A stretch of DNA of 64,000 nt from Patescibacteria group bacterium (GTDB lineage Bacteria; Patescibacteriota; Microgenomatia; UBA8517), in contig AP024680.1 of assembly GCA_025999275.1 (NCBI GenBank), positions 318,393 to 382,392 of the forward strand, read 5' to 3'. The translations under genes and the position numbers were made by a program. The notes under the pieces are model-generated. The model ran no database searches. It was not told where the DNA came from and worked only from the letters and a program-made list of their open reading frames with translations. Positions 1 through 64,000 of this stretch are shown one piece after another (positions within the stretch are counted from its first letter, which is position 1; every line of letters begins with the position of its first letter).

Positions 1-135
1 GTTTGCTTTTTGCCATCTCTTTTGATGTGTCTTTTTTCGTATTCAGGTTTCCGTTCTGATAAGACAGGTTTTGAGCCATTTTTTGGCTCTTTTGGCAATA
101 TTTGGTTGTTTGCTTCTGTTTTTGGTCCTCCTTTT

Positions 136-1308
136 TTAAACTCTGCTGTCATTTTCTTTTTTGAAATAATACCTCTTTCCTTTTAATTTGTCAGGTAGTA
201 GAGAATCTTTTGTGTATTTTTCGTAACCTTTGCCATATTTTAGATCTTTCATTAATTTTGTTACTGGATTTCTTATTTTAAGCGGGACCGGAAGGTGACC
301 AAAGCGACGAACATCATCCAGTGCTCTCATGTATGCTTCGTATGCACTCCTGTCTTTTTTGGCAGTTGCCAAATAAACTGCTCCTGCAGCTAAATTTTCT
401 TGACATTCGGGTAGTCCTACCTCATGACAAGCTTGGAAGACAGAATTGGCAACAACTAGGGCAGTTGGTGTTGCCACATCTTCACTGGCAAAAATAATCA
501 TCCTTCTTGCTATGTACAAAGGATCTTGCCCTGATTCAACCATTCTTGCTAAATAATAAAGTGCGGCATCGACATCAGAAGCCCTCATTGATTTGATAAA
601 GGCAGAAATTAGGTTATAGTATTCTTCCCCTTTTTTATCAAAAAATAGTTGTCTTTTTTGAAAGGCTTGTTCGACAGTTGAAATGTTTATTGCTTCTTGA
701 TTTTTGGGAAGAAGGTTTTTGGCAACCTCAAGAGTGTTAAGCAGAATTCTGCCGTCACCACTTGAGCCTTCAATTAGAAAGTCTAATGCGTCTTTTTTTA
801 TTTTTGCTTTGAGAAAATTAAGTCCCTTTTGAGCGATTTTTTTAAGTTCATTTTTCTCAAGCTGGCTGAAAACCAAAACCTTGGTTCTTGAAAGAAGCGG
901 AGCGATAACCTCAAATGACGGATTTTCTGTGGTTGCTCCGATTAAGATTATTTTTCCTGTTTCAACCCAAGGTAAGAATTTTGCTTGCTGGGATTTGTTG
1001 AATCTATGTATTTCATCAATCACTATGACTGGTGATTTTTCTTCTTTTTTGACTATATTTTCTACCTCTTTGATTGATGAGGAAACTGCTGAAAATTCAA
1101 AATAGTCTCTCTTTAAGCTTTTGGCAATAATTCTTGCCAGTGTTGTTTTACCAACACCAGGTGATCCCCAAAAGATTAGCGATGGAAAGTTGGCGCTTTT
1201 ATCCTTAAGCAGAATTCTTATAATTCCGTTTTTGCCAACCAAATGTTTTTGTCCGACAAATTCCTCGATTTTCTGCGGTCTAAGTATTTCAGCTAAAGGT
1301 TTGTCCAT
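136..1308 (-). CDS. rarA: Replication-associated recombination protein A (RarA/MgsA), AAA+ ATPase
   Basis: 390-aa ORF with Walker A GSPGVGKTT and Walker B VIVIDEIHRF, followed by the MgsA C-terminal helical domain (DVDAALYYLARM, GLPE). Full length. Confidence 0.85.
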   Translation of the reverse strand: MDKPLAEILRPQKIEEFVGQKHLVGKNGIIRILLKDKSANFPSLIFWGSPGVGKTTLARIIAKSLKRDYFEFSAVSSSIKEVENIVKKEEKSPVIVIDEIHRFNKSQQAKFLPWVETGKIILIGATTENPSFEVIAPLLSRTKVLVFSQLEKNELKKIAQKGLNFLKAKIKKDALDFLIEGSSGDGRILLNTLEVAKNLLPKNQEAINISTVEQAFQKRQLFFDKKGEEYYNLISAFIKSMRASDVDAALYYLARMVESGQDPLYIARRMIIFASEDVATPTALVVANSVFQACHEVGLPECQENLAAGAVYLATAKKDRSAYEAYMRALDDVRRFGHLPVPLKIRNPVTKLMKDLKYGKGYEKYTKDSLLPDKLKGKRYYFKKENDSRV

Positions 1309-1360
1309 TGGCCTATTATAGCAATAGTTTGATTACATAATCTGATAAAATGCTTGTGAT

Positions 1361-1981
1361 ATGTTTTTTGAGAGAATTATAGAAAGTTGCCAATCTAACT
1401 TTAATGGCAAAATAGAAGTTGTTTCTTCTTTGGCATGGGGAAAATATATTCGTGTTGGGGGAATTACTCAATCTGGTGGTGTTGTTGAAAAAATTTGGAG
1501 GAGTGTTTTCAAAAAGATTAAAGGCGATTTTAGAAAAATTTTGATTTTAGGTCTTGGAGGAGGGTCTGTGGCAAAGGTTTTGTGCAGCAGGTTTAAAAAA
1601 GCCAAGATAACAGGGGTGGAGATAGATCCTTTGATGGTAAATTTTGGGGAGAAGTATTTAGGCCTTGATAACTCTAAATTAAAAATTGAAATTGATGATG
1701 CCAAAAAGTGGTTTTTAGATAATAAAAAGAAGTTTGATCTTATTATTGTTGATATTTACCAAGGCAAAACTTATCCCCCCTTTTTTGAATCAGATTTGTT
1801 CCTTAAATCTTTAAAGTCCCATTTGGTTGTTGGGGGAATTGTTGTTTTTAACAGGCTTTATAGTTCCGATCTGACGGTTAGAAAATCAGCGGTTAAATTT
1901 GGTGAGAAATTGGAAAAAGAATTTAAAGAAGTGAACAGGATTTATCCTCTTGCCAATCTTATCTTTGCTTGCAGGATTTAG
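1361..1981 (+). CDS. Spermidine-synthase-like / class I methyltransferase-fold protein
   Basis: Gly-rich ILILGLGGGS, then VEIDPLMV and DLIIVDIY, resembling the spermine/spermidine synthase family. Weak recognition from motifs only. Confidence 0.4.
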   Translation: MFFERIIESCQSNFNGKIEVVSSLAWGKYIRVGGITQSGGVVEKIWRSVFKKIKGDFRKILILGLGGGSVAKVLCSRFKKAKITGVEIDPLMVNFGEKYLGLDNSKLKIEIDDAKKWFLDNKKKFDLIIVDIYQGKTYPPFFESDLFLKSLKSHLVVGGIVVFNRLYSSDLTVRKSAVKFGEKLEKEFKEVNRIYPLANLIFACRI

Positions 1982-2373
1982 CGGTAGTAAAAAGAACACT
2001 CTCCTGTTATTGGATCACAGCGAAAGACTTTTGTTTTATTTTGCTGATAAAGCTTTTGCTGTGGGAGTTTTCCTTTAATGCCTTTCCATTGTGGAATTTG
2101 GCTTTCTATCCATTTGTCAAATGTGGGGGAAACAGATGCTATTGAATAAAGAAAGGCCAAAACTATCAAAAGAAAGCTAAAAAGGTGAAAAATTGAGTTT
2201 TTGCCAAAAGCAATTTTTACTCCCCAAAGAATTATAATTAATGGCCAAAACTTAAAGAGAATTTGCCAGACATTCCAAGGCAGGACACCAAAATTGTTAA
2301 GAAGCAAGACAATACCCACTAAAACAAGGATCAAAGCATCGAAGATATCTTTTTCATCTGTTGTTTCGTTCAT
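1978..2373 (-). CDS. Hypothetical integral membrane protein
   Basis: 131-aa ORF with 3-4 hydrophobic helices. Its stop overlaps the downstream pspC-domain gene start, so the two look co-transcribed. Confidence 0.4.
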   Translation of the reverse strand: MNETTDEKDIFDALILVLVGIVLLLNNFGVLPWNVWQILFKFWPLIIILWGVKIAFGKNSIFHLFSFLLIVLAFLYSIASVSPTFDKWIESQIPQWKGIKGKLPQQKLYQQNKTKVFRCDPITGECSFYYR

Positions 2374-2801
2374 TTTTTAAATATGATTCCAAAGGCGATG
2401 ATAATCAAAACAATTGGCCAAAGCTTGAAGATTTGTTCAAGTCTGAAAATCCCAAAATTTTCAAACAAGAATAATAAACCAATTAAAGCAAGCATTAAGC
2501 CAAAAAGATACCTTCCTTCATCTTTTTTGGCATAGCTTCTGCCTTTCTCAATTAGATCTTGTGCTTCTTCTTTTATTTCTTCTGCATTTTCTTTTACCGA
2601 AACTTTTGTTTTTTTATCAGATGGGATAATGAGCCAAAGAACAAGATAAAGAAGGATGCCCGATCCGCCAAAGATGGTGATGAGTATGAAAATTATTCTT
2701 ATTAAAGTGGCGTCTATATCAAAATATTCGCCCAATCCACCACAAACTCCGCCGATAAGTCTATTTGTTTTTGAGCGTATTAATATTTTTTCTTTTGCCA
2801 T
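2370..2801 (-). CDS. pspC: PspC-domain membrane protein
   Basis: N-terminal LIRSKTNRLIGGVCGGLGEYFDIDATLIRIIFILITIFGGSGILLYLVLWLIIP matches the PspC domain consensus. A second TM lies at the C-terminus. Confidence 0.75.
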   Translation of the reverse strand: MAKEKILIRSKTNRLIGGVCGGLGEYFDIDATLIRIIFILITIFGGSGILLYLVLWLIIPSDKKTKVSVKENAEEIKEEAQDLIEKGRSYAKKDEGRYLFGLMLALIGLLFLFENFGIFRLEQIFKLWPIVLIIIAFGIIFKK

Positions 2802-2868
2802 TGTTTTGATTTTAAGCTTTTGTTAATTTTCTTTCAAGATATGAATTGAGGGAGAGTAACAGTAAGAT

Positions 2869-2990
2869 TAAACTATAGACAACTATCAATACATCGATGT
2901 ATTGATAGTAATTAGAAGTGATAACCGGTCTCGTAGACTAGTACACGGATACAATGGTGTAGTTGAAAAATTATGAATAATGAATTAAGG
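2869..2990 (+). repeat. Dispersed ~125-bp intergenic repeat, copy 1, containing a perfect 22-bp palindrome ATCAATACATCGATGTATTGAT (2885..2906)
   Basis: About 90% identical to 59532..59657. Lies in the 460-bp divergent region between the pspC-domain gene and the VKOR gene. Confidence 0.7.
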
Positions 2991-3263
2991 GGTATGAATT
3001 ATGGGAAGATTGAAGATAGTAGTAAGTAGAATGTAGTAAGGGAAAAGGATATAGATTTAGGATTTAAGAATTATGAATAAAATAATTCAAAAGTTAAAAT
3101 TCAAAAGTCAAAATTACAAGTTAAAAGCCAAAAGTTTTCTTAGATAATTAAATAATTTTAAATTTTGAATTGTATTTTTGAATTTTGCCTTTTGACTTTT
3201 GACTTAGATCTATTAGGTGTCAAGCTGTTTTTGACGAAGGTGCCAACCTAAGACACCCTTAAG

Positions 3264-3728
3264 GTGCCCTTTAGATTTTTTATGTCTGTTATGATAAAAT
3301 TAACTATGGTATTGGGGAAAAAAGTTTGGTTTTATTTAATTACTTTACTTTCTTTGGTGGGGATTATTTTGGCTTCTTATCTTCTTTATAATTTTTACAA
3401 CCCCAAACCAGTTTTGTTTTGTGACATTAATGATAAAGTAAATTGTCAGGCTGTAATTTCAGGGTCTCTTTCAACTTTTGCCGGTGTACCTGTTTCTTTG
3501 GTTGGACTTATTGGATATGGGGTAATTTTATTTGCGGGGTTAACCAAAAGGGCAAAACTTGCCTTTGGAGCATCTGTTTTTGGGATGATATTTTGTCTTC
3601 GGCTTACTATTTTGGAGATTTTCTTTATTAAAGTAATTTGTCCTGTTTGTCTTGTTTGTCAAATTGTAATGCTTCTTATTTTTATTATTTCTTCTTATAT
3701 TGTTTTTTCTACTAGGTTAAGAAACTAG
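3264..3728 (+). CDS. VKOR (vitamin K epoxide reductase)-family membrane thiol-disulfide oxidoreductase
   Basis: Polytopic membrane ORF with the loop cysteine pair CDINDKVNC and a TM CxxC (ICPVCLVC), the VKOR arrangement. The real start may be an internal Met, e.g. 3306 MVLGKK. Confidence 0.5.
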   Translation: MPFRFFMSVMIKLTMVLGKKVWFYLITLLSLVGIILASYLLYNFYNPKPVLFCDINDKVNCQAVISGSLSTFAGVPVSLVGLIGYGVILFAGLTKRAKLAFGASVFGMIFCLRLTILEIFFIKVICPVCLVCQIVMLLIFIISSYIVFSTRLRN

Positions 3729-3871
3729 ATAGGCTTCATTCTTGTATTTTGTTTTTATTATTTTCCTAATTTTGTAATATTGGGCTTTTTTCTAAAAAAT
3801 AAAAAAATAAGCCCGCTGATTTGAAAAGTACCGGTAAATTACCAGTAAAATGAAAATCAGCGGGCTTTTGC

Positions 3872-5098
3872 TCAAGGGATTGGAGTTGGTTTTGCCAACA
3901 AAAAATTGACAAGTGTGGCAAAGCAGATTAGAAGTCCAATCCCCTCATCCCATTTTTCCCTCTCGAAATTTATTACTGCTGCTATTCCCCCAAGCAGTAT
4001 AAATCCGAAGGGGATAGACAAATGGGGCAACAGATTGGTAACAACTCCGAGGCCAATTCCCCCCGCAATTCCCAAGACCAGACTGGGTAGAGGGGTTGGC
4101 TTGGTTTTACCCAGTTCTCCCAAGAAAAGCAGGAGAGCAAGGAAAATTAGCCCCCAGACAACCAGTGTAAACTTGGCTTCTTCCCACATATTGTGAGAGA
4201 TTAAGTTCGCCAGGTCTCTAGGGTTCCAAATGACTGCTTTTTCAGCCTGGATTTTAAAGACATCTAGAAAGATCCCAGTGTTTTTATTAACCAGGTTTGA
4301 GTAAAGCAGTCCTAGGAACATGATTGGGCTGGCAATTAGGCTCAAATCTCCTTTTCCCAATAAGAATCCAATTAGAACTACTACCAGGATTCTTGCAGGG
4401 GGGTCAGGACCCAAAATCGGTGCAGCCCATTGTTTATCTCCCCATATGACCAATATGGAAGCCAAAGCTACTAAAATTGGGGAGAAGAAGTAGGCTATTT
4501 TGTTTAAATCTGTCCTGGCCCTTCTCCACCTTTGCCACGTATCGGCTAGGAATTGACCGATGCAGGCTAGCATCAGTGTCAGCTGCAACCACTGCGAGGG
4601 TCCTTTCCAGGGCGCCGATCCTGAATCTACACCTTCCTCAACGGAGGGTATAGGAGGCGGCTCTGATTTAAATGACTGTTCCTCAGGTGGCTGCTCCACA
4701 TTTTGGTAAGGCGGTATGGTGGCAGCTTCTTCTTGTGTTTTTGGTTCCTGTGTTTCCAGAGGGACTTTTTCTCCTTTTGATTCTAATCCCCTGAAAAAGA
4801 TTGGAACAAAAATCAAGATCAGAATCACAACAAGGATTGCCACCAATAGGAGTGCCTTTTTGCTTGTCGGTATGTGCACGGAGGAGATGAAACGTTGTAG
4901 TTTTTCCGATACTGTCTTTTTGACAGATGGGTTTTTTGGCGTTGCTTTTTCTTCCTCAGGCACTCTTGCTTTTCGAGCAGCAGAGATCATTTCAAACACT
5001 TCTCTTTTGCTGCTTGCCTTGCTAAGAATCTCCTTTAGCTGTTCGGGTGTCAGGTTTGCTGCGATTGCTGCTTGAATTATTCTATCGTTGATATCCAT
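3872..5098 (-). CDS. Hypothetical membrane protein with Pro/Glu-rich linker
   Basis: The long ORF runs to 5167. I place the start at the Met at 5098 (MDINDRII), which is preceded by GGAGG at the right spacing. One TM after about 100 aa, then a PEEQ/PP-rich segment, then a polytopic C-terminal half. Confidence 0.45.
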   Translation of the reverse strand: MDINDRIIQAAIAANLTPEQLKEILSKASSKREVFEMISAARKARVPEEEKATPKNPSVKKTVSEKLQRFISSVHIPTSKKALLLVAILVVILILIFVPIFFRGLESKGEKVPLETQEPKTQEEAATIPPYQNVEQPPEEQSFKSEPPPIPSVEEGVDSGSAPWKGPSQWLQLTLMLACIGQFLADTWQRWRRARTDLNKIAYFFSPILVALASILVIWGDKQWAAPILGPDPPARILVVVLIGFLLGKGDLSLIASPIMFLGLLYSNLVNKNTGIFLDVFKIQAEKAVIWNPRDLANLISHNMWEEAKFTLVVWGLIFLALLLFLGELGKTKPTPLPSLVLGIAGGIGLGVVTNLLPHLSIPFGFILLGGIAAVINFEREKWDEGIGLLICFATLVNFLLAKPTPIP

Positions 5099-5117
5099 GT
5101 TGCCTCCTCTTCTAGTT

Positions 5118-5636
5118 CTAGTCTTTAAAACCCGTTCGAATGTATCTGCTTTCTTTTCTTCCCCCATCAGAGGAAATTTCTATTCTTTCTCCGCTTGAGA
5201 AAGAGAAAGAGAAAGCCGCGAGGATTAGAAGGATAGATGCGGGTAACACAAAAAGATAACTGATCGGATTGAACGTGGCGACGTAGTACCCCGCCATCGT
5301 TCCTATAACTACACCCCCTCTTACAACATATTTTCCTTCTATGCCCAACTTAGCCAGAAGGACAATCGTCAATACTGCTGCGGTGATTGATACCACAAAT
5401 AGAGCAGTTTCAAAACCCCATTTTAAAATGAGGATCTTAATTATAGAATCAATTATGTTCGCGCCGGTGTTTGGAACTACGATTTCCTCTTCAGTGTCAG
5501 CAACAGTATTAGAATTTGTTACCGGGGTGGGAGGGGTGGTACCAACTAATTCTTGCCAGTTGCTTAGTGAAAAGATTGCTACCAAGCATAGTATAAATAT
5601 AACCCCGATCAAGGGATTGAGGGTTTTTCTTTCCAT
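5118..5636 (-). CDS. Hypothetical membrane protein
   Basis: 172-aa ORF with an N-terminal TM, a Thr/Pro-rich segment, and further TMs. No recognisable domain. Confidence 0.4.
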   Translation of the reverse strand: MERKTLNPLIGVIFILCLVAIFSLSNWQELVGTTPPTPVTNSNTVADTEEEIVVPNTGANIIDSIIKILILKWGFETALFVVSITAAVLTIVLLAKLGIEGKYVVRGGVVIGTMAGYYVATFNPISYLFVLPASILLILAAFSFSFSSGERIEISSDGGRKESRYIRTGFKD

Positions 5637-5915
5637 CTTAGTCTCCTTTCCTGGAAAAAGTTGTGGATTTGTTAAAGTGCCTTTAAATGCAGGTTAGTTG
5701 AATTTTATCTTATTTTATTCCTATAGTCAAATCTTAATGTACTAAATATATTTAATCTTGAATTTAGTTTATTACTCGTTTTTGTTTCTCTGGCTCAATT
5801 TTTATCATACTTATAGTTTTTTGTTCTGATTTATTTTATACTCCTTTTACTTTTTTGAAAGATTTAAAGATCCTTTCAAAAAATATAAAATAGGTATAAA
5901 CTAAAAGATTGTTTT

Positions 5916-8678
5916 ATGTTTAATTTTCTTTCCAAACTACTTGATCTTAACGCAAAAGAGGTTGATCGTTTAAAGAAGGTGGTTGAGAAAATCAATTCCT
6001 TTGCGCCGAAAGTAAAAAAGTTAAAAGATTCCGATTTTGTCAAAAAGACAGCCGAATATAAAGAAAGAATTAAAAAAGGCGAGTCTTTGGAGTCTATTTT
6101 ACCTGAGGCTTTTGCTTTGGTTCGTGAAGCCTCATTTAGGGCTATTGGTTTGCGTCATTTTGATGTTCAGATGATGGCTGCCGTTGCTCTTTTTGAAGGG
6201 AAAGTTGCTGAGCAGAAAACAGGTGAGGGAAAAACTCTTTCTGCTGTTCCTGCTTTATACCTTCGTGCTTTAATGGGGCGTGGTGCTCATTTGGTAACCG
6301 TTAATGATTATCTTGCCCGCCGTGATGCAGGTTGGAATGGGCCAACTTTTAATCTCCTTGGCCTTTCTGTTGGAGTGATAGTTCAGGAATCTAAATCTTT
6401 TGTTTTTGATCCTAACTTTTCTGATAAAAGCCATGGAGATGAAAGACTTGAGCACTTGAAACCTTCTTCTCGTCGGGAGGCTTATGAATGCGATATAACT
6501 TACGGGACCAATAACGAATTTGGTTTTGATTATCTTCGTGATAATATGGCTCAGTCTCTTTCTGAGATTGTTCAGTCTTCTCCTTTGGGTAAGGAAACAC
6601 AAGGCAAAAAAGGATTAGGAGAGCATTATTTTGCGGTAGTTGATGAAGTTGATTCAGTTTTAATTGATGAGGCACGTACTCCTCTTATAATCTCAGCTCC
6701 TGATACTGAGCCGACGCAAAAGTATTACCAATTTGCTCAGTTGGTGGAGAAATTAAATCCCGATACGGATTACAAAATAGACGAAAAACAAAGAACAGCA
6801 ACATTAACTGAGCATGGCATTGCCAGAGTTGAAAAGCTTCTTGGAATTCCAAACCTTTATGAGAAGGATTTTGAATCAATTCATCATATTGAAAACGCAC
6901 TTCGCGCCAAGACTCTTTTTTTGAAAGATCGCGACTACATAGTCAAGGATGATCAGGTGATAATTGTTGACGAATTTACAGGCCGTCTTATGTTTGGCAG
7001 ACGTTGGAGTGATGGTCTTCATCAGGCAGTTGAAGCAAAAGAGGGTGTTCCAATTCAGCAGGAATCAAAAACTTTGGCGACAATTTCTTTTCAAAATTAC
7101 TTTAGGATGTATGAGGTTTTGTCAGGTATGACTGGTACTGCAGCCACGGAGGCGGAGGAGTTTAAGAAAATTTACAAGCTTGATGTTGTGGTTATTCCAA
7201 CCCACAGGCCGATGATTAGAGTTGATCATCCGGATTTAATTTATAAGACTTTGCGGGCAAAATATGGGGCTATAGTTTCTGATATTGAAGAAAAGTACAA
7301 AAAAGGGCAGCCGGTTTTGGTTGGCACCACATCAATTGAAAAAAATGAAATAATAAGTGAGTACCTCAAAAGAAAAAAGATTCCTCATAATGTTTTAAAT
7401 GCCAAGAATCACGAAAAAGAGGCGCAGATTATAGCCAATGCAGGTAGAGTATCTGCGGTTACTGTTGCTACAAATATGGCTGGTCGTGGTGTTGATATTG
7501 TTTTGGGAGGTGCTGTTCCTGAAAGGCCGGCTGATGTTGCTCCTGAAAAATGGGCTAAGTCAAAAGAAATGGAAAAATGGCAAAAAGAGCATGATAAAGT
7601 GGTTAAGCTTGGCGGTCTTTATGTTATAGGAACAGAGAGGCATGAATCAAGAAGAATTGACAACCAGCTTCGAGGTAGGTCTGGAAGACAGGGTGACCCC
7701 GGCTCTTCTAGGTTTTATCTTTCTCTTGAGGATGATTTGATGCGTATTTTTGGTGGAGATCAGATTAAATCATTAATGGATAGGCTTTCTATTCCTGAGG
7801 ATCAGCCGATTGAAAATAAGTTGGTTTCAAAGGCAATAGAGCAGGCGCAAGTTAAGGTTGAAGGCTTTAATTTTGATATTAGAAAAAGCGTTGTTGAATA
7901 TGATGATGTAGCCAATCAGCAAAGAGAGGTTATTTACAGATTAAGACGTAAAGTTTTGATGGCTGAAAGTCTTAAAGATGAAGTTCTTGGAAAATTGAAG
8001 AAGAAGATTCAAAAAATTGTTGATTTTTCTTTCTCTTTTGCTGAAGGTAGGGAGAGTGAGATTGATTATGATTATATTTTATCTGGAGTCCTGGAAATTG
8101 TTCCTTTTGATGATGCTTCAAAAGAAAGTTTCAAGAGAAAATTGCTTGAACTAAAAAATGATTCTGAAATAAGAGAATTTTTGGAAAAAGTTATTCTTGA
8201 TATTTATGAGGCAAGAAGAAAACAGTATGGAGATGAGATATCAAATCAGATTGATAAGTTTGCTTACCTTTCTTCAATTGACCATTTTTGGGTTGAGCAC
8301 ATTGATTATTTGGATAGCCTTCGTGAGAATGTTAGGCTTCAGGCTTATGCACAAAAGGATCCGTTGGTTGAGTTTAAAAATGAGGCTTATAATTCTTTTG
8401 AGAATTTGCTTGAGAGAATTGATGACGAACTGGCAAGAAGGATATTTAGAATTGGTGTTGCTGAAAGGCCACAGGAGATTCCTATAGATCAGGCTCAGAC
8501 CAATGTTGATAGGTCAGATGCAATGGGTCTTGCTGGTGGAGAGGGTATTTTGCCGTCAAATAAGAGTTCGCAATCTCAAGTTACTCATTCGAGGAAAATT
8601 GGCCGTAACGATCCTTGTTGGTGCGGCTCGGGAAAGAAGTGGAAGAAATGCCACTATCCGCAATTGCCGACTGGTTGA
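5916..8678 (+). CDS. secA: Preprotein translocase ATPase SecA
   Basis: 920 aa. DEAD-motor motifs are present (MGRGAHLVTVNDYLARRD, VDEVDSVLIDEARTPLIIS, TNMAGRGVDIVLGG), and the C-terminal zinc finger is CWCGSGKKWKKCH. Confidence 0.95.
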   Translation: MFNFLSKLLDLNAKEVDRLKKVVEKINSFAPKVKKLKDSDFVKKTAEYKERIKKGESLESILPEAFALVREASFRAIGLRHFDVQMMAAVALFEGKVAEQKTGEGKTLSAVPALYLRALMGRGAHLVTVNDYLARRDAGWNGPTFNLLGLSVGVIVQESKSFVFDPNFSDKSHGDERLEHLKPSSRREAYECDITYGTNNEFGFDYLRDNMAQSLSEIVQSSPLGKETQGKKGLGEHYFAVVDEVDSVLIDEARTPLIISAPDTEPTQKYYQFAQLVEKLNPDTDYKIDEKQRTATLTEHGIARVEKLLGIPNLYEKDFESIHHIENALRAKTLFLKDRDYIVKDDQVIIVDEFTGRLMFGRRWSDGLHQAVEAKEGVPIQQESKTLATISFQNYFRMYEVLSGMTGTAATEAEEFKKIYKLDVVVIPTHRPMIRVDHPDLIYKTLRAKYGAIVSDIEEKYKKGQPVLVGTTSIEKNEIISEYLKRKKIPHNVLNAKNHEKEAQIIANAGRVSAVTVATNMAGRGVDIVLGGAVPERPADVAPEKWAKSKEMEKWQKEHDKVVKLGGLYVIGTERHESRRIDNQLRGRSGRQGDPGSSRFYLSLEDDLMRIFGGDQIKSLMDRLSIPEDQPIENKLVSKAIEQAQVKVEGFNFDIRKSVVEYDDVANQQREVIYRLRRKVLMAESLKDEVLGKLKKKIQKIVDFSFSFAEGRESEIDYDYILSGVLEIVPFDDASKESFKRKLLELKNDSEIREFLEKVILDIYEARRKQYGDEISNQIDKFAYLSSIDHFWVEHIDYLDSLRENVRLQAYAQKDPLVEFKNEAYNSFENLLERIDDELARRIFRIGVAERPQEIPIDQAQTNVDRSDAMGLAGGEGILPSNKSSQSQVTHSRKIGRNDPCWCGSGKKWKKCHYPQLPTG

Positions 8679-8865
8679 AATTGAAAATTTTGGGTTAAAA
8701 GGTGGTCAATTTCCAAAGTTGGTTTTTATCTTCAAATTAGTATAACAATGTTAAGTATTAAGATATTTTGGTTTGGGAATATAAAAATTATTATTTTATT
8801 GAAATAAGTAAAAGTTTTGATGTTTGAATTCAAGAAAATAATTTGCTATTTTATTAGAAAACTTT

Positions 8866-10128
8866 ATGTTTTCTAGAGAAAGATTATCTAGAGTTTCTTT
8901 AGAAGATCATCCTAATTCTTCTCGTGAACGAGAAAAATCTGTAATTTATTCGCCCTTTATCCATCTTCACGCTTATCAACCTCCAAGAAAGCTTATTGTA
9001 GAAGGTAGGATAATTTTCGATATTTCTGGAGAAAATATTTACCAAGGTGGTTTTAACCAAAAAGTTTGGAATGAAAGTTATCAACCTGTGTTAAATGCAG
9101 GAATATTGGACACCCCTTTTACTGGTTTTAATTTTTTTGGTTCTATTAGGGATTGGATAAAAGATAAGGACCCAGGTTCTTGGTTAAAAATAAGAAAGAT
9201 TGCGACAGACAGGAAAAATGCTGTTTTGGCTGACCCTTATCTTCATCCTATACTTCCACTTTTACCAGATAGGGATAAAAGATTATTGGTAAGAATAGGT
9301 ATTGAAGCCTTTAAGCAAGATTATGGTTTTGTTCCTCTTGGTTTTTGGCTTCCAGAAATGGCAGTAGACAAAAGTACCTTAAATATTCTTGCAGAAGAAG
9401 GAGTGAGATTTGTTATTTTAAGAAGAGATCAGGTTTTAACCGATACTAATACGTCAGTCTGTAAAGTTAAAACGAGGTCTGGAGATATTTTGGTCTATCT
9501 TTCTGATCTTGATTTGAGTGGCACTCTTGCTTTTGGTGATATTTCAAATGCAGATGCTTTTGCAGACGAGCTTGTTAGCAATCTTAACAGGAGGGGATCT
9601 TTGTTTATGGCGGTTGATTTTGAGACATTTGGTCACCATAGGGGTTGGGGGTCAGTAGAGTTTTTGCGATATCTTGTATCTAACTCTTTGCCCTCAAGAG
9701 GTGTTAGGGGTAATTTTGATAATACGGCAGGATATGCTTCTGTTGTTGATTATTCAAGCTGGAGCTGTCCACACTCTTTGGGTCGTTGGACAGGGAGATG
9801 TAATTGTGATGGAGCAAATGCATCAACAATGGAATTAAAGCAAAAACTTTATGAATGTTTAATAACAAATCTTGAAGAGACTAATAGGCGTTTAGATTCA
9901 AAGACCGAAAGTGATATTTGGCAAAGAGATTTTGTTTCTTGGTTTTTGTCTCAAAGACAAAGAATTTCAAATGGTAAATCAGTTGTTCTTGAAGGAAAGT
10001 ATAAAGAAGATTTTAAAAAGAAGCTTATTGCTCTTGTTGGTTTGACTAGTTGCGGATGGTTTTTTGGAAATAGTGATTCGATAGAAAGGAAAATCCCTAT
10101 TGAAACGCTTTCTTTTCTTAATCGTTAG
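8866..10128 (+). CDS. Glycoside hydrolase family 57 (GH57) protein
   Basis: GH57 conserved regions are present: HLHAYQP (region I HxHQP), GFWLPEMAVD (nucleophile Glu), and AVDFETFGHH (region IV). The conserved HQP motif lies ~33 aa from the ATG, so the true start is uncertain. Confidence 0.6.
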   Translation: MFSRERLSRVSLEDHPNSSREREKSVIYSPFIHLHAYQPPRKLIVEGRIIFDISGENIYQGGFNQKVWNESYQPVLNAGILDTPFTGFNFFGSIRDWIKDKDPGSWLKIRKIATDRKNAVLADPYLHPILPLLPDRDKRLLVRIGIEAFKQDYGFVPLGFWLPEMAVDKSTLNILAEEGVRFVILRRDQVLTDTNTSVCKVKTRSGDILVYLSDLDLSGTLAFGDISNADAFADELVSNLNRRGSLFMAVDFETFGHHRGWGSVEFLRYLVSNSLPSRGVRGNFDNTAGYASVVDYSSWSCPHSLGRWTGRCNCDGANASTMELKQKLYECLITNLEETNRRLDSKTESDIWQRDFVSWFLSQRQRISNGKSVVLEGKYKEDFKKKLIALVGLTSCGWFFGNSDSIERKIPIETLSFLNR

Positions 10129-10233
10129 AATTTCTTTTACTCTTTCGATTTGTTTTCTTTCGTTATTCTAAATTAGCATGGAGTTTGAAAATAGTTAAAT
10201 GTTGGGTTTTAAGAATAGGGTTTGAGAGTTTTA

Positions 10234-10860
10234 TTATTTTTTCTTTAGTGCACAGACATGATAGCAGCTGGTATATTCTTCGATTTTCCCATCCTTTTCT
10301 CTATAATTTTTTTCTACAATTACATTACAAAAGCCTTCTTTTTCCAGTTCTAATAATATTTCCAATAGTTTTTGGGGAAAATCAGAGTAAAAAGAGATGT
10401 CTTTGCTTGAGATTGGTTTTATTTCTCCATTCTTCTTGTAATAATAGCCGTTGGGATCAAAATCTATTGCAGCACCTGCTTGATGTGTGCTTATATCAGC
10501 TGCTATTTTTCCTTCTTCAATTAGCCTTTTTTGTTCTTCTTTTGTTCTATAAAGAGAGGTTACTGAAAGAAGAATTTTATCTCCATACTGTTCCTGCCAC
10601 CTTTTATCTATTAATTCTAATGTGTCAATAGCCTCTTTTCTTAAAAGAGGATATCTTTCTTTATTTCTTAGTCTGTAGATTAATCGATAGCCAGTTCCGA
10701 TTTCTGGCACTTCTGACAATTCTTCAGGTTTGGTGTTCTCTATTTCTTCTCTCCAGAAAGGGAGTTCTTTTTCTTCTACAATTCGGTTTACCCTTAGCCT
10801 TTCTGTTTTTCTTAATTCTTCTAAAATTGTTCTTTTTTCTACTTCTTGATTATTTTCCAT
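10234..10860 (-). CDS. Peptidase M15 (VanX/VanY-like D-Ala-D-Ala peptidase) family protein, apparently cytoplasmic
   Basis: STHQAGAAIDFD matches the M15 zinc-binding S-x-H-x-x-G-x-A-x-D motif, with a later His (CYHVC). No signal peptide or TM was seen. Confidence 0.5.
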   Translation of the reverse strand: MENNQEVEKRTILEELRKTERLRVNRIVEEKELPFWREEIENTKPEELSEVPEIGTGYRLIYRLRNKERYPLLRKEAIDTLELIDKRWQEQYGDKILLSVTSLYRTKEEQKRLIEEGKIAADISTHQAGAAIDFDPNGYYYKKNGEIKPISSKDISFYSDFPQKLLEILLELEKEGFCNVIVEKNYREKDGKIEEYTSCYHVCALKKK

Positions 10861-11548
10861 TTATCTTTAGTTTTATAATTCTTCCTTTGAAAATATTTTC
10901 AAACTCTTCCAACTTTATAAATTGCGATTTACCTTCCTTTTTGTAATTATAAGGGTTATGATACCAAAAGCCTTTTATTTCTTCATTTTTGTCTATTTCA
11001 AATCCATAAATAAGTATCAGATGCCCGCCCGTTAGGCTTTTAACCGATGACAAGATGTAGTTGTTGTTTAGGATTTCATTTGCTATTTCTTCTGTGGCAA
11101 TGACAGATTTTCTTTCCGATAAAATTCCATGTCTTTGTGCAATTTTGACTATTGCATCGTGGTACCAACCAACATCTCTTTCGAATTTATAGCCTTTTAT
11201 TTTTAAACCCTTTTTTACCAAGTCGTATATTTTTGTATTATCCTTTTTCCCTTCCTTTTTAGATTTTGTCTTTATAACAGAAAGTAAGCAGGCCAGGGCG
11301 CAAGATCTCCATACCCAGAAGCTAAAGTCTTTCTTGCTTTTGGCACCAAATTTTTTTTGAGCATTTCTGTCATTTATTTGGCCGTAGAATTTTTCTATAT
11401 TTTCCTCTTTTGCATTTGCCAACTGGCTTATGTAGACCGGCTTGGGATTAACAAAATATTTTCCGGGTTTTAATTTTTTGACCTTTTTCTTTATAGCTAT
11501 TTTTTTGAACAGGTTAATTTTTGCTATTATGTTTTTTATCTTTTCCAT
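10850..11548 (-). CDS. C39-like (papain-fold) cysteine peptidase domain protein
   Basis: WRSCALACLLSV (Cys in a C-G/A-A-C-L context) and a downstream GGHLILIYG His motif resemble the Peptidase_C39_2 family. The N-terminus is Lys-rich. Overlaps the downstream M15 gene by 11 nt. Confidence 0.45.
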   Translation of the reverse strand: MEKIKNIIAKINLFKKIAIKKKVKKLKPGKYFVNPKPVYISQLANAKEENIEKFYGQINDRNAQKKFGAKSKKDFSFWVWRSCALACLLSVIKTKSKKEGKKDNTKIYDLVKKGLKIKGYKFERDVGWYHDAIVKIAQRHGILSERKSVIATEEIANEILNNNYILSSVKSLTGGHLILIYGFEIDKNEEIKGFWYHNPYNYKKEGKSQFIKLEEFENIFKGRIIKLKINGK

Positions 11549-11599
11549 CCTTGGTAGATTTTACTATATTTTTGTTTTGTAGACCGAATTTAAAATGAC

Positions 11600-11664
11600 C
11601 CGAGGTTGGAATCAAACCAACTTCCGGAGTTTGGTGGTGGGTTGTGTTAAAATTGGCAATATGA
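11600..11664 (+). repeat. Duplicated leader/promoter-like element, copy A (upstream of EEP gene)
   Basis: CCGGAGTTTGGTGGTGGGTTGTGTTAAAATTGGCAATATG. The last 29 nt are identical to the tgt leader. Here the ATG opens only a 14-codon ORF. Confidence 0.55.
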
Positions 11665-11730
11665 CTCTATTGCAAGAGAAACATATCTTTTTTGGGAAAA
11701 AATGAATTGTAGCATTCTTCTAAAAACAAA

Positions 11731-12564
11731 ATGGAGTTGTCGATAATTACTTTCAATACAAAGGGTACGCCAAGCTTTAAAAATAGTACTCTTTATAGGT
11801 TTAAGAAAATAGCAATCGTACTAGAAGATTTAGGTGCGGATATAATTAATTTACAAGAGGTCTTTACCTATAGACAACTGCAAATTCTTAGGAATGAGTT
11901 ACGCAGCTACCCTTATTGTGTTTATGAGAAATCTATAATAGGTCCCAAAGGAGGAGTAGTTACATTCTCAAAAATAAAAGTTGTGAATAAAAGATATCTG
12001 CCTTATTCATATCCATGGAGTATGTTGATTAATTTTGTTAGTAAGGGTTGGTTAAAGGCAATTTCTAGAAATATCCTAACAGGAAAGGGAATCTTAATAT
12101 CAAAAATTCAATCAGAAATCTTGCTGGCTAATACTCACTTAATTGCAAACCCTACACACAATTGGTTGCCATCAAATAGTTTCACTAAGGTCTACAAGAA
12201 CTGCATAAATGAAATAGGGAAAATGATTAATAATTTAGAAGAAGATAAAACCTTTATATTGACTGGTGATTTTAACATACCCAAAGAGTCGTATTTATAC
12301 CCGGTAATTATCAGAAAATTAAAAGTCAGAGATGTATTTGGAAATTCTAACTCGCCAACTTTTATTAAAGACTTCTTACATTCAGGAGAAAAGGGTAAAC
12401 GTTTTGATTATATATTGGTAAGAAGTGGGAATAACAAAAGTTGTTTTGTTCGGAAAAGAGAGCACCTTTTTACTCAACCGTTAATAAAGAAAAGTATCAA
12501 CAAAGGGTTTCTATCTGATCATATTGCTTTAAGAGCAATTATAAGAATCAAATATAGTATATGA
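11731..12564 (+). CDS. Endonuclease/exonuclease/phosphatase (EEP) family protein
   Basis: EEP motifs LQEV (N-terminal Glu), TGDFN and the C-terminal SDH. 277 aa. Confidence 0.65.
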   Translation: MELSIITFNTKGTPSFKNSTLYRFKKIAIVLEDLGADIINLQEVFTYRQLQILRNELRSYPYCVYEKSIIGPKGGVVTFSKIKVVNKRYLPYSYPWSMLINFVSKGWLKAISRNILTGKGILISKIQSEILLANTHLIANPTHNWLPSNSFTKVYKNCINEIGKMINNLEEDKTFILTGDFNIPKESYLYPVIIRKLKVRDVFGNSNSPTFIKDFLHSGEKGKRFDYILVRSGNNKSCFVRKREHLFTQPLIKKSINKGFLSDHIALRAIIRIKYSI

Positions 12565-12589
12565 CAAATAAAGAAAGATTTTTTACAAA

Positions 12590-12682
12590 ACTACCCCGAG
12601 AACAAGAACTAATAAGAACAGTGGAAGCCAACTAACTCCCGGAGTTGGATAATAGTGGGGTTGTGTTAAAATTGGCAATATG
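12590..12682 (+). repeat. Duplicated leader/promoter-like element, copy B (tgt 5' region; ends in the tgt ATG)
   Basis: CCCGGAGTTGGATAATAGTGGGGTTGTGTTAAAATTGGCAATATG. Contains TTAAAAT and TTGGCA boxes. Confidence 0.55.
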
Positions 12683-13852
12683 GCTGAGTTTGAGTTTAAA
12701 TTGGTTGCTTCTGATAAAAAGACCAGGGCGCGATCTGGGGTAATAAAAACTCCTCATGGTAAGATTGAAACGCCCGCTTTTTCACCAGTGGCAACTAGGG
12801 CTTCAGTTAGATCTCTCAGTAATGACGATCTTAAAAATGCAAACTCACAAGTTGTCTTGGGGAACACTTATCATCTTTATTTAAAACCTGGGACATCAAT
12901 GATTTCTAAGTTTGGCGGCTTTGGCCCTTTTATGGGCTGGGACGGTCCGACAATTACGGATAGTGGTGGTTATCAGGTTTCTTTTTTGTGGTCTAAAGGC
13001 AATGATGAGGATAAACCAAGAGTGATTAAAATAGACGATAAAGGTGCGCTTTTTAGATCCCATCTTGACGGATCACTCCATCTTTTAACTCCAGAAAAAT
13101 CAATGGAAATCCAAAAAATTTTAGGGGCTGATATTATTATGGCCTTTGACCAACCTCAAGGATTGAATATGAGTCCAAGAAGATCAAAAGAGGCTTTTGA
13201 AAGGACTTTTTTGTGGGAAGAAAGATCGCTTAAAACTTGGCAGAAATTAAATAAGAAGGGAAATTTCCAAGCACTTTATGGAATTGTTCAGGGAGATTTG
13301 GATAAAGAATTGCGAAAAAAATCGCTTGATTTTGTCTTAAAGAATGGATTTTTAGGGATTGCTATAGGAGGGGAAGCTATAGGTTCAGATCCTAAAACTA
13401 CTTCGCTTGCCCTTGACACAATTGCTGATTATTTGCCTGATGATTTACCCGTCCATGCTTTGGGGCTTGGAGGTGGTCCTGAGGGTATTTTTGAGGCTGT
13501 AAGGCGTGGAGTTGATACTTTTGATAACACTGGGATAACCAGGATGGCCAGAACTGGTCTTCTTTTCATTTACCCGGAAGATGGGGGAAACAGAAAAAAC
13601 AAGTTTCGGATTGATATTAAGAAAAAAGAATTTGCAGATAAGAAGGGACCAGTAAGTAAGGTCTGTACTTGTTATACCTGTCAGAATTTTTCAAAAGCCT
13701 ATATTCACCATCTTTTAACTAGCGGGGAGGTCTTAGGTCTTCGTTTGGCTACAATTCACAATGTATTTTTTATTAATGATCTGATGGCAAGAATAAGAAA
13801 ATCAATTATGATGGGTGATTTTGAAGATTTAACTCAGTTTTGGTTAAGGTAA
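12680..13852 (+). CDS. tgt: Queuine tRNA-ribosyltransferase
   Basis: Tgt motifs are present (VLGNTYHLYLKPG, DSGGYQV, GLGGGPE). The zinc site is CTCYTCQNF with H in IHHLL. Confidence 0.9.
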   Translation: MAEFEFKLVASDKKTRARSGVIKTPHGKIETPAFSPVATRASVRSLSNDDLKNANSQVVLGNTYHLYLKPGTSMISKFGGFGPFMGWDGPTITDSGGYQVSFLWSKGNDEDKPRVIKIDDKGALFRSHLDGSLHLLTPEKSMEIQKILGADIIMAFDQPQGLNMSPRRSKEAFERTFLWEERSLKTWQKLNKKGNFQALYGIVQGDLDKELRKKSLDFVLKNGFLGIAIGGEAIGSDPKTTSLALDTIADYLPDDLPVHALGLGGGPEGIFEAVRRGVDTFDNTGITRMARTGLLFIYPEDGGNRKNKFRIDIKKKEFADKKGPVSKVCTCYTCQNFSKAYIHHLLTSGEVLGLRLATIHNVFFINDLMARIRKSIMMGDFEDLTQFWLR

Positions 13853-13862
13853 ATAGCCAAGA

Positions 13863-14393
13863 TTAACTATTTTGTAGGTTTTTTTGAGTAAATCTGAGAG
13901 AGTAACTTCCATTTTGGAAAGAGAACAGCATCTTTTTTAGTTCTTTTTCGATGGTTGAATCTGGCGGTACTAGCAGGTTCAATATCTTTTCTAGAGTATC
14001 GATGTCATCCTCGTTTATTACTAAGGAAACATTTGTGTTGTTAGGTCTTATCCCTCTTGGGTAGGAGAACATAAATACGGCCATTCTCAAGATACTACTT
14101 TTATCTTCATTATTAAAATTTCTATTGTCAATTGCTGGTTCTGGGATTTTAAGACCGCCCTTGGATAATCTGGCTGCAGCAGCAAGAACGTTTCCAGTTA
14201 TTAACTTTTTATAGGTTTCCTCGTTTATCTTGTCTGGAAAAGCACTTTTTATCTCGTCTGGCAACCTTTTTATTCCGTTCCAATTTTCAAGAGAGCCATT
14301 ATCAATTATGGTTAGTATACTTTCATTAATTCCATATTGTTTGGCAATTTCTCTAGGGTTTGTTTGGTTACTTAATTGTTCTTTTCCTTCCAT
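13863..14393 (-). CDS. Hypothetical protein
   Basis: 176-aa ORF convergent with tgt. No recognisable motif. Confidence 0.35.
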   Translation of the reverse strand: MEGKEQLSNQTNPREIAKQYGINESILTIIDNGSLENWNGIKRLPDEIKSAFPDKINEETYKKLITGNVLAAAARLSKGGLKIPEPAIDNRNFNNEDKSSILRMAVFMFSYPRGIRPNNTNVSLVINEDDIDTLEKILNLLVPPDSTIEKELKKMLFSFQNGSYSLRFTQKNLQNS

Positions 14394-14486
14394 TTTTTTT
14401 GATTATAATATTCCCTTTTTTGTTGGTCAAATTAGTTGTTGATTTTAACATGGTCTGCGGTGTTGGTTTTGTGATATTATAAATTA

Positions 14487-14951
14487 ATGCCTAGTTTTAA
14501 GAAGCTGGTTATTTCCTTTCTTCCACCCTTCTTGGCTGGTTTTTTAGGTTCTGTCTTTACTTTTCCTGCTATTCCCGGCTGGTATGAGGGTCTTAATAAA
14601 CCTTCTTTTTCTCCCCCAAACTTTATTTTTGGTCCTGTTTGGACTTTGCTTTATTTTTTGATGGGTGTTTCTTTCTATTTAGTTTTATCTTCTAAAAATA
14701 AAGACAAGAAAGAGTCATATTTTGTTTTTGCTTTACAGGTTGTTTTTAATACTTTGTGGTCTTTTGCCTTTTTTGGCTTGAGAAGTCCACTTCTTGGGGC
14801 TTTGGTAATTATTATTTTGTGGTTTTTGATAGTTTTGATGATTATTAAATTTTATCGTTTAAATAAGCTTGCTGGTTTGTTGAACTTGCCTTATCTTGCT
14901 TGGGTTTCTTTTGCCACCATCTTAAATCTTTCCGTTTACGCTTTAAATTGA
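14487..14951 (+). CDS. tspO: TspO/MBR (tryptophan-rich sensory protein) family membrane protein
   Basis: Five-TM protein carrying PSFSPPNFIFGPVWTLLY and Trp-rich helices typical of TspO/MBR. Confidence 0.75.
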   Translation: MPSFKKLVISFLPPFLAGFLGSVFTFPAIPGWYEGLNKPSFSPPNFIFGPVWTLLYFLMGVSFYLVLSSKNKDKKESYFVFALQVVFNTLWSFAFFGLRSPLLGALVIIILWFLIVLMIIKFYRLNKLAGLLNLPYLAWVSFATILNLSVYALN

Positions 14952-14970
14952 TATTGCAGTTTTTGTTATT

Positions 14971-15537
14971 TTGTGCAAATATTTTTGCGTGGAGGAAAAG
15001 CAGGAGGAATTAAAAGTTAATGTAGGTCTTTTGGTTTTTTTATTTTTGATTTTTGGGGCTTTTGTGGCTGTTATGATCGGCTTTGGTAGTAAGGGTGAAA
15101 GTCAAATACAGCCTTCGCCAACGCCAGAAAATGAATTGAAACTAAATCTTGGGGGACAGCAGGAATCGGTGTCTCAAGTCCCTCAAAATCAAATTGCAAA
15201 TCAGAATCAACTAATGGTGGGATTCAGAGTGGAAGATATGAAAATAGGTGATGGGGAAGAAGCTCAATCTGGAAAGAAGCTGACTGTTAACTATGTAGGT
15301 ACCCTTATTGACGGGACAAAGTTTGACAGCTCTTATGATCGAGGCCAGCCTTTTTCTTTTACCCTGGGTGCTGGGCAGGTTATTGAAGGTTGGGAAAAAG
15401 GCCTTTTGGGTATGAAAGTTGGTGGTAAAAGAAGGCTATTTATTCCCCCTGAAATGGGTTATGGGGAAAGACAGGTGGGAAACATTCCTCCAAATTCCGC
15501 TTTAATCTTTGAGGTTGAGCTTCTTTCGGTTGAGTAG
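14971..15537 (+). CDS. FKBP-type peptidyl-prolyl cis-trans isomerase with N-terminal membrane anchor
   Basis: C-terminal FKBP domain (VNYVGTLIDGTKFDSSYDRGQPFSFTLGAGQVIEGWEKGLLGMKVGGKRRLFIPPEMGYG). An N-terminal TM is present. A TAG stop sits inside the terminator hairpin. Confidence 0.8.
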   Translation: MCKYFCVEEKQEELKVNVGLLVFLFLIFGAFVAVMIGFGSKGESQIQPSPTPENELKLNLGGQQESVSQVPQNQIANQNQLMVGFRVEDMKIGDGEEAQSGKKLTVNYVGTLIDGTKFDSSYDRGQPFSFTLGAGQVIEGWEKGLLGMKVGGKRRLFIPPEMGYGERQVGNIPPNSALIFEVELLSVE

Positions 15538-15558
15538 GACAGGGTCGGACCCTGTCCT
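15536..15558. terminator. GC-rich palindromic hairpin, family A (AGGACAGGGTCGGACCCTGTCCT)
   Basis: Perfect 9-bp stem with a 3-nt loop placed exactly at the stop of the FKBP gene. The same 21-mer recurs at 18048 and 34672. Confidence 0.5.
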
Positions 15559-15586
15559 GATCATTTGTTGTGATATTATTTAATTA

Positions 15587-18046
15587 ATGGATTATCTAAA
15601 GTGGTATTATAGCCAGGGAATAAAGATTTTGGTTAAAAAGTGGTTAAATCTGGTTAAATCTGTTTATCGTTATTTTTCTCCTTTACATCTTTTGTCTAGT
15701 CTTTTTTCTCCTTGGAAAAGAATGGTTTTAGTTTATGAGACAACAGGATTTAATTTGCAGAAGTATATCGAGGTCTTAACTTTTAATTTTATCTCTCGTT
15801 TTATTGGTGCTATTGTTAGGTTTTTTCTGTTGATTACAGGAATTTTGGTTATCCTTTTGTTTTTGGTTTTGTTTATTGTTCTTATACCTTTGTGGATAAT
15901 TTTTCCGTTTTGGGGGGTGTTTGATTATCAAAAATTCCAAATGAGACCGGACATCTTTTTGTCGAATATATTTAAAAGGAATGATGGTGATATTTTAAGT
16001 AAGATTTTTAGGAGTCACGCCGGTGATTTTCTTTTGGTCCACACAGGAATTCCTTTTGAGGAGATTGTCTCGCAGGTAAAATTTAATTCAGATTTAGTTT
16101 CTTCTTTGCCTTCAGATTCTTTCGAAAGCCTTATTAGTTATTTGCTTTCTTCGAATGTTTGGAATGATGATCTTTTTATCAAATATAAATTGTCGAAAGA
16201 GGATTTTGTTAAAACTGCCAAGTGGTGGGATGATGTGCAAAAGATTAAGTTGGGTTTTTTTGATAGGCCTTACTATCCTTCAGGTTTGGCGCTTGAGCTT
16301 TTGACCGGATATACTCCTGAACTTGATAAATACTCGGTTGATTTAACTGCTCCACAGGATTTTAGTCATAGGTTAATAGGGAGAGGAGAGGTTGTTGACA
16401 GAATGGAGCGTTCTCTTTCCGTTGGGAAAAGTATTTTTTTAGTGGGTCCGGCTGGAGTTGGCAAAAAGACTATTGTTCTTGAATTTGCCCGTCGTTCATA
16501 TTTGGGCGAATTGGGAGAAAAGATGGCTTATAAGCGGATATTGGAATTTGATTATAATTCTTTGCTTGCTGAAAGTATTGACCTTAATGCTAAAAAGACG
16601 AAATTAAGCCAAATTCTTAAAGAGGCATCTTATGCTGGAAATATAATCTTAATGATCAGAGATATCCACAGAATTACAAATTCTGAAGTCGAAGGCTATG
16701 ATTTTACTGATGTTTTTGAACAAAATTTAGATAAAGGTAAGACGCTTGTAATTGCTGTTTTGGGCAATAAAGAATACGAAAGATTTGTAGCTCCAAATTT
16801 GAGATTGAGAAAACTTTTTGACTTAGTTGAGGTAGAACCTCCTTCGTTTGAGGAGGCATTTGAAATAATGATAAAGCTTGCAACAAAATATGAGAGGGAA
16901 AAGAATATAATTATTCCAATTTTTGTTTTAAGGAAGATTTTTGATGAGTCAGATAAGTATATTACAGAAACTCCGTTTCCTGAGAAAGCACTTGAGCTTC
17001 TTGATGCTGTGGTTTCATTTTCGCTACAAAATAAATCCAGCCCTGTTTCACTTGATGATGTTGATTCTGTTTTAACCGAGAAGATAGGAGTTCCTTTTGC
17101 AGATATTACTAAAACCCAGAAAGTAAAGCTTGAGAATCTGGAGTCAATTATTCATGAGAGACTGGTGGATCAAGAACTGGCTGTTAGTTTAATTGCCAAG
17201 ACATTAAGGTCAAAAACTGTCGGAGTGGTTAATGAGAAAAGGCCTATCGGTTCTTTTCTTTTTCTTGGTCCAACAGGTGTGGGTAAAACCGAAGTAGCCA
17301 AAATTTTGTCAAGGGTTTATTTTGGTAGTGAGGAAGAAATTATTAGATTTGATATGGCTGAATTTGCTGGTAAAGAGGGTTTGGAAAGACTGATAGGTTC
17401 TGTTTCTGGCAATCTCCCAGGAGAACTGGCAGTATCTATAAGGAAAAATCCAGCTGCCCTACTTCTTCTTGATGAGATAGAGAAGTCAAGTCGTGAGATT
17501 ATGAATATTTTCCTATCTCTTTTAGATGAAGGAGTTTTTACCGATGCTTTTGGAAATAAAGTTATTTGTCGAAATCTTTTTGTAATTGGAACTTCGAATG
17601 CTGGTGCAGAGTATATCAGGCAGCTGGTTGCTTCAAATACCCCAAAGGAAGAAATGCAAAGCAAAGTTGTTGATTATGTTTTGAGAGAGGGGTTTTTTAC
17701 TCCTGAGTTCTTGAATCGTTTTGATGGAGTGGTGGTTTTTAATCCTTTAAGTAAAGATGATCTTCTCAAGGTGGCTAAACTTATGCTTTTAGACTTAGCT
17801 GCCAATCTTAAGAAAAAGGGGATAACCCTTGAAATTACTGATGCTGCTATTGAGAAGTTGGCCAATGATGGGTATGAACCAGCATTTGGTGCTCGTCCCA
17901 TGAGAAGGATAATAAATGTGGTTTTGGGAGATCTTTTTGGTAAGGCAATTTTGTCTGGTGAGATTGCAAGTGGGGATAAAGTTCGCCTGTCGGTTGTTGA
18001 AGAGGTTGGTAGATCCTCTTTTGCGATTGAAAAAGTTGTGTTTTAA
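15587..18046 (+). CDS. ClpA/ClpB/ClpC-like double-AAA+ ATPase with N-terminal transmembrane domain
   Basis: The D2 module is intact: GPTGVGKTEVAK, LLLLDEIEKS, GARPMRRII. The D1 module is degenerate (GPAGVGKKT). The first ~115 aa contain 2-3 hydrophobic helices instead of a Clp N-domain. Confidence 0.75.
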   Translation: MDYLKWYYSQGIKILVKKWLNLVKSVYRYFSPLHLLSSLFSPWKRMVLVYETTGFNLQKYIEVLTFNFISRFIGAIVRFFLLITGILVILLFLVLFIVLIPLWIIFPFWGVFDYQKFQMRPDIFLSNIFKRNDGDILSKIFRSHAGDFLLVHTGIPFEEIVSQVKFNSDLVSSLPSDSFESLISYLLSSNVWNDDLFIKYKLSKEDFVKTAKWWDDVQKIKLGFFDRPYYPSGLALELLTGYTPELDKYSVDLTAPQDFSHRLIGRGEVVDRMERSLSVGKSIFLVGPAGVGKKTIVLEFARRSYLGELGEKMAYKRILEFDYNSLLAESIDLNAKKTKLSQILKEASYAGNIILMIRDIHRITNSEVEGYDFTDVFEQNLDKGKTLVIAVLGNKEYERFVAPNLRLRKLFDLVEVEPPSFEEAFEIMIKLATKYEREKNIIIPIFVLRKIFDESDKYITETPFPEKALELLDAVVSFSLQNKSSPVSLDDVDSVLTEKIGVPFADITKTQKVKLENLESIIHERLVDQELAVSLIAKTLRSKTVGVVNEKRPIGSFLFLGPTGVGKTEVAKILSRVYFGSEEEIIRFDMAEFAGKEGLERLIGSVSGNLPGELAVSIRKNPAALLLLDEIEKSSREIMNIFLSLLDEGVFTDAFGNKVICRNLFVIGTSNAGAEYIRQLVASNTPKEEMQSKVVDYVLREGFFTPEFLNRFDGVVVFNPLSKDDLLKVAKLMLLDLAANLKKKGITLEITDAAIEKLANDGYEPAFGARPMRRIINVVLGDLFGKAILSGEIASGDKVRLSVVEEVGRSSFAIEKVVF

Positions 18047-18047
18047 T

Positions 18048-18068
18048 GGACAGGGTCGGACCCTGTCC
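18048..18068. terminator. GC-rich palindromic hairpin, family A
   Basis: GGACAGGGTCGGACCCTGTCC lies immediately after the Clp-like gene stop. It was translated as the spurious N-terminus (MDRVGPCPV) of the next ORF in the track. Confidence 0.5.
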
Positions 18069-18075
18069 CGTTTGC

Positions 18076-18104
18076 TTGACAAAAAGTTTCTTTCCTTATA
18101 TATT
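18076..18104 (+). promoter_or_regulatory. Putative sigma-70-type promoter for the LytR_C-domain gene
   Basis: TTGACA at 18076-18081, a 17-nt spacer, then TATATT at 18099-18104, about 10 nt upstream of the ATG at 18115. Confidence 0.4.
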
Positions 18105-18114
18105 TCCTCTTACT

Positions 18115-18786
18115 ATGGAAGAAGTTCAGTTGGAAGAGCAACAACCAGTTTCTTCACCTTTGAATTCATCTCCTTTGTCTTCGGGTCAATTCCAAAGACA
18201 GTATTCAAAAGGAAGTAAAAAAACGGTGGGTTTGGTTTTGCTTTTGATTTCTCTAGTGTTGATAGGTGGAGCTGTTGTTTATTTTCTTTCTTTAAAAAAG
18301 AATGATAATAGTCAAAAACAGGGAACAATTTCTGAAACTCCTGTTCCTATTGTGGTTGAAGAGAACATGGAAAGTTCTCCCACACCAACCATTACCCCCG
18401 TTGTAGATAAAAAAGTTATTTCAATTCAGGTTCTAAACGGAACTGGAATTGTGGGTGAAGCGGCTTACCTTCAGGGTAAATTGGAGGATTTGGGTTATAC
18501 CTCTGTTAAAATTGGCAATGCTACTAAGCAAGATTATGAATCAACTGTTGTAACTTTTTCGCCAGATTTAGATCCTGCTGTGGTTGAGGAAATTACAAAA
18601 GAACTTGAAAAGATATATTCTAAGATAGAAACAAAGAAAAGTTCATCTATTAGTGGTGATGTGGAGATAATAACAGGTCTTAGGTCTGGACAAACCCCAA
18701 AAGTTTCATCTACATCAACTCCCAAACCAACAGTAACATCAACTCCAAAAGCTACAACTAGTTCATCTCCAACTTCTTCCCTTTAA
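18115..18786 (+). CDS. LytR_C (LytR C-terminal) domain membrane protein
   Basis: One N-terminal TM, then VISIQVLNGTGIVGEAAYLQGKLEDLGYTSVKIGNA, which matches the LytR_C domain, then a Ser/Thr/Pro-rich tail. The start is moved to the Met at 18115, past the terminator hairpin. Confidence 0.55.
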   Translation: MEEVQLEEQQPVSSPLNSSPLSSGQFQRQYSKGSKKTVGLVLLLISLVLIGGAVVYFLSLKKNDNSQKQGTISETPVPIVVEENMESSPTPTITPVVDKKVISIQVLNGTGIVGEAAYLQGKLEDLGYTSVKIGNATKQDYESTVVTFSPDLDPAVVEEITKELEKIYSKIETKKSSSISGDVEIITGLRSGQTPKVSSTSTPKPTVTSTPKATTSSSPTSSL

Positions 18787-18812
18787 ACTCAAATTTTGTG
18801 ATAATATGAGGT

Positions 18813-19286
18813 ATGGATTACTTGAGCAAGATTAGTTCAATTTTGCCTAAAGGTGGTTTTCATTACAAATTGGGCAATTTTTATTTTGAGCCATCTTATA
18901 TTCAAGTGGGTTTGATTATCTTTTTAATATTTCTTCTTCTTTTGTCTATTGCTCGGGTAAGGCATATGTTTGTCAGTTGGAGTTTGGGAAAACATTCGAT
19001 TGCTATTTTTGTTTGGGGTTTTATAGTTGCTCTGATTGTTGAGGGTTTCTTCGTTTTGGCAGGAAGAACAATGTTTACCGAGCTTTTGGGTTGGAAAAAC
19101 CCTCCCAAACCTATTGCCCACCTTTTAGACTTAGGTAGGAATAGGCTTGTTTATGTATTAGGTGAAAGTACAGAAATTAAGATTTCTCAGGCCAAAGAAA
19201 GTTCAGTGAATGAATTGATCAAAATTTTCTTTAGTTTAAGCATGGAGGAGAAGCAAAAAGTAAAAGCAGAAATTTGTAAACCTTAA
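18813..19286 (+). CDS. Hypothetical membrane protein
   Basis: 157 aa with two TMs, directly upstream of prfB. Confidence 0.4.
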   Translation: MDYLSKISSILPKGGFHYKLGNFYFEPSYIQVGLIIFLIFLLLLSIARVRHMFVSWSLGKHSIAIFVWGFIVALIVEGFFVLAGRTMFTELLGWKNPPKPIAHLLDLGRNRLVYVLGESTEIKISQAKESSVNELIKIFFSLSMEEKQKVKAEICKP

Positions 19287-19290
19287 AAAT

Positions 19291-20379
19291 ATGCCTGAAG
19301 TAAGACAAAGAGTAGAAGATGTTCAAAAAACTCTTAATGAGATTAAAAAATCTCTTAAAATTGAGGACAAAAAAACTCGACTTAAAGAGCTTGAAGCCGC
19401 TTCTCTTGATCCTGATTTTTGGAACGACCAGCAAAAGGCAAAACAAGTGATGCAGGAAATTGGCAATCTTCGTGATCTTATCGATAAGATTAAATCTTTT
19501 GAGGATGAAGTTGTTATTCTTTATGATCTAGTTAGAGAGAGCAAGGATGATGATGTTTTTGAGAAAGATGTGAGTTCTCTTGAAGAGAAGATGAAGGAGT
19601 TAAAACTAGCCTCTTTTCTTGATGGGCGTTATGATGAGAGGAATGCAATTGTTTCAATTCACGCTGGTCAAGGAGGGACGGAAGCAATGGATTGGGCCAG
19701 CATGCTTTATAGAATGTATCTTCGTTATGCAGAAAGAAAGGGTTTTAAAACAGAAACACTAGATTTAACTGAAGGTGAGGAAGCTGGGATAAAAAGTGTT
19801 ACTTTTAAAATAATAGGTCCTTATGCCTATGGATATTTAAAGGGAGAGTCAGGTACTCATCGTTTGGTTCGTCAGTCGCCTTTTAATGCAGATCATTTGA
19901 GGGAAACTTCTTTTGCTTTAGTTGGTGTTTTACCAGAAATTGGAGAAGTAGATGCTTCTGATATTAATTTTATAGATGAGGATCTTGAATGGCAGTTTTT
20001 TCGCTCTTCAAGCCAAGGAGGGCAAAATGTTCAGAAGGTTTCAACAGCGGTTAGAGTAAAACATATACCCACAGGAATAATAGTAACTTGCCAAACTCAG
20101 AGATTTCAGGAACAAAACCGTAAGATTGCTCTTGAACTATTGCGCGCCAAACTTTGGGCTCTTGAAGAAGAAAAAAAGAATAAAGAGGTCAAGGAAATAA
20201 AGGGTGAATATAGGCCTGCTTCATGGGGAAATCAGATAAGAAGTTATGTTCTTCATCCTTATAAAATGGTAAAAGACTTAAGGACTCAAGTCGAAACTTC
20301 CAATACTGAGGCTGTTTTGAATGGCGAAATAGATGATTTTATTGAGGCTGAAATAATGTCAAATTCAAGCTCTACTTGA
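19291..20379 (+). CDS. prfB: Peptide chain release factor 2
   Basis: SPF tripeptide (QSPFNADH) and the GGQ motif (SSQGGQNVQKV). The ORF is uninterrupted, with no +1 frameshift site. Confidence 0.9.
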   Translation: MPEVRQRVEDVQKTLNEIKKSLKIEDKKTRLKELEAASLDPDFWNDQQKAKQVMQEIGNLRDLIDKIKSFEDEVVILYDLVRESKDDDVFEKDVSSLEEKMKELKLASFLDGRYDERNAIVSIHAGQGGTEAMDWASMLYRMYLRYAERKGFKTETLDLTEGEEAGIKSVTFKIIGPYAYGYLKGESGTHRLVRQSPFNADHLRETSFALVGVLPEIGEVDASDINFIDEDLEWQFFRSSSQGGQNVQKVSTAVRVKHIPTGIIVTCQTQRFQEQNRKIALELLRAKLWALEEEKKNKEVKEIKGEYRPASWGNQIRSYVLHPYKMVKDLRTQVETSNTEAVLNGEIDDFIEAEIMSNSSST

Positions 20380-20411
20380 ATTTTCATTTATTGTAGTTTA
20401 AAGTCTTAAGT

Positions 20412-20897
20412 ATGGATGAGAATCAAGTTTCAATAAACCAATCAAATACTAATAACAATCAGTCGTCTGTTGAAAAACCGATGTTGGGGAAAGTTACTTC
20501 CAGTTCTTCTAAAAATTTGATTATGATTACGCTTGCAGTTTTTGTTGTTGGGATGGGAATCTTTACTGGTTGGATTATCTCAGGAGGTTTGAAAGGAAAG
20601 CCAAAAACATCAACTTCTGAAGGGCAAGTTGTCAAAACTAGTAAAGAAGCTGGGGTAAGCGACGAGAAAACTTTTAAAGATACAGCTACTGGTGTTTTGA
20701 AACAGGGAGGTGTTAATGGTGAAGGAACTCACCATTTGGAAAGAGAAGGTGGTCCTTCTCAATATGTTTATTTGACTTCTTCTGTGATTGATCTTGATTC
20801 TTTTATAGATAAAAAGGTGCAGGTTTGGGGGGAAACAATATCGGCCGCCAAAGCTGGTTGGTTTATGGATGTTGGTAAAGTCAAAGTTCTTGAGTGA
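20412..20897 (+). CDS. Hypothetical membrane-anchored protein
   Basis: Asn/Gln-rich N-terminus, one TM, then a ~100-aa exported domain. No known motif. Confidence 0.4.
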   Translation: MDENQVSINQSNTNNNQSSVEKPMLGKVTSSSSKNLIMITLAVFVVGMGIFTGWIISGGLKGKPKTSTSEGQVVKTSKEAGVSDEKTFKDTATGVLKQGGVNGEGTHHLEREGGPSQYVYLTSSVIDLDSFIDKKVQVWGETISAAKAGWFMDVGKVKVLE

Positions 20898-20915
20898 CAA
20901 GGTCCGTCCTTGTCA
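20895..20915. terminator. GC-rich palindromic hairpin, family B (TGACAAGGTCCGTCCTTGTCA)
   Basis: 8-bp stem with a 5-nt loop overlapping the TGA stop, followed by a T-rich run. The identical 21-mer recurs at 33039. Confidence 0.55.
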
Positions 20916-20963
20916 TTATTTCTCTTCTTGTTAAGCTTTCCAAAATTTAGTAATCTTAAGTTA

Positions 20964-21623
20964 ATGCTTGAAGTTGTCGATGTTAGCAAAACTTACGGTG
21001 ATATAGTGGCTTTAAATAAGATTTCTTTTAGTGCTGAGGCTGGTGAATTGGTTTTTATCACTGGAAAATCAGGATCTGGCAAGACAACTCTTCTTAAGCT
21101 AATTTTGAGGGAAATTTTTCCTGACAGTGGAAAGATTTTATTTGAGGGTAAAGATATATTTTCTCTTAAAGGCAGTGAAATTCCTTTATATAGGCAAAAG
21201 ATTGGCGTAGTGTTTCAGGATTTTAAGATTTTAACAGAGAAAACAGTACGAGAAAATGTAGAAATTGCTTTGGCTGTAGTAGGTGTTCCTTCTTCTGAAT
21301 GGAATATTCGTGTTGATGAAGTTCTAAAAATGACTGGCCTTGACAGACGAAGTGAGCTTTTTCCTCTACAACTTTCCGGAGGAGAATTGCAAAGAGTTTC
21401 TCTAGCCCGTGCCTTGGTAGTCAACCCCCAAATTATTCTTGCAGATGAGCCGACTGGCAATCTTGACTGGGAAACGTCGGAGGGTATTATGGAATTATTC
21501 AAGAAAGTGGTTGAATCAGGCAAACTGGTCTTGATGGCAACACATAATCTAGCTTTGGTAGATAAGTATTCAAAGGTTGAAAAAGGAAGTAAAATGAAAA
21601 CTAAGGTTATTAATCTTTCTTAA
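20964..21623 (+). CDS. ftsE: Cell division ATP-binding protein FtsE
   Basis: ABC ATPase with Walker A GKSGSGKTT, signature LSGGELQRV and Walker B ILADEPTGNLD. Start set at the Met at 20964 (MLEVVDVSK). Confidence 0.9.
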   Translation: MLEVVDVSKTYGDIVALNKISFSAEAGELVFITGKSGSGKTTLLKLILREIFPDSGKILFEGKDIFSLKGSEIPLYRQKIGVVFQDFKILTEKTVRENVEIALAVVGVPSSEWNIRVDEVLKMTGLDRRSELFPLQLSGGELQRVSLARALVVNPQIILADEPTGNLDWETSEGIMELFKKVVESGKLVLMATHNLALVDKYSKVEKGSKMKTKVINLS

Positions 21624-21625
21624 AA

Positions 21626-22543
21626 ATGGGAATTCATTTTAAGACAGCTATAAGAAATATAATTAGGTCTCCTTTTCAGGCTTTTGCTGCTGTTTTTGTT
21701 TTGGCAATTACTTTCTTTATTGTTAGTATACTTGTTGCTCTTCTTTACTCTTCAAGTCAAGTTTTACATTATTTTGAAACAAGGCCACAAGTTATAGCTT
21801 TTTTGAAGTCAGATGTTTCAGCCGGTGATATTTATAATCTTCAGCAAAAGTTGAGTTCTGATACTCGAGTCAAGGAGGTTCGTTATGTTTCAAAAGAAGA
21901 TGCTTTGAAAATTTACAAGGAGGCAACTTCCGAGACTCCTCTTTTAGCTGAATTAGTTAGCCCTACAGCTTTTCCTGCCAGTCTTGAATTGTCGCTTGTT
22001 AAGCTTGACTACGCTCAAGAATTAATTAGTGAGTTAAAGCAAGAGAAACTAGTTGATCAGGTTGGCTTTACTGCAAACTTGGGGGGAGAGGCAACTTTGA
22101 ACAATACCATAAACAGACTCAAATCCATAGTAAATTATTTGAGATTAGGAGGCGGAATTTTTACGGCTTTCTTGGCTGTCACTTCCCTTATGGTTCTTTT
22201 GGTGGTTATAAGTATGAGATTAATGGCAAGGAAGCAGGAGGTGGATATTCTTAATTTGATTGGTGCAACACCACTTTTTGTTGCAAGTCCTGTTATTTTA
22301 GAGGCGTTTATTTATGTTTTAGTTGGAGTTTTTATTGGTTGGCTTTTGGCTTTTGTTTTGGTTTTATATTTTGCTCCGTCTTTGATTTCTTACTTTGGGC
22401 AGATCGAAATTTTACCAAAAGATACATTTACTCTTTTTAAAATGTCGTTATTAGTTTTGTTTGCAGAATGGCTGGCTGGGTTTGTTTTGGCTTTTTTGGG
22501 GAGCTTCCTTGCAATATCTCGTTTATCCAAAAAGAAGGCCTAG
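21626..22543 (+). CDS. ftsX: Cell division permease FtsX
   Basis: Four-TM FtsX topology with a large first periplasmic loop. Immediately follows ftsE. Confidence 0.8.
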   Translation: MGIHFKTAIRNIIRSPFQAFAAVFVLAITFFIVSILVALLYSSSQVLHYFETRPQVIAFLKSDVSAGDIYNLQQKLSSDTRVKEVRYVSKEDALKIYKEATSETPLLAELVSPTAFPASLELSLVKLDYAQELISELKQEKLVDQVGFTANLGGEATLNNTINRLKSIVNYLRLGGGIFTAFLAVTSLMVLLVVISMRLMARKQEVDILNLIGATPLFVASPVILEAFIYVLVGVFIGWLLAFVLVLYFAPSLISYFGQIEILPKDTFTLFKMSLLVLFAEWLAGFVLAFLGSFLAISRLSKKKA

Positions 22544-22553
22544 TTGTTAAAAA

Positions 22554-23729
22554 ATGCGCTTGCTTTTAAAAAAATTTTTCTTTTTTGTTTTATTAATCTT
22601 TCTTTTTGTGTTTTTATTTTCTTCTTTTACTGTTAGAGCGCAAGATCAGGATATTTCTCGTGACCAAAAATTAAAGGAATTGCAAGATCAAATTGCAAAG
22701 TATGAAGAGGAATTGAGTCGTCTTCGCCAACAATCAGCAACCTTAAGCAATCAAATAGCCCAGTATGACGCTCAGATTGCCCTTGCTACTTTGCAGATTG
22801 AGGAGACACAAAGAAAAATAGAGCTTTTAGAGGGTAGGATTGGACAGCTCGAAAATTCTTTAGACGCTTTAACTAAGGCTTTCTCATCACGTGCGGCTGA
22901 GACTTACAAAATGGTTAAGCTGGGCGAGCCGATTTTGTTTTTAATCTCATCTCCTGATCTTTCAACGGCGGTTTCAAGATTTCATTATCTAAAACTTATT
23001 CAACGATATGATCAAGAGCTTTTGATTAAACTTCAAGCAACCCAAACAACATATCAAGATCAAAAAACGGATCAGGAGTCTTTACAGAAACAGCTTGAAA
23101 AGCAAAAGGCCAATCTTGATGCTCAAAAGGCAGCTAAGGCTAATTTGTTGGCAGCGAGTAAAAATGATGAGAGGTATTACCAAAGACTTTTAACTCAAGC
23201 CAGAAGTCAGCTTGCAGCTTTGAGGCGTTATGTCACAAGTCAGGGTGGAGCAACTATCTTGCAAAATCAAACCAAGTGCGATGGTTGGGGTTGCTATTAT
23301 AACCAGCGAGATAGCCAGTGGGGGACAATTGGCATAGGTGGATCTTCTTATTCAGTGGCTGAATATGGATGTCTTATTTCTTCAATTGCAATGATTAGTA
23401 GCCATTATGGCAAAAAGCTGACGCCAGGTGATATTGCTATTAATCCGAATTATTTTGTCCCCGGAACTGGTTATATTTACCACTCAGCAGAAGGAATGCC
23501 TTTTACAATTAGCACGGCTTCAGTATCACAACTTGATAGTCTTCTTTCTAAAGGCCCTGTAATTGCAGGTCTTTACTCTGGGCCTGATCATTTTATTGTT
23601 ATTTTAAGAAAAGAAGGGAACGATTATATAATGCATGATCCTTTTATGCCTGATGGGGCAAATCGCCGATTGACTGAAAAATATAAAGTTTCAGATATCA
23701 CAAGTCTAAGATTGGTAAGCTTTAATTGA
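22554..23729 (+). CDS. Coiled-coil protein with C-terminal C39-like cysteine peptidase domain (putative FtsEX-regulated peptidoglycan hydrolase, PcsB/EnvC analog)
   Basis: Signal/TM at the N-terminus, ~200 aa of heptad-rich coiled coil (LKELQDQIAKYEEELSRLRQQ), then a C-terminal domain with EYGCLISSIAMISSHYG (Cys) and GPDHFIVILRKEG (His). Position right after ftsEX supports the role. Confidence 0.6.
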   Translation: MRLLLKKFFFFVLLIFLFVFLFSSFTVRAQDQDISRDQKLKELQDQIAKYEEELSRLRQQSATLSNQIAQYDAQIALATLQIEETQRKIELLEGRIGQLENSLDALTKAFSSRAAETYKMVKLGEPILFLISSPDLSTAVSRFHYLKLIQRYDQELLIKLQATQTTYQDQKTDQESLQKQLEKQKANLDAQKAAKANLLAASKNDERYYQRLLTQARSQLAALRRYVTSQGGATILQNQTKCDGWGCYYNQRDSQWGTIGIGGSSYSVAEYGCLISSIAMISSHYGKKLTPGDIAINPNYFVPGTGYIYHSAEGMPFTISTASVSQLDSLLSKGPVIAGLYSGPDHFIVILRKEGNDYIMHDPFMPDGANRRLTEKYKVSDITSLRLVSFN

Positions 23730-23735
23730 GTCTAC

Positions 23736-23771
23736 TTCCACGCCGGGCTTGGAATAGCTTCGCAAGCCGGG
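23736..23771 (+). repeat. REP-like GC-rich imperfect palindrome, copy 1 (TTCCACGCCGGGCTTGGAATAGCTTCGCAAGCCGGG)
   Basis: Identical 36-mer to 36635..36670. Lies just after the stop of the FtsEX-associated peptidase gene. Confidence 0.7.
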
Positions 23772-23841
23772 ATTATTGAATTAAATTTCCTATCGTTTTA
23801 TTGCTGATTTAGGATGTGTTATAAATAAAGTAGCTAAAAAA

Positions 23842-25074
23842 ATGGCCCAAGTTTCAAAAGCTTCTAAGAATGTTTATCTAGAGATTTTGTGTACAAGTTT
23901 TATTTCGTTCCTAAAAATTAAAAAAGATAGTTTTTTCATTTCATATAAAAATTATTTTGCTCGATTCTTTATTTTTGTATTTATTTCTTTTGCTGTCTTA
24001 TTTTTGTCTTTTTCGGAAGTTGCCGCTCAAGTGGTGATTAATGAGTTTCATCCCAATTCACCTGAGTGGGTAGAATTTTACAATAGTAGTTCTGACGTCA
24101 TAAATCTTTCTGATTTTTGGTTTGATGATGACGATAATTTTGTTTCTGATATAGGTACTTCTTCTAAAAGAAGATTGTCTGGTTTATTGAGTGGTGGCGC
24201 AACTTGCTATTTGGATCTTAATAGTTATTTAAATGATAATGGAGACAAGCCAACTATTTTTAGCTTGTCGGGGGAGATAATTGATAGTTATTCTTATATA
24301 TCATCTTTAGGAGATAAAACTTACTCTAGAGATCCTGATGGTGGTGAATGGGCTTCGGCTGGTATGGATCCGACAAAATCTCTGACCAATTGTTTGTCTC
24401 TGGCCACTCCAACTCCTACTCAAACTCCCACTCCAACACCAGTTTCCACTTCATCCTCTAATTCTTCTAGTTCAAAAGCAACGGTTAAAATAAATAGTGC
24501 CAAAGATCAAAACGGAAACGAACTTTTAGGATCGTTGAAAATTTACATCGACGGAAATTATACTGGCAATTATGCTCCAGAGACTTATACATTTTGTAGT
24601 GATTGTAAGTGTGGTAGTAATAATGTCCCTTGTGGTTTTGGCAATCACACTTTTAAAGTTGAAAAGACTGGTTATAATTCTTGGACAAAAACAGCGGAAA
24701 TAAGTGCTGATAATAATTATGAATTTGATCCAGTTTTGACTTTAGTATCTTCTAGTCCTTCTCCAACTTTGAAGGCAACTCCCACCGCAACTGCTTCAGC
24801 AACGCCAAAATCAACAACTTTTAATCTTTCAACTTCTAGCGAATCAGCGCTTCTTGCTGAGGATGTTTTTTCTAATAATAAAGGGGTTTTGGGTGCTTTT
24901 TCTGAAAGCAAGACATCAACTCCTGTTCCCAACCAATCTGATTCAAAGTTTAAATTAGCAGCTCTGTTTTTTATTATTTCGGGTCTTTCTTTTTTGGGAT
25001 CGGCCGTTTATGCTTATCTAAAGAAAAAGAAAAATGCAAAACCAGATGAGTCTAAAAGTGAAGAAGCTGGTTAA
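23842..25074 (+). CDS. Lamin-tail-domain (LTD) cell-surface protein with PEGA-like domain and C-terminal membrane anchor
   Basis: VVINEFHPNSPEWVEFYNSSSDVINLSDFWFDDDD matches the LTD consensus. A TPTPT linker follows. The Cys-rich YTGNYAPETYTF...FKVEKTGYNSWTKTAEI region looks PEGA-like. C-terminal TM with a KKKK tail. Confidence 0.6.
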   Translation: MAQVSKASKNVYLEILCTSFISFLKIKKDSFFISYKNYFARFFIFVFISFAVLFLSFSEVAAQVVINEFHPNSPEWVEFYNSSSDVINLSDFWFDDDDNFVSDIGTSSKRRLSGLLSGGATCYLDLNSYLNDNGDKPTIFSLSGEIIDSYSYISSLGDKTYSRDPDGGEWASAGMDPTKSLTNCLSLATPTPTQTPTPTPVSTSSSNSSSSKATVKINSAKDQNGNELLGSLKIYIDGNYTGNYAPETYTFCSDCKCGSNNVPCGFGNHTFKVEKTGYNSWTKTAEISADNNYEFDPVLTLVSSSPSPTLKATPTATASATPKSTTFNLSTSSESALLAEDVFSNNKGVLGAFSESKTSTPVPNQSDSKFKLAALFFIISGLSFLGSAVYAYLKKKKNAKPDESKSEEAG

Positions 25075-25444
25075 ACTTTGGGCGCCGCCTGTTTTTTGGA
25101 TGGCGCTTATTTTTTTTCTTAGCTCTCGTCCTACACTCAAAACGACTCAAATTTACTGGCAGGATTTTATTATCAAAAAAACAGCTCATTTTATTGAGTA
25201 TGCAATTTTGGCTTTTCTTTATCTCCGTGGCTTTTTGGGAAGCGGTTTTCCAAAAAAGAAGTCGTTTATTTTTGCACTTGTTCTTTGTATTTTGTATGCC
25301 GCTTCTGATGAATTTCACCAGTCTTTTATTCCCGGTCGGGAGCCAAGAATAAGGGATGTGATAATTGATACCATTGGCGCTTTTTCATCTTTGTACTATT
25401 TTGTCTTTTATAGAAAAAAGCCCTTTAAGTATTTGCAATCTTAA
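25034..25444 (+). CDS. VanZ-like family membrane protein
   Basis: DEFHQSFIPGREPRIRDVIIDTIGA matches the VanZ signature. Overlaps the end of the LTD gene, and the exact start is uncertain. Confidence 0.6.
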   Translation: MQNQMSLKVKKLVKLWAPPVFWMALIFFLSSRPTLKTTQIYWQDFIIKKTAHFIEYAILAFLYLRGFLGSGFPKKKSFIFALVLCILYAASDEFHQSFIPGREPRIRDVIIDTIGAFSSLYYFVFYRKKPFKYLQS

Positions 25445-25468
25445 ATCAATCTGCACTATTATTAATTA

Positions 25469-26098
25469 ATGGCAAGGGAATCTGCTATTCAAAAAGAAAA
25501 GAAAAAGGTTTCTTCCTATCTTAATATTGCCGGTGAGGTCTTTATTCTTTTTTCAATCTTAATTTTGTTTTTCACCTATGGGCCGGTGACAAAAGAGGAG
25601 GTTTCCTATCAGATAAGACAAGTAGTTAAAAACAAAGAAGTCAAAGAAATCCAGCCTGTCAACACTCAATTTTCAATCGTTATTCCAAAACTTGAAGTTT
25701 CAGCGCCTGTATTTGCTTCTGTTGATCCTTTTAATCCAAGCGAATACTTGCCCGTCTTAAAAAAGGGAGTTGCTCATTCAAAATATTCCTCTTTTCCTGA
25801 CAGTTTTGGCAACACTTACCTTTTTGCCCATTCAACCGACGCTTTTTATAATGTTGGCAAATATAACGCTGTTTTTTATCTTCTTGGAAAATTAGAAAAG
25901 GGAGATGAGATAGATGTTTATTATAAGGACCAAAAATATGTTTATAGAGTATCTGATAAGAAAGTTGTTGAACCGAAGGACGTGTTTTATTTGGTCAATT
26001 CTGGAAAGGGAAATATTTTAACTCTTCAGACTTGCTATCCGCCAGGAACAACGTTAAAGCGTTTGATTGTTATTGCTAATCAGGAAGTTGGGATATAG
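25469..26098 (+). CDS. Sortase-family transpeptidase
   Basis: N-terminal TM, conserved His (YLFAHSTD) and the catalytic TLQTC (TLxTC) motif near the C-terminus. Confidence 0.75.
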   Translation: MARESAIQKEKKKVSSYLNIAGEVFILFSILILFFTYGPVTKEEVSYQIRQVVKNKEVKEIQPVNTQFSIVIPKLEVSAPVFASVDPFNPSEYLPVLKKGVAHSKYSSFPDSFGNTYLFAHSTDAFYNVGKYNAVFYLLGKLEKGDEIDVYYKDQKYVYRVSDKKVVEPKDVFYLVNSGKGNILTLQTCYPPGTTLKRLIVIANQEVGI

Positions 26099-26265
26099 TA
26101 AAATTGAACAGGCTTTTTTAGCTAAATATTGACTTTTCCTATAGCAAGTGTTATAAAGCATTTGGGTAGCCTAGCCTTATATAGATGCACAAAAATAAAA
26201 GACGGCTAATTGCCTTAATATCTGCCTTTTCGGTTTTAATTAACTCGCTCTCCTTTTAGTCTCCT

Positions 26266-29200
26266 TTGGTTGTTTTAGCTCAAGAAACACAGGAAGGGAC
26301 TCCTGTAGTTGAAAATCAGCCGCAACAGACAGAAACATCTACACCCCAGCCAACAGAATCAGTAGCTGAGACAAGTACTCCAAATCCTAGTGTTAGCCCT
26401 TCTTTAGAGCCAAGTCCTGCACCTAGCCTAGAGCCTTCTCCAATAAACAATCTTCAAACTGAAACCCCTACACCAACAGCAACACCAGCTCAGGAAGTTT
26501 TGGGAGCAGATACAAATACCACCACTCCTTTTCCCTCAACGCCGGCAAGCGAAGACAAGAATAAAGATGCTCATATCAATGCTGTGGTTTTAAGTGATGT
26601 TAGCGCCTCAAGTATTGATGAAGCTGATTTATCCTATCTTGAAAGTGCCACTAGCGCCACTTTGAGAACTGATAAATTTGACTATTCGCCGACTGATGCT
26701 GTTGTTATAACTGGCGAAGGATTTGCTCCAAATACCGAGTATGAATTGGTCATTACTTCTGGTACTGGTAATTTTAGATTTTCTGATCGTGTCACCTCTG
26801 ATGAATCAGGTGGGCTTTTCTATACCTATCAACTCGACGGCACCTACAGGCCGGAGTATAAGGCGGAAGTGTTTGATTTGTTGGGTGGTGTAGCTGCTTC
26901 GGTCAATTTTTCAGATAGTGATAAAGTTCGTCTTTGCCATCGTACCAAATCTGATAGTAACCCATATGTTTACTTAGAGGTGAATATTAAAAATAACGGA
27001 GATTTGAAAGGTGGCCACCTTAATCATACCGGACCAATATGGTATCCTGGCATTCAAGGCAAATGGGGAGATATTATCCCTCCCTATTCCAGTGGTAATT
27101 TTAACTACTCTGGGATGAACTGGGATGCTAATGGTCAAGCTATTTGGAACAATGGTTGTAAGTTGCAAATAGCTTGTCAAGAAGGTCCCAGTTGGACAAG
27201 TGATGTGATCTCTTTTAATCAAGGTAAGAATAAAGATGGTTCTGATGTACCAGAAGAAAGATCTGATCCCTATAATGCATTAGGAAAACCTGACAGTTTT
27301 GGTAATGATGTTAATTTTGTTAGTCTTGGTAAAGGTGGCTCCATTGTTCTGGTTTTTCTTGGATGGGTGAAAGATAAAGAAGGTAATGATCTTTCCTTCC
27401 ATGAGGTTACTTGGGGTAGAGAAAACTATCCTGAAGAGAAAGCAAAAGTAGAGGTAAGCCAAGATGGCGATAGTTGGTATGGAGATTGGATTGTAAGCAG
27501 TAAAGCTACAAATGGTATTGGTTATATTGATTTTTCTTCAACTAGGTTGTCTTGGGTAAAATATGTAAGGATTACCGATACTACAGATTTTAGTCTTCAT
27601 ACTAATGATGCTGATGGATATGATCTCGATGCGTTAGATGCGGTTTATCAGCTGTGTAGTTTACCTTCTCCTTCACCGACTTTATCTCCTTCTCCTACTC
27701 CAGCTCCTTATTGTGGAGATGGCGTCAAGAATGGTCAAGAACAATGCGATGGGTCTGATGGGGTTGGTCAAAATCAATTTTGTACCAAAAATTGCAAACT
27801 TATTCCAATTTATGATGGATTTCATTCTTGTCCCGCTGGAACGGTTAAAAGTCAAAGTCCTGTTTTATCAAAGACAATATCCGCAACCGATTCTGATGGA
27901 GAAACTTTTAACCTGACTGCTGGAGGAAAATATCTTTTTGAAGTTAGTGGTGTTTACAGCTATGATAAGAGCAATTCTGCTAAATGGGCCGATGCTGCCT
28001 ATGCTACTGACAATAATTGGTCTAGCGCTAGATCTGATATTGGTATTTGGGAAACAAATAGAGGTGTAACTTCTCTACTTGCTGATTTTGGTAAGGGGGT
28101 GGGTGTTGTTGAGTGGGATGATAATCAAGTATATAATTCTGACCATACTTATCAAAAGTATTATTCTCCAACTACCAATTCAGTTAAGTTCTTAATAAGC
28201 GATTGGTACGATGAATGGTACAGCTCGCCATATAATAATCAATCAGCAATGTCTGATAATTCTGGTAGCTTAAGTTTAGATGTTTATGAATGCCAACCTG
28301 TATCAGAAGTTACTGTCTGTAAATATGACAATGAAGAACACCCTTTGAGTGATTGGCGAGTTTATCTTTTAGGAGATAAAGTAGGAAATACTATTTCTGT
28401 TCCTTCTAATGGCACTGTAGTTAACGCTGGTTCTTATCCAAATGATAATTATGTTCTTTTGGCCTCGGGTACTTATAACTATGGGAATGATCGGATGAAT
28501 GCTGATGCGGCTAATTCTTATCGTTATGTTGGACTTCCTTGCAGTGGGCCAACTGATGGGTGGGTGAGTGGAGAGTCTTCTTGTATGGGAAATTATCTTT
28601 CTTTGAATTTTTCAACTAGCGGGGGGCCAACAGCTCCCGGATGGGGAGATTACTACAACCCCGATCATATATATGCAAAATTTTTTGCCGGCGGCGGTTT
28701 GAATTTAAAAGTTTGGGATAGGTGTAGTAGTAATCAAGTGGAAGGATGTTATGGTGATAATGAAGGATCTTTAAGTCTTGATATTTATAAAGGTTTTGTT
28801 GGCGATACAGGGGAAAATGGATGTGTAACATTTACTAACGTTCCTTATGGGGCATATCAATTAGGTGAAATTTTACAGGAAGGATGGCAGAAAGTCAGTG
28901 GTTCGGGTGAGGTAGTAATTGACAGTGATGAGGAAAATTTTGATTTAATTAATAATGAATTGCCTAAAAAAGGCAATCTAAAAGTTTCCAAAGTCGTTGA
29001 CTGGAAAAATGTTACGCCAGACACTTCTAAAACTTTTGAAATTTGTATAACAGGACCTTCTTATCCTAATCCTGATTGTAAAACAGCTGATTATGATGGT
29101 GAAACACTTGAATGGAAAGATATTTTAGCTGGTGATTATACTGTAACAGAAACCACTCCAACAGGCGGTTGGATAGTAACAGGGTCAGGTCAAACTGTAA

Positions 29201-32200
29201 CTGTTAATAAAGATCAGACTTCTTCTGTTGAAATAAAGAATGAAGCAAATTCGATTATCATTAAAGCCTATAAGGTGGTTTGTGATAGCGAGCAATATTT
29301 GCCAAACTGGGGAAACCATGGAAGCGTGATTGGCGCTAATACAGCTCAAAGTTTTGTTAATAATTCTCAAGGCCATTGCCGGCTTGAGGATGGATGGAAA
29401 TTCCAATATGCACCTAAGGGTTCTGGTAGTAATGGTGCATTTCAAACCAACACACAGGAGTTGGGAACTCCTTGGACAACTTTCGGTCCTACTGTTGGCG
29501 GCGAAGCAGTAGCTGTAATAAATGATATTTCTAATTTTGATGGTCGAATTGAAACGAGAGAAGTTTTTAAAGACAATACCTATATTCCTTTTTCAAACAG
29601 TAGTAATAATGTAAGTGCGGAATTTTACTGCACTGGTGATACGTATAATTATGACAACTGGGAGTGGATAAATAACCCGCAATACGGCAGCACCTACTAT
29701 TGTGTTGCTTTTAATGCCAAGAAAAGCACTGTAATTTCAGGGAGGAAGTTTAATGATTTAAATTACAATGGTAAAGATGATGAAGAGCCTGGCCTTGAAA
29801 ACTGGAAAATTTTGGCGGCTCAAAAGGTAGATGAAGTTAATGTTTCGGCAAAAGATATGCCAACAGTTTCTTCAAATATTCCTTTGATCTCTGGTCAAGA
29901 GTATCTTTTAAGAGTTTCCGGGACTTATCAAGCCGGAGATAATATTACAGCCGATGCAAAATACTCAGTTCGTAGCCCAAATACTTACTGGACTGATTAT
30001 GTTCAAAATTATCAATCTTATGGACCAACTCTTTTAGATTTGCAAATTAATAATAATTCTTATGACTGGGGAAGTTATAATCCAAATCATGTTTATTGGT
30101 TAATTCTTTCTGGTGGTGGTTCGCCAATTAATTTTAGGCTTAATGATATTTATCCATCAAATAATTCAGGATCTTTAAATGTTAAAATTTATAAAGTCAT
30201 TTCCGAAACAACTACCGCAAACGATGGAAGTTATCAGCTAACTTTAACCAGTGATCCTGGATCAGATATAATTGTGGCTGAAGAAACTCAAAGCGGTTAT
30301 ATGCAAATCACTCCAAATGGCGAAAATTTTGGTTACTGCAATGTCACTTCATACCAAGAAAATAAATGTAATTTCGGTAATGCTTTAGCTTATGGTTCAA
30401 TTTATGGTTATAAGTATGATGAAGATAGAGAAACTGGACTTGGTGGCTGGACTATATTTATAGATGATAATAATAATGGTATTTTGGATCAGGGTGAGAA
30501 AGACGCTACCACAAGTGATGATGAAAAAAACAATGGCTATTATGAGTTTAATGGTCTAACGGCAGGGACATATTCTGTTTGTGAGGTAGAGCAAGAAGGC
30601 TGGCAGAGGATGTATCCCCTTGGTTCTAACTGTCAATCTGTGACAATTACTTCTGGATCTAAATTTGAGGTTGATTTCCAAAACAGGAAAGTTGTTTTGG
30701 GGCTTAGTCTTACAAAGTCAAACGATGCCGCAACTGCCTTGTCTGCTGGAAGCCAAGTTAATTATACTTTAAAGATTAAAAATACAGGTAATCAGAAATT
30801 GACTGGAGTTATTATCAAAGATGCTCCTGCTGGTGGATTTACTTATGTTGATGATAGTGGCATTCTTGATAGCAATCCGATTAATCCTACTCAATTGGGG
30901 GGCTATCTTGACTGGTATATTGGAGATCTTGATGCAGGAGAGGAAAAAGTGTTGTCTTACAAGATGTCAACTAATAGTGGCATGATCTCTGGCATTTATC
31001 CAAATGTTGCCATAGCGACTGGAATTTATACACCGTCTGAATATCAACCTGAAGAGGTGGTTACAAATAGATCCTTGGTAGTTGAAGCATTGGCTGTTGA
31101 TGGTGACTCTGGGGAAGAAAGGGTTGAAAGCAATGCCGGTGTTCCCGTTAACTCTCAGGTTGAAATTAAGGCTCCTTTGGCTTACTCAACTGGAGTTGGG
31201 GGAACAGGGGGGCAAGTTTTGGGCGCATCAACTGAGGCCGGTGAAGTTTTGCCTGCTGCTGGTTCTGATAGCCGAATAGTTTTGTTTGCTCTCTTGGGTC
31301 TTATTTTGGGAGCTTTGCTTAAAGTTTCAGGATTAGCTCTAGAGAGAAACTGGGTAGATTATAGGAAATTAAAGAAAAATATTAAAAGAATGGGTAGTTT
31401 TATTGCAGTCTTGATTTTCCTTCTTGGTTTTGCCCCTTCTGCTAGGGCTTTCTCTGACTATGTTTATATAACTCAACTGCCAGCTTATCTAAACAAGGAA
31501 GATTTCAAAATTTCCTATTCCGCTCTTTCTGAAAACCCAATTTCTGCTCAGTTTTATATTAGGAAAGACGGGGATTCAAGCTGGAGGACTCTTGGTTCTT
31601 CTTTGTCTGGAGCCTCGGGATATGTGCAAGTTCATGGCGGGGATATTTACAATGGTGATGGTAAATATTTCTTCAAGGTGGTTATAAATAGCGGGTCGGC
31701 TGAAGATCAAACTTCAACCATAATTGACAGACAGTCTCCTGATCCAGTTCGTGATTATTGGAAAGAGAAGTTAGGGGATGGACATTACAAGCTTCATTGG
31801 AGAAATCCTGACAATGAGGATTTTGATAAGGTAATAATTTATCGCTCGGATAGTACCAATTTTACGGCTGATTCCTCAACTGAGATAGCCACAGTTTGGG
31901 GGTCAAGGAATTCTGAAATGACTTATGAGAATGCCGCAGTAGCAGGAAAAGAATACTATTTTGCCATTAGGGCAATTGATAAGGCGGGAAATGCATCAAG
32001 CGTTGTTGCTGATCCTGAGACACAAGTTTCAGCAGGTGCTGTGTTAGGTGAGTCAACGGTGGCAACCGGTTCTCCTAAAGCAGAGGTGGTCAAGATTTTG
32101 CCAAAAGAAGAAAAGAAGGGTGAGGTTTTAGGCGAGGAGAATAGAGAGGAGGAGCCAGTTTCTTCTCCAACACCTGAAGTTCAAGAACAATCAGGCGGTG

Positions 32201-32319
32201 TTTTGGGCCAGGCAATAAAATTTGCCAAAGATAGAACAAAAATTACTCTTCTTATCGCTCTTGGCCTTGGGATTGTTTCTTATTACCTGTCTCGTCTTTG
32301 GAAAAAGAATAAGAATTAA
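26266..32319 (+). CDS. Giant (2017-aa ORF) multi-domain surface adhesin; possibly two in-frame fused genes
   Basis: Thr/Pro-rich N-terminus, a Myxococcus-type Cys-rich repeat (CGDGVKNGQEQCDGSDG), several SdrD-B/CnaB-like Ca-binding folds (DDNNNGILDQGEKD, GTYSVCEV), a DUF11-like repeat (VNYTLKIKNTGNQKLTGVII), and a fibronectin-III-like module near the end. An internal LPAAG + hydrophobic + basic segment at 31248..31389 is followed by a second signal-peptide-like Met at 31390. The track start is TTG; an in-frame signal peptide ORF lies upstream at 26185, separated by a TAG. Confidence 0.7.
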   Translation: MVVLAQETQEGTPVVENQPQQTETSTPQPTESVAETSTPNPSVSPSLEPSPAPSLEPSPINNLQTETPTPTATPAQEVLGADTNTTTPFPSTPASEDKNKDAHINAVVLSDVSASSIDEADLSYLESATSATLRTDKFDYSPTDAVVITGEGFAPNTEYELVITSGTGNFRFSDRVTSDESGGLFYTYQLDGTYRPEYKAEVFDLLGGVAASVNFSDSDKVRLCHRTKSDSNPYVYLEVNIKNNGDLKGGHLNHTGPIWYPGIQGKWGDIIPPYSSGNFNYSGMNWDANGQAIWNNGCKLQIACQEGPSWTSDVISFNQGKNKDGSDVPEERSDPYNALGKPDSFGNDVNFVSLGKGGSIVLVFLGWVKDKEGNDLSFHEVTWGRENYPEEKAKVEVSQDGDSWYGDWIVSSKATNGIGYIDFSSTRLSWVKYVRITDTTDFSLHTNDADGYDLDALDAVYQLCSLPSPSPTLSPSPTPAPYCGDGVKNGQEQCDGSDGVGQNQFCTKNCKLIPIYDGFHSCPAGTVKSQSPVLSKTISATDSDGETFNLTAGGKYLFEVSGVYSYDKSNSAKWADAAYATDNNWSSARSDIGIWETNRGVTSLLADFGKGVGVVEWDDNQVYNSDHTYQKYYSPTTNSVKFLISDWYDEWYSSPYNNQSAMSDNSGSLSLDVYECQPVSEVTVCKYDNEEHPLSDWRVYLLGDKVGNTISVPSNGTVVNAGSYPNDNYVLLASGTYNYGNDRMNADAANSYRYVGLPCSGPTDGWVSGESSCMGNYLSLNFSTSGGPTAPGWGDYYNPDHIYAKFFAGGGLNLKVWDRCSSNQVEGCYGDNEGSLSLDIYKGFVGDTGENGCVTFTNVPYGAYQLGEILQEGWQKVSGSGEVVIDSDEENFDLINNELPKKGNLKVSKVVDWKNVTPDTSKTFEICITGPSYPNPDCKTADYDGETLEWKDILAGDYTVTETTPTGGWIVTGSGQTVTVNKDQTSSVEIKNEANSIIIKAYKVVCDSEQYLPNWGNHGSVIGANTAQSFVNNSQGHCRLEDGWKFQYAPKGSGSNGAFQTNTQELGTPWTTFGPTVGGEAVAVINDISNFDGRIETREVFKDNTYIPFSNSSNNVSAEFYCTGDTYNYDNWEWINNPQYGSTYYCVAFNAKKSTVISGRKFNDLNYNGKDDEEPGLENWKILAAQKVDEVNVSAKDMPTVSSNIPLISGQEYLLRVSGTYQAGDNITADAKYSVRSPNTYWTDYVQNYQSYGPTLLDLQINNNSYDWGSYNPNHVYWLILSGGGSPINFRLNDIYPSNNSGSLNVKIYKVISETTTANDGSYQLTLTSDPGSDIIVAEETQSGYMQITPNGENFGYCNVTSYQENKCNFGNALAYGSIYGYKYDEDRETGLGGWTIFIDDNNNGILDQGEKDATTSDDEKNNGYYEFNGLTAGTYSVCEVEQEGWQRMYPLGSNCQSVTITSGSKFEVDFQNRKVVLGLSLTKSNDAATALSAGSQVNYTLKIKNTGNQKLTGVIIKDAPAGGFTYVDDSGILDSNPINPTQLGGYLDWYIGDLDAGEEKVLSYKMSTNSGMISGIYPNVAIATGIYTPSEYQPEEVVTNRSLVVEALAVDGDSGEERVESNAGVPVNSQVEIKAPLAYSTGVGGTGGQVLGASTEAGEVLPAAGSDSRIVLFALLGLILGALLKVSGLALERNWVDYRKLKKNIKRMGSFIAVLIFLLGFAPSARAFSDYVYITQLPAYLNKEDFKISYSALSENPISAQFYIRKDGDSSWRTLGSSLSGASGYVQVHGGDIYNGDGKYFFKVVINSGSAEDQTSTIIDRQSPDPVRDYWKEKLGDGHYKLHWRNPDNEDFDKVIIYRSDSTNFTADSSTEIATVWGSRNSEMTYENAAVAGKEYYFAIRAIDKAGNASSVVADPETQVSAGAVLGESTVATGSPKAEVVKILPKEEKKGEVLGEENREEEPVSSPTPEVQEQSGGVLGQAIKFAKDRTKITLLIALGLGIVSYYLSRLWKKNKN

Positions 32320-32321
32320 GT

Positions 32322-33041
32322 TTGGTAAGAAAAAAATACAAAAGAATACTTCTTAAACTCACAGGTGAATTGTTTGGTGACAAGTTTGGTAAAGGCCTTG
32401 ATTTTGCCTCAGTTGATAGAATAGCTAGACAGATTATAAATATTCACAAAAATACCGGTCTTGAATTGGCTATTGTTGTTGGTGGTGGGAATATTTTTAG
32501 AGGAAGAGAGAGGGCATCTGATGTTGATGAGGTCACTGCTGATTATATGGGTATGCTTGCAACTGTTATTAATGGTTTGGCTTTGCAGGAGTCTTTGGAA
32601 AGACAGGGAGTTGAGACGCGAATGATGACGGCTTTTGAAATAAAAGCGGTGGCTGAGCCTTATATTAGAAGAAGAGCAATTAGGCATCTTGAGAAGGGTA
32701 GAATTGTTATTCTAACTGCAGGTGTTGGCAGTCCATTTTTTACTACAGATTCAGCTGCTGCTTTGCGTGCGGTTGAGCTTAAATGTGATATTGTTTTCAA
32801 AGCAACGGATGTTGATGGTGTGTATTCTGCAGATCCTCAAAAGGATCCCAAGGCAAAACTCTACAAGAGAATTTCTTTTGATAAGGCTCTTAAAGAGGAC
32901 TTGCAAGTTATGGATGCAACTGCTTTTGCGATTTGTCGTAAAAATAAAATGCCAATTTTTGTTTTTAATATTAAAAAACTCGATAAAATTTCCTCTATCG
33001 TTTTAGGAAAAGAGGATGTCTTTGGTACTTTAGTTGGTTGA
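32322..33041 (+). CDS. pyrH: UMP kinase
   Basis: KRILLKLTGE at the N-terminus, IVVGGGNIFRG, and DSAAALRAVE, matching the amino-acid kinase fold of PyrH. Confidence 0.9.
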   Translation: MVRKKYKRILLKLTGELFGDKFGKGLDFASVDRIARQIINIHKNTGLELAIVVGGGNIFRGRERASDVDEVTADYMGMLATVINGLALQESLERQGVETRMMTAFEIKAVAEPYIRRRAIRHLEKGRIVILTAGVGSPFFTTDSAAALRAVELKCDIVFKATDVDGVYSADPQKDPKAKLYKRISFDKALKEDLQVMDATAFAICRKNKMPIFVFNIKKLDKISSIVLGKEDVFGTLVG

Positions 33042-33059
33042 CAAGGTCCGTCCTTGTCA
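33039..33059. terminator. GC-rich palindromic hairpin, family B (bidirectional position)
   Basis: TGACAAGGTCCGTCCTTGTCA incorporates the pyrH TGA and sits between convergent pyrH and the GT-C gene. Confidence 0.55.
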
Positions 33060-34538
33060 GTTGATAATTTGATATAAAAGTAAGGAATCTGTTGGGTTTT
33101 CTTTCCATGGAGGCTTGGGAATCTCTTTTATTAAGTTTAGATTGGGATTTTGAACAAGGTTTGATTTGTGGATTACAAAATAAACAGGTTTTTCTTTAAG
33201 TTTTTCATAAACATAAGATTCGATTTGTGAGCTACTATACCAAACTTCAATATTTTTGTTTTTGCCGATATAAATCTCAAGTCCGTCAGGCAATGTTCCA
33301 AAGGCACCAGCTGTAACAACTAAAATTTTTTGATCTTTTGCTTTCTCTTTTAGAAAATTAGCCATTTCTTTTATTCCATAACCTGCTGTCCATCCTTCAA
33401 AGTACCCATCTTTTTCTTTTTTAGGTAGATTGGCTTGCCATGGTTTTGTAATAAGCTGATAATCAAAAATTATTGCTGGGATTAAGACCAGAGTGGTTAG
33501 AGTGCTAAAAACAGCCTTTCTGTTTTTGGCTATTTTTTCTGATATTTCTGCAAAAGACCAACTGGCAAGAAAGATGAATGTAACTATACTTGGTAGAATA
33601 TATCTTGCCGTGTAGGTTTTAAGAAGAGCAGTAAGTATAATGAAAGGAATAGCTCCCCAAAGGAAAATTATTATGTTTTCCTTTTTCTTTTTGTAAAGGG
33701 AGAGAAAAATTGCAAATATAAAAGTTAAGAAAACAGGCCAAGTCATCAATTTGGTAAGAAAAACAAAACCTTCTTTGGTGTTGCCTATAAATGGATCAAG
33801 TGGTTTCTCCCAGAGTCGCGATATGGGGAAATGATAATACTCATTTCTTTTTCCAAGTTGTTTGAAATAGGGGCTAATTCTAAGTGAATTGTATAGGCAC
33901 AATCCTATTATTGCTGATAAAGTAAGTCCCAAAATTGATTTTGTTAGTTTCTTTTTATTTTTAAAGTCGGCTTTTATTAAAGCTAGTGGAAGTAGAAAGA
34001 AATTAAACATTCCGGGTGTTTTGGTTAGTATTGAAGCTCCTAAGATTAGTCCTAGAAGTATTATATTTTTGGCTGACGGTTTTTCTACCGTCTCAAGAGC
34101 AAGAATTAGTGACCAAAATGAAAAAGCAGCAAGCATCGAATCGGTTAATGCCATTCGATCAAAAAATACCAAAAATGGAGTAAAGGTAAAAAATAGAGCA
34201 GCAACCAAAGCTGTTTTTGGTTGGAAATACCTTTTGGAGAGATAGTATGCTCCATAAAGTGTGAGAAGGCTTATTAAGATTGAGACTATTCTTCCTGCCA
34301 GAAGAGGATCGGATATAATTTTTAAGCTTGGCACAACCAACCACATAAATAGTGGAGTTTTACCATCGACAAGTGGAATAAATAAATTAATTTTGGGATT
34401 TTCGATGATTTTTTGCGCCCAATGGATATAGATTGCCTCATCACAAAATACTGGCTGTAGATTGAGGTTGTAGGTTCTGATCAGAAGGTAAAATGTGATG
34501 ATTAAAATGGCAGATAAAAAAAGTTTTTTGTGCTTCAT
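33057..34538 (-). CDS. GT-C-fold glycosyltransferase (ArnT/PMT family, GT39/GT83-like)
   Basis: Polytopic, with the N-terminal loop motif VFCDEAIYIHWAQKI (DE..Y) characteristic of ArnT/PMT-type lipid-linked-sugar transferases. 493 aa. Confidence 0.6.
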   Translation of the reverse strand: MKHKKLFLSAILIITFYLLIRTYNLNLQPVFCDEAIYIHWAQKIIENPKINLFIPLVDGKTPLFMWLVVPSLKIISDPLLAGRIVSILISLLTLYGAYYLSKRYFQPKTALVAALFFTFTPFLVFFDRMALTDSMLAAFSFWSLILALETVEKPSAKNIILLGLILGASILTKTPGMFNFFLLPLALIKADFKNKKKLTKSILGLTLSAIIGLCLYNSLRISPYFKQLGKRNEYYHFPISRLWEKPLDPFIGNTKEGFVFLTKLMTWPVFLTFIFAIFLSLYKKKKENIIIFLWGAIPFIILTALLKTYTARYILPSIVTFIFLASWSFAEISEKIAKNRKAVFSTLTTLVLIPAIIFDYQLITKPWQANLPKKEKDGYFEGWTAGYGIKEMANFLKEKAKDQKILVVTAGAFGTLPDGLEIYIGKNKNIEVWYSSSQIESYVYEKLKEKPVYFVIHKSNLVQNPNLNLIKEIPKPPWKENPTDSLLLYQIIN

Positions 34539-34671
34539 TTTTATAATAATACCATTTTATAAATCTGCAACCCAAAAATTTTGGGGTAAATTAGACAAGA
34601 TAGATCTGGAAATTGTGGCTATTAACTTGATATTTATTTGTAGTTTATTGACAAGGTCTGTTCTTTTCAAT

Positions 34672-34692
34672 GGACAGGGTCGGACCCTGTCC
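34672..34692. terminator. GC-rich palindromic hairpin, family A, preceded by a degenerate family B copy
   Basis: GGACAGGGTCGGACCCTGTCC at 34672. At 34649..34671, TTGACAAGGTCTGTTCTTTTCAA is a decayed B-type copy. Located between the GT-C gene start region and tRNA-Ala. Confidence 0.45.
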
Positions 34693-34698
34693 AATTTG

Positions 34699-34769
34699 TG
34701 GACTTACCGAGAATCGAACTCGGATCTCGCCCATGCGAAGGGCGCGTTTTGCCATTAAACTATAAGCCC
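34699..34769 (-). tRNA. tRNA-Ala (anticodon CGC)
   Basis: The reverse complement GGGCTTATAGTTTAATGGCAAAACGCGCCCTTCGCATGGGCGAGATCCGAGTTCGATTCTCGGTAAGTCCA folds as a cloverleaf. It has the G3:U70 Ala identity pair, an anticodon loop TTCGCAT, and a T-loop TTCGATT. No CCA is encoded. Confidence 0.8.
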
Positions 34770-34830
34770 TCTTTGGTATTATACCATTTATTGCTTGAAT
34801 TAAACCTTTTTTGAAGTTAATATTTAGATA

Positions 34831-35826
34831 ATGTCTATCTATAATTTTTTAGTTCATCTTTTTATACCTCATTATTCCAATAATCAAAAACCAAAGCTTT
34901 TACATCCTTCGACTTTGTTGGTTTTTGCTTTTATCTTGTCTTTTTTGCAGGTCTTATTGCATTTTCTTCCCAAAGCTGGAGTTCGGGTTTTGGGGTATGC
35001 GGCTAATATTTCAGTTGATGAGGTTTTGCGTTTAACAAATCAAAAAAGGCAGGAAGCAGGTTTACCTCCTCTTAAACTTGATCCGGTTTTAAATCAAGCT
35101 GCCAAAAACAAGGGGGAGGACATGCTTGCCAAAGATTATTGGGCTCATGTTTCTCCTGACGGAGTTGAACCTTGGAAGTTTTTTCTTGATGCTGGTTATA
35201 AATACCGGTATGCAGGTGAAAATTTAGCGCGTGATTTTTCAAACGCCGCTTCGGCTGTCGATGCTTGGATGGCTTCACCTTCACACCGAGAAAACCTACT
35301 TTCGCCAAAATATGAGGATGTTGGTTTGGCTGTAGTTGAGGGTGATTTGGGTGGGGTTGATACAACTATAATAGTTCAGCTTTTTGGGACAAGGTTGGCA
35401 GGGAGTGGAGAGGTTAGTCCAGTTGCTAAGAAAGAAGAGCGGACTCTATTGTCTGCAAAGGCAAAGGTTCAAGAGCAAGAAATAAAACCAACCCCTATAC
35501 CTGATGAATATAAAAAATCAGAAATTGAGCTTTCCCCGATTCCTGTGTTTGAGGTTGGTAAACCAGTAGTGCTTGAGGCGGGTAGCGCCTTGGGTGAAAA
35601 CAATTTTGCAACACCACTTCCTGCATTTTTAATTTCTCCATTTGGTTTATTTAAGAGTCTGTCTTTGTATCTAACACTGGTATTGATTCTGGTATTTACA
35701 ATTGATGCAATAATAGTATCAAGGAAGAATATTACAAGGGTCTCGGGTCGTTCTTTTGCTCATATTTCTTTTTTGGGAATGATTTTGGCAGTGATTTTAA
35801 TTCTTAGGGCAGGAAAAATATTATGA
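34831..35826 (+). CDS. CAP/SCP/PR-1-like (YkwD-type) secreted domain protein with C-terminal membrane segments
   Basis: The CAP domain reads RLTNQKRQEAGLPPLKLDPVLNQAAKNKGEDMLAKDYWAHVSPDG...ASPSHRENLLSPKYEDVGLAV. N-terminal TM, and two C-terminal TMs. Confidence 0.7.
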   Translation: MSIYNFLVHLFIPHYSNNQKPKLLHPSTLLVFAFILSFLQVLLHFLPKAGVRVLGYAANISVDEVLRLTNQKRQEAGLPPLKLDPVLNQAAKNKGEDMLAKDYWAHVSPDGVEPWKFFLDAGYKYRYAGENLARDFSNAASAVDAWMASPSHRENLLSPKYEDVGLAVVEGDLGGVDTTIIVQLFGTRLAGSGEVSPVAKKEERTLLSAKAKVQEQEIKPTPIPDEYKKSEIELSPIPVFEVGKPVVLEAGSALGENNFATPLPAFLISPFGLFKSLSLYLTLVLILVFTIDAIIVSRKNITRVSGRSFAHISFLGMILAVILILRAGKIL

Positions 35827-36080
35827 AATACAATTTAAGACATTTACCACATTATTTTGGGTTAATTGGAATTTTTATTGTAGGTATATTTGGCTTTTTA
35901 ATTTTTTCCTATGACAGAACTTTTCAGGCAGCTGTTTTGGTTTCTGTTGCGGTTTCTTATGTTGTTTGGGGAGTGATTCATCACAAAATCCACAAAGATT
36001 TTTATATTTCTGTTTTGTTTGAATATATAGCTGTAGCCATTTTGGGATTGATTATTATTTTTTCCCTACTTTTCGCCTAA
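35823..36080 (+). CDS. Small hypothetical membrane protein
   Basis: 85 aa with two or three TMs. Its start overlaps the stop of the CAP gene. Confidence 0.35.
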   Translation: MKYNLRHLPHYFGLIGIFIVGIFGFLIFSYDRTFQAAVLVSVAVSYVVWGVIHHKIHKDFYISVLFEYIAVAILGLIIIFSLLFA

Positions 36081-36124
36081 TTTAGTTTGCTTCAGAAGGC
36101 ATCTTGGTAGTATAATTTCTTTAT

Positions 36125-36631
36125 ATGAAAGATAAAAAGGATATTATTTTTATAAGTCCGACGAAGGGGCAGGTTGGAATTCAAGATCTAGTCAAAGAGT
36201 TGGCGGATTTTGTAGAAGATGATCCTATGGCTTTTTATCGGTTGGTAATTGGGACAGATTCACAAGTCCATAGAATTAATGGTAAATCAGAGGTTGATTT
36301 TGTGACTGCTGTTGTGGTTCATCGACAAGGCCGTGGAGCAAGGTATTTTTGGCATAAGAAAAAAGTTTTTGTTAAGCAACCGGTATTAAGAGACAGGATT
36401 TATACAGAAACCTTGATGTCTTTGGATTTGGCTCAAAGAATAGTCCCTGAGGTTAGGAAGTTAATTACGGCAGCGAAATATGATCTTGAGATACATATTG
36501 ATGTTGGTGCTTTGGGCCAAACCCGAGAAATGATTAAGGAAGTTGTGGGGATGGTTAGTGGCAATGGTTTTGTAGCAAAGACTAAACCTGAAAGTTGGGG
36601 AGCCTCTTCTGTTGCCGACAAGCACACTTGA
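36125..36631 (+). CDS. Hypothetical protein, possibly RNase-H-like fold (YkuK/DUF458-like)
   Basis: LVIGTDSQ...VDFVTAVVVHRQGRGARYFW...IHIDVG pattern. Identification is from memory of the family and is weak. Confidence 0.3.
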   Translation: MKDKKDIIFISPTKGQVGIQDLVKELADFVEDDPMAFYRLVIGTDSQVHRINGKSEVDFVTAVVVHRQGRGARYFWHKKKVFVKQPVLRDRIYTETLMSLDLAQRIVPEVRKLITAAKYDLEIHIDVGALGQTREMIKEVVGMVSGNGFVAKTKPESWGASSVADKHT

Positions 36632-36634
36632 CAA

Positions 36635-36670
36635 TTCCACGCCGGGCTTGGAATAGCTTCGCAAGCCGGG
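36635..36670 (+). repeat. REP-like palindrome, copy 2 (left flank of RAYT gene)
   Basis: TTCCACGCCGGGCTTGGAATAGCTTCGCAAGCCGGG, identical to copy 1 at 23736. Confidence 0.7.
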
Positions 36671-36680
36671 TTTTTGCATT

Positions 36681-37352
36681 TTACTGCACTAGAAGATGCT
36701 TTATTTTTTCCAGTTTCTTCTGATATTCAGCGTGATTAAATGTAAATTCTCTAAACTTTTCGATGTTTCTGAAGTTTGATAGAACTATTTGTTTGAGGTC
36801 GCATATGTTTGATTCGTTTTCGGAGTTAAGATACTCTGCTAGCGAAGACCATGTATATTGTTCCAGTTTTTTCAGATCCTTAATTATCCCCGAAGAGTAA
36901 GGGTTAAGGTGGATATATCTTGAAAGATGTTTTATTTGTTCATCTGTTTCTACCAGAACAGATTTGAATCTGTTTTCAAATAAAGGGCCGGTTCTTTTGT
37001 GTTTAGTATTGAAGAATTTTGTGTAACTTGTTAGGAATCTGTTCATGAATGAACTTATACCATTATCTTCTTCTTGCCTAAGAATAAAATGGAAGTGATT
37101 TGGCATTAGACAGTATGCTACAAAGGAAACGGATTTGTTTTTTAGTGTGGATTTTATCTCTTCTTTTATTTGTGGTTTTAGTGATCTGAAAGAGGAGAAT
37201 TTGACTGGATAGTCTGAAAATCGGCAATAGTCAATTATGTCTATAAATCTTTGGTAATCTCTTTTATCAAGAAATATCGGAGCTCGGTTTATTCCTCTGT
37301 TGAAGATATGATATATGTGATTTGTAACAAGAGGAGTTTTTCTTATGGGCAT
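36681..37352 (-). mobile_element. REP-associated tyrosine transposase (RAYT / TnpA-REP, IS200/IS605-like Y1 HUH transposase)
   Basis: HUH motif MPNHFHFIL and the catalytic-Tyr region RYIHLNPY. 223 aa. Flanked by inverted REP copies at 36635 and 37367. Confidence 0.7.
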
Positions 37353-37366
37353 GTTTATTTATTTTG

Positions 37367-37403
37367 GTATTTAAAACCCGGCTTGTCAACATATTTCCAA
37401 GCC
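37367..37403 (-). repeat. REP-like palindrome, copy 3 (inverted; right flank of RAYT gene)
   Basis: The reverse complement reads TTCCACGCCGGGCTTGGAAATATGTTGACAAGCCGGG. Both arms match copies 1 and 2, and the central loop has diverged. Confidence 0.65.
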
Positions 37404-37439
37404 CGGCGTGGAATTGATATGTTTGGTATAATAGTCTTT

Positions 37440-38189
37440 ATGAAAGGAGTGGTTTTGGCTGGAGGGTTGGGGACCAGGCTTTACCCTCTGACTTACGCTA
37501 CCAATAAACACCTTCTCCCGGTTTATGATAAACCGATGGTTTTTTACCCAATTAATACCTTGGTAAGAGCAGGAATTAAGGAAGTTTTGGTGGTTACAGG
37601 TGGGCCTTATGCTGGTCATTTTGTTAGAGTTTTAAAAAATGGCAAGGAGTTGGGTCTGAAGCATTTGGAGTATGCATATCAGGAAGGTGAGGGTGGAATT
37701 GCAGCTGCTCTTTCTTTGTGTGAAGATTTTGCCGATGGTGATTCTTTGTGTGTTATTTTAGGTGATAATTGCACAGATGCTGACATTTCAAAACAGGTTA
37801 AAGGTTTTAAAGATGGCGCTATGGTATTTCTCAAAAAAGTTCCTGATCCAGAGCGTTTTGGAGTGCCGGTTTTTAATGAGAATAGAGAAATAATCAAAAT
37901 AGAAGAGAAACCTAAAAAGCCAAAATCAAACTTTGCTGTTACTGGGCTTTATATGTATGATTTTTCTGTCTTTTCTAAAATTAAATCTGTTAAACCTTCT
38001 GCTCGAGGAGAATTGGAAATTACAGATGTTAACAATCTTTATATAAAAGAGAAGAAACTAAGGTGGGCGATTTTAAAGGGTTATTGGCGTGATGCTGGAA
38101 CTTTTCAAACTCTTTTTGAGGCTAATAAATATTGGGCTAGGAAGGCAGCTTTTAAGGACCGAATCTTTAAAAGTAGTCGCACAATTTAA
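37440..38189 (+). CDS. rmlA: Glucose-1-phosphate thymidylyltransferase-like sugar nucleotidyltransferase
   Basis: MKGVVLAGGLGTRLYPLT is the nucleotidyltransferase G-loop, and a heads the dTDP-sugar operon. A TATAAT at 37424 suggests a short or absent leader. The alternative start is 37419. Confidence 0.8.
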   Translation: MKGVVLAGGLGTRLYPLTYATNKHLLPVYDKPMVFYPINTLVRAGIKEVLVVTGGPYAGHFVRVLKNGKELGLKHLEYAYQEGEGGIAAALSLCEDFADGDSLCVILGDNCTDADISKQVKGFKDGAMVFLKKVPDPERFGVPVFNENREIIKIEEKPKKPKSNFAVTGLYMYDFSVFSKIKSVKPSARGELEITDVNNLYIKEKKLRWAILKGYWRDAGTFQTLFEANKYWARKAAFKDRIFKSSRTI

Positions 38190-38192
38190 TAC

Positions 38193-39206
38193 ATGAAATT
38201 ATTAGTAACAGGTGGCGCTGGATTTATAGGTAGTAATTTCATTAGCTATTGGTTGAAAAATAACCCTAAAGATAAAATTATTAATTTTGATAAATTAACT
38301 TACGCTGGCCATTTGTCTTCTACTTCCGATTTTGCTTCTAATAAGAACTATACTTTTGTTAGAGGTGATATTTGTAATTCCAAATTGGTTGATGAGGTTA
38401 CCAAAAATGTTGATATAATAGTTCATCTTGCAGCTGAAAGCCATGTTGATCGTTCTATTTTTGGCCCTGCCACTTTTATCAAAACTAATGTTTTAGGTAC
38501 ACAGACTCTTCTTGATTCAGCTCTAAAAAATAAAATTAAGCTTTTTTGCCATATATCAACGGATGAAGTTTTTGGTGCCCTTCCACTTGATAGTAGGAAG
38601 AAATTTAATGAAAAAACTCCTTATAATCCTCGTTCTCCTTATTCTGCAAGTAAAGCTGCTTCAGATCACTTAGTCCGTGCCTATTTTACGACTTATGGCT
38701 TGCCGGTTGTTATTACCAATTGTTCTAACAATTTTGGTCCTTACCAGGATCCTGAAAAATTTTTGCCAAGAATGATTACCAATTTAATTGATAATAAGCC
38801 TATTCCTATCTATGGGGATGGTAAGTATGTTCGTGATTGGCTTTATGTTCTTGACCATTGTCGTGCAATTGAGATGGTTATTAAGAAGGGTAAGGTTGGA
38901 GAAACTTATTTAATTGGTGGTTTAACAAAAGATATCAGTAATTTGGAAGTGGCAAAGATGCTTCTTAAGATCTTTAATAAAGACAATTCTTATATTCAGT
39001 TTGTAAAAGACAGGCCTGGTCATGACAGACGCTATGCAGTTGATTGGAGTAAGATTAAAAACGACCTTGGTTTCAAGCCAGAGTTTGATTTTAGTGTTTG
39101 GCTTGAAAAGACAGTTGAATGGTATAAGGCTAATGAGTGGTGGTGGCGGCCTCTTAAGAAAAAAGCGGAAAAATTTTACCAAAAAACAAACAATAACCGA
39201 AAATGA
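38193..39206 (+). CDS. rmlB: dTDP-glucose 4,6-dehydratase
   Basis: Extended SDR with TGGAGFIGS, the catalytic YSASKAASD, and DWLYVLDHCRAI. 337 aa. Confidence 0.9.
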   Translation: MKLLVTGGAGFIGSNFISYWLKNNPKDKIINFDKLTYAGHLSSTSDFASNKNYTFVRGDICNSKLVDEVTKNVDIIVHLAAESHVDRSIFGPATFIKTNVLGTQTLLDSALKNKIKLFCHISTDEVFGALPLDSRKKFNEKTPYNPRSPYSASKAASDHLVRAYFTTYGLPVVITNCSNNFGPYQDPEKFLPRMITNLIDNKPIPIYGDGKYVRDWLYVLDHCRAIEMVIKKGKVGETYLIGGLTKDISNLEVAKMLLKIFNKDNSYIQFVKDRPGHDRRYAVDWSKIKNDLGFKPEFDFSVWLEKTVEWYKANEWWWRPLKKKAEKFYQKTNNNRK

Positions 39207-39775
39207 AGCAAATTTCCGAACATATTTACGAAACAAGTTTAAATGGTCTTTACAAAATAGAGATGCCGACTTTCAAAGACGAAAGAGGTTTCTTCCATGA
39301 AGTTTTTCGTTTAGATGAACTTAAGAAAGCAACCGGAGTTGATTTCAAACCAGTTCAATGGAATCATTCGCTTTCCAAACCAAAAGTAATAAGAGCTATT
39401 CACACGGAAGGTTGGAATAAACTTGTTTATCCGGTAACTGGCAAGATGTTTGCTGTCATTGTTGATGTTCGTGAAGAAAGTCCGACTTTTGGGAAATATG
39501 AAGAGTTTGTGTTTGATAATACTTCTTATGATTCTTCTCATTTTGCTCTATTTATATCCAAGGGGTTGGGCAATTCTATTTGTGCTTTTGGCAGCCAACC
39601 TGTTAATTACATGTATTTGGTTGATGAGTATTGGGATAATAGCAAGGCGCAAGGTATAGCTTGGGACGATCCTGATATTGGTATTAAATGGCCTGTTGAA
39701 GATCCTATTATTTCGGAAAGAGACAAAAATAATCCTCGTTTGAGTGATCTTTTTCCTCATAAATATGGCAAGTAA
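39203..39775 (+). CDS. rmlC: dTDP-4-dehydrorhamnose 3,5-epimerase
   Basis: Cupin-fold RmlC: FHEVFR...VQWNHS...RAIHTEGWNKLVYPVTGKMFAVIVDVR. 4-nt overlap with rmlB. Confidence 0.85.
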   Translation: MKQISEHIYETSLNGLYKIEMPTFKDERGFFHEVFRLDELKKATGVDFKPVQWNHSLSKPKVIRAIHTEGWNKLVYPVTGKMFAVIVDVREESPTFGKYEEFVFDNTSYDSSHFALFISKGLGNSICAFGSQPVNYMYLVDEYWDNSKAQGIAWDDPDIGIKWPVEDPIISERDKNNPRLSDLFPHKYGK

Positions 39776-40673
39776 AGTGTATGTTACTGGTTCTTCTGGT
39801 TTGGTAGGTTCTAGGTTTGTTGAGTTATACTCACAAAAATACAAACTGTTAACTCCAGAGATTGATAGGCTTAATATTTTAGATTTTAACTCTCTTAAAG
39901 AATTCATTTCTGTTAGAAAACCTAATGCTGTTGTTCACTTTGCTGCTTTTACTGATGTTTCTGCAGCTGAGAATCAGAGAGGAGATGAAAATGGCGACTG
40001 TTTTGGGATCAATGTCTTGGGAACAGAGAATTTGGTCAAACTTTGTGAAGAAAATAAGATTTTTATGATTCACATTTCAACAGACATGGTTTTTCCGGGC
40101 AGCGAGGAATATAAAGGGCCATATGATGAGGACGACAAGCCTGAAAATACTCCTGATAAATTAACATGGTATGGCTTTACCAAAAGCGAGGCTGAAAGAA
40201 GACTTTTGTCAATATTGCCTAACAATTCTGCCATCTTAAGAATCATTTATCCTGTTAGAGCCAGTTTTGAAAGAAAACTTGATTATTTGAGAAAGCCGCT
40301 TTCTCTTTTTGATCAAGGCAAACTTTACCCTCTTTTTGACGATCAACAAATTTCTGTTTCTTTTATAGACGAGGTGGCTTTGGCGATCGACAAAATCCTT
40401 GAAGATAGGATTTCTGGTGTTTATCATTGTTCTTCAGTTGATACAACCACACCTTTTGAAATTGTTTCTTATCTAATAGAAAAAGCAAGGGGAAAAGGGG
40501 CAGAAGTTAGGAGGTCTTCTTTGGCTGAGTTTCTAAAAAGGGTGGGTAATTCTTTAAGGTATCCTCGCTGGGGAGGTCTGAAGGTTGAAAAAACTCAAGG
40601 AAAGCTAAATATTAAATTTAGTACTTGGCGTCAGATTGTGGATAAACTTATAGAGCAAGGTATTCGAGCTTAA
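39765..40673 (+). CDS. rmlD: dTDP-4-dehydrorhamnose reductase
   Basis: VYVTGSSGLVGSRF Rossmann motif at the N-terminus and RmlD-like length. Start at MASKVYV, overlapping the rmlC stop. Confidence 0.75.
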   Translation: MASKVYVTGSSGLVGSRFVELYSQKYKLLTPEIDRLNILDFNSLKEFISVRKPNAVVHFAAFTDVSAAENQRGDENGDCFGINVLGTENLVKLCEENKIFMIHISTDMVFPGSEEYKGPYDEDDKPENTPDKLTWYGFTKSEAERRLLSILPNNSAILRIIYPVRASFERKLDYLRKPLSLFDQGKLYPLFDDQQISVSFIDEVALAIDKILEDRISGVYHCSSVDTTTPFEIVSYLIEKARGKGAEVRRSSLAEFLKRVGNSLRYPRWGGLKVEKTQGKLNIKFSTWRQIVDKLIEQGIRA

Positions 40674-40685
40674 TTATGACTAACT

Positions 40686-41351
40686 TTATTTCAGTTTTCT
40701 AGACTTTTCAAGAGCCTTTTCTTTTCTCCACTTTTCGATTTCTTTGTGATTGCCTGAAAGTAATATTTCAGGTACTTTCCACCCTTTGTAATCTCTTGGT
40801 TGCGTGTATTGAGGATAATCAAGCTCGTCTCCTTTTGAAAAAGACTCATTTTCAATTACTTCCTTTTCCAAGACTCCTGGCAGAAGTCTTACAATTGAGT
40901 CAACTAAAACCATAGCTGGTATTTCTCCCCCTGTTAAAATATATTTTCCAATCGAAATCTCCTCGTCTATCAGGTGATCTATTATTCTTTGATCAACTCC
41001 TTCATAATGCCCTGCAATCAAAATAAGATGATCAATTTTAGATAAACTTTTGGCCATTTTTTGGTCAAAAACTTTTCCCTGTGGACTTAAAAGAATAATT
41101 TTTCTTTTTTTGGCTTTAGTCTTGTTTTTGATTTTCTCTAAGGCCTTGTCTATAGGTTCGACTTTTAGTATCATCCCAGGGCCGCCACCAAAAGGCCTAT
41201 CATCAGTGGTTTTGTGTTTGTCAGTTGCCCAGTCTCTTATGTTGTGAATGTTAATTTTTACTGCTTTTATATCCTGTGCTTTTTTAAGCATTGATTGGCT
41301 AAATGGGCCATCAAACATACGAGGAAAAAGTGTTAGAATATCAATTATCAT
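40686..41351 (-). CDS. trmD: tRNA (guanine37-N1)-methyltransferase
   Basis: [18 protein letters not shown]-terminus, and the SPOUT-fold motifs [10 protein letters not shown] and [12 protein letters not shown]. Confidence 0.9.
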
Positions 41352-41391
41352 ACCCTTATTTTATATTTTTTGAGCTCTAAAAGCCATTTTT

Positions 41392-42939
41392 ATGAAATAT
41401 AAGAATTTTAATAACTTTATTTTTATTTTTCTTATTTTTATTTTTTTATTTTTACTCCGTTTTAATTCTTTTGAGATGCCTTTTGAAAGAGATGAAGGGG
41501 AGTATGCTTATTCGGCTTGGATTTTAAGGCAAGGAATTATGCCATATGAGAATTCTTTTTTGCAAAAGCCACCAATGATAATTTATACCTATTTATTGGG
41601 ACAAATTTTTTTTGGAGATTCAATCTGGCCGCCGCGTTTCTTGGCTTTTATTTCAGTTTTTTTAACAGCACTTGTTATTTATTTTGTGGTTAGAAAAAAT
41701 TATAGTCAGAAAGTTGCTTGGACAAGTGCTTTTTTGACCTCTCTTACTTTGAGTTTTCCTCATTTTACAGCACTTGCTGCCAACACCGAGATATTTATGA
41801 TTTTATTTTTGGTTGTTTCTTTTGCTCTTTATTTTTATTATCAAGAAAAGGCTTCTTTTTGGGTTTGGTTTCTGTCAGGGGTTTTTTCATCTATTTCAGT
41901 TTTTTATAAGCCAATTGCTGTTTTTCCTTTTTTATTTTTGTATTCTTTTTGGATTTATAGATTATTAAAACAAAAAATTTCTTTTACTACTATTTTTATT
42001 AATATTTTTGCTGCTTCTTTTAGCTTTTTGTTTACTTCGTTATTAATTCTCTTGCCATTTTTGATTTCTGGGAAAATTAATTTTTTGGTTGAAAGTGTTT
42101 GGCAGTTTAATTTATCTTACAGCCAGGTTTGGAAAAGTTATGGACTGTCGGGTTTTTATTTGCAAATGGGCAAATTAATTCGCGTTTGGTGGATTTTAAT
42201 TCTATTATTTTTGTTTTTTCTTTTTTCAAAAAGCAAAGATAAGAATCTTATTTTAGGTCTTATTATTAGCTCTATTTTTTCAACCTTTAGGACTACGATA
42301 GGCCATTATTACCTTACTTTTATGCCATTTTTATCTATCGCTGCCGCTTTGGGTTTGTCGGAGTTGTATTCTCTTTTATCTAAGAAATTTAGGGTTAATT
42401 TTGTATATATTTTTTTAATTGTTTTATTTTTAATGCTTTATCCTTTAAGAGTTCAGTTTGGATTGAAACCAGAAGGATTAAGTCTTTGGATATATGGTTT
42501 TGAAAATCCATTTAATGAATCAAAGTTAATGTCAGAGAAAATAGTGGAAAACAGTTTACCTAGTGATTACATTTTTGTTGTTGGAAGTGAGCCGCAAATT
42601 TATTTTTACAGCCAAAGGAGATCGCCAACTAGGTTTGTTATAACCTATCCTTTAAATATTTATTCTCCCAAGAGGGAAGAGTATCAGTCTGAGGTGGTGG
42701 AAAATTTAAAAAATTTGAGGCCAAAATTTATAGTTTATTCAAATAAAGAGGCTAGTGGTGTTTGGGAAAAGGATTCTCCAAGAATCTTTATTGATTATAT
42801 TAATAATCTTATTTCTAAAGATTATTATTTGATTGGTGGATCTGTTTGGGGTAGGAATAAAGTAATTTGGCAAGATAAGTTGACAGACGAAGAAAAGAAA
42901 GAATCAAGTTTGCTATTATACAAATTGAGAAATGAATAA
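41392..42939 (+). CDS. GT-C-like polytopic membrane protein (putative glycosyltransferase)
   Basis: At least 10 TMs, with the early loop RDEGEYAYSAWILRQG (DE..Y-type motif) as in ArnT/PMT-like enzymes. Confidence 0.45.
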   Translation: MKYKNFNNFIFIFLIFIFLFLLRFNSFEMPFERDEGEYAYSAWILRQGIMPYENSFLQKPPMIIYTYLLGQIFFGDSIWPPRFLAFISVFLTALVIYFVVRKNYSQKVAWTSAFLTSLTLSFPHFTALAANTEIFMILFLVVSFALYFYYQEKASFWVWFLSGVFSSISVFYKPIAVFPFLFLYSFWIYRLLKQKISFTTIFINIFAASFSFLFTSLLILLPFLISGKINFLVESVWQFNLSYSQVWKSYGLSGFYLQMGKLIRVWWILILLFLFFLFSKSKDKNLILGLIISSIFSTFRTTIGHYYLTFMPFLSIAAALGLSELYSLLSKKFRVNFVYIFLIVLFLMLYPLRVQFGLKPEGLSLWIYGFENPFNESKLMSEKIVENSLPSDYIFVVGSEPQIYFYSQRRSPTRFVITYPLNIYSPKREEYQSEVVENLKNLRPKFIVYSNKEASGVWEKDSPRIFIDYINNLISKDYYLIGGSVWGRNKVIWQDKLTDEEKKESSLLLYKLRNE

Positions 42940-44578
42940 GAATTTGAGTTTTTCTAAAATCTTTTTAGATGGTAAAAGGCCATTTCTTTGGATTTTTGGT
43001 TTTGGTTTTGTTCTTTATTTGAGAGGGCTTTTTTTTGGTTTTAGTTATTTTGATGACAATGTTTTAATTTTAGAAAATTTGTTTTTTTTGAGGGATTTAT
43101 CTAACTTGCCAAGGGCTTTTACCACCGAGGTCTTTCATATTCTTCACTCTTCAGCTGCTTATTATCGTCCGCTTTTGACTATTTCCTATATGTTTGATGC
43201 GGTTGTTTCAGGTGAGAATCCTTTTGTTTATCACTTGACTAGCATTCTTATTCATCTTTTTGTTTCAATTTTTGTTTTTATTTTCTTTGAAAAGTTAAAA
43301 ATAAAAAGATCTGTAGCTTTTTTGTTGAGTTTTATTTTTCTAGTTCATCCGGTTTTGGCGCAAGCTGTAGTTTGGATTCCTGGTAGAAATGATTCGTTGC
43401 TAGCTTTTTTTGTTTTGCCGACTTTTATTTTCTTAATCAATTTTCTTGAGAATAAAAAATTAAGAGATCTCTGGCTTTCGATTTTGTTTTTTGGGTTTTC
43501 TTTGTTTACTAAAGAATCTTCTGTTTTTATTCCATTTTTAATTTTGTTTTTTGGGTTTTCTTTGTCTGAGAATAAAAAACTATTTATTAAGACTTTGCCA
43601 GTCCTATTTTTTGGCTGGGGGGTTATCTTTTTACTTTGGTTTTATCTAAGAAGCATTGCTCTTTCTTCTAGTCCTGTTCCATATACATTTTTTGGTTCAA
43701 TTAAAAGCATTTTAAATAATATGTCTGCTGTTTTTCTTTATTTGGGTAAAGTTATTTTGCCTTTTAATCTTTCTGTTTTGCCCACTCTTCAAGACTCAAT
43801 TTTGTGGTATGGCTTTATCTCTGTGTTTTTAATTATTTTCTTTTTTGTTGTTTCTAAAAACAAAAATTATTGGATAATTGCCTTTGGAATTGCTTGGTTT
43901 TTAGTTTTTCTTCTGCCTTCTTTTATTAGGCCCACTTCTTATGTTTCTGATTTCTTAGAACATAGAATATATCTGCCTTTGGTGGGTTTGTTTTTGATTT
44001 TTAGTCAGTTTAGTTTTGTTAAGAATTTTGACTTTGAAAAGAAATCAAACTTATATTTGTTTTTTTTGATTGTGTTTTTTTTCTCGACAATTACTTTTTT
44101 GCATATTGGGAAGTTTAAAGATAGAGTTACTTTTTGGTCGTTTGCGGTTAAGACTACTCCACACCACCCCCTTGCTCATAAGAATTTAGGGGCTATGTAT
44201 TATCTTGAAGGGAATTATGACTTAGCCAAAAACGAGTTTATCAAAGCTGCTGAGCTTAATTTCCAGGAGCCGATGATTCACAATAATTTGGGGCTAATTT
44301 ATATGAGAGAGGGAAAATTTGATAAAGCTGAGGATGAATTCAATTTGGAGCTTAAAGTAAACCCTAATTATGATAATGCACTTTTTAATTTGGGTCTTTT
44401 GTATTGGAATCAGGATAAAAAAGACAAAGCGGCAGAGATGTGGATTAAGACAATCTCTGTTAATCCTGATCATAAAGATGCGCTAAAAGGTCTGGCTGTT
44501 TATTATAGCGAGATTAAAGATTCGACTAAGGCAAATTATTTCTATCAGGAGGCTTTAAAAAGGGGAGTTAGATTCTAG
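42932..44578 (+). CDS. TMTC-like membrane glycosyltransferase with C-terminal TPR repeats
   Basis: N-terminal polytopic domain with the YYRPL motif (DUF1736/TMTC-like). The C-terminus has 4-5 TPR units, e.g. NLGAMYYLEGNYDLAKNEF and NLGLIYMREGKFDKAEDEF. Confidence 0.5.
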   Translation: MNKNLSFSKIFLDGKRPFLWIFGFGFVLYLRGLFFGFSYFDDNVLILENLFFLRDLSNLPRAFTTEVFHILHSSAAYYRPLLTISYMFDAVVSGENPFVYHLTSILIHLFVSIFVFIFFEKLKIKRSVAFLLSFIFLVHPVLAQAVVWIPGRNDSLLAFFVLPTFIFLINFLENKKLRDLWLSILFFGFSLFTKESSVFIPFLILFFGFSLSENKKLFIKTLPVLFFGWGVIFLLWFYLRSIALSSSPVPYTFFGSIKSILNNMSAVFLYLGKVILPFNLSVLPTLQDSILWYGFISVFLIIFFFVVSKNKNYWIIAFGIAWFLVFLLPSFIRPTSYVSDFLEHRIYLPLVGLFLIFSQFSFVKNFDFEKKSNLYLFFLIVFFFSTITFLHIGKFKDRVTFWSFAVKTTPHHPLAHKNLGAMYYLEGNYDLAKNEFIKAAELNFQEPMIHNNLGLIYMREGKFDKAEDEFNLELKVNPNYDNALFNLGLLYWNQDKKDKAAEMWIKTISVNPDHKDALKGLAVYYSEIKDSTKANYFYQEALKRGVRF

Positions 44579-44582
44579 TTTT

Positions 44583-46220
44583 ATGATTTCTCAAAGATTA
44601 ATTTTTATTTTAAGATTTTCTTTTTTCTTTCTAGTTTTTGTTTTTGGTTTGTTTGTTTTCAAAAATGTAAAGTACGGTGTCTTGTGGAATGATGAAGCAG
44701 AAACAGTGATGTATGCAAAAAGCATAATTAAGTATGGATACCCCAAGGTTCATTACGGCAAGAATATACTCAATGTTTCTGAAACAAAAGATCCTAATAT
44801 AGGTGTCAAAAATACAAACGATGCCTGGATTTATATTTCTTCTTGGGGTTCTTATTATTTTGCAGTACCTTTTGTAAAGATAGCTGATAGATTTTATGAT
44901 ATTTATGTTAAGACAGGAATTCTAAGAGCAGCCTTTGCCTTTTTTGGTTTTTTGGGAGTCCTTATCTTTGGCTATACCGGTTCTTTGTTTTTTCAGGATA
45001 AGTTAAGGAAGCTTTTGTTTATTAACATCTTTTTAATTCTGGAAATTTTATCTACACCTTTGCTTTTACATATTCGCCAAGTGAGACATTACCCAATAAC
45101 CATCTTTTTGGTATCTCTAATTTTCCTTTTGTTGGTTAGAAAAAATGTTTTTAGTGAAAAAATAAACGGTTTTATTTATCAGACATCTCTGTTTTTATTA
45201 TTATTTTTATTGATGAATGTTTATTTTCCTGCCTTTATTTCTATTTTTATATTTATTACTTTTTTTTATTTTTTAAAATTCGTTGTCTCGCCAGTAAAGA
45301 TTAATGTTGTTAAAGAGAATGTTTTTATTGTTTTAAATACTATAATTTTGGTTCCCTATTTTTCTTTCTTTGAGTTTTTTAAAATATCAAGCATTATCTC
45401 TTCTGAATTTGGTTATAATTTTTCCAGGTTTATTTTTAATTTTAAGACAGCCTTTTTATTTTTTGTAAAATCTGAGTATCTTCTATTAGTCTTTTTGCTC
45501 TTTTTGATTATTTTAATTTTTATTAAGAGAGATAAAAAACTATTAGAGGATAAATTGGTAGTTGTTTCTTTGGGAATTTTTTTATACCTTTTTATTGCTT
45601 TAGTTGTTTGTTCAAGAATTCCTTATTTTTTTGAGAGATATTATATTTTCTTGCAGCCGTTTATTGTTCTTGCCTTTTTGTTTTTGTCTTTTAAAACTTA
45701 TGATTTATTTGATCAAAGAGGGACAAAAAACAGGAATTTTCTATTTTTTTATTTTTTGTTTTTGGCTTTAATCCTCAATCTCGTATTTAAGTTTGAGAAT
45801 ATAAAAGGCTTTTTATATGAGATTAATCATCCTTATCGTGGTCCAATGGATTATTTAGTTGGATACATTATTGAAAACTACAAAGAACCAAGCTCTCTTG
45901 TTATAGCAACCAATTATGAAGAATATGTACTTATGTATTATTTAGATAGTAAGGTTGTTGTTGGTTATGTTGGTAACAACCTTGATGAAGATAAAAAATC
46001 TAACCCTGATATTGTTGTGATTAGGAAAAATAGGCCTAATTTTGTTTCTGAGCTTAATGATTTTTTGAAAAAAGGAAATTATAAAGAAGTTATCTTAAAT
46101 GTTTATGATTATCAGGTTAATAATATTCCAGAAACAACTTTACCCTTAAAGCATCTTTTTAAATTACCAGAACCAAAGGATAATTCAGAAAGGCTTAGTC
46201 TTTTTGTGCGTCAAGAATGA
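44583..46220 (+). CDS. GT-C-like polytopic membrane protein
   Basis: WNDEAETVMYAKSIIKYGYP loop motif after TM1. At least 12 TMs. 545 aa. Confidence 0.4.
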   Translation: MISQRLIFILRFSFFFLVFVFGLFVFKNVKYGVLWNDEAETVMYAKSIIKYGYPKVHYGKNILNVSETKDPNIGVKNTNDAWIYISSWGSYYFAVPFVKIADRFYDIYVKTGILRAAFAFFGFLGVLIFGYTGSLFFQDKLRKLLFINIFLILEILSTPLLLHIRQVRHYPITIFLVSLIFLLLVRKNVFSEKINGFIYQTSLFLLLFLLMNVYFPAFISIFIFITFFYFLKFVVSPVKINVVKENVFIVLNTIILVPYFSFFEFFKISSIISSEFGYNFSRFIFNFKTAFLFFVKSEYLLLVFLLFLIILIFIKRDKKLLEDKLVVVSLGIFLYLFIALVVCSRIPYFFERYYIFLQPFIVLAFLFLSFKTYDLFDQRGTKNRNFLFFYFLFLALILNLVFKFENIKGFLYEINHPYRGPMDYLVGYIIENYKEPSSLVIATNYEEYVLMYYLDSKVVVGYVGNNLDEDKKSNPDIVVIRKNRPNFVSELNDFLKKGNYKEVILNVYDYQVNNIPETTLPLKHLFKLPEPKDNSERLSLFVRQE

Positions 46221-46966
46221 GAGATAAAAAATTGTCTAAAATTTTGGTACTAATTCCTACATATAACGAATTTGACAATATTGGTGTTTTGATAGGGGAG
46301 ATTGAGAGATTAAAAATTCCAAATCTTGATATTTTGGTGGTGGATGATGGTTCAAGTGACGGTACAGATAGATTGGTTATCAAGCTTTCCAAAAAGTATA
46401 GGAACATTTTTTTGTTTGAGAGGGGTAAAAAAATGGGAATAGGTAGTGCCCATATTGATGGGATAAATTGGGCATATAGAAAGGGCTATGAGAGGCTTAT
46501 TTCTATGGATGCTGATTTAACCCATTCGCCTAAGTATTTTAAAGATTTAATTATAGCTTCTTATAAATATGATGTTGTAATAGCGTCAAGGCATCTTGCT
46601 AGAAATAGTATGATTGGTTGGTCATTTAAGAGAAAAATTATAACTTTTTTGAATCACAATTTAGTTAAATATATTCTTGGCTTAAACTACGACACATCTA
46701 ATTCTTTTAGAATTTATAGGTTAGATAAAATTCCAAGAAAAATTTTTAATCTTATTTCTTCTTCAGGTTATTCATTCTTTTTTGAAAGCCTTAAGATACT
46801 TAAATTAAATTGTTTTACAATTGGCGAAGTCCCTGTTGTTATGAGAGAGAGGCAAAAGGGGGTTTCAAAACTTTCTTTTCGTGATTTTTTTCTGCATTTT
46901 TGGTTTATGATGAGACTAATTTTTATGATTTTGTTTAGGAGAAGTTGTTTGTTGGCAAATCAATGA
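46217..46966 (+). CDS. GT2 polyprenol-phosphate glycosyltransferase (dolichol-P-mannose synthase-like)
   Basis: GT-A motifs ILVLIPTYNE, VVDDGSSDGT, the DXD ISMDADL, and a C-terminal TM pair. Confidence 0.8.
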   Translation: MRDKKLSKILVLIPTYNEFDNIGVLIGEIERLKIPNLDILVVDDGSSDGTDRLVIKLSKKYRNIFLFERGKKMGIGSAHIDGINWAYRKGYERLISMDADLTHSPKYFKDLIIASYKYDVVIASRHLARNSMIGWSFKRKIITFLNHNLVKYILGLNYDTSNSFRIYRLDKIPRKIFNLISSSGYSFFFESLKILKLNCFTIGEVPVVMRERQKGVSKLSFRDFFLHFWFMMRLIFMILFRRSCLLANQ

Positions 46967-47625
46967 ATTCTAAAGACTGGGATTATTACTGGTCTGGTGA
47001 AAGAAAGCGTATTTGGTATGATTTTTTAGCCTGGTTTTATAGAAAGTTTATAATTTCTCCTTCAGAGAGATTCTTTTTGAGAAAGCATTTTAAAAAAGGA
47101 TCAATTTTGTTGCATGCTGGTTGTGGTAGTGGTGAGACTGATAAATGGATAAATAATTTTTTTAAAATAGTTGCTGTTGACTTTTCCAAGAAAGCTCTAG
47201 AAAAGTATAAGAAAAACAATCCTTATGTTTACAAAATTATTCTTTCAGATATTGAAAAAATGCCGTTTAGAGAAAGTACTTTTGATGGTATTTACAATCT
47301 TGGAGTTTTTGAGCATTATTCCAAGCAAAATGTCTTAAAAATATTAAAAGAATTTCATCGTGTTTTGAAAAAGAACGGGAAAGTTGTTATTTTTTGGCCA
47401 CCAGAATTTGGTTTTAGTGTTTTTTTCTTCAAAGCTCTTTTCTTATTCCTAAAAACTTTTGTTCCTTATCAAAAAGTTAAACTTTATCCTGATGAGGTGA
47501 ATCGTCTAAAATCAAAAAAAGAGGCTGAATTTTATATGAGGAAATCTGGATTTAAACTTATAGATTATTATTTTGGAGTTTGTGATCTTTTTACTTATTG
47601 TGTTTTAGTTGGGCAGAAGGCCTAA
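46963..47625 (+). CDS. Class I SAM-dependent methyltransferase
   Basis: Motif I LLHAGCGSGE, then DGIYNLGVFEHY. Start at the Met forming an ATGA overlap with the GT2 stop. Confidence 0.55.
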   Translation: MNSKDWDYYWSGERKRIWYDFLAWFYRKFIISPSERFFLRKHFKKGSILLHAGCGSGETDKWINNFFKIVAVDFSKKALEKYKKNNPYVYKIILSDIEKMPFRESTFDGIYNLGVFEHYSKQNVLKILKEFHRVLKKNGKVVIFWPPEFGFSVFFFKALFLFLKTFVPYQKVKLYPDEVNRLKSKKEAEFYMRKSGFKLIDYYFGVCDLFTYCVLVGQKA

Positions 47626-48878
47626 TTTCTAGGATAGATCTCCATTTTTGGTAGAGGGAAGATAAATTTTCCTCCCTTTTTGATAAAATCTTTTTCCCTT
47701 TTTATAAATTCTTCTTTGAAATACCAAGGAAGTGCAAGAAAATAATCCGGCATTTCTTTTCTAGCTTCATCTTCAGAAATTATTGGAATATCTGTTCCAC
47801 TTATTGTTTTTCCCCACTTGAAAGGATTTTTGTCGGCGGCGGCTTTTATGAGTTTGTTGTTTAACTTTAGATAACTAATTATAGTATTTCCTCTGGTTGA
47901 AGCTCCGTAGATATATATTTTTTTGCCCTTTTTGGTTTCCTTTTTTAGGAAATCTTTAATTTTGTTTAGATTTTTGGAAGCTCTTTCTGCGAAACTTTTG
48001 TAAGTTTCTAGTTTTTCTAGATATTTTTCTTTTTTAATTATGCTTTCTATAAATTTCAGATGTTTACTACCTCCAACACTACTACCTCTTTTTCTTATCC
48101 ATGTTCTAAAACTTCCTCCATTTACATTGTTAAACTTGATGTCAAAAACCTCGAAACCATTTTTATCAAGTATAAAATTAAGTGATTTTAGAGAGTAATA
48201 TTCTAAATGTTCGTGAACAATGTTGTCTATTGCATTTTGTTCTAACATTTTTCCCAAGTAATTTTGTTGAATTATAAATATTCCGTTTTCATCTAGACAG
48301 TTATAAACATCTTTAAGGAATTTATTTGGGTCTGAAAGGTCGTAAAACATGGCTATTGCTGTAATGATTTTTGCTTTTTTGTTGGTCTTTTCTAAGAATT
48401 GTCTTTTATTGAAGAAATTATTTATCAAAAAGAATTTGTTTTTATTTAATCTGGTTAACTTTTCTTTTGCAATTTTGATGGTATTTGATGAAGGATCAAA
48501 CCCAAAAAGATTTATTCCCACATCTTTGTAAAACGATAGGAGCGTACCATCATTACAACCAATATCTATAACAGTGTCACCTTTTTCAAGTTTTATTATT
48601 TTTTCCGTCTCTTTCACTATTTCTTTAAGTTCCCTTTTCATTTGATTGTTAATGCCTGAGAGATATCCATAATTTTCATTCCACAATAATTTTGGATTTG
48701 TATTTTGTTTGAGCTGTAAAAGTTTGCATTTTTTACAGAATACAAGTTCAAGGGGGATTTTTATATCTCTTCTTTTACTTGAGAAATTAGGAACATTTAT
48801 TTTACCTAGCGAAATTATCTCCTCGAGTACTGGGTTGCCACAAGACCTACAAGATTTAATATTTTTGTAACACTCCAT
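47622..48878 (-). CDS. Sugar C-methyltransferase (TylCIII/NovU-like, Zn-ribbon + class I MTase + C-terminal domain)
   Basis: N-terminal CRSCGN...CKKCKLLQL zinc ribbon, motif I VIDIGCNDGT, and a long C-terminal domain. Start placed at the internal Met MECYKNIK; the ORF extends to 48971. Confidence 0.5.
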   Translation of the reverse strand: MECYKNIKSCRSCGNPVLEEIISLGKINVPNFSSKRRDIKIPLELVFCKKCKLLQLKQNTNPKLLWNENYGYLSGINNQMKRELKEIVKETEKIIKLEKGDTVIDIGCNDGTLLSFYKDVGINLFGFDPSSNTIKIAKEKLTRLNKNKFFLINNFFNKRQFLEKTNKKAKIITAIAMFYDLSDPNKFLKDVYNCLDENGIFIIQQNYLGKMLEQNAIDNIVHEHLEYYSLKSLNFILDKNGFEVFDIKFNNVNGGSFRTWIRKRGSSVGGSKHLKFIESIIKKEKYLEKLETYKSFAERASKNLNKIKDFLKKETKKGKKIYIYGASTRGNTIISYLKLNNKLIKAAADKNPFKWGKTISGTDIPIISEDEARKEMPDYFLALPWYFKEEFIKREKDFIKKGGKFIFPLPKMEIYPRN

Positions 48879-49167
48879 TTGGTTATTATAGCGTGTACTT
48901 AATTTTATATAAATTAGAAGAAAATTGTTAACCAGATTCCAATATAAACCAGTGTTAAGAATTTTATCCAATTAGTGGTGGTTAAGGTCCATTTAGCCTT
49001 TAGCATTTATTTTTATTTGTTTATTGTATTTATTTGTCAGGTTTTATTATTTCTGGTGACAGGTCAAAAATCTTCTAAATATATGTATTTTGGGTAAACT
49101 ATTGATTGACTTTTAAATTTTTTACATGTAATAATAATTTAATTTTTGAATTTAAATTACTTGAATT

Positions 49168-49896
49168 ATGAATATGGAAGATAAACAATCATCATTGAGC
49201 CAAGATATGATTATTGCAGAAGAAAAATTGCAAAAATACAAATTAAGCAATTTTAGACTTTTAATAATTGTTATAATAACCTTCTTGTTGACGATACTGC
49301 TTTTAGGATTGAATGTTTACTTTTGGCAAAATTCAGCAAGTAAGGAAATGGTTAATAATCTGGATCAGAAAATTTCCTCTTTGGATGAAGAGGTTTCAGC
49401 TATAAAGAATATGATGGGTGTGTCGCAACAAGATTTGTCATTAGTTTCTTCTCCTATACCATTATCATCTAAAGATATTAATGTTGATTGGAAAACTTAT
49501 GAGAATGAAAAATATGGAATCAGATTCAAATACCCAAGTTCAATGGTGATAAAAAAATTAGTTACGAACCCTGATCAAGGAGTTCCTGTTCGCTTTTATC
49601 TTGACGATCGTTTGCAAATTATTATTAAAGACCCAAAGTTATCAGAAGAAGAAATTACTAGGAGTTGGGTTGATTTTGAAACTTTAGAGGTTAATGGTCT
49701 GAGGGTTTTGAAAGAGCAGTCTAAAGGTTCTGCTGAAGGAGGCAACCCACCATATCTAATAAGTGTGCAATACGCGGTAGATTTACCAAAAGCAAACTTA
49801 TTTATTATTTATATGGAGCCATCAGAGGGTGATTATAAACAATTTTCTGCGGTATTATATAAAATTATTTCCACCTTAGAATATATAGGGAGTTAG
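49168..49896 (+). CDS. Hypothetical membrane-anchored protein
   Basis: 242 aa with one TM after ~40 aa, then a soluble domain. No motif recognised. Confidence 0.4.
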   Translation: MNMEDKQSSLSQDMIIAEEKLQKYKLSNFRLLIIVIITFLLTILLLGLNVYFWQNSASKEMVNNLDQKISSLDEEVSAIKNMMGVSQQDLSLVSSPIPLSSKDINVDWKTYENEKYGIRFKYPSSMVIKKLVTNPDQGVPVRFYLDDRLQIIIKDPKLSEEEITRSWVDFETLEVNGLRVLKEQSKGSAEGGNPPYLISVQYAVDLPKANLFIIYMEPSEGDYKQFSAVLYKIISTLEYIGS

Positions 49897-50089
49897 TTTT
49901 TTTATAGAAAATCAAAACCTCAAAGATAAATGAGATTTTTCTCAAAACATATCTTCAAATGTGTATAATTTATTTTTGCTTATAAAAAAAATAAAGAATC
50001 AAATACTAAATAAAATTTTCACTTAAGGCAAAAATATTTATGGACTTTTGGTCAGTTTATTGTAACTGGTAGATTATAAGATTGTTAAT

Positions 50090-51295
50090 TTACTCGTATC
50101 TTATTGCCTCAATTGGCGGTAGTTGAGCAGCCCTTCGGGCTGGGAAAACCCCAAAGAAAATACCAATTGCTGAGGAGACTGTTAATGTTACTACAACAGA
50201 CAAGAGGTTAATAGAAAGCGGAAAGAATGGTCGAACTAGTATTACGATAATGCTAGCCAGTATTAATCCAAGTACTCCCCCAAGAGCAGATAGAAGCACT
50301 GCTTCAACTAGGAACTGAACTAAGATGTCTTTTTCGGTGGCGCCAATTGCTCGTCTTATTCCTATTTCTTTTGTTCGCTCGGTAACTGAAGCGTACATTA
50401 TATTCATAATTCCAATACCACCAACAAGAAGAGAGATTGAGCCGATAGCTACAAGAACAGCATTAAGAATATTGAATATCTGGTTTATAGTGGAAAGTAT
50501 TTCTGCTTGTTCTGCTACTGAAAAGTCATCCTCTTTGTATCTTTTTAAGAGAGCTTCTTTTATTTTCTTTTTGGCTGTTTCTATATCTGTTTCTGATTCA
50601 ACACCGATATTGATTCCCCAAAATGTTTTGTCTGGGTTTATACTCCCGTAAGTTGATCTATAGGGAACAACAACTCCGGAATCTTGTTCATTGTTTCCGC
50701 TCTTTTCAATTACTCCTATTACCTCGAACCTTTGCTTTTCGAATCTGATAGTTTTGCCGACAGCGTTATCTGGATTTCCAAAGAGTTTCTCAGCGATTGT
50801 GTATCCAATTACGGCCACTTTTGCTTTTGATTGATTTTCCGATTGGGTAAATTGTCTTCCTCTTATAGTTTTTACATTTCTTAGTTTGAAAAACTCTTCG
50901 TTAACCCCTCTAATATATGCAAACTCTTTTTTGCCGTTTGCTTCAACTCTTGATGTTTTGAAAAAAACTGGAACAACATATTTTAATTCTGGAATTCTTT
51001 CCAACTCCTTAAGATCCTTTTCATCAAATTTGGTCCCGCCTATTAAACTTGCTCCAAAACCACCTCCAGGTCCGCCAAATCCGCTTCCTGGCAGAACTGT
51101 AATTAGGTTTGCTCCCAGGCTTTCAAACTGCTCTCTTATGTAGTTTTTTATTCCCAATCCGAGAGCAATAAGCATAACTACAGCCAAGACCCCAATTGTT
51201 ATTCCAAGGGATGTTAAAAAAGTTCTGACTTTGTTTCTTTTAAAGTCAGATAAAGCAGCTTGAATTAAGTCTTTGTATCCGTTTAACATATTCAT
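50090..51295 (-). CDS. ABC transporter permease, MacB/FtsX-like
   Basis: TM1, a large periplasmic domain, and three C-terminal TMs with the FtsX-type signature ERTKEIGIRRAIGAT. Start at MNMLNGY, overlapping the ATPase stop. Confidence 0.75.
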   Translation of the reverse strand: MNMLNGYKDLIQAALSDFKRNKVRTFLTSLGITIGVLAVVMLIALGLGIKNYIREQFESLGANLITVLPGSGFGGPGGGFGASLIGGTKFDEKDLKELERIPELKYVVPVFFKTSRVEANGKKEFAYIRGVNEEFFKLRNVKTIRGRQFTQSENQSKAKVAVIGYTIAEKLFGNPDNAVGKTIRFEKQRFEVIGVIEKSGNNEQDSGVVVPYRSTYGSINPDKTFWGINIGVESETDIETAKKKIKEALLKRYKEDDFSVAEQAEILSTINQIFNILNAVLVAIGSISLLVGGIGIMNIMYASVTERTKEIGIRRAIGATEKDILVQFLVEAVLLSALGGVLGLILASIIVILVRPFFPLSINLLSVVVTLTVSSAIGIFFGVFPARRAAQLPPIEAIRYE

Positions 51296-51296
51296 A

Positions 51297-51974
51297 TTAA
51301 AGATATTTTTTGACAATCTTTCCGTCTTTGATAAATATTTTTCTTCTGGTTTTTTCAGCGACATCTTTTTCGTGGGTGACTATAATTATGGTTATTCCGA
51401 GGTCTTTGTTTAGCTCTGATAATAATTTGAGGATTTCCTCACCAGTTTTTGAGTCAAGGTTTCCTGTTGGTTCATCGGCAAGAATTAGTTTTGGTTTTAG
51501 TATCAATGCTCTTGCTATTGCTACTCTTTGTTGTTGGCCCCCTGAGATTTTATTTGGGAAGAAATCTTTTCTATTATAGATATTAAATCTTTTCATTAAA
51601 TCATCTGCTCTTTTTTCAACGTCAAAATCTATCTTTTCTTTTGAGTATTTGGCAGGAAGGAGTATGTTTTCTCGTACTGTGTAGCGGTTTATTAAATTAA
51701 AGGATTGGAAAACAAAGCCGATATACCTGTTTCTTAGTTTGGATAGCTCTTCATCTGAAAGCTTGGAAACATCCTTTCCGTCAAGAAAGATTTGCCCGTG
51801 AGTTGGTCTATCAAGAAGACCTATCAAATGCATTAAAGTTGATTTTCCTGAACCAGAAGATCCAAGAATGCTAGTGAATTCCCCTTCTTTTATTTCTAAG
51901 TTTACATCGCAAACTGCCTTGACCTCTTCTTCACCAAGCTGGTAATTCTTGCAAACATTGACAAGTTTAATCAT
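51297..51974 (-). CDS. ABC transporter ATP-binding protein (MacB/LolD-type)
   Basis: Walker A GSSGSGKST, signature ISGGQQQRVAIARAL, Walker B LILADEPTGNLD, and the H-loop VTHE. Confidence 0.9.
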   Translation of the reverse strand: MIKLVNVCKNYQLGEEEVKAVCDVNLEIKEGEFTSILGSSGSGKSTLMHLIGLLDRPTHGQIFLDGKDVSKLSDEELSKLRNRYIGFVFQSFNLINRYTVRENILLPAKYSKEKIDFDVEKRADDLMKRFNIYNRKDFFPNKISGGQQQRVAIARALILKPKLILADEPTGNLDSKTGEEILKLLSELNKDLGITIIIVTHEKDVAEKTRRKIFIKDGKIVKKYL

Positions 51975-53025
51975 ATAAAATATCACCCTCTTTTACGCCC
52001 TCTTCAATTTCTGTGTATTCATCTCCCTCTATGCCTGTTTTAATGTAGGTTTTGTTTTTTATTGATCCGAGGTTTACATATTTTCCTTTTCTATCAGCTT
52101 TAATAAATTGTGATGGAGCATAAAGGACATTTTCCTTGCTTTTTATGGAGAATCTAAGATCTCCGGTCATTCCAATCTTGATTTTTTCCAATATTTCTTG
52201 GGGAAGTTCAAGAGAAATTTTGACTTTATAATCCGTGCTATCAGCTCCAGTAGTAGGTGTTAAGCTTATGAATGTTATTTTTCCTTCAAATTCTTGATCT
52301 TGGAAAGCATCAAGTTTAACTTTAACTTTAGCATCTTTTTGAAGTTGAATCACTTCGTTTTGGTCTGCTGTTGCCTCAAAGTAAATAGTTTGAGGATTTA
52401 CTATTTCTATTTGCATTTGGGAGAAAGAAACATTTATTCCAGCAAAAGGGTTGGCAACAAAAGTAACAATTCCTGAAAATGGAGCAATAAGGGTTGAATT
52501 TTTAAGGTTGTATTCAGCTGCCTTTAGGGCGTCGTAGGCATTATCTTTTGCAACTTCACTTGCTGTTCTTGTGGCTTTTTGAGCAAAAGTCTCGCTTTTA
52601 TCTTTTCCTTGAAGGGAGTCGTAAGTTGCCTCAACATTTGCCTCATACATTCTGACATTATTTAAAGCCTGCTGGTAGGCAGCGTTAAGAGTGGTTTTGT
52701 CAAGAGAGGCCAAAGCCTGGCCTTTTCTGACATAATCGCCTTCTTTCACCCCAATCCAAGCCAATTTCCCTGAAGTTGGAAAAAAGAGTTGTGAGCCTTC
52801 TTCTGCTTTAATGCTTCCTGAAAGAACTAGATCTTCTGAAACAGTTCCTCTTTTAACTGTAAATTTTTCTGCTGTTTGTTCCTTTTTTCTGTTTTGTAAA
52901 TAGTTTGAGACCACAAAAAATCCGGCAACAGCAATTAAGATGATCAAAGTGAGTCTAAATATTTTTCTTGCCAATAATTTTTTGGTGCTTTTTATGATTT
53001 TTGCAATTTTGTTTTCCTTTTTCAT
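51967..53025 (-). CDS. HlyD/MacA-family periplasmic adaptor (membrane fusion protein)
   Basis: N-terminal TM, a coiled-coil hairpin, and a beta-barrel/lipoyl-like segment (GSIKAEEGSQLFFPTSGKLAWIGVKEGDYVRKGQALASLD). Confidence 0.7.
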   Translation of the reverse strand: MKKENKIAKIIKSTKKLLARKIFRLTLIILIAVAGFFVVSNYLQNRKKEQTAEKFTVKRGTVSEDLVLSGSIKAEEGSQLFFPTSGKLAWIGVKEGDYVRKGQALASLDKTTLNAAYQQALNNVRMYEANVEATYDSLQGKDKSETFAQKATRTASEVAKDNAYDALKAAEYNLKNSTLIAPFSGIVTFVANPFAGINVSFSQMQIEIVNPQTIYFEATADQNEVIQLQKDAKVKVKLDAFQDQEFEGKITFISLTPTTGADSTDYKVKISLELPQEILEKIKIGMTGDLRFSIKSKENVLYAPSQFIKADRKGKYVNLGSIKNKTYIKTGIEGDEYTEIEEGVKEGDILYD

Positions 53026-53120
53026 AACGCTGGTATTATATTCTTTTTTGAAGTAAAAATAAAGGAGCGGGTGTTGAATTAATAAGCATTGGTTTTATTA
53101 ACCAACACCCGCCTTGGTGC

Positions 53121-53501
53121 TTAATAGGTCTTGGTTATACCTGTTAGATACAATATCTCTTCATAAAAAGCAAATTTTGTCGCTTTCAAAAGCTTTTCTC
53201 CTCTTCCCCCATCCCACCTGGCTAGGCCAAGCCTTATTAGTATTTTGCTTGGACAGCCATCGGCTGGTCTTTCCCACCCAATTCCGTTGCAGCTATTTCT
53301 TAATTTATTCAGGAGTTCTCTCTCATCTTCTCCGATTAGTCTATTAATGATTTCTTTTAGTTTTCCTTCTGCCTCGATGGATAAATAATCCCCATCTACT
53401 TGGCCAATTACGCGATCAATATTTGGTGATAATGAGGGGTCCATTGCACACAACCATTCATTGATTGACCACTTACTTATTAGCCTTTGTCTTGTGATCA
53501 T
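53121..53501 (-). CDS. Hypothetical protein
   Basis: 126 aa with four Cys (C...C...C...C). No recognised domain. Confidence 0.3.
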   Translation of the reverse strand: MITRQRLISKWSINEWLCAMDPSLSPNIDRVIGQVDGDYLSIEAEGKLKEIINRLIGEDERELLNKLRNSCNGIGWERPADGCPSKILIRLGLARWDGGRGEKLLKATKFAFYEEILYLTGITKTY

Positions 53502-53618
53502 TTTATTCTCCTTCAGGAAAAAAGATTTGAATGTGCGAACAGGGCTTTATTTTATACATTTTTGAATCTAAATTCAATAGTTGTTGATTTGATAATTTCT
53601 TTGAGATAGATTAAGGGT

Positions 53619-54293
53619 ATGTTTTTAATTATCAACAAGCCTGTTGGTGTTACTTCTCATGATGTTGTTGATAGAATCAGAAAGATTACTGGGGAGAAAA
53701 GAGTTGGGCATTCAGGAACCCTTGATCCTTTTGCAAGTGGCCTTTTGATTTTGGCTGTTGGTAGAGTTTCAACTAAAAAAATTTCTAAATTTGTTGGTCT
53801 TGATAAAGAGTATGAGGCTGAAATTACCTTGGGTGAGGAAAGAACGACAGACGATCTAACAGGGGATTTAAGAAAAGATGGGATTGTCTCCTCGCGTGTT
53901 CCTTCTGAGCAGGAAATTATTAGTGTTCTTAAAAGTTTTGTTGGCAAAATTAAACAGGTTCCGCCTTATTTTTCAGCTATTAAAAAAGAAGGTAAGAAGT
54001 TTTATGAATTAGCGCGAAAAGGCCAATTCATATCTCCCGAAGCAAGAGATGTGGTGATTTATTCAATTAAACTGCTTGATTATCAATATCCGAAGCTAAA
54101 GATTGTTTGCAAAGTTTCATCAGGCACTTATATTAGAGCTCTGGCTCGTGATATTGGGAGGAAATTAAAAACAGGAGCTTATCTTTCTTCTCTTAAAAGA
54201 ATTTCTATTGGCAATTTCAAAATAGATAATGCTGTCGATTTGGAAAAAATTAACTCTGAGAATTGGCGTAGTTTTGTGAAAGAGAATTTGTGA
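53619..54293 (+). CDS. truB: tRNA pseudouridine(55) synthase
   Basis: Catalytic GHSGTLDPFASGLLIL motif, with KRVGHSGT at the N-terminus. Short TruB form. Confidence 0.9.
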   Translation: MFLIINKPVGVTSHDVVDRIRKITGEKRVGHSGTLDPFASGLLILAVGRVSTKKISKFVGLDKEYEAEITLGEERTTDDLTGDLRKDGIVSSRVPSEQEIISVLKSFVGKIKQVPPYFSAIKKEGKKFYELARKGQFISPEARDVVIYSIKLLDYQYPKLKIVCKVSSGTYIRALARDIGRKLKTGAYLSSLKRISIGNFKIDNAVDLEKINSENWRSFVKENL

Positions 54294-54305
54294 TAGACTA
54301 AAATT

Positions 54306-55043
54306 ATGAATTTTCTAAACAGTCTGTTTCTAGGAATTGTCCAGGGCTTTACTGAATTTTTACCCGTTTCCTCATCGGCCCATCTTGCCTTGATTCAGTC
54401 ACTCTTGCCGTCGTTTTCTCAGCCTGGAGTTTTGTTTGATGTTGTTCTTCATTTGGGCACTCTTTTGGCGGTCCTTTTTTATTTTAGGAAAGAGTTGTTT
54501 GGCCTTTCTTTTTATTATTTGAAATATATTGTTATTGGCACAATTCCGGTGGTCTTAGTGGGCTTTTTGTTTTCTGATTTTTTGGAGTCGCTTTTTGGCA
54601 ATATTAAACTGGTGGGATTGGCCTTATTTTTAACGGCTGCTTTTAATTTTTTAAGTGATAAATTGAACAAGACTGATGGTGAGATTGATGAAAAGAAATC
54701 TTTTTTGATTGGTGTTTTTCAGGCGCTGGCAATAACGCCGGGTATTTCTCGTTCTGGTTCAACTATTTTTGGAGCAATTTTTTCTGGAGTTGAGAAGAAG
54801 AAGGCGGCAACCTTTTCCTTCTTGCTTTCTGTTCCTGCTATTCTTGGGGCTTTAATTCTGCAAGTTTATAAATATGGAACTAGTATAGAGTCTCATTACT
54901 ATTTTTATTTTTTAGGTTTTTTGGCTAGTTTTATTTCCGGTTTATTAGCCATAAAACTGGCTTTTAAATTTTTACTCTCTAACAATTTCAAACTTTTTGG
55001 CTTTTACTGCCTTTTTTTGGGAATTATTTGCTTATTGATTTAA
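54306..55043 (+). CDS. uppP: Undecaprenyl-diphosphatase
   Basis: GIVQGFTEFLPVSSSAHL N-terminal motif and PGISRSGSTI, both BacA/UppP signatures. Eight TMs. Confidence 0.9.
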   Translation: MNFLNSLFLGIVQGFTEFLPVSSSAHLALIQSLLPSFSQPGVLFDVVLHLGTLLAVLFYFRKELFGLSFYYLKYIVIGTIPVVLVGFLFSDFLESLFGNIKLVGLALFLTAAFNFLSDKLNKTDGEIDEKKSFLIGVFQALAITPGISRSGSTIFGAIFSGVEKKKAATFSFLLSVPAILGALILQVYKYGTSIESHYYFYFLGFLASFISGLLAIKLAFKFLLSNNFKLFGFYCLFLGIICLLI

Positions 55044-55405
55044 AGAAGAAGCTTTATTTTTGGCAAGAATAGTAAACCTCCAACTAATAGAGAAAACAAA
55101 GCTGAAACTAAAACTGCTGCTGCGGAGACATCTTTTGCCTTCTTTGCTGCTGATTTTATTTCAGGACTAACCAAATCAACCAGAGCCTCAAGCATAGTAT
55201 TTATTAATTCGAGAGTAATTACAAGGCCAATAGTTAAAAGCAGTATGGCAAATTCAGATGTTGACAGTTTTAATAATAGTCCTGTGAGAATTGCTGCGAT
55301 GCCAAAAATAAAATGAATTCTTAGATTGGGTTCATCTTTTATTGCTTTGTTTAGCCCTTCAAAGGCATAGTAAAAACTCTTGGGTGTTGAGTGGGTTTTG
55401 CTCAT
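55040..55405 (-). CDS. dgkA: Diacylglycerol kinase / undecaprenol kinase family protein
   Basis: Three-TM 121-aa protein with the DgkA motif ITLELINTMLEALVDLVSPE. Confidence 0.8.
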   Translation of the reverse strand: MSKTHSTPKSFYYAFEGLNKAIKDEPNLRIHFIFGIAAILTGLLLKLSTSEFAILLLTIGLVITLELINTMLEALVDLVSPEIKSAAKKAKDVSAAAVLVSALFSLLVGGLLFLPKIKLLL

Positions 55406-55433
55406 ACTTTTAAAATGTTATCATTAATAAGTT

Positions 55434-56105
55434 ATGAATTCAAAGAGGTTTTTGCTTTTCTTTTTACCTTTGGTTTTTCTCTTTCTTGCAGCATTTGCTG
55501 TCTGGCAGAATAAAAAGCTTTTGTATCAATTTGGTTGTTGCAAACAGATAAATTATTCAGGCCAGCTTGATTTAGCATCAAGAAGAGGTGTTTTTGATGG
55601 CAAAGAAGTATCTGTGCCTGATGAGGTGTTTAAAGAAGATAAGTATTATGCTCAGGTTTTGGGAGCAACAAGTGGAGAAAAAAGAATTGAGGTAAGCATT
55701 AATGAACAAAAATTAAGAGCTTGGGAGGGTGATAAACTCTTTTTAGAAACACCTGTTTCTACAGGTCTTCGCTTTTGGCCAACACCTAAAGGTGAGTTTA
55801 GAATCTGGATTAAATTAAGAGCAACAAAGATGGAGGGGGGAGTGGGAAAATATTATTACAATCTTCCCAATGTTCCCTATGTAATGTTCTTTGAGAATGA
55901 TGAAATTCCTGGATGGCGAGGTTATGGCATCCACGGAGCTTATTGGCATAATGACTTTGGTACTCCCAGAAGTCATGGCTGTGTAAATTTGCCAGTTGAT
56001 GTAGCAAGACAGCTTTATTATTGGGCAGACCCTGTTTTGCCGGAAGGTAAGACTTCTGTTATAACTACAACTGAAAATCAGGGAACGAAAATAATTATAT
56101 ATTGA
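55434..56105 (+). CDS. L,D-transpeptidase (YkuD fold)
   Basis: Signal/TM at the N-terminus, and a catalytic His/Cys region with YGIHGAYW followed by SHGCVNLP. Confidence 0.75.
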   Translation: MNSKRFLLFFLPLVFLFLAAFAVWQNKKLLYQFGCCKQINYSGQLDLASRRGVFDGKEVSVPDEVFKEDKYYAQVLGATSGEKRIEVSINEQKLRAWEGDKLFLETPVSTGLRFWPTPKGEFRIWIKLRATKMEGGVGKYYYNLPNVPYVMFFENDEIPGWRGYGIHGAYWHNDFGTPRSHGCVNLPVDVARQLYYWADPVLPEGKTSVITTTENQGTKIIIY

Positions 56106-56605
56106 TAAATATGGATTTTGTTTTGAAAAGAATTTATGGTGGTGGTGTAGTTATTTTTTTGGCCAGTTTTTTAATCTGGGTGATGTATTTTGGTTTAATT
56201 TTTATTTTTATTTTTAGAAAAAGGACAAAAAAAGAGATGGCTTTTATTATTCTTTCAAGCGTACTAAGTTGGTTATTGGCCCAGATGACTAAGGATTTAT
56301 TACCAACAGTAAGGCCATTTTTGTTAAATGGAGAAAACCCTCTAACTTTAACTGAACATTTTGATAATTCTTTTCCATCTGGGCATTCTGCGACAGCTTT
56401 TGGGTTGGCAACTTCTCTCTTCTTGGTGGATCGTAATTTGGGGATTTTTTATTTTGTTTTGGCTGGTTTTGTTTCTTGGGGTAGGGTTTTAAGTAGGGTT
56501 CATTTTTTAGTTGATGTTTTGGGTGGGGCTGTTATTGGTATTTTTGTTTCTCTTTTACTTGAAAATTTCTTTTTTGTTCAAAGGCACTCAAGTAGTAAAA
56601 GATAA
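56102..56605 (+). CDS. PAP2-family phosphatase (putative undecaprenyl-diphosphate phosphatase)
   Basis: The three PAP2 motifs are present: KDLLPTVRPF, PSGHSATAFG, and SRVHFLVDVLGG. Confidence 0.75.
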   Translation: MINMDFVLKRIYGGGVVIFLASFLIWVMYFGLIFIFIFRKRTKKEMAFIILSSVLSWLLAQMTKDLLPTVRPFLLNGENPLTLTEHFDNSFPSGHSATAFGLATSLFLVDRNLGIFYFVLAGFVSWGRVLSRVHFLVDVLGGAVIGIFVSLLLENFFFVQRHSSSKR

Positions 56606-56655
56606 TGCCTCTTGACTTTTAGCAGACCATGATTTAGACTGCTAAATTACAAAAT

Positions 56656-59064
56656 ATGAATAGTAAATCTATAAAGGTTTTAAGGCAGATTCCCGTGGTG
56701 GCCATTCGAGACTCGGTGGTTTTTCCGCACACTGACAACATCCTTTCTTTTGGAAGGCAAAAATCTGTCTTGGCTGTAAATTCCGCTTTTCAATCTCAAA
56801 GAGTTGTGGCCATATTTACACAGAAAAATCCGGAGATATTAGATCCTCAGTTCAAGGATTTGTACGAAGTTGGGACAATTGCCACTATTGCTCAGATGAT
56901 GTCTTCAGATGAGGATGTTCACGCTTTAATACGAGGCCAAGCTAGAGTAAAGATTGAAAGTTTGGTAAAGACAGAGCCTTTTTTGGTTGCTGATATAGTC
57001 GAAGTTTCCGAAACTAGGGAAGATAAACCAGAGGTTGATGCTTTGGCTAAAAGAATAGTTGATCTTTTTAAAAGAGCAATAAAGTTAGGTAAACAAGCTG
57101 AAATTGTAACGGTAATGAAGATAGTCTCGGGTCAATCAACTCCAGTTGAACTAGCGGATCAAGTCGCCTCTTTGCTTGAAATTAACACGGAGGAAAGGAT
57201 GAAATTTCTTGAAGAGACTTCGCTTTTAAGGCGATTGCAGATGGTTTTTGAGGCTTTGTTGCGAGAGGTAAACGTTCTTGAAATAGAGAGAAGTATTAGT
57301 TCAAAAACCCAGAAGAAATTTGAAGATCAGGTGAGAAAGGCGATGCTAAGGGAGAAAAAGAGAGCGATTGAGGAAGAACTGGGCGAGGAAGAATCTGAGA
57401 TAGATTCTGATGAAGTAAAAATGTACAAGAAGAAAATCAAAGAAGCAAAAATGCCGAAAGACGTTGAAGAAAAAGCCATGAAAGAACTTAAGAGGTTGAT
57501 GCAGATGCCCATTCAGAATCCAGAAAGTGGTTATATCAGGAATTATTTGGATTGGCTTTGCGATATGCCTTGGAGTAAGGAGTCTCCAAACAATATTTCT
57601 ATTAAAAAGGCTGCCTCAATTTTGAAGAAAGAACATTATGGACTTGATAAAGTGAAAGAGAGGATTCTTGAATATCTTGCTGTTATGAAAATTAAAAAAG
57701 GCAAAAAGTCTCAGGAAGCTCAGCCAACCATTCTTTGTTTTATAGGTCCTCCTGGTGTTGGTAAAACCTCAATTGGTAGATCTATTGCTAAAGCTTTGGG
57801 AAGGAGTTTTGTTAGAGTATCTTTGGGGGGAATAAGAGACGAGGCTGAAATTAGGGGTCATAGACGAACTTATGTCGGCGCTTTGCCAGGAAGAATAATT
57901 CAAGGAATTAAAAATGCAAAAACAAAAAATCCTGTTTTTATGCTTGACGAAATAGACAAACTTGGAGTTGACTTTAGAGGCGATCCTTCCTCGGCACTTC
58001 TTGAAGCTCTTGATCCTGAGCAAAATAAAGAATTCTCTGATCACTATTTAGAAGTTCCTTTTGATCTTTCTAAGGTTATGTTTATTGCCACAGGCAATGT
58101 GGCTGAGAATATAATTGACCCTTTACGTGACAGGATGGAGATAATTCGTTTTCCTGGTTATACCCAGGATGAAAAACAGAAAATTGCTGAGGAATTTTTG
58201 TGGCCTAAACAATTAAAACTTCACGGTCTTGAAGATAAAAAGATTAAAATTTCTAAGCTTGCTTTGGATGAAATTATAGAAAGATACACTAAGGAGGCTG
58301 GAGTGCGTGAACTTGAGCGAATGTTGGCAACAATTTGTCGAAAGTTAGCCAGAAGTGTCGCTGAAGGTAAAAAGTATCCAAAAACTATTAAGGTGTCTGA
58401 TGTTAAGAAGTTTTTAGGCCCAAGAAAGTTCTCTTCAGCTTTAGCCGAGAAAAAGGATGAGGTTGGGGTGGTTACTGGTTTAGCTGTAACACCAGCTGGT
58501 GGTGAAATACTTTTTGTTGAAGTGGCTCTAATGCCTGGTAAAGGCAAACTTTACTTGACCGGCCAATTAGGAGATGTAATGAAGGAATCAGCCAAGGCTG
58601 CCTTTAGTTGGGCTAGATCTCATTGGCAAGATTTTGGTCTTAAGGCTAATTTTGGGAATAAAACCGATGTTCATATACATGTTCCAGAAGGAGCTGTACC
58701 TAAAGACGGCCCTTCTGCGGGTGTAGCTTTGGCTACCGCTTTAGTATCAGCTTTAACGGGCATCTCGGTTAAGAAAGAGGTGGGAATGACAGGGGAAATT
58801 ACATTAAGAGGCAAAGTTATGGAAATAGGCGGTGTTAAGGAAAAAGTTATAGCTGGATATAGAGCTGGATTAAAGGTTATTATCTTACCAAAAGGGAATA
58901 AAAAGGATATGGAGGATGTACCAAGTGAGGTGAAGAAAAACATAAAGTTTGTTTTTGTTGATAATTTGGAAGATGTGCTAAAAGTGGCTTTGACCAAAGA
59001 TGCTTTTAATAGTAAATTTTCTAAAACAACATCAAACACTATTTCGCCAGCTTTTGCTGCCTAA
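56656..59064 (+). CDS. lon: ATP-dependent protease Lon
   Basis: Lon N-domain, AAA+ module (GPPGVGKTS, Walker B FMLDEIDK), and a protease domain with the catalytic Ser in DGPSAGVA and Lys in KEKV. Confidence 0.95.
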   Translation: MNSKSIKVLRQIPVVAIRDSVVFPHTDNILSFGRQKSVLAVNSAFQSQRVVAIFTQKNPEILDPQFKDLYEVGTIATIAQMMSSDEDVHALIRGQARVKIESLVKTEPFLVADIVEVSETREDKPEVDALAKRIVDLFKRAIKLGKQAEIVTVMKIVSGQSTPVELADQVASLLEINTEERMKFLEETSLLRRLQMVFEALLREVNVLEIERSISSKTQKKFEDQVRKAMLREKKRAIEEELGEEESEIDSDEVKMYKKKIKEAKMPKDVEEKAMKELKRLMQMPIQNPESGYIRNYLDWLCDMPWSKESPNNISIKKAASILKKEHYGLDKVKERILEYLAVMKIKKGKKSQEAQPTILCFIGPPGVGKTSIGRSIAKALGRSFVRVSLGGIRDEAEIRGHRRTYVGALPGRIIQGIKNAKTKNPVFMLDEIDKLGVDFRGDPSSALLEALDPEQNKEFSDHYLEVPFDLSKVMFIATGNVAENIIDPLRDRMEIIRFPGYTQDEKQKIAEEFLWPKQLKLHGLEDKKIKISKLALDEIIERYTKEAGVRELERMLATICRKLARSVAEGKKYPKTIKVSDVKKFLGPRKFSSALAEKKDEVGVVTGLAVTPAGGEILFVEVALMPGKGKLYLTGQLGDVMKESAKAAFSWARSHWQDFGLKANFGNKTDVHIHVPEGAVPKDGPSAGVALATALVSALTGISVKKEVGMTGEITLRGKVMEIGGVKEKVIAGYRAGLKVIILPKGNKKDMEDVPSEVKKNIKFVFVDNLEDVLKVALTKDAFNSKFSKTTSNTISPAFAA

Positions 59065-59344
59065 AGAGTTAATAAACGATTTTTTGAATAATTAGTTGGT
59101 GTATATTTGATAACTATATTTCACCATTTTAAAAATGTAATATTTTAGATTTGTGGATTTGGAGTTTTCTTTTGCAAACTGTTTTGAGTCTTTTGGTTTA
59201 TCAGCCGTTAATTTTCTGAGTTTAGGAATAATCAAGAATTGATTTTACTGTGGTATTATTTTTAAGTTTTGTCTTTTGTAGCTTTGCAGTTGGTAAAATT
59301 TTTACCTTTCACCTTTTAACTTTTAGCTCTTGCCTTATTTGTTG

Positions 59345-59417
59345 TGACCCCACCCGGATTCGAACCGGGGTTTGCAGGATGAGAACCTGCCGTCCTGGGC
59401 CTCTAGACGATGGGGCC
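59345..59417 (-). tRNA. tRNA-Glu (anticodon CUC)
   Basis: The reverse complement GGCCCCATCGTCTAGAGGCCCAGGACGGCAGGTTCTCATCCTGCAAACCCCGGTTCGAATCCGGGTGGGGTCA has a Glu-type D-arm, an anticodon loop TTCTCAT, and a T-loop TTCGAAT. No CCA is encoded. Confidence 0.8.
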
Positions 59418-59531
59418 GATAGTTTATTTTAGCATAAAGGTGCTAATAAGAAAAAAATGAATTATGAATTAAGGGACATGAATTATGGGTGTAAGGTATA
59501 GAAACCTCGTATCTAACTAATACCTATAAAC

Positions 59532-59657
59532 TAAACTATAGACAACTATCAATACATCGATGTATTGATAGTAATTAGCACATAACCGGTTCAGTAGACT
59601 AGTACACGGATACGATAGTGTAGTTAAGAATTATGAACTGTGAATAATGAATTAAGG
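59532..59657 (+). repeat. Dispersed ~125-bp intergenic repeat, copy 2, with the 22-bp palindrome at 59548..59569
   Basis: Same orientation as copy 1. Lies in the 670-bp divergent region between tRNA-Glu and greA. The GAATTATGAATTAAGG sub-motif is additionally repeated at 59457..59495. Confidence 0.7.
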
Positions 59658-60138
59658 GAAATGGGAATTAAAATATCTAGATTCTAATTTCTAATATCTA
59701 AACAGAAATTAATAATTCAAAAGTACTAGACCTAGGCTGGTTGTCTTTGGGTTAACAATTCAAAATTTAAAACTAATTATAATTATCTAAGTGAACTTTT
59801 GACTTTTAACTTGTAATTTTGACTTTTGAGTTTTAACTTTTGAATTATTAAGTTTCGTTTAGAGTTTAGTGCTTAGAATTTAGAGTTTCTAGATTATTTC
59901 CCTTTCTAATAATTTGAAACTTTTACCTTCTTGCCTTTACTTTGTTAGTAGGTGCCCTAGCTTTATTTTTTGGATATTATTTGATATAATATTGCAAGCT
60001 AGTGAAGTCAGGCTTCTTTTTAATTGTTTCTTTTTGATATTTTTTGAAGTATTGACAGTAGCGTAACTAGCTTTTACAATCCCTTTGTATTATTGTTCAG
60101 CCGTTTTTCAAAGCGGCATTATTTTTTTAAAAGTATTT

Positions 60139-60603
60139 ATGTCTAATTTAAAAGCAACATTTACCAAGGAGGGTTTTGAGGCTCTTAACAAGGAGCTTAA
60201 GGTTTTGGTGGAAGAAAAGCGACCAAAGTTAGTGGAGAGGTTGGCTAATGCTCGTTCTCAAGGAGATCTTTCTGAAAATAGTGATTATCAAAATGCAAGG
60301 GAGGAGCTTGATTTTTTGGATGGAAAAATAGCTGAGTTGGAAGAGTTAATTAAAAATGCAAGAATAGTGGATTCTAAGACTGATTCAAAAACTGTGAGTG
60401 TGGGTAATTCAGTTAAAGTAAAAATAAATGGACAAGAGACTGTTTTTTCTATTGTTGGAGAGTGGGAAGCAAATCCGGCTGAAAAGAAAATTTCTTTATC
60501 TTCTCCTTTGGGTCAAGCTTTAGCAGGTAAGACTAAAGGGGATAAAGTTGAAGTCGAAGCTCCAGCAGGAACAATGATTTACGAGATTGTTGATATAAGT
60601 TAG
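60139..60603 (+). CDS. greA: Transcription elongation factor GreA
   Basis: N-terminal coiled coil (LTKEGFEALNKELKVLVEEKRPKLVERL, SENSDYQNAREEL) and a C-terminal FKBP-like domain. Start at the Met at 60139. Confidence 0.85.
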   Translation: MSNLKATFTKEGFEALNKELKVLVEEKRPKLVERLANARSQGDLSENSDYQNAREELDFLDGKIAELEELIKNARIVDSKTDSKTVSVGNSVKVKINGQETVFSIVGEWEANPAEKKISLSSPLGQALAGKTKGDKVEVEAPAGTMIYEIVDIS

Positions 60604-60651
60604 CTTTCTTCTTGTAAATTTAAGCTCCTCAATTTATACTAGTCTTGTTTT

Positions 60652-62115
60652 ATGCCGGCAAGGATAGAAAAAATCAGGTCAGATAGATTAAATAAAAAGG
60701 AAGAGCTTGTTAGATCAGGCATTAATCCTTATCCTTCTTCTATTTCTATCACTGGCAAGAGAATAACAATTTCTCAGGCCCGTGATTCTATGGGTAAAGA
60801 GGTTCTAGTTTCAGGAAGAATTAGAGCCATCAGAATTCATGGTGGTGCTTCATTTTTGGATCTTGAAGATTTTTCAGGAAAAATTCAGCTTCTGTTTCAA
60901 AAAAATGTTTTGCTTGATAGTTATAATCAAATTGAGCTTTTTGATACAGGCGATTTCTTAGCAGCTAAGGGCGAGGTTATTAAAACTCAAGCGGGGGAAA
61001 TTACTGTTCGGGTTTCTGAATTTCAGTTTTTGTCTAAAGCTTTAAGGCCGTTGCCGTCTTCTTGGTATGGACTTAAGGATGTTGAGGAAAGATATCGCAA
61101 GCGTTATTTGGATCTTCTTCTTAATCCAGAGGTTAAGGAGAGATTTTTGATAAGGACAAAGCTTGTGCGTGAGATTAGAAACTATCTTGACAACCTTGGT
61201 TTTCAGGAGGTAGAAACTCCAACTCTTCAGCCTCTTTATGGCGGAGCTAATGCTAAGCCTTTCAAAACTCATCTTAATGCTCTTGATTGTGATATGTATT
61301 TGAGGATTGCAGATGAGCTTTATTTAAAAAGACTTATTGTTGGTGGGTATGAGAAGGTTTATGAGATTTGTAAAGATTTTAGAAACGAGGGTATGGATTT
61401 AACTCACAATCCTGAGTTTACAATGATCGAATATTATGAGGCTTATGCTGATTATCATAGGGTAATGGATGTAACTGAAGGTCTTTTTAAGCACTTGGCC
61501 AAGGCAATTTTTGGGAAGATGAAAATTAAAGTCGGGGATAAGGAGATTGATATATCCAAAAAGTGGCCAAGGATTAAGATGGTTGATGTAATTAGAGATA
61601 AAATAGGTCTTGATGTTTTGATCGAAGATGAAAAGACTTTAGCTGATTATTGTCGTAAGAATGAGATTGAGCTTGTTGGCGGGGAAAATAAGGGTCAGTT
61701 AATCTATACTATTTTTGAGCATAAAGTAACTGATCTTCTTATTGATCCAGTGTGGGTAATTGATTATCCCAGAGCTGTAAGTCCCCTGTCAAAGGCAAAA
61801 GAAGACAACAGCGAGTGGGTTGAACGATTTGAAGGTTATGTTGGTGGCAAAGAAATTTGTGATGGTTGGAGCGAGCTTAATGATCCTTTAGTTCAGCGTG
61901 AGAGATTTGAGGTTGACGTTAAATTAGCAAGGAAGGACAGGGAGGAAGCACAACAAGTGGATGAAGATTTTTTGGAAGCAATGGAATATGGCATGCCTCC
62001 TATTGGCGGAATTGGAATAGGAATTGACAGACTAACAATGTTTTTCACCAACACCTGGAGTATAAAAGAGGTAATTCTTTTTCCAACAATGAGGCCTGTT
62101 AAAAGGAAGAAATAA
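60652..62115 (+). CDS. lysS: Lysyl-tRNA synthetase (class II)
   Basis: OB anticodon-binding N-domain, class II motif 2 (FRNEGMDLTHNPEFT), and motif 3 (GGIGIGIDRL). Confidence 0.9.
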   Translation: MPARIEKIRSDRLNKKEELVRSGINPYPSSISITGKRITISQARDSMGKEVLVSGRIRAIRIHGGASFLDLEDFSGKIQLLFQKNVLLDSYNQIELFDTGDFLAAKGEVIKTQAGEITVRVSEFQFLSKALRPLPSSWYGLKDVEERYRKRYLDLLLNPEVKERFLIRTKLVREIRNYLDNLGFQEVETPTLQPLYGGANAKPFKTHLNALDCDMYLRIADELYLKRLIVGGYEKVYEICKDFRNEGMDLTHNPEFTMIEYYEAYADYHRVMDVTEGLFKHLAKAIFGKMKIKVGDKEIDISKKWPRIKMVDVIRDKIGLDVLIEDEKTLADYCRKNEIELVGGENKGQLIYTIFEHKVTDLLIDPVWVIDYPRAVSPLSKAKEDNSEWVERFEGYVGGKEICDGWSELNDPLVQRERFEVDVKLARKDREEAQQVDEDFLEAMEYGMPPIGGIGIGIDRLTMFFTNTWSIKEVILFPTMRPVKRKK

Positions 62116-62117
62116 TT

Positions 62118-62753
62118 ATGGAGGATTTGGGTATAGATAGAAAAAAGGCGCAGAAATTACTTGATGAGTACATCAAAAATCCAATAACTCGTTACCATCT
62201 TTTGGAATCAGAGGCTATAATGGCTGATTTAGCCAGGTTTTTATGTGAGAATAATCTTCTTGATGAAGATGAAAAAAATGGTTTGCCTTGCGATGAAATT
62301 GTAGAAAGATGGGCCTTAGTTGGTCTTCTTCATGATATAGATTGGGATGAAACTAAAGATAATCCTGAAAGACATTGCCTTAGAGCTGAGGAGATTTTAA
62401 AAGAAGCTGGAGCAACGCCATTTTTAATTGAAACTATTCAATCCCATGCCTGGGGTAAAGGTGGAGTGCCAGCTTTTTGTCATCTTGAAAGGTCTACTAA
62501 GCTTCAGCATGCTTTGGCAGCTTCTGAAACTTTGACTGGTTTAATTGTTGCTTCTGCTTTAGTTCAACCTGACAAGAAATTAAAAAGCGTTTCAATTGAT
62601 TCGCTTAAGAGAAAGTTCAAGATGAATAGCTTTGCAAGAGGTTGTAATCGAGAGATAATTAAGGAATCTGAGCTTTTAGGTATTAGTCTTGATGATTTTT
62701 TGAAAATTGGACTTGAAGCTTTACAGAAAATTTCAGATGAGATTGGTTTGTAG
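62118..62753 (+). CDS. HD-domain phosphohydrolase
   Basis: H...HD...D metal-binding pattern (LLESEAIMADL, GLLHDIDWDE, HAWGKGG). 211 aa. Confidence 0.6.
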   Translation: MEDLGIDRKKAQKLLDEYIKNPITRYHLLESEAIMADLARFLCENNLLDEDEKNGLPCDEIVERWALVGLLHDIDWDETKDNPERHCLRAEEILKEAGATPFLIETIQSHAWGKGGVPAFCHLERSTKLQHALAASETLTGLIVASALVQPDKKLKSVSIDSLKRKFKMNSFARGCNREIIKESELLGISLDDFLKIGLEALQKISDEIGL

Positions 62754-62768
62754 TATAATTCTTGCTAA

Positions 62769-64000
62769 ATGATAGATATTAATCTTTTGCGCAGCGATCC
62801 TTATTTTTTTAAAAAAGCTGCTCAAGCTAAAGGTTTTGATGCTTCAGTTGTTGATAAGTTAGTTGAGGTGGATAAAAAAAGAAGGAATTTAATTACAGAG
62901 ATTGAATCTCTTCGTGCAAAAAAGAATAAACTTGGAAAAGAAGGACAAGAGGAAGGTAGAAAGATTAAAAATGAGCTTAAAATTAAAGAAGAAGAATTAA
63001 AAGGAGTTGAAAAAGTCTTTGAAGAGTTGATTCTTAAGGTTCCAAATCCATCTGCGCCTGATGTTAAAGTTGGAGGTCCCCAAGAAAATGAAGTTATCAA
63101 GAAAGTTGGCACTCCTAAAAAGTTTAATTTTCCTGTTAGAGATCATCTTGAAATAGGCAAAATTACTCAAACTATTGATATTGAGCGTGGGGCAAAAGTT
63201 GCTCAGTCTGGTTTTTATTATCTAAAAGGAGATGGAGCCTTGCTTGAGATGGCTTTGATTCGTTTTGCCTTTGAAAAGCTTACTAAACATGGTTTTGTAC
63301 CTGTTATTACTCCAAATGTTGCCAAAGAGAGAAATGTTATTGGCTGTGGTTTTCAAGCAAGGAGTGAGAAAGAAAGGCAGATTTATCACATTGAAGGTGA
63401 AGATCTTGACCTAATTGCAACAGCAGAAATTACTCTTGTGGGGATGCACACAGATGAAACTTTTGAAGAAAAAGAATTGCCCAGGCAGTATGTTGGTTTT
63501 TCCTCTTGCTATAGAACTGAAGCGGGAAGCTATGGCAAAGATGTAAGGGGAATTATAAGAGTGCATGAATTTAGAAAGGTTGAGATGGTGGTTTTCTGCC
63601 TTCCTGAAGAATCTGACAAGTGGCATGATAGGCTTTTGTCGATAGAAGAGGAGATTTGGCAAGATTTAAAGATACCTTATCAGGTGGTAAAGATGGCAAC
63701 AGGAGATTTGGGAAATGCTGCCAGTCGTAAATATGATATTGAAGCTTGGATGCCATCTCAGGGCAAGTATCGTGAAGTGACTTCAACCAGTAATACCACC
63801 GATTTTCAGGCAAGAAGGCTGGGAATTAAGTTCAAAAGAGCTGGTAAGACAGAGTATTTGCATACTCTAAACGGGACTGTTTTGGCTTTGGGAAGGGCGA
63901 TGGTGGCAATTTATGAGAATTATCAAATGGAAGATGGTTCGGTCGAGATTCCTGAGGCTATTCGTCCATATATAGGTAAAGATAGAATTTCGGTTTCTTC
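62769..64000 (+). CDS. serS: Seryl-tRNA synthetase (3' partial, runs off window)
   Basis: Not in the ORF track because there is no stop. My translation from the ATG at 62769 gives an N-terminal coiled-coil arm (LLRSDPYFF...KNKLGKEG) and a class II core (GFSSCYRTEAGSYGKDVRGIIRVHEF, TSTSNTTDFQARRLGIKF). Confidence 0.8.
   Translation, partial: MIDINLLRSDPYFFKKAAQAKGFDASVVDKLVEVDKKRRNLITEIESLRAKKNKLGKEGQEEGRKIKNELKIKEEELKGVEKVFEELILKVPNPSAPDVKVGGPQENEVIKKVGTPKKFNFPVRDHLEIGKITQTIDIERGAKVAQSGFYYLKGDGALLEMALIRFAFEKLTKHGFVPVITPNVAKERNVIGCGFQARSEKERQIYHIEGEDLDLIATAEITLVGMHTDETFEEKELPRQYVGFSSCYRTEAGSYGKDVRGIIRVHEFRKVEMVVFCLPEESDKWHDRLLSIEEEIWQDLKIPYQVVKMATGDLGNAASRKYDIEAWMPSQGKYREVTSTSNTTDFQARRLGIKFKRAGKTEYLHTLNGTVLALGRAMVAIYENYQMEDGSVEIPEAIRPYIGKDRISVS

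Follow-up and report, generated by a model that had tools for sequence, protein, structure and literature searches.

Two long non-coding spacers of a Patescibacteria chromosome share a block of DNA that contains a perfect palindrome. What recognizes or maintains this palindrome? Patescibacteria cannot be cultivated by themselves, and next to nothing has been established about their control of transcription or about the proteins bound to their chromosomes. Here we describe the repeat in a stretch of 64,000 nucleotides (contig AP024680.1, positions 318,393 to 382,392; hereafter the window) and its relatives in other genomes, whose contigs carry L numbers. With a probability of roughly 0.55, as judged from sequence comparisons, the palindromic dyad is the predicted cognate site of a Patescibacteria TrpR-fold protein, through which this protein would repress the gene that encodes it; the two copies in the window would be extra sites.

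Two repeated blocks in array-filled spacers

The first-pass annotation had described a repeat of ~125 bp with about 90% identity between two copies in the same orientation, and closer comparison bears this out. Block A (2869-2977, plus strand) and block B (59532-59637, plus strand) lie 56 kb apart; 59532-59578 matches 2869-2915 at 47 of 47 positions, 59582-59630 is 86% identical to 2921-2969, and blastn aligns the two blocks at 89.9% identity over 109 nt, or at 84.5% over 142 nt. The elements of block A follow in the order TAAACT (a -10-like hexamer, 2869-2874), 7 nt, the palindrome, AATTAG, ATAACCGGT, GTAGACTAGTACACGGATAC (2933-2952) and GTGTAGTT, and block B repeats this order, with TAAACT at 59532-59537 and the 20-mer at 59594-59613. 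The palindrome, formerly given as 22 bp long, is indeed perfect but extends over 28 bp, ACTATCAATAC-ATCGAT-GTATTGATAGT, with arms and centre of 11-6-11, at 2882-2909 in copy A and 59545-59572 in copy B. A search that tolerated as many as 3 mismatches located precisely two copies each of its 22-mer and of the 20-mer GTAGACTAGTACACGGATAC in the window, and none in shuffled sequences. Copy A folds as a hairpin of -13.8 kcal/mol (z -5.35); the block outside the palindrome folds weakly (z -1.4 to -2.0), and on both strands only the palindrome folds consistently.

The 60-90 nt downstream of the dyad are conserved across three copies. A metagenome scan with GTAGACTAGTACACGGATAC produced one unrelated high-G+C match (L007) and no relatives of that part of the block. 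Within the second block, ACTAGTACA, which is absent from the other genomes, resembles what we take to be a half-site of the E. coli trp operator. This likeness also draws on the trp motif quoted in PMC9413887.

Several candidate explanations of the block were rejected. Seen by eye, it starts with TAAACTATAG... and ends with ...GTAGTTNAAGAATTAT, which are not inverted repeats, and there is no clear target duplication, which speaks against the MITE considered earlier. Small open frames were dismissed as well: the longest that is conserved, ITG(L/S)VD, has 7 codons and, by eye, lacks a start codon in copy B. So was the idea that a sigma-70 promoter fires outward from the window dyads: by eye, copy A has 8/12 matches, the fit of copy B and of its counterpart in the relative L015 is poor, and the scan called none.

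Both blocks lie between divergently oriented genes, as had been noted. At site A these are PspC/LiaF on the minus strand and VKOR on the plus strand; at site B, Lon is followed by tRNA-Glu(CTC) on the minus strand and then by GreA and LysRS on the plus strand. The gap lengths given for them, 460 and 670 bp, need correction: homologue lengths and alignments make 3307 the likely start of VKOR and 60139 that of GreA, with which the non-coding gaps measure ~505 and ~721 bp. The GreA frame as listed (60085) begins at TTG, and all close homologues have 152-154 aa, so the real start is probably near 60139. Nowhere else in the window does the DNA run so far without an open frame of 100 codons: 429 and 1002 bp in these spacers, and 289 bp in the next longest case. 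Repeated sub-motifs had been reported from both regions, and ATGAATT[AG][AT]GGG, with at most 1 mismatch, was found six times in the window, every time within the two gaps.

Much of this DNA is made of short tandem units. On the plus strand, 7-nt arrays with the units AATTATG and AGTAGTA occupy 2969-3040, where ATGAATT[AG][AT]GGG occurs at 2980 and 2994, with a further occurrence at 2841; a pair of ATGAATTATGAATTAAGGGACATGAATTATGGG motifs precedes block B on the plus strand (59457-59489), and a third copy follows at 59647-59658. An A+T-rich module of 7/14-nt arrays at 3081-3173, missed at first reading, recurs inverted at site B (59849-59755) with 92% identity, and pairs with 3154-3205 as a long imperfect hairpin (-29.3 kcal/mol, z -4.8). 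At their right ends, the two inserts share nothing beyond AGGTGCCCT. More generally, tandem arrays of 7-nt units, or of their 14/21-nt multiples, fill the long spacers of these Patescibacteria, both in the window (2969-3205, 59300-59336, 59457-59888) and in relatives (L013 9645-9826, L010 6694-7065, L016 1770-1868, L003 6826-6882, L012 14071-14111). Each array has its own unit sequence, a dyad may be present or absent, and close strains differ in them by gain or loss of 50-200-bp pieces. Cyanobacterial STRR arrays are likewise heptamer arrays; those seen here in the long spacers around dyads differ from STRR in having A+T-rich units that vary from array to array, in belonging to another phylum, and in occurring also where the dyad is absent (L013).

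The window dyads do not overlap the promoter-like sites of their neighbours. Such sites were found for pspC at 2837-2809 and for greA at 60052-60080 (TTGACA-17-TACAAT); the tRNA-Glu promoter, located by eye, adjoins its gene and is conserved in L013. The dyads are 45 to ~100 nt or more upstream of the -35 hexamers of pspC and tRNA-Glu, and 400-500 nt away from VKOR and greA. TAAACT stands 7 nt upstream of both window dyads and 1 nt upstream of that in L003, and therefore some rightward transcript may start there.

Comparison with close relatives indicates how young this arrangement is. In L015 (97% GreA identity) the dyad of site B is kept as an orthologous copy at 725-752, and L015 712-816 is 89.6% identical to block A. 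This strain lacks window 59635-59841, a 207-bp segment that contains the inverted array module (59755-59849) and is flanked by the direct repeat GAATTAT; slippage in array DNA fits this repeat equally well as a target duplication. Instead, L015 carries upstream of the core an extra heptamer module (551-652) that resembles site A 2973-3081 with 82% identity. In a more distant relative (L013, 82% GreA identity), site B has heptamer arrays and no dyad, and at site A the VKOR-PspC spacer is just 63 bp long (L021 9938-10000). By eye, it aligns with window 2802-2840 plus 3283-3306, so the 442-bp non-coding segment around block A (2841-3282) is extra. Throughout 40 kb of that relative (L013 and L021; 82-84% protein identity) no dyad was detected. 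As the dyads are absent at both orthologous sites, any regulon is not conserved between these lineages; both window copies thus belong to young, fast-changing non-coding DNA. On these alignments, both sit in lineage-specific, rapidly rearranging inserts of 7-nt tandem arrays.

It is rather improbable that the repeat is simply DNA duplicated, or copied by gene conversion, from one junk spacer to the other, with no function of its own, and such an account could apply only outside the dyad. In its favour, this genome has just two known long copies, hypervariable array spacers gain and lose pieces of 50-200 bp between strains, and conservation across genomes outside the dyad ends within ~10 nt. 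The 60-90 nt rightward of the dyad could still have arisen in this way. The dyad itself, as described below, recurs in nine other contig sets, either unchanged or with compensated changes, in a fixed relation to one gene family. A simple segmental duplication, confined to these two sites and flanked by paralogous genes, had been named as a finding that would refute the first-pass reading; the flanking genes are not paralogous, and copies exist elsewhere.

A dyad family that brackets a TrpR-fold gene

A search for further genomic copies had been proposed as a check. The exact 22-mer was scanned against one genome per species (185,579 species) and was found in four stretches, three of them from MAGs labelled Patescibacteria/Woesebacteria and one labelled Gammaproteobacteria. 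All four hold 26-28 bp of the dyad in unrelated flanks. The 28-mer is identical in L003, L004, L005 and L015, and L006 has 27 of its 28 bases. Altogether, the dyad family was found in nine other Patescibacteria/Woesebacteria contig sets, as mostly perfect dyads of 20-34 bp with the consensus ACTAnnnATnnATCGATnnATnnnTAGT, in which the centre ATCGAT and two AT dinucleotides are invariant. There are three core types, ACATCGATGT, GAATCGATTC and TAATCGATTA, and the core type tracks the genome. Among 2.9 million viral contigs, a degenerate 18-base pattern of the family had no match, and neither had a half-degenerate one; the recurrence of the dyad among these genomes is therefore not due to chance, and the dyad is not carried by phages in the viral-contig collection scanned.

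The gene associated with the dyad encodes a protein of 150 aa with a TrpR fold. All eight loci that encode it have the gene bracketed by dyads, and six of them (L008, L010, L012, L016, L018, L019) were fetched by protein homology alone, with the dyad ignored. In each of the eight, one dyad is situated between the promoter and the ATG, and a second one, always perfect, follows the stop codon by 2-250 nt; in L004 and L005 this distance from the PF01371 (Trp_repressor) gene is 2-6 nt. The upstream dyad starts at the end of the -10 hexamer or a few bases from it and stops 0-5 nt before the ATG, filling the entire 5' UTR. In the consensus scan, promoter-like hexamer pairs of L005, L004 and L018 end 1 nt before the dyad; the L005 promoter, TTGACA-17-TATATT, has 11/12 matches, and its ATG comes 4 nt after the dyad. 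By eye, TAAACT abuts or overlaps the dyad in L008 and L010.

The protein matches Pfam PF01371 with E = 1e-9 to 2e-9, above the gathering score, and falls below the NCBIfam cut-offs both for TrpR and for YerC/YecD. An AlphaFold model built with 43 homologues has pLDDT 89, and every one of its best 42 PDB matches is a TrpR or HisR-like protein, with probability 1.00 and target TM 0.63-0.85 over the first ~100 residues. The C-terminal 50 residues form two helices that have no structural match, and domain and fold searches found no catalytic domain, HUH/Y1 included. In the four loci with the first, ACA core, ACATCGATGT, the sequence of the recognition helix is SVASW, and in the four others it is SVSSW, TVSAW or SISSW, a suggestive correlation between helix and core type that sets four loci against four and is confounded by phylogeny.

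In the Woesebacteria-like loci L004, L008, L010, L012 and L018, the TrpR-fold gene directly follows rplJ-rplL, at the end of the secE-nusG-rplKAJL cluster, and in most of them RimK/ATP-grasp genes converge on it.

The earlier remark that the flanking CDSs do not explain the repeat was correct, as tblastn detected no TrpR-like gene in the 64 kb, and the dyad-protein link therefore rests on other genomes. The dyad had been taken for the expected footprint of a dimeric HTH regulator. A TrpR-fold HTH gene bracketed at 8/8 loci, with the upstream dyad overlapping its promoter, agrees with this expectation and makes the dyad a putative site of that protein.

The following mechanism can be proposed. 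A TrpR-fold HTH protein specific to Patescibacteria would bind the dyads; at its own gene, one dimer or several in tandem would sit over the transcription start and exclude RNA polymerase, leading to autorepression, and the downstream dyad may act as a looping partner or as a high-affinity auxiliary site. The window copies would be additional sites of a protein encoded in some other part of the genome. At these copies, its predicted targets are the divergent neighbours, pspC-liaF/VKOR and tRNA-Glu/greA-lysS, or alternatively an unannotated rightward transcript starting just after TAAACT.

Known members of the family behave in a similar way. TrpR-family proteins bind palindromes of ~20 bp and often autoregulate via a site at their own promoter, and about half of the hisR genes carry their own site (PMC9413887). 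The protein described here shares with TrpR and HisR (YerC) the PF01371 fold and, with the dyad abutting the -10 hexamer of its own gene, the position of the putative site. It differs by its length of 150 aa, with the two-helix C-terminal extension of 50 aa and scores below both NCBIfam cut-offs. In addition, the site is longer (26-34 bp) and has the invariant centre ATCGAT, the dyad resembles neither the TrpR motif TGTAcTnGTnnACnAgTACA nor the HisR motif cacTTTAnnnnnnTAAAgtg, every copy of the gene has a second site behind it, and amino-acid biosynthesis genes are not nearby.

Symmetry of the dyad and competing readings

Over 22 distinct dyad sites, 83% of the cells are paired, and 11 of the 15 pairs change on both sides; the observed covariation score was reached by 0 of 500 shuffles. 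The five inner variable pairs hold Watson-Crick alternatives only, with no one-sided G-T changes. Compensated changes of the arms without G-T intermediates favour a constraint on double-stranded DNA or on a DNA hairpin over one on an RNA stem.

This bears on the possibility that the dyad acts in RNA, as a stem-loop of 12-14 bp at the 5' and 3' ends of transcripts that would serve as a stabiliser, a translational operator or a terminator, the window block of ~100 nt then being a small RNA or a leader with the hairpin at its start. Several features agree with this: the stem-loop is stable (z -5.4 to -7.6) and spans the whole 5' UTR and the 3' end at the TrpR-like loci, the window, L003, L004, L008 and L010 have a -10-like TAAACT 0-7 nt before it, the stem covaries, and the conservation of the downstream 60-90 nt in three copies would suit a transcript. 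We nevertheless consider it unlikely. Apart from the missing G-U pairs in the five inner positions of the 22 sites, the sequence is strictly identical on both strands, the fold beyond the palindrome is not better than in shuffles, and some copies lie inside CDSs or between convergent genes. There is no U-tract: the A+T-rich stem is followed by AATTAG, and the scan called no intrinsic terminator at either window copy. With Rfam 15 at the gathering threshold, only two tRNAs pass in the window, and a permissive search added below-threshold noise only (snR62, MIR8643, rseX). The small RNA envisaged by the first-pass annotation thus loses ground on three counts, the Rfam result, the weak fold outside the palindrome and the inner pairs without G-U; nor does the repeat lie in an annotated ncRNA of a known family, no Rfam match having been obtained.

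A second property of the symmetry is harder to reconcile with a simple operator. Positions that vary between sites of one genome stay perfectly symmetric in L005, L008 and L018; thus, L005 has TC/GA versus CT/AG, and L018 has three variants. Together with the invariant ATCGAT, such variation within a genome is not predicted by a plain operator model and would better suit a hairpin element. The symmetry could stem from recognition as a cruciform or hairpin, from correction of quasi-palindromes by template switching, which is an established mutational process, or from copying of whole dyads.

The layout around the TrpR-fold gene recalls the REP/RAYT systems (REPINs), in which a gene is characteristically flanked by two hairpin-forming palindromes. 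The dyad could be a selfish or domesticated element of this kind, spread or kept uniform as single-stranded DNA hairpins, with the TrpR-fold gene in the role of RAYT and the two window blocks as recent copies. We regard this as a minor but serious possibility, which is kept mainly because the variants within a genome remain perfectly symmetric. Like REPs, the dyads are short palindromes able to form hairpins and found mainly outside genes, and one particular gene has a copy on either side at 8/8 loci; moreover, the stem covaries around an invariant centre, and differences among sites of one genome are compensated. The distribution of copies fits as well: dyads present in the window lineage are missing at both orthologous sites of the relative, with its 63-bp spacer at site A, and modules have been shuffled between the two sites and between strains.

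Copies also occur inside CDSs. In L012, the dyad at 2406-2439 lies in frame within rnhB (1773-2579, minus strand), in a variable loop, where it encodes TLLLMNRFISSK and is followed by an insertion of 15-19 residues that is missing from two homologues; in L006, the dyad at 7279-7304 lies in frame inside a membrane-protein ORF (6593-7867, minus strand). Rickettsia palindromic elements (RPEs) resemble these two copies, in the RNase HII loop and in the membrane protein, in being in frame within genes; RPEs are lineage-restricted and 100-150 bp long, whereas here just the dyad of 26-34 bp is shared, and it is mostly found between genes. Elsewhere, dyads occupy a divergent spacer (L003) or the space between convergent genes (L019, 526-563).

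The REP-like interpretation is also in keeping with contigs that end within the dyad, as those of L001, L002 and L018 do (public short-read contigs; L001 1-97, L002 1-100, L018 13396-13421). Logan contigs with the window's own PspC stop inside the dyad, too. Such ends fit a repeat that breaks de Bruijn assemblies, and since dyad and array DNA break short-read assemblies, adjacent genes tend to sit at contig ends.

Against REP-like spread stands the protein itself, a TrpR fold with two C-terminal helices and without an HUH/Y1 or any other catalytic domain, whereas the gene flanked by REPs encodes a Y1/HUH transposase. The copy density appears low: away from the TrpR-fold gene, we counted ~5 dyads in ~175 kb that had not been selected for the dyad, or ~1 per 35 kb; tens to hundreds of extragenic copies are typical of a genome with REPs. 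REPs are species-specific, but here the sequence crosses genera, and several distinct genomes have the 28-mer in identical form (the window lineage plus four further contig sets derived from three MAGs). Finally, there is no conserved GTAG-type head, and perfect symmetry can be given by template-switch correction of quasi-palindromes without any mobility.

The partition or replication site that had been suggested as another alternative (a dif-like Xer site, an origin or a partition site) is very improbable. Sites of the dif type have 28 bp in an 11-6-11 layout, which is the format of the dyad, and the window dyads lie in long A+T-rich, repeat-laden spacers between divergent genes. Yet dif occurs once per replicon, at the terminus, where GC skew turns; in the window, GC skew is positive in 30 of the 32 2-kb bins over 64 kb and turns at neither copy, and there are two direct copies 56 kb apart. 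Pairs ~0.5 kb apart enclose one gene at eight loci, and Xer would excise the DNA between them. By eye, the arms are also unlike known dif arms.

Having weighed these alternatives, we return to the operator of a TrpR-fold protein as the preferred reading. A more novel reading is conceivable, though we hold it to be doubtful on present comparisons: the TrpR-fold gene and the perfect dyads around it may form a new palindrome-protein partnership of candidate-phyla-radiation bacteria, with a symmetry that is actively maintained. It might take the form of a REPIN-like element with a non-catalytic HTH protein as its partner, or that of a parS/matS-like architectural system, in which a small protein would mark ~20-30 hairpin-capable sites per genome. 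Active maintenance would then mean cruciform or hairpin recognition, or template-switch correction, and not ordinary operator selection.

Significance and other repeats of the window

No description of the dyad, of the dyad-protein pair or of a Patescibacteria TrpR-like regulon was found in the searchable literature, and the dyad with its protein looks like an undescribed regulator-site pair of a poorly known phylum. A defined DNA site together with a candidate binding protein, conserved in several lineages, is a directly testable pair, and the dyad motif can be used to predict targets of the protein across hundreds of metagenome-assembled genomes. From the strict compensated symmetry and the invariant centre a further possibility arises: the protein could recognise a hairpin or cruciform form of the sites, an uncommon mode for a protein with a TrpR fold.

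The window contains other dispersed repeats. Two families of G+C-rich hairpins have three copies each, GGACAGGGTCGGACCCTGTCC at 15536-15558, 18048-18068 and 34671-34693, and TGACAAGGTCCGTCCTTGTCA at 20887-20920, 33031-33064 and 34641-34674; one copy of each stands side by side next to tRNA-Ala. A 39-nt repeat, TTCCACGCCGGGCTTGGAATAGCTTCGCAAGCCGGG, occurs at 23736-23774 and, 12.9 kb away, at 36635-36673 with 97% identity, and an inverted partner of it lies at 37395-37425, 0.74 kb from the second site. Finally, the segment 42000-50000 has a G+C content of 0.28-0.30, versus 0.32-0.41 elsewhere in the window, and a strongly negative AT skew.

Follow-up and report, generated by a model that had tools for sequence, protein, structure and literature searches.

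A Peptidase_C39_2-type coiled-coil protein encoded beside ftsEX in Patescibacteria is a probable FtsEX-controlled cell-wall hydrolase

In the tiny genome of a Patescibacteria/Woesebacteria-like bacterium, ftsE and ftsX are followed directly by a gene, here called orf391, for a protein that joins a predicted export signal and a coiled-coil hairpin to a papain-fold domain of the Peptidase_C39_2 type. We consider it probable, by analogy with characterized systems, that the three genes encode one FtsEX-type cell-wall remodeling machine in which the orf391 product acts as an FtsEX-activated peptidoglycan peptidase or amidase. Hydrolases controlled by FtsEX are the best understood case of an ABC transporter fold put to use as a mechanical switch that governs the cutting of the wall. 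If the C39_2 domain is indeed the output module, the coiled-coil/FtsX interface would be a portable regulatory cassette that has taken up yet another catalytic domain; a Peptidase_C39_2 member would gain a testable function; and the protein would be the likely autolysin for division or growth in a large, uncultivated group of bacteria with reduced genomes, whose divisome has received little study. The proteins are small (~390 aa) and strongly conserved across the family, which suits them to recombinant tests. No paper that we found in the literature on FtsEX, C39 peptidases, Patescibacteria/CPR, and wall hydrolases describes an FtsEX-linked coiled coil with a C39_2 module; automated pipelines already name pieces of it, as “peptidoglycan hydrolase CwlO-like protein” for homologues (JGI) and as “C39 family peptidase.”

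The window, by which we mean the whole stretch of 64,000 nucleotides that was analyzed, carries the following genes at this locus:

19291 to 20379, + strand: prfB (release factor 2), a 362-aa ORF; conserved upstream neighbor, given for context only
20412 to 20897, + strand: conserved membrane protein of 161 aa, encoded between prfB and ftsE, with a single TM segment (about residues 37-55)
20964 to 21623, + strand: ftsE, ATPase subunit of FtsEX, 219 aa, ORF from the ATG at 20964; from Pfam, NCBIfam, and intact motifs
21626 to 22543, + strand: ftsX, 4-TM permease-like subunit, 305 aa; from Pfam FtsX_ECD and FtsX, PDB matches, and hydropathy
22554 to 23729, + strand: orf391, predicted secreted coiled coil plus C39_2-type cysteine peptidase, proposed FtsEX-controlled wall hydrolase, 391 aa; from Pfam, AlphaFold2 (AF2), Foldseek, and synteny

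The first-pass annotation had placed a secreted protein directly behind ftsE and ftsX, and the reading frames agree: gaps of 2 nt (ftsE-ftsX) and 10 nt (ftsX-orf391) separate the genes, and the window sequence holds no terminator-like site at either junction. In related loci the gene upstream encodes PCRF and RF-1 domains, matching prfB. The order prfB-ftsE-ftsX occurs in pneumococcus too, where pcsB is not adjacent to ftsEX as orf391 is here. The 161-aa membrane protein, which matched no Pfam family, is kept between prfB and ftsE in most of 80 related loci and is possibly an accessory factor of the FtsEX system. Just downstream of orf391 lie genes for an LTD/PEGA protein, a sortase, and a 2017-aa SpaA/DUF11 protein.

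Judged from sequence, the FtsE/FtsX pair is bona fide. FtsE matches Pfam ABC_tran (E=1.3e-35) and has its Walker A, LSGG signature, Walker B, and H-loop all intact; its best NCBIfam match is TIGR02673, with residues 1-204 aligned to model positions 1-205 and a score (245.8 bits) that lies 65 bits ahead of the next family and slightly misses the cut-off of 264.85. FtsX is above the Pfam cut-offs for both FtsX_ECD (53.8 bits, 3e-14) and FtsX (42.5 bits, 8e-11), its PDB matches are exclusively FtsX chains, and its hydropathy profile predicts four TM segments, TM1 and TM2 being joined by a large loop, and an extracellular domain at about residues 45-175. Its score against the NCBIfam FtsX equivalog (139 bits) is below the cut-off of 255, and we attribute these shortfalls of both subunits to what appears to be divergence of the lineage.

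The orf391 protein itself can be divided into the following parts and predicted catalytic residues:

22554 to 22640, + strand: residues 1-29, read from the sequence as a signal peptide or N-terminal anchor: MRLLLKK, a hydrophobic core of 18 residues, and VRA|Q
22647 to 23246, + strand: predicted antiparallel coiled-coil hairpin, AF2 helices 32-122 and 136-231 with a short tip helix 125-132
23271 to 23726, + strand: Peptidase_C39_2-type papain-fold catalytic domain, residues 240-391; from Pfam scores above cut-offs and fold matches
23304 to 23306, + strand: Gln251, predicted oxyanion-hole residue (YYNQRD); invariant, codon checked
23370 to 23372, + strand: Cys273, predicted catalytic nucleophile (EYGCL); invariant, codon checked
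23589 to 23591, + strand: His346, predicted catalytic base (GPDHF); invariant, codon checked
23637 to 23639, + strand: Asp362, predicted third triad member (HDPF); invariant, codon checked

The AlphaFold2 model (pLDDT 84) places a helix at residues 2-23 of the N-terminal segment, followed by a hairpin of ~200 aa and a globular domain at 240-391; the two peptidase motifs quoted in the first-pass annotation, which had described just such a coiled coil with a C-terminal Cys/His peptidase domain, are both present, at residues 270-286 (EYGCLISSIAMISSHYG) and 343-355 (GPDHFIVILRKEG). Searched with Foldseek, the full-length model gave PcsB (4cgk) as the top match, and the first ten also included EnvC in the FtsEX-EnvC complex 8tzl (8tzl_E), the RipA N-terminal domain (6ewy), and the C39 domain of ComA; the RipA coiled coil reached a TM-score of 0.79 on the target, and SteB-RipA (9hmx) was matched as well. 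A Foldseek search of viral structures returned mostly coiled-coil matches.

At the level of sequence, the Pfam family CC_PcsB is matched by 45 of the 62 homologues (best E=1.1e-7); the window protein itself, at 13.4 bits, stays under the cut-off of 27, and a more distant relative (P0134) exceeds that cut-off with 31.8 bits. The NCBIfam EnvC model (NF008644) aligns colinearly (residues 38-224 against model positions 4-196, E=1.3e-6), with a score of 27.7 bits that covers the coiled-coil part only and falls short of the equivalog cut-off of 270. We set aside the sequence similarity between the hairpin and EnvC as evidence of homology, since in the PDB search (E ~1e-6 to 5e-4) tropomyosin did equally well; the case for homology of the coiled coil therefore rests on the family-level Pfam matches together with the fold. 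As modeled, the hairpin is folded like the regulatory coiled coils of PcsB, EnvC, and RipA, and at family level it bears the PcsB Pfam signature.

The C-terminal domain had been assigned to the Peptidase_C39_2 type rather than CHAP or LytM, and the family searches bear this out. The window protein scores 28.2 bits against Peptidase_C39_2 (PF13529; cut-off 24), a partial alignment (model positions 5-40) that is only 4 bits over the cut-off, and 24.0 bits against Peptidase_C39 (PF03412; cut-off 22), which is marginal and overlaps the C39_2 match. Both families are nevertheless matched by all 62 full-length homologues and all 16 isolated domains, and distant relatives reach up to 63.9 bits against C39_2 across the whole model. 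CHAP (PF05257) and NlpC/P60 (PF00877) gave no match at E<=1 in the isolated domain from the window or the 15 others, and neither appears in the family listings (E<=0.01) of the 62 full-length homologues; Pfam found no M23 match in the orf391 protein. Structure comparison agrees, in that the closest solved folds are of the C39/C39_2 type, with PeiR as the best match; NlpC/P60 ranks only 47th, and CHAP-named entries are absent from the top 60. A profile of the domain found no relative of the sub-family among PDB sequences, and PHROGs gave no match for the domain.

Gln251, Cys273, His346, and Asp362 are invariant, in papain-like order, in three alignments (A1, A3, and A4) that reach down to 19% full-length identity, which upholds the earlier reading of a Cys/His peptidase domain. 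Among 39 relatives whose architecture differs, 5 have a related C39_2 domain fused to LysM, a peptidoglycan-binding domain. The intact catalytic set, the LysM fusions, and the fold match to PeiR are suggestive of a wall substrate. Phage lysins are also credited with enzymatic domains of the C39_2 type, by classification or bioinformatic prediction (PMC8223927; PMC3314691).

The gene neighborhood is widely kept. Among 74 species-level genomes, ftsX lies directly upstream of the orf391 homologue in 71, and ftsE is present as well in 69; across these loci FtsX identity falls to ~28% and the genes downstream vary, and in many of them orf391 and ftsX are spaced by 10 nt or overlap. Two relatives with 33-34% domain identity also lie directly after ftsX. 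Together with the hairpin's fold matches to PcsB, EnvC, and RipA, this synteny strengthens the link to FtsEX that the first-pass annotation had drawn. The syntenic genomes are labeled as Microgenomates-type Patescibacteria, save for labels that we judged wrong: many related MAG contigs are called “Gammaproteobacteria” or “Pseudomonadales,” and we disregarded these labels because the contigs have a Patescibacteria-type gene order. Much of the synteny could stem from common ancestry inside one lineage.

Comparison with known FtsEX partners shows where the protein is familiar and where it departs from them. PcsB of Streptococcus pneumoniae (coiled coil plus CHAP; 4CGK) is likewise exported, with an N-terminal coiled coil and a C-terminal Cys/His hydrolase domain of the papain clan, but its catalytic domain is CHAP whereas that of orf391 is of the Peptidase_C39_2 type, its coiled coil is a five-helix V-shaped domain (PMC11627006) rather than the simple two-helix hairpin of the orf391 model, and orf391 scores only 16.8 bits against the PcsB equivalog NF046104 (cut-off 450). 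CwlO of Bacillus subtilis and RipC of Mycobacterium/Corynebacterium share with orf391 a design of a two-helix FtsX-binding coiled coil (in orf391, predicted) and a papain-clan cysteine peptidase, although orf391 lacks their NlpC/P60 match. EnvC of E. coli, Vibrio, and Pseudomonas also has a signal peptide, an antiparallel hairpin of ~200 residues, and a C-terminal globular domain; that globular domain, however, is a metallopeptidase fold that has no catalytic activity of its own and serves to activate amidases, whereas in orf391 it is a cysteine peptidase with invariant catalytic residues. By analogy, the design of orf391 would be like that of PcsB, CwlO, and RipC, which are hydrolases themselves, and unlike that of EnvC, a dead activator; its catalytic module is drawn from another family of the papain clan. 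Other Peptidase_C39_2 proteins (B. anthracis 3ERV, the BtrH/CtaG type, and the N5 domain of mycobacteriophage LysA) differ from orf391, which is fused to an FtsEX-type coiled coil and linked to ftsEX. The C39 domains of ComA, PCAT1, and LagD are cytoplasmic, form the N-terminal part of an ABC exporter, and cut off double-glycine leaders, whereas the orf391 domain would be extracytoplasmic and sits C-terminally, behind a coiled coil, on a polypeptide of its own.

By extension from these systems, the orf391 protein would be exported and would dock, through its hairpin, onto the FtsX dimer at the extracellular domains. As FtsE binds and hydrolyzes ATP, those domains would move and distort the hairpin, and this distortion would lift an autoinhibited state of the C39_2 domain, which would be held ~13 nm from the membrane at the far end of the hairpin. 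Once released, the domain would cut a peptide or amide bond in peptidoglycan during division or growth. We infer both the FtsX binding and the muralytic activity of the protein, and autoinhibition is assumed by analogy because the model leaves the arrangement of the domains relative to each other uncertain (pTM 0.50).

Other functions have been weighed against this one. That the product is an FtsEX-tethered protease with a protein or peptide instead of peptidoglycan as its target, perhaps processing or releasing a divisome component, a surface protein, or a pilin or sortase substrate, and with its coiled coil still serving in FtsX docking and regulation, strikes us as unlikely. Characterized C39 peptidases do cleave peptide leaders, ComA and PCAT1 are among the closest folds, the LTD/PEGA, sortase, and SpaA/DUF11 surface-protein genes are just downstream, and we know of no Peptidase_C39_2 member for which muralytic activity has been demonstrated biochemically. 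Those downstream genes differ between genomes, however, while ftsEX-orf391 stays constant; relatives of the C39_2 domain are fused to LysM; and all characterized FtsEX coiled-coil partners govern peptidoglycan hydrolysis (PMC11627006). An EnvC-like adaptor, whose C-terminal domain would bind or activate a separate hydrolase (an amidase or M23 enzyme) and cleave no wall itself, is a still more doubtful proposition. EnvC proves that the architecture can bear a regulatory, noncatalytic globular domain (PMC11627006), and in one relative (L087) an M23-domain protein is encoded directly downstream, but across the related loci compared no conserved partner hydrolase gene stands beside the operon, and the LytM domain of EnvC has lost its catalytic residues where the Gln, Cys, His, and Asp of the orf391 family are retained down to 19% identity, which argues for catalysis under selection.

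We think it very improbable that the adjacency is functionally meaningless, reflecting only an inherited gene order in which a secreted C39_2 peptidase on a generic coiled-coil stalk happens to follow ftsX. All syntenic genomes do seem to belong to one lineage, the Microgenomates-type Patescibacteria, and some relatives (L075 and P0265) are located away from ftsEX; yet the block persists while FtsX diverges and its flanks change, many loci have the genes spaced by 10 nt or overlapping, and by fold and Pfam the coiled coil specifically resembles those of PcsB, EnvC, and RipA. Barely credible, finally, is a role in bacteriocin or peptide export, with a MacB/FtsX-like exporter and a C39 domain trimming the double-glycine leaders of a secreted peptide, even though Peptidase_C39 is just over its cut-off and the ATPase has a putative bacteriocin-export ABC protein as its second-best NCBIfam match. 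The ATPase matches are led by FtsE by 65 bits, the order prfB-ftsE-ftsX is also found in Firmicutes, and no precursor-peptide or immunity gene is present among the conserved neighbors compared; we rejected this reading on domain topology, the C39 leader peptidases being cytoplasmic and N-terminal on the exporter where this domain comes after a signal sequence and 200 residues of coiled coil, and on FtsX itself, which bears the FtsX-specific extracellular domain and matches FtsX alone in the PDB.

For an FtsEX-controlled wall hydrolase, the first-pass annotation had spoken of a third solution to the same regulatory design, a count that overlooked the NlpC/P60 partners CwlO and RipC. Because these are already established (PMC11627006), C39_2 would be the fourth catalytic or effector module after LytM, CHAP, and NlpC/P60. 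More tentatively, and with reservations, we suggest that Peptidase_C39_2 may form a fourth, hitherto uncharacterized class of FtsEX-controlled wall hydrolase, in Microgenomates-type Patescibacteria perhaps the main autolysin of the septum or of growth, with a bond specificity perhaps unlike that of CHAP and NlpC/P60, such as a PeiR-like cleavage of cross-bridges or isopeptides. The large, poorly understood C39_2 family would then gain its first physiological role.

A second protein in the window (10850 to 11548, - strand) had been called C39-like, which holds only in part: it is papain-like, with a Peptidase_C70 score (24.8 bits) above the cut-off, but its C39_2 score (20.1 bits) is below. It has no detectable similarity to the orf391 domain (hhalign probability 0.6%), so the two are not detectable paralogues. 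Wall-related neighbors in the window, which we count in favor of the wall-hydrolase reading, include a LytR_C-domain protein, VanZ, the sortase, and the giant SpaA-domain protein.

In the window, which derives from a Patescibacteria MAG, ftsE and ftsX are followed by a gene for a 391-aa protein (orf391) that is 100% identical to "hypothetical protein KatS3mg088_365" and has its nearest relatives in Woesebacteria. The genes around it are:

19291-20379 (+), prfB
20412-20897 (+), 161-aa single-pass membrane protein
20964-21623 (+), ftsE
21626-22543 (+), ftsX
22554-23729 (+), 391-aa protein (orf391)
23842-25074 (+), LTD/PEGA protein
25034-25444 (+), VanZ
25469-26098 (+), sortase
26266-32319 (+), SpaA/DUF11 surface protein, 2017 aa

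Only 2 nt separate ftsE from ftsX and 10 nt separate ftsX from orf391, with no terminator-like site at either junction; a terminator-like hairpin (20893-20917) lies upstream of ftsE and overlaps the stop codon of the 161-aa membrane-protein gene. FtsE has a complete set of ATPase motifs and FtsE as its top NCBIfam match (245.8 bits), and FtsX combines the FtsX-specific extracellular domain (Pfam FtsX_ECD) with four TM segments and matches FtsX chains only in the PDB. The 161-aa protein between prfB and ftsE has no Pfam family; its N-terminus is rich in Ser and Asn, a single TM segment spans about residues 37-55, and ~100 aa make up the C-terminal part.

The orf391 protein begins with MRLLLKK, 18 hydrophobic residues, and VRA|Q, which from sequence looks like a signal peptide or anchor. 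An AlphaFold2 model built on a 62-sequence alignment (pLDDT 84) contains two helices of ~90 residues (32-122 and 136-231) joined through a short tip helix, followed by a compact domain at 240-391 (pLDDT ~90), with uncertain inter-domain geometry (pTM 0.50). When the full model was searched against the PDB with Foldseek, the top match was PcsB (4cgk); later matches, with generic coiled-coil structures mixed in, included FtsEX-bound EnvC (8tzl_E), the RipA coiled-coil domain (6ewy, TM-score 0.79 on target), and SteB-RipA (9hmx), and the globular part matched the C39 peptidase domain of ComA (3k8u, 5xe8). CC_PcsB, the Pfam model derived from the coiled-coil domain of PcsB, is matched by 45 of 62 homologues (best E 1.1e-7); one further relative exceeds its cut-off, and the window protein itself scores only 13.4 bits, short of it. 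Across the wide family, conservation within the hairpin is highest at residues 191-220 in the second helix, ~20 residues ahead of the catalytic domain; this stretch is a speculative candidate for a regulatory contact.

The C-terminal domain exceeds the gathering cut-offs of both Peptidase_C39_2 (28.2 bits; cut-off 24) and Peptidase_C39 (24.0 bits; cut-off 22), with no CHAP or NlpC/P60 match even at E<=1. The same pattern was found in 16/16 isolated domains (no CHAP or NlpC/P60 at E<=1) and in 62/62 full-length homologues (none at E<=0.01), and more distant relatives cover the whole C39_2 model with scores of up to 63.9 bits. Gln251, Cys273, His346, and Asp362 do not vary in any of three alignments: one of 62 close homologues, one of 48 diverse cluster representatives sharing 19-45% identity, and one of 39 representatives that differ in length or architecture. 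The first-pass annotation had taken the domain to be apparently C39_2-type rather than CHAP, and named a clear CHAP score or a lack of conserved Cys/His in homologues as grounds against this; neither is seen, as the scores favor C39_2/C39 without CHAP and the catalytic residues are invariant. At the start of the domain, a Cys pair (C242 and C247 in KCDGWGC, window 23277-23294) flanks a predicted tight beta-hairpin; all 62 close homologues have this pair, which is not conserved in the wider family and may form a lineage-specific disulfide.

With one genome scanned per GTDB species, an orf391 relative turned up in 314 genomes, and we compared the loci of the best 80. Among the 74 with enough upstream sequence, ftsX lies directly upstream (<250 nt) in 71, and ftsE too in 69. 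The order prfB, small TM protein, ftsE, ftsX, orf391 is kept despite FtsX identity down to ~28% and changing downstream genes, and two cluster representatives with domain identity of only 33-34% also lie directly after ftsX; exceptions to this linkage include the relatives L075 and P0265. The 161-aa membrane protein occupies the same position in most of the 80 loci (25-71% identity) and may serve FtsEX as an accessory factor, as SweC/SweD or SteB do elsewhere. Titles among the best 80 include Woese-, Collier-, Shapiro-, Levy-, Pace-, Ames-, and Daviesbacteria, Microgenomates, and plain "Patescibacteria", and the sample appears to represent one lineage. The remaining titles are probably wrong: among loci L005-L083, many MAG contigs bear names such as "uncultured Gammaproteobacteria", "Pseudomonadales", "Alphaproteobacteria", "Acidiferrales", or "Sulfotelmatobacter" although their gene order is the Patescibacteria-type prfB-TM-ftsE-ftsX-C39, which points to probable mislabelling or mis-binning on submission. 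At another locus (L087, 2576-3514), a Peptidase_M23-domain protein directly follows the ftsX-C39 hydrolase pair of a distant relative (P0252), and two types of hydrolase may thus occur together at the FtsEX locus of some lineages.

Searching a library of 1.84 billion representatives with the domain gave 601 cluster matches at E<=1e-3, most of them 380-450 aa long with the domain C-terminal, as in orf391. LysM peptidoglycan-binding domains are fused to it in 5 of 39 relatives of other lengths. One paper counts Peptidase_C39_2 among the enzymatic domains in lysins of phages that infect Gram-positive hosts (PMC8223927), and another matched a cysteine-protease domain in mycobacteriophage LysA to the Bacillus anthracis C39-like peptidase (PMC3314691). 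The fusions and lysin listings, short of proof, favor peptidoglycan as the substrate. By analogy to EnvC, PcsB, and RipC, as reviewed in PMC11627006, the exported hairpin would dock on the FtsX extracellular domains and be deformed by the FtsE ATPase cycle; this would lift the autoinhibition of the C39_2 domain, ~13 nm away at the other end of the hairpin (90 residues x 1.5 Å), and the freed domain would cut a wall peptide or amide bond. With its catalytic set intact, the protein is more like PcsB, CwlO, and RipC, which are themselves hydrolases, than like EnvC, a catalytically dead activator.

Established FtsEX partner modules are LytM (EnvC), CHAP (PcsB), and NlpC/P60 (CwlO, RipC) (PMC11627006), so C39_2 would be a fourth type and not the "third solution" first suggested. 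No paper linking FtsEX with a C39-type partner was found in the literature searched. The pieces are already recognized, since the JGI pipeline names homologues "peptidoglycan hydrolase CwlO-like protein" and the NCBI one uses "C39 family peptidase"; the combined picture is unpublished. CHAP, NlpC/P60, and C39 are all members of the papain-like clan, so that a C39_2 partner amounts to an exchange of modules in a design already known.

Directly downstream of the operon, the surface-protein cluster (23842-32319, +) suggests a sortase-dependent pilus or adhesin; its LTD+PEGA protein has linkers rich in Thr, Pro, and Ser and a TM segment at the C-terminus, and VanZ is also found a few genes 3' of the hydrolase gene in many related loci. 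A second C39-like protein had been proposed at 10850-11548 (-). Its 232-aa product is indeed papain-like, but scores best as Peptidase_C70/AvrRpt2-like (24.8 bits), with C39_2 below cut-off (20.1 bits); it has no obvious signal peptide and no relationship to the FtsEX-linked domain by hhalign. The gene overlaps by 11 nt that of a DUF5715 protein (10234-10860, -) with weak matches to M15-type peptidase families, and the two may form a further unit for processing wall peptides. Three consecutive ORFs of 515-548 aa (41392-46220, +) have low GC (28-30% vs. ~36% elsewhere); the third has no Pfam match, and the first two encode PMT_2-type glycosyltransferases, the second also with TPR repeats. A fourth gene for a PMT_2/PMT protein lies at 33057-34538 (-).

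What the first reader, a model, noticed from the sequence alone, without database searches (positions are those of the whole stretch)
23842..32319. Recurrent x-V-L-G-(A/E/Q) motif upstream of the C-terminal membrane anchors of three surface proteins next to a sortase
The tripeptide VLG recurs in the same context in three places. In the LTD protein it appears as KGVLGAFSESKTST, ~25 aa before its C-terminal TM and KKKK tail. In the giant ORF part 1 it appears as GGQVLGASTEAGEVLPAAG, directly before the internal hydrophobic/basic segment. In part 2 it appears as AGAVLGESTV, GEVLGEENRE and SGGVLGQAIKF, the last ~15 aa before the final TM. It also appears just after the N-terminal signal regions, as AQEVLGADTNT in the adhesin and GVRVLGYAAN in the CAP-domain protein. 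Five or more VLG occurrences concentrated at processing-relevant positions is far more than chance; I estimate about 0.8 expected per 2000 aa. With a sortase (TLQTC) encoded between these genes, this could be a non-canonical sorting/cleavage motif (VLG-[AE]-[SD]-T) rather than, or in addition to, LPxTG.
Basis: inference. Interest (0 to 1): 0.55.

Follow-up and report, generated by a model that had tools for sequence, protein, structure and literature searches.

The report
Conserved VLG box before sortase anchors
The recurring V-L-G is real: it is the core of a short conserved "pre-anchor box" that this uncultured Woesebacteria lineage places just outside the C-terminal membrane anchor of its surface proteins, always in front of the classical sortase motif where one exists, so it extends the LPxTG signal and does not replace it.

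Summary
The window comes from a Candidatus Woesebacteria (Microgenomates, CPR) genome.

The genes form a conserved cluster: ftsEX, a coiled-coil peptidase, an LTD/PT-stalk protein, VanZ, sortase, a giant adhesin, a tandem-FnIII protein ("part 2") and a CAP protein.

- **Conservation:** in 96 related loci (957 kb), all 32 distinct sortase signals carry [VI]LG within 16 residues upstream. A signal here means pentapeptide, hydrophobic segment and basic tail. They fall in at least four unrelated substrate families.
- **Motif:** the consensus is G-Q-V-L-G-A-S-T-E-LPATG. VLG is more conserved than the pentapeptide, which varies (LPATG, LPAAG, MAGTG, LASTG).
- **Box-only proteins:** the LTD protein and part 2 carry the box in a disordered stalk 7-66 residues before a plain membrane anchor, with no pentapeptide at the anchor.
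- **Enrichment:** VLG occurs at 7.6 per 1000 residues in pre-anchor zones against 0.56 elsewhere in the same proteins.
- **Instances that are not the box:** aa 1477, the third VLG of part 2, and probably the CAP one.

My best reading is a bipartite sorting signal in which the box is a second recognition element for a divergent sortase. This is inferred and not shown. A shedding or maturation protease site is the main rival.

I found no description of the box in papers or curated models. I rate it a new variant of a known kind.

The parts
23842..25074 (+). LTD + PEGA surface protein with signal peptide, PT-rich linker, box-only C-terminal anchor
   Evidence: Pfam LTD and PEGA. In relatives the gene at the same cluster position either matches the window LTD protein or is a PT-stalk protein.
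24880..24909 (+). VLG box of the LTD protein (KGVLGAFSES), 20 aa upstream of the TM; no pentapeptide
   Evidence: Proteins at this cluster position carry [VI]LG (22 of 28) or the variant [ILVM]VAGA[ST]T 4-25 aa before KK+TM.
24946..25014 (+). C-terminal TM of the LTD protein, followed by a KKKK tail
   Evidence: Hydropathy scan.
25034..25444 (+). VanZ-family membrane protein, conserved between the stalk protein and the sortase
   Evidence: Pfam and NCBIfam VanZ. Synteny, and fusion to the sortase in L012.
25469..26098 (+). Sortase with N-terminal TM, TLQTC active site, invariant His/Cys/Arg; below the cut-off of every class A-F model
   Evidence: Pfam Sortase 84.9 bits; NCBIfam class C/D/E/F models 24-61 bits against cut-offs of 160-166. 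Alignment A3. Best PDB relatives E ~1e-11.
26186..31386 (+). Giant adhesin (part 1): signal peptide interrupted by TAG at 26257-26259, SpaA-like and DUF11 domains, complete sorting signal
26497..26505 (+). N-terminal VLG (AQEVLGADTNT) after a PT-rich stretch; kept only in the closest adhesin orthologues
   Evidence: No general N-terminal enrichment.
31210..31236 (+). VLG box of the adhesin sorting signal (GQVLGASTE)
   Evidence: V, L and G are invariant in 12 orthologue tails and present in all 32 distinct signals.
31249..31263 (+). Sortase pentapeptide LPAAG (P1 Ala in place of Thr)
   Evidence: LPATG in most relatives; LPAAG in 2 of the 136 best representative hits.
31267..31389 (+). Hydrophobic segment plus basic tail (ERNWVDYRKLKKNIKR) of the internal sorting signal
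31390..31449 (+). Second, internal signal peptide (MGSFIAVLIFLLGFAPSARA) that starts part 2 with no intervening stop
   Evidence: Homologues are mostly stand-alone ~300-aa proteins.
31459..32034 (+). Part 2: tandem FnIII-like domains
   Evidence: AF2 pLDDT >90 over most of this stretch. Foldseek best matches are FnIII tandems.
32041..32049 (+). Part 2 box 1 (GAVLGEST) at the end of the folded domains; semi-conserved (V[LQ]G[AE]ST)
32098..32133 (+). Part 2 near-invariant LP (LPKEE) followed by box 2 (GEVLGEE); G245 and L248 invariant in 30 homologues, in a disordered linker
   Evidence: Alignment A1. pLDDT <50 for residues 220-280.
32200..32208 (+). Third VLG of part 2 (GGVLGQAIKF): not conserved in the family, and adjoins the conserved juxtamembrane FAKDRTK helix
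32239..32292 (+). C-terminal TM of part 2, followed by KKNKN
30694..30702 (+). VLG at aa 1477 (KVVLGLSL), at the start of the DUF11 domain; not the box
34987..34995 (+). CAP protein VLG (RVLGYAAN): family-invariant [VI]LG[YF][AS] 8-10 aa after the N-terminal TM; probably a signal-peptidase site
55656..55664 (+). Box-like AQVLGATSGE in the stalk of an N-terminally anchored L,D-transpeptidase, directly before the YkuD domain
   Evidence: No orthologues were available to test conservation.

Best explanation
**What is shown.** VLG is the invariant core of a short linear motif with consensus G-[QE]-[VI]-L-G-[AE]-[SA]-T-E, which I call the VLG box. Woesebacteria and Microgenomates place it in the flexible stalk just outside the C-terminal membrane anchor of surface proteins. 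In sortase substrates it precedes an LPxTG-like pentapeptide by 0-8 residues, most often exactly one. The full signal is therefore box, pentapeptide, hydrophobic segment and basic tail. In this window the giant adhesin (part 1) has that full signal: GQVLGASTE-AGEV-LPAAG, then a TM, then a basic tail. The LTD protein and part 2 have the box but no pentapeptide at the anchor.

**What is inferred.** The box is a second recognition element for the cluster's divergent sortase, or for a sortase/VanZ complex. This would let the enzyme accept relaxed pentapeptides of the form [LMF][PA]x[TAS]G while staying specific. Cleavage and transfer would still occur at the pentapeptide. The box would stay in the mature protein next to the attachment point. 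Box-only proteins would stay membrane-anchored. Their boxes are more relaxed in sequence and may recruit them to the same site, or may be relics of former full signals.
For: 1. All 32 distinct pentapeptide + hydrophobic + basic signals in 96 loci have [VI]LG within 16 aa upstream. The chance expectation is about 1.3% per signal, so four independent families all positive would be about 3e-8.
2. The signals belong to unrelated substrate families:
   - DUF11 adhesins;
   - small MAGTG/MAKTG proteins;
   - 'AVN.C' proteins ending in VLG-LA[ST]TG;
   - LAATG and FAGTG fragments.
3. V, L and G are invariant, while the pentapeptide varies: LPATG, LPAAG, LPGTG, LPASG, MAGTG, MAKTG, LASTG, LATTG. That is the pattern expected if the box carries part of the specificity.
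4. MAGTG and LPATG substrates lie next to the same sortase gene.
5. Spacing is exactly one residue in 121 of the 136 best representative proteins.
6. 662 clusters at 50% identity match the tail profile at E <= 1e-3.
7. Boxes coupled to a pentapeptide are strictly VLG. Box-only proteins tolerate VL[PSA], VMG, TLG or xVAG.
8. The sortase is divergent and falls below every class A-F cut-off.
9. There is precedent for recognition beyond the pentapeptide. Residues N- and C-terminal to the motif are critical for Bacillus anthracis SrtB activity (PMC11987632).
Against: - No enzyme-substrate evidence of any kind exists; the recognition role is pure inference.
- Spacing can stretch to 8 residues, and the box can be tandemly duplicated. 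That fits a free-standing module better than a rigid extension of the binding cleft.
- The box also occurs without a pentapeptide in the LTD/PT-stalk family and in part 2. It sometimes occurs near N-termini: the adhesin N-terminus, an L,D-transpeptidase stalk and a sortase paralogue stalk. A pure sortase-exosite model does not explain these cases.
- All loci were chosen through this gene cluster. Orthologues are over-counted, and genomes without the sortase could not be examined.
Confidence: 0.45

Rival explanations
1. The box is an independent processing site, for shedding or maturation, cut by an envelope protease. Cleavage would release surface proteins from their anchor whether that anchor is a sortase link or a TM helix. 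V-L-G|A fits the small-residue -3/-1 rule of type I signal peptidases.
For: - The box lies between anchor and functional domains in every context. That includes box-only proteins and the few N-terminal cases.
- It sits in disordered linkers.
- It can be tandemly repeated just upstream of the pentapeptide. Known analogue (partly from my own knowledge): C. difficile sortase substrates such as CD2831 are released from the surface by ZmpI/PPEP-1 cleavage; that paper appeared in a title-and-abstract search only and was not read (PMC4591827).
- SipW-type signal peptidases lie within 10 kb of the sortase in 6 of 96 loci.
- The CAP [VI]LG[YF] sits at a typical signal-peptidase position.
Against: - No protease is conserved in the cluster, and there is no SipW-type gene in this 64-kb window.
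- Ordinary signal peptides here end in AxA-like sites.
- This model does not explain why the box is strictly invariant only where a pentapeptide follows, nor the preferred one-residue spacing.
Confidence: 0.25
2. The box is a passive structural or wall-embedded stalk element, or a punctuation or glycosylation mark at the end of PT-rich linkers. No enzyme reads its sequence.
For: - It regularly follows PT-rich linkers.
- It lies in low-confidence, disordered regions.
- A GT39-like membrane glycosyltransferase gene lies beside the cluster in the window and in L001.
Against: - Passive spacers are not expected to keep three residues invariant across hundreds of otherwise divergent proteins.
- The GT39-like gene is not a conserved neighbour: it was found in 3 ORFs of the data set.
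Confidence: 0.15
3. One reading: VLG-[AE]-[SD]-T is itself the sortase cleavage site and replaces LPxTG in the LTD protein and in part 2.
For: - Box-only proteins are encoded in the same operon as the sortase.
- In some stalk proteins the variant [ILVM]VAGA[ST]T sits 4-8 aa before the TM, where a pentapeptide would be.
- Some part 2 homologues have VLPAETE or VLPSETE in place of VLGEE.
Against: - Where sortase signals are recognisable, the pentapeptide is always present as well and is itself conserved.
- In most box-only proteins the box lies 12-66 aa from the TM, far from where pentapeptides normally sit.
- The box has no T-G or A-G scissile pair.
Confidence: 0.08
4. Chance recurrence of a common tripeptide in low-complexity linkers.
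For: - VLG is over-represented window-wide: 23 observed against 9 expected.
- Within the window alone, P is only 0.005 against the empirical rate.
Against: - Cross-genome invariance.
- 13- to 46-fold positional enrichment, with permuted-tripeptide controls.
- 32 of 32 signals carry it.
Confidence: 0.01

Closest known systems
LPXTG cell-wall sorting signal and sortase (TIGR01167 / PF00746; Gram-positive paradigm)
   Same: Pentapeptide, hydrophobic segment and basic tail at the C-terminus of a secreted adhesin, next to a sortase gene with a TLxTC active site. TIGR01167 scores an orthologue tail above its cut-off.
   Different: - An invariant VLG box precedes every pentapeptide. TIGR01167 starts at LPATG and does not cover the box.
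- The pentapeptide is relaxed: LPAAG here, MAGTG and LASTG in neighbours.
- The sortase matches no class A-F model at its cut-off.
- The host is a CPR bacterium.
Recognition beyond the pentapeptide in class B sortase (Bacillus anthracis SrtB)
   Same: [quoted passage not shown]
   Different: That case concerns flanking residues of a single substrate. It is not a separate, sometimes duplicated motif found across many substrate families and in proteins without a pentapeptide.
ZmpI/PPEP-1 cleavage of C. difficile sortase substrates such as CD2831
   Same: Protease-mediated release of sortase-anchored surface proteins (abstract of PMC4591827). That the Pro-Pro sites are short motifs in the linker just upstream of the sorting signal, sometimes in several copies, is from my own knowledge and was not checked in the paper.
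   Different: Different sequence (Pro-Pro sites) and a known dedicated metalloprotease. No PPEP-like gene was seen here.
Pilin motif and sorting signal in class C sortase pilus clusters
   Same: A sortase gene is clustered with two or three surface proteins that carry extra conserved short motifs. The adhesin has a SpaA-type fold domain. Part 2 has a near-invariant hydrophobic-x-hydrophobic-LP(K) element.
   Different: The VLG box has no lysine, and the Lys after LP in part 2 is not invariant. The sortase scores far below the class C cut-off.
Type I signal peptidase -3/-1 (AxA) cleavage rule
   Same: V at -3 and G at -1 fit the rule. The CAP [VI]LG[YF] lies at a typical distance after an N-terminal hydrophobic core.
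   Different: Most boxes lie upstream of C-terminal anchors, or far from any N-terminal hydrophobic region. Classical signal peptidase does not act there.

Membership tests
LPXTG-type sortase sorting signal (adhesin, part 1) | LPXTG-like pentapeptide | tested here: met
   LPAAG at aa 1662-1666 (P1 Ala is atypical). Orthologues have LPATG, LPGTG or LPASG.
LPXTG-type sortase sorting signal (adhesin, part 1) | Hydrophobic segment followed by a positively charged tail directly after the pentapeptide | tested here: met
   SDSRIVLFALLGLILGALLKVSGLAL, then ERNWVDYRKLKKNIKR.
LPXTG-type sortase sorting signal (adhesin, part 1) | N-terminal secretion signal | tested here: inconclusive
   The signal peptide MHKNKRRLIALISAFSVLINSLSF is cut off from the ORF by an in-frame TAG. 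The L017 orthologue has W at that codon.
LPXTG-type sortase sorting signal (adhesin, part 1) | Match to the curated anchor model TIGR01167 | tested here: not met
   The window tail gives no hit at E <= 10. The L011 orthologue tail scores 20.5 bits against a cut-off of 15.9.
LPXTG-type sortase sorting signal (adhesin, part 1) | Sortase encoded in the genome or neighbourhood | tested here: met
   The sortase gene lies directly upstream, and this order is kept in most related loci that extend far enough upstream.
LPXTG-type sortase sorting signal (adhesin, part 1) | Cleavage at the pentapeptide and transfer to the cell wall | not testable with these tools
   Needs biochemistry or mass spectrometry.
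LPXTG-type sortase sorting signal (LTD protein and part 2) | LPXTG-like pentapeptide within a few residues of the C-terminal TM | tested here: not met
   None in the window proteins or in most homologues. Part 2 has LPKEE about 45 aa from the TM (LPKTG in the L005 part 2, VPETG in P0036), which is not at the anchor.
Sortase family (Pfam PF04203) | Sortase domain with catalytic His, Cys (TLxTC) and Arg | tested here: met
   84.9 bits against a cut-off of 26.6. H121, C189 and R198 are invariant in A3.
Sortase classes A-F (NCBIfam) | Score above a class-specific cut-off | tested here: not met
   Best scores: class C 60.9 against 160, D 58.9 against 165, E 45.5 against 160, F 23.8 against 166.
Class C sortase pilus system | Pilin motif with an invariant nucleophile Lys in the acceptor subunit | tested here: not met
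   The Lys after LP in part 2 is present in only about 10 of 26 aligned homologues.
PPEP-type release site | Pro-Pro cleavage motif and a PPEP metalloprotease | tested here: not met
   The box has no Pro-Pro. No such protease turned up among the cluster proteins scanned with Pfam and NCBIfam; other neighbouring genes were not scanned.
Type I signal peptidase site | Small residues at -3 and -1, 5-10 aa after an N-terminal hydrophobic core | tested here: inconclusive
   Both criteria hold for the CAP protein. Only the -3/-1 criterion holds for the C-terminal boxes.

The most novel reading that the evidence does not exclude
The VLG box is a docking tag shared by donor and acceptor proteins of a CPR sortase. 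The sortase cleaves the giant adhesin at LPA[AT]|G and ligates it to a box-bearing, membrane-anchored partner: the tandem-FnIII part 2 and/or the LTD stalk protein. The product would be a covalent, membrane-tethered surface fibre. This would be a minimal pilus-like assembly in a cell that may have little wall to anchor to. It would explain the invariant adhesin-part 2 gene order, their repeated fusion into one polyprotein carrying an internal sorting signal and a second signal peptide, and the near-invariant LP...G-x-VL-G element in the disordered stalk of part 2.
Probability: 0.12. Interest if true: 0.75.

Novelty: new variant of a known kind. Interest (0 to 1): 0.5.

Why it matters
- **Annotation.** Sortase signals are usually annotated from the pentapeptide alone. 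In this CPR lineage an upstream box is more conserved than LPxTG itself. Current models therefore miss real substrates: the window's LPAAG adhesin and the MAGTG proteins get no TIGR01167 hit.
- **Biology.** The box gives a simple sequence handle for listing the surface proteome of Microgenomates. These are uncultured, probably host-attached bacteria whose giant adhesins are thought to mediate that contact.
- **Enzymology.** If the box is an exosite, this sortase would be a natural example of long-range substrate recognition. It would also be a possible orthogonal tool for sortase ligation.
- **Regulation.** If the box is instead a protease site, it would mark a lineage-wide shedding mechanism.

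Tried and rejected
- **DNA-level repeat.** Codons vary at synonymous positions (GTT/GTG/GTA, TTG/TTA, all four Gly codons), so the conservation is at protein level.
- **Literature.** Searches for VLGAST, VLGASTELPATG, QVLGAS, VLGATT and VLGEST found nothing. VLGAAT matched one unrelated Streptomyces paper. Searches on CPR or Microgenomates sortases gave no motif description.
- **Homologue search with the DUF11 domain alone.** This was meant to give an unbiased sample of tails. It returned no hits and used the last such search.
- **Taxonomy of representative hits via cluster members.** No organism names were returned.
- **AF2 of the adhesin C-terminus.** The alignment was too shallow and mean pLDDT was 53, so nothing can be said about whether the box packs on the DUF11 domain.
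- **Tail-profile search with the word index.** It returned mostly short fragments. These were useful for seeing tandem boxes but not for estimating distribution.
- **C39-like peptidase upstream as the box protease.** Rejected. Its coiled-coil plus peptidase layout right after ftsEX looks like a PcsB/EnvC-type wall hydrolase, and the box lacks the Gly-Gly that C39 enzymes need (the enzyme requirement is from established knowledge).
- **The 157-aa two-TM protein (18813-19286).** It has a family-conserved VLG, but in a different context (LD.GR..L..VLG), so I did not count it as a box.


Full report
**Observation**

- LTD protein: VLG at aa 349, 20 aa before its C-terminal TM and KKKK tail.
- Giant ORF: VLG at aa 78, 1651, 1926, 1954 and 1979, plus an unlisted one at aa 1477.
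- CAP protein: VLG at aa 53.

Composition predicts 0.48 VLG per 1000 aa. Eight in 2758 aa gives P = 7e-5. Against the empirical rate in the window's other ORFs it gives only P = 0.005. VLG is generally over-represented in the window, with 23 observed against 9 expected. The window alone is suggestive. The case rests on comparison with other genomes.

**Identity of the genes**

Pfam and NCBIfam assign the genes as follows.
- 23842-25074: an LTD + PEGA surface protein.
- 25034-25444: a VanZ-family membrane protein.
- 25469-26098: a sortase. It scores 84.9 bits on the Pfam domain and has a TLQTC active site. It falls far below the cut-off of every class A-F model.
- 26266-32319: a giant ORF with SpaA-type and DUF11 domains.
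- 34831-35826: a CAP/YkwD protein.

The giant ORF is two proteins in one frame.
- Part 1 ends in GQVLGASTEAGEV-LPAAG-SDSRIVLFALLGLILGALLKVSGLAL-ERNWVDYRKLKKNIKR.
- A second signal peptide, MGSFIAVLIFLLGFAPSARA, follows directly and starts part 2.
- Homologues of part 2 are mostly stand-alone proteins of about 300 aa.
- AF2 gives two confident beta-sandwich domains, a disordered linker (residues 220-280, pLDDT <50) that holds the VLG motifs, and a juxtamembrane/TM helix.
- Foldseek identifies the two domains as a tandem of FnIII domains.

**Origin and synteny**

A genome scan with the part 2 family returned 15 loci. Most are titled Candidatus Woesebacteria or Microgenomates. They show a conserved cluster in this order: ftsE, ftsX, a coiled-coil + C39-like peptidase, the LTD/PT-stalk protein, VanZ, sortase, adhesin, part 2, CAP and a small 85-aa protein. 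Adhesin and part 2 are fused in several genomes and separate, with overlapping ends, in others.

**The motif in sortase substrates**

- All adhesin orthologues end in ...G-Q-VLG-A-S-T-E-(0-5 aa)-LP[AG][AT]G, then a TM and a basic tail. V, L and G are invariant, although the adhesins themselves are highly divergent.
- A metagenome scan with the sortase added 80 loci, for 957 kb in total.
- Across all 96 sequences I found 32 distinct signals of pentapeptide + hydrophobic segment + at least two K/R. All 32 have [VI]LG within 16 aa upstream.
- They fall in at least four unrelated families:
  - DUF11 adhesins, with LPATG, LPAAG, LPGTG or LPASG;
  - small secreted proteins ending in VLGAST-MAGTG or MAKTG, encoded next to the same sortase;
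  - 'AVN.C' proteins ending in VLG-LASTG or LATTG;
  - database fragments with LAATG or FAGTG, several with two or three tandem boxes, such as VLGASTGGQVLGASTDTLAATG.
- The box is therefore more conserved than the pentapeptide.
- A tail profile run against 1.84 billion representative proteins found 662 clusters at E <= 1e-3 and 158 at E <= 1e-10.
- Among the best 136, the spacing from box to pentapeptide is exactly one residue in 121. Sixteen are adhesin-part 2 fusions. LPAAG, the window's form, occurs twice.
- The curated LPXTG model TIGR01167 starts at LPATG and does not cover the box. It misses the window's LPAAG tail and the MAGTG proteins.

**The motif without a pentapeptide**

- In part 2, the middle VLG (GEVLGEE) lies in an invariant G-x-[VI]-L-[GPSA] element. 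G245 and L248 are invariant in 30 homologues. A near-invariant LP precedes it, in an otherwise variable, disordered linker.
- The first VLG (GAVLGEST) is semi-conserved.
- The third (GGVLGQA) is not conserved. It adjoins the FAKDRTK juxtamembrane helix.
- In the protein at the LTD position of the cluster, a PT-rich linker is followed by [EQ]-[VI]LG-x or the variant [ILVM]VAGA[ST]T. This lies 4-25 aa before KK + TM. Twenty-two of 28 members have [VI]LG.
- Other single-pass, C-terminally anchored families also have the box. Polytopic proteins do not.

**Positional statistics**

| Pattern | 70 aa before non-N-terminal TM anchors (per 1000) | Elsewhere in the same proteins (per 1000) |
|---|---|---|
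| VLG | 7.6 | 0.56 |
| [VI]LG[AEQ] | 4.67 | 0.10 |
| Permuted tripeptides | not enriched or only weakly enriched | |

Boxes with and without a pentapeptide share G at -2, Q/E at -1 and T at +3.

**What is not the box**

- aa 1477 lies at the start of the DUF11 domain.
- The CAP VLG is a family-invariant [VI]LG[YF][AS] 8-10 aa after the N-terminal hydrophobic core. It fits a normal signal-peptidase site.
- The zone after N-terminal anchors is not enriched overall.
- A box after the N-terminal PT-rich stretch is kept in the closest adhesin orthologues.
- A box-like AQVLGATSGE precedes the YkuD domain of an L,D-transpeptidase at 55434-56105.
- Codon usage shows the conservation is at protein level.

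**Mechanism**

Shown: a lineage-specific box accompanies every recognisable sortase signal and most plain C-terminal anchors.

Inferred, best reading at about 0.45: the box is a second recognition element of a bipartite sorting signal for this divergent sortase.
- The pentapeptide is relaxed while the box is invariant.
- Different pentapeptides sit next to one sortase gene.
- The spacing is preferentially one residue.
- The sequence constraint is stricter where a pentapeptide follows.
- There is a published precedent in SrtB (PMC11987632).

Main rival, at about 0.25: a shedding or maturation site.
- It explains the box-only and N-terminal cases better.
- It has a known analogue in the ZmpI/PPEP-1 protease that releases C. 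difficile sortase substrates (PMC4591827).
- It has a weak candidate enzyme in the SipW-type peptidases near the cluster in 6 of 96 loci.
- But no protease is conserved in the cluster.

**Novelty**

I found no paper or curated model that describes the box. It is a new variant of the sortase sorting signal. It is not a new kind of system.

**Limits**

- All comparative loci were retrieved through this gene cluster.
- Orthologues are not independent observations.
- My TM and gene calls are simple heuristics.
- Genomes lacking the sortase could not be examined.
- Nothing here shows cleavage or binding.

Noticed in passing
window 26186-26268: The adhesin's signal peptide (MHKNKRRLIALISAFSVLINSLSF) is separated from the long ORF by an in-frame TAG at 26257-26259. 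The orthologue in L017 has Trp there (TGG). It is therefore a nonsense mutation, a sequencing error or a pseudogene. The listed TTG start at 26266 would give a protein without a signal peptide.
   Followed up: partly
window 31249-31449; also L001, L002, L003, L005, L007, L023, L046: Adhesin and part 2 are fused into one polyprotein. An internal sorting signal (LPAAG + TM + basic tail) is followed directly by a second signal peptide. Sortase plus signal peptidase would cut this into two surface proteins. The fusion recurs in several genomes and in 16 of the 136 best representative hits. Other genomes keep two overlapping genes.
   Followed up: partly
window 25034-25444; L012 1906-2874: A VanZ-family membrane protein is conserved between the stalk protein and the sortase. 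In L012 it is fused to the sortase in one ORF, which suggests a functional link between VanZ and the sortase.
   Followed up: no
window 20910-23729: ftsE and ftsX are followed by a secreted coiled-coil protein with a C-terminal C39-like peptidase domain. This is the layout of PcsB/EnvC-type, FtsEX-controlled wall hydrolases, with a different catalytic domain. The arrangement is conserved upstream of the cluster.
   Followed up: no
window 32098-32112; L005 part 2; P0036: Part 2 has a near-invariant hydrophobic-x-hydrophobic-L-P element (LPKEE here) upstream of its invariant box. In L005 it reads LPKTG and in P0036 VPETG, an LPxTG-like motif about 40-60 aa from the TM. Its role is unexplained.
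   Followed up: partly
L002 207-1199, L034 1620-2708, L035, L046, L052, L060: Archaeal/SipW-type signal peptidase I genes lie within 10 kb of the sortase in 6 of 96 loci. One carries a TapA-like C-terminal domain. None was found in this window.
   Followed up: partly
window 18813-19286: A small two-TM protein family upstream of prfB has its own conserved ...LD.GR..L..VLG[EIV]..E motif. It was not counted as a VLG box.
   Followed up: partly
L090 7624-8313: A second, different sortase paralogue (TLITC) carries a box-like ILGESTT in its own stalk, between the N-terminal TM and the catalytic domain.
   Followed up: no
window 1-64000: GC skew is positive in nearly every 2-kb bin and the cumulative skew rises almost monotonically. 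Most long ORFs are on the + strand, which indicates strong strand asymmetry. A lower-GC stretch (0.28-0.30) spans about 42-50 kb.
   Followed up: no
window 33057-34538 (-): A 493-aa polytopic protein that I labelled GT39-like (PMT/ArnT-type glycosyltransferase) from its sequence alone, without a family search. It lies between pyrH and the CAP gene, beside the surface-protein cluster. The only homologue seen among the first 15 loci is in the closest relative, L001.
   Followed up: no
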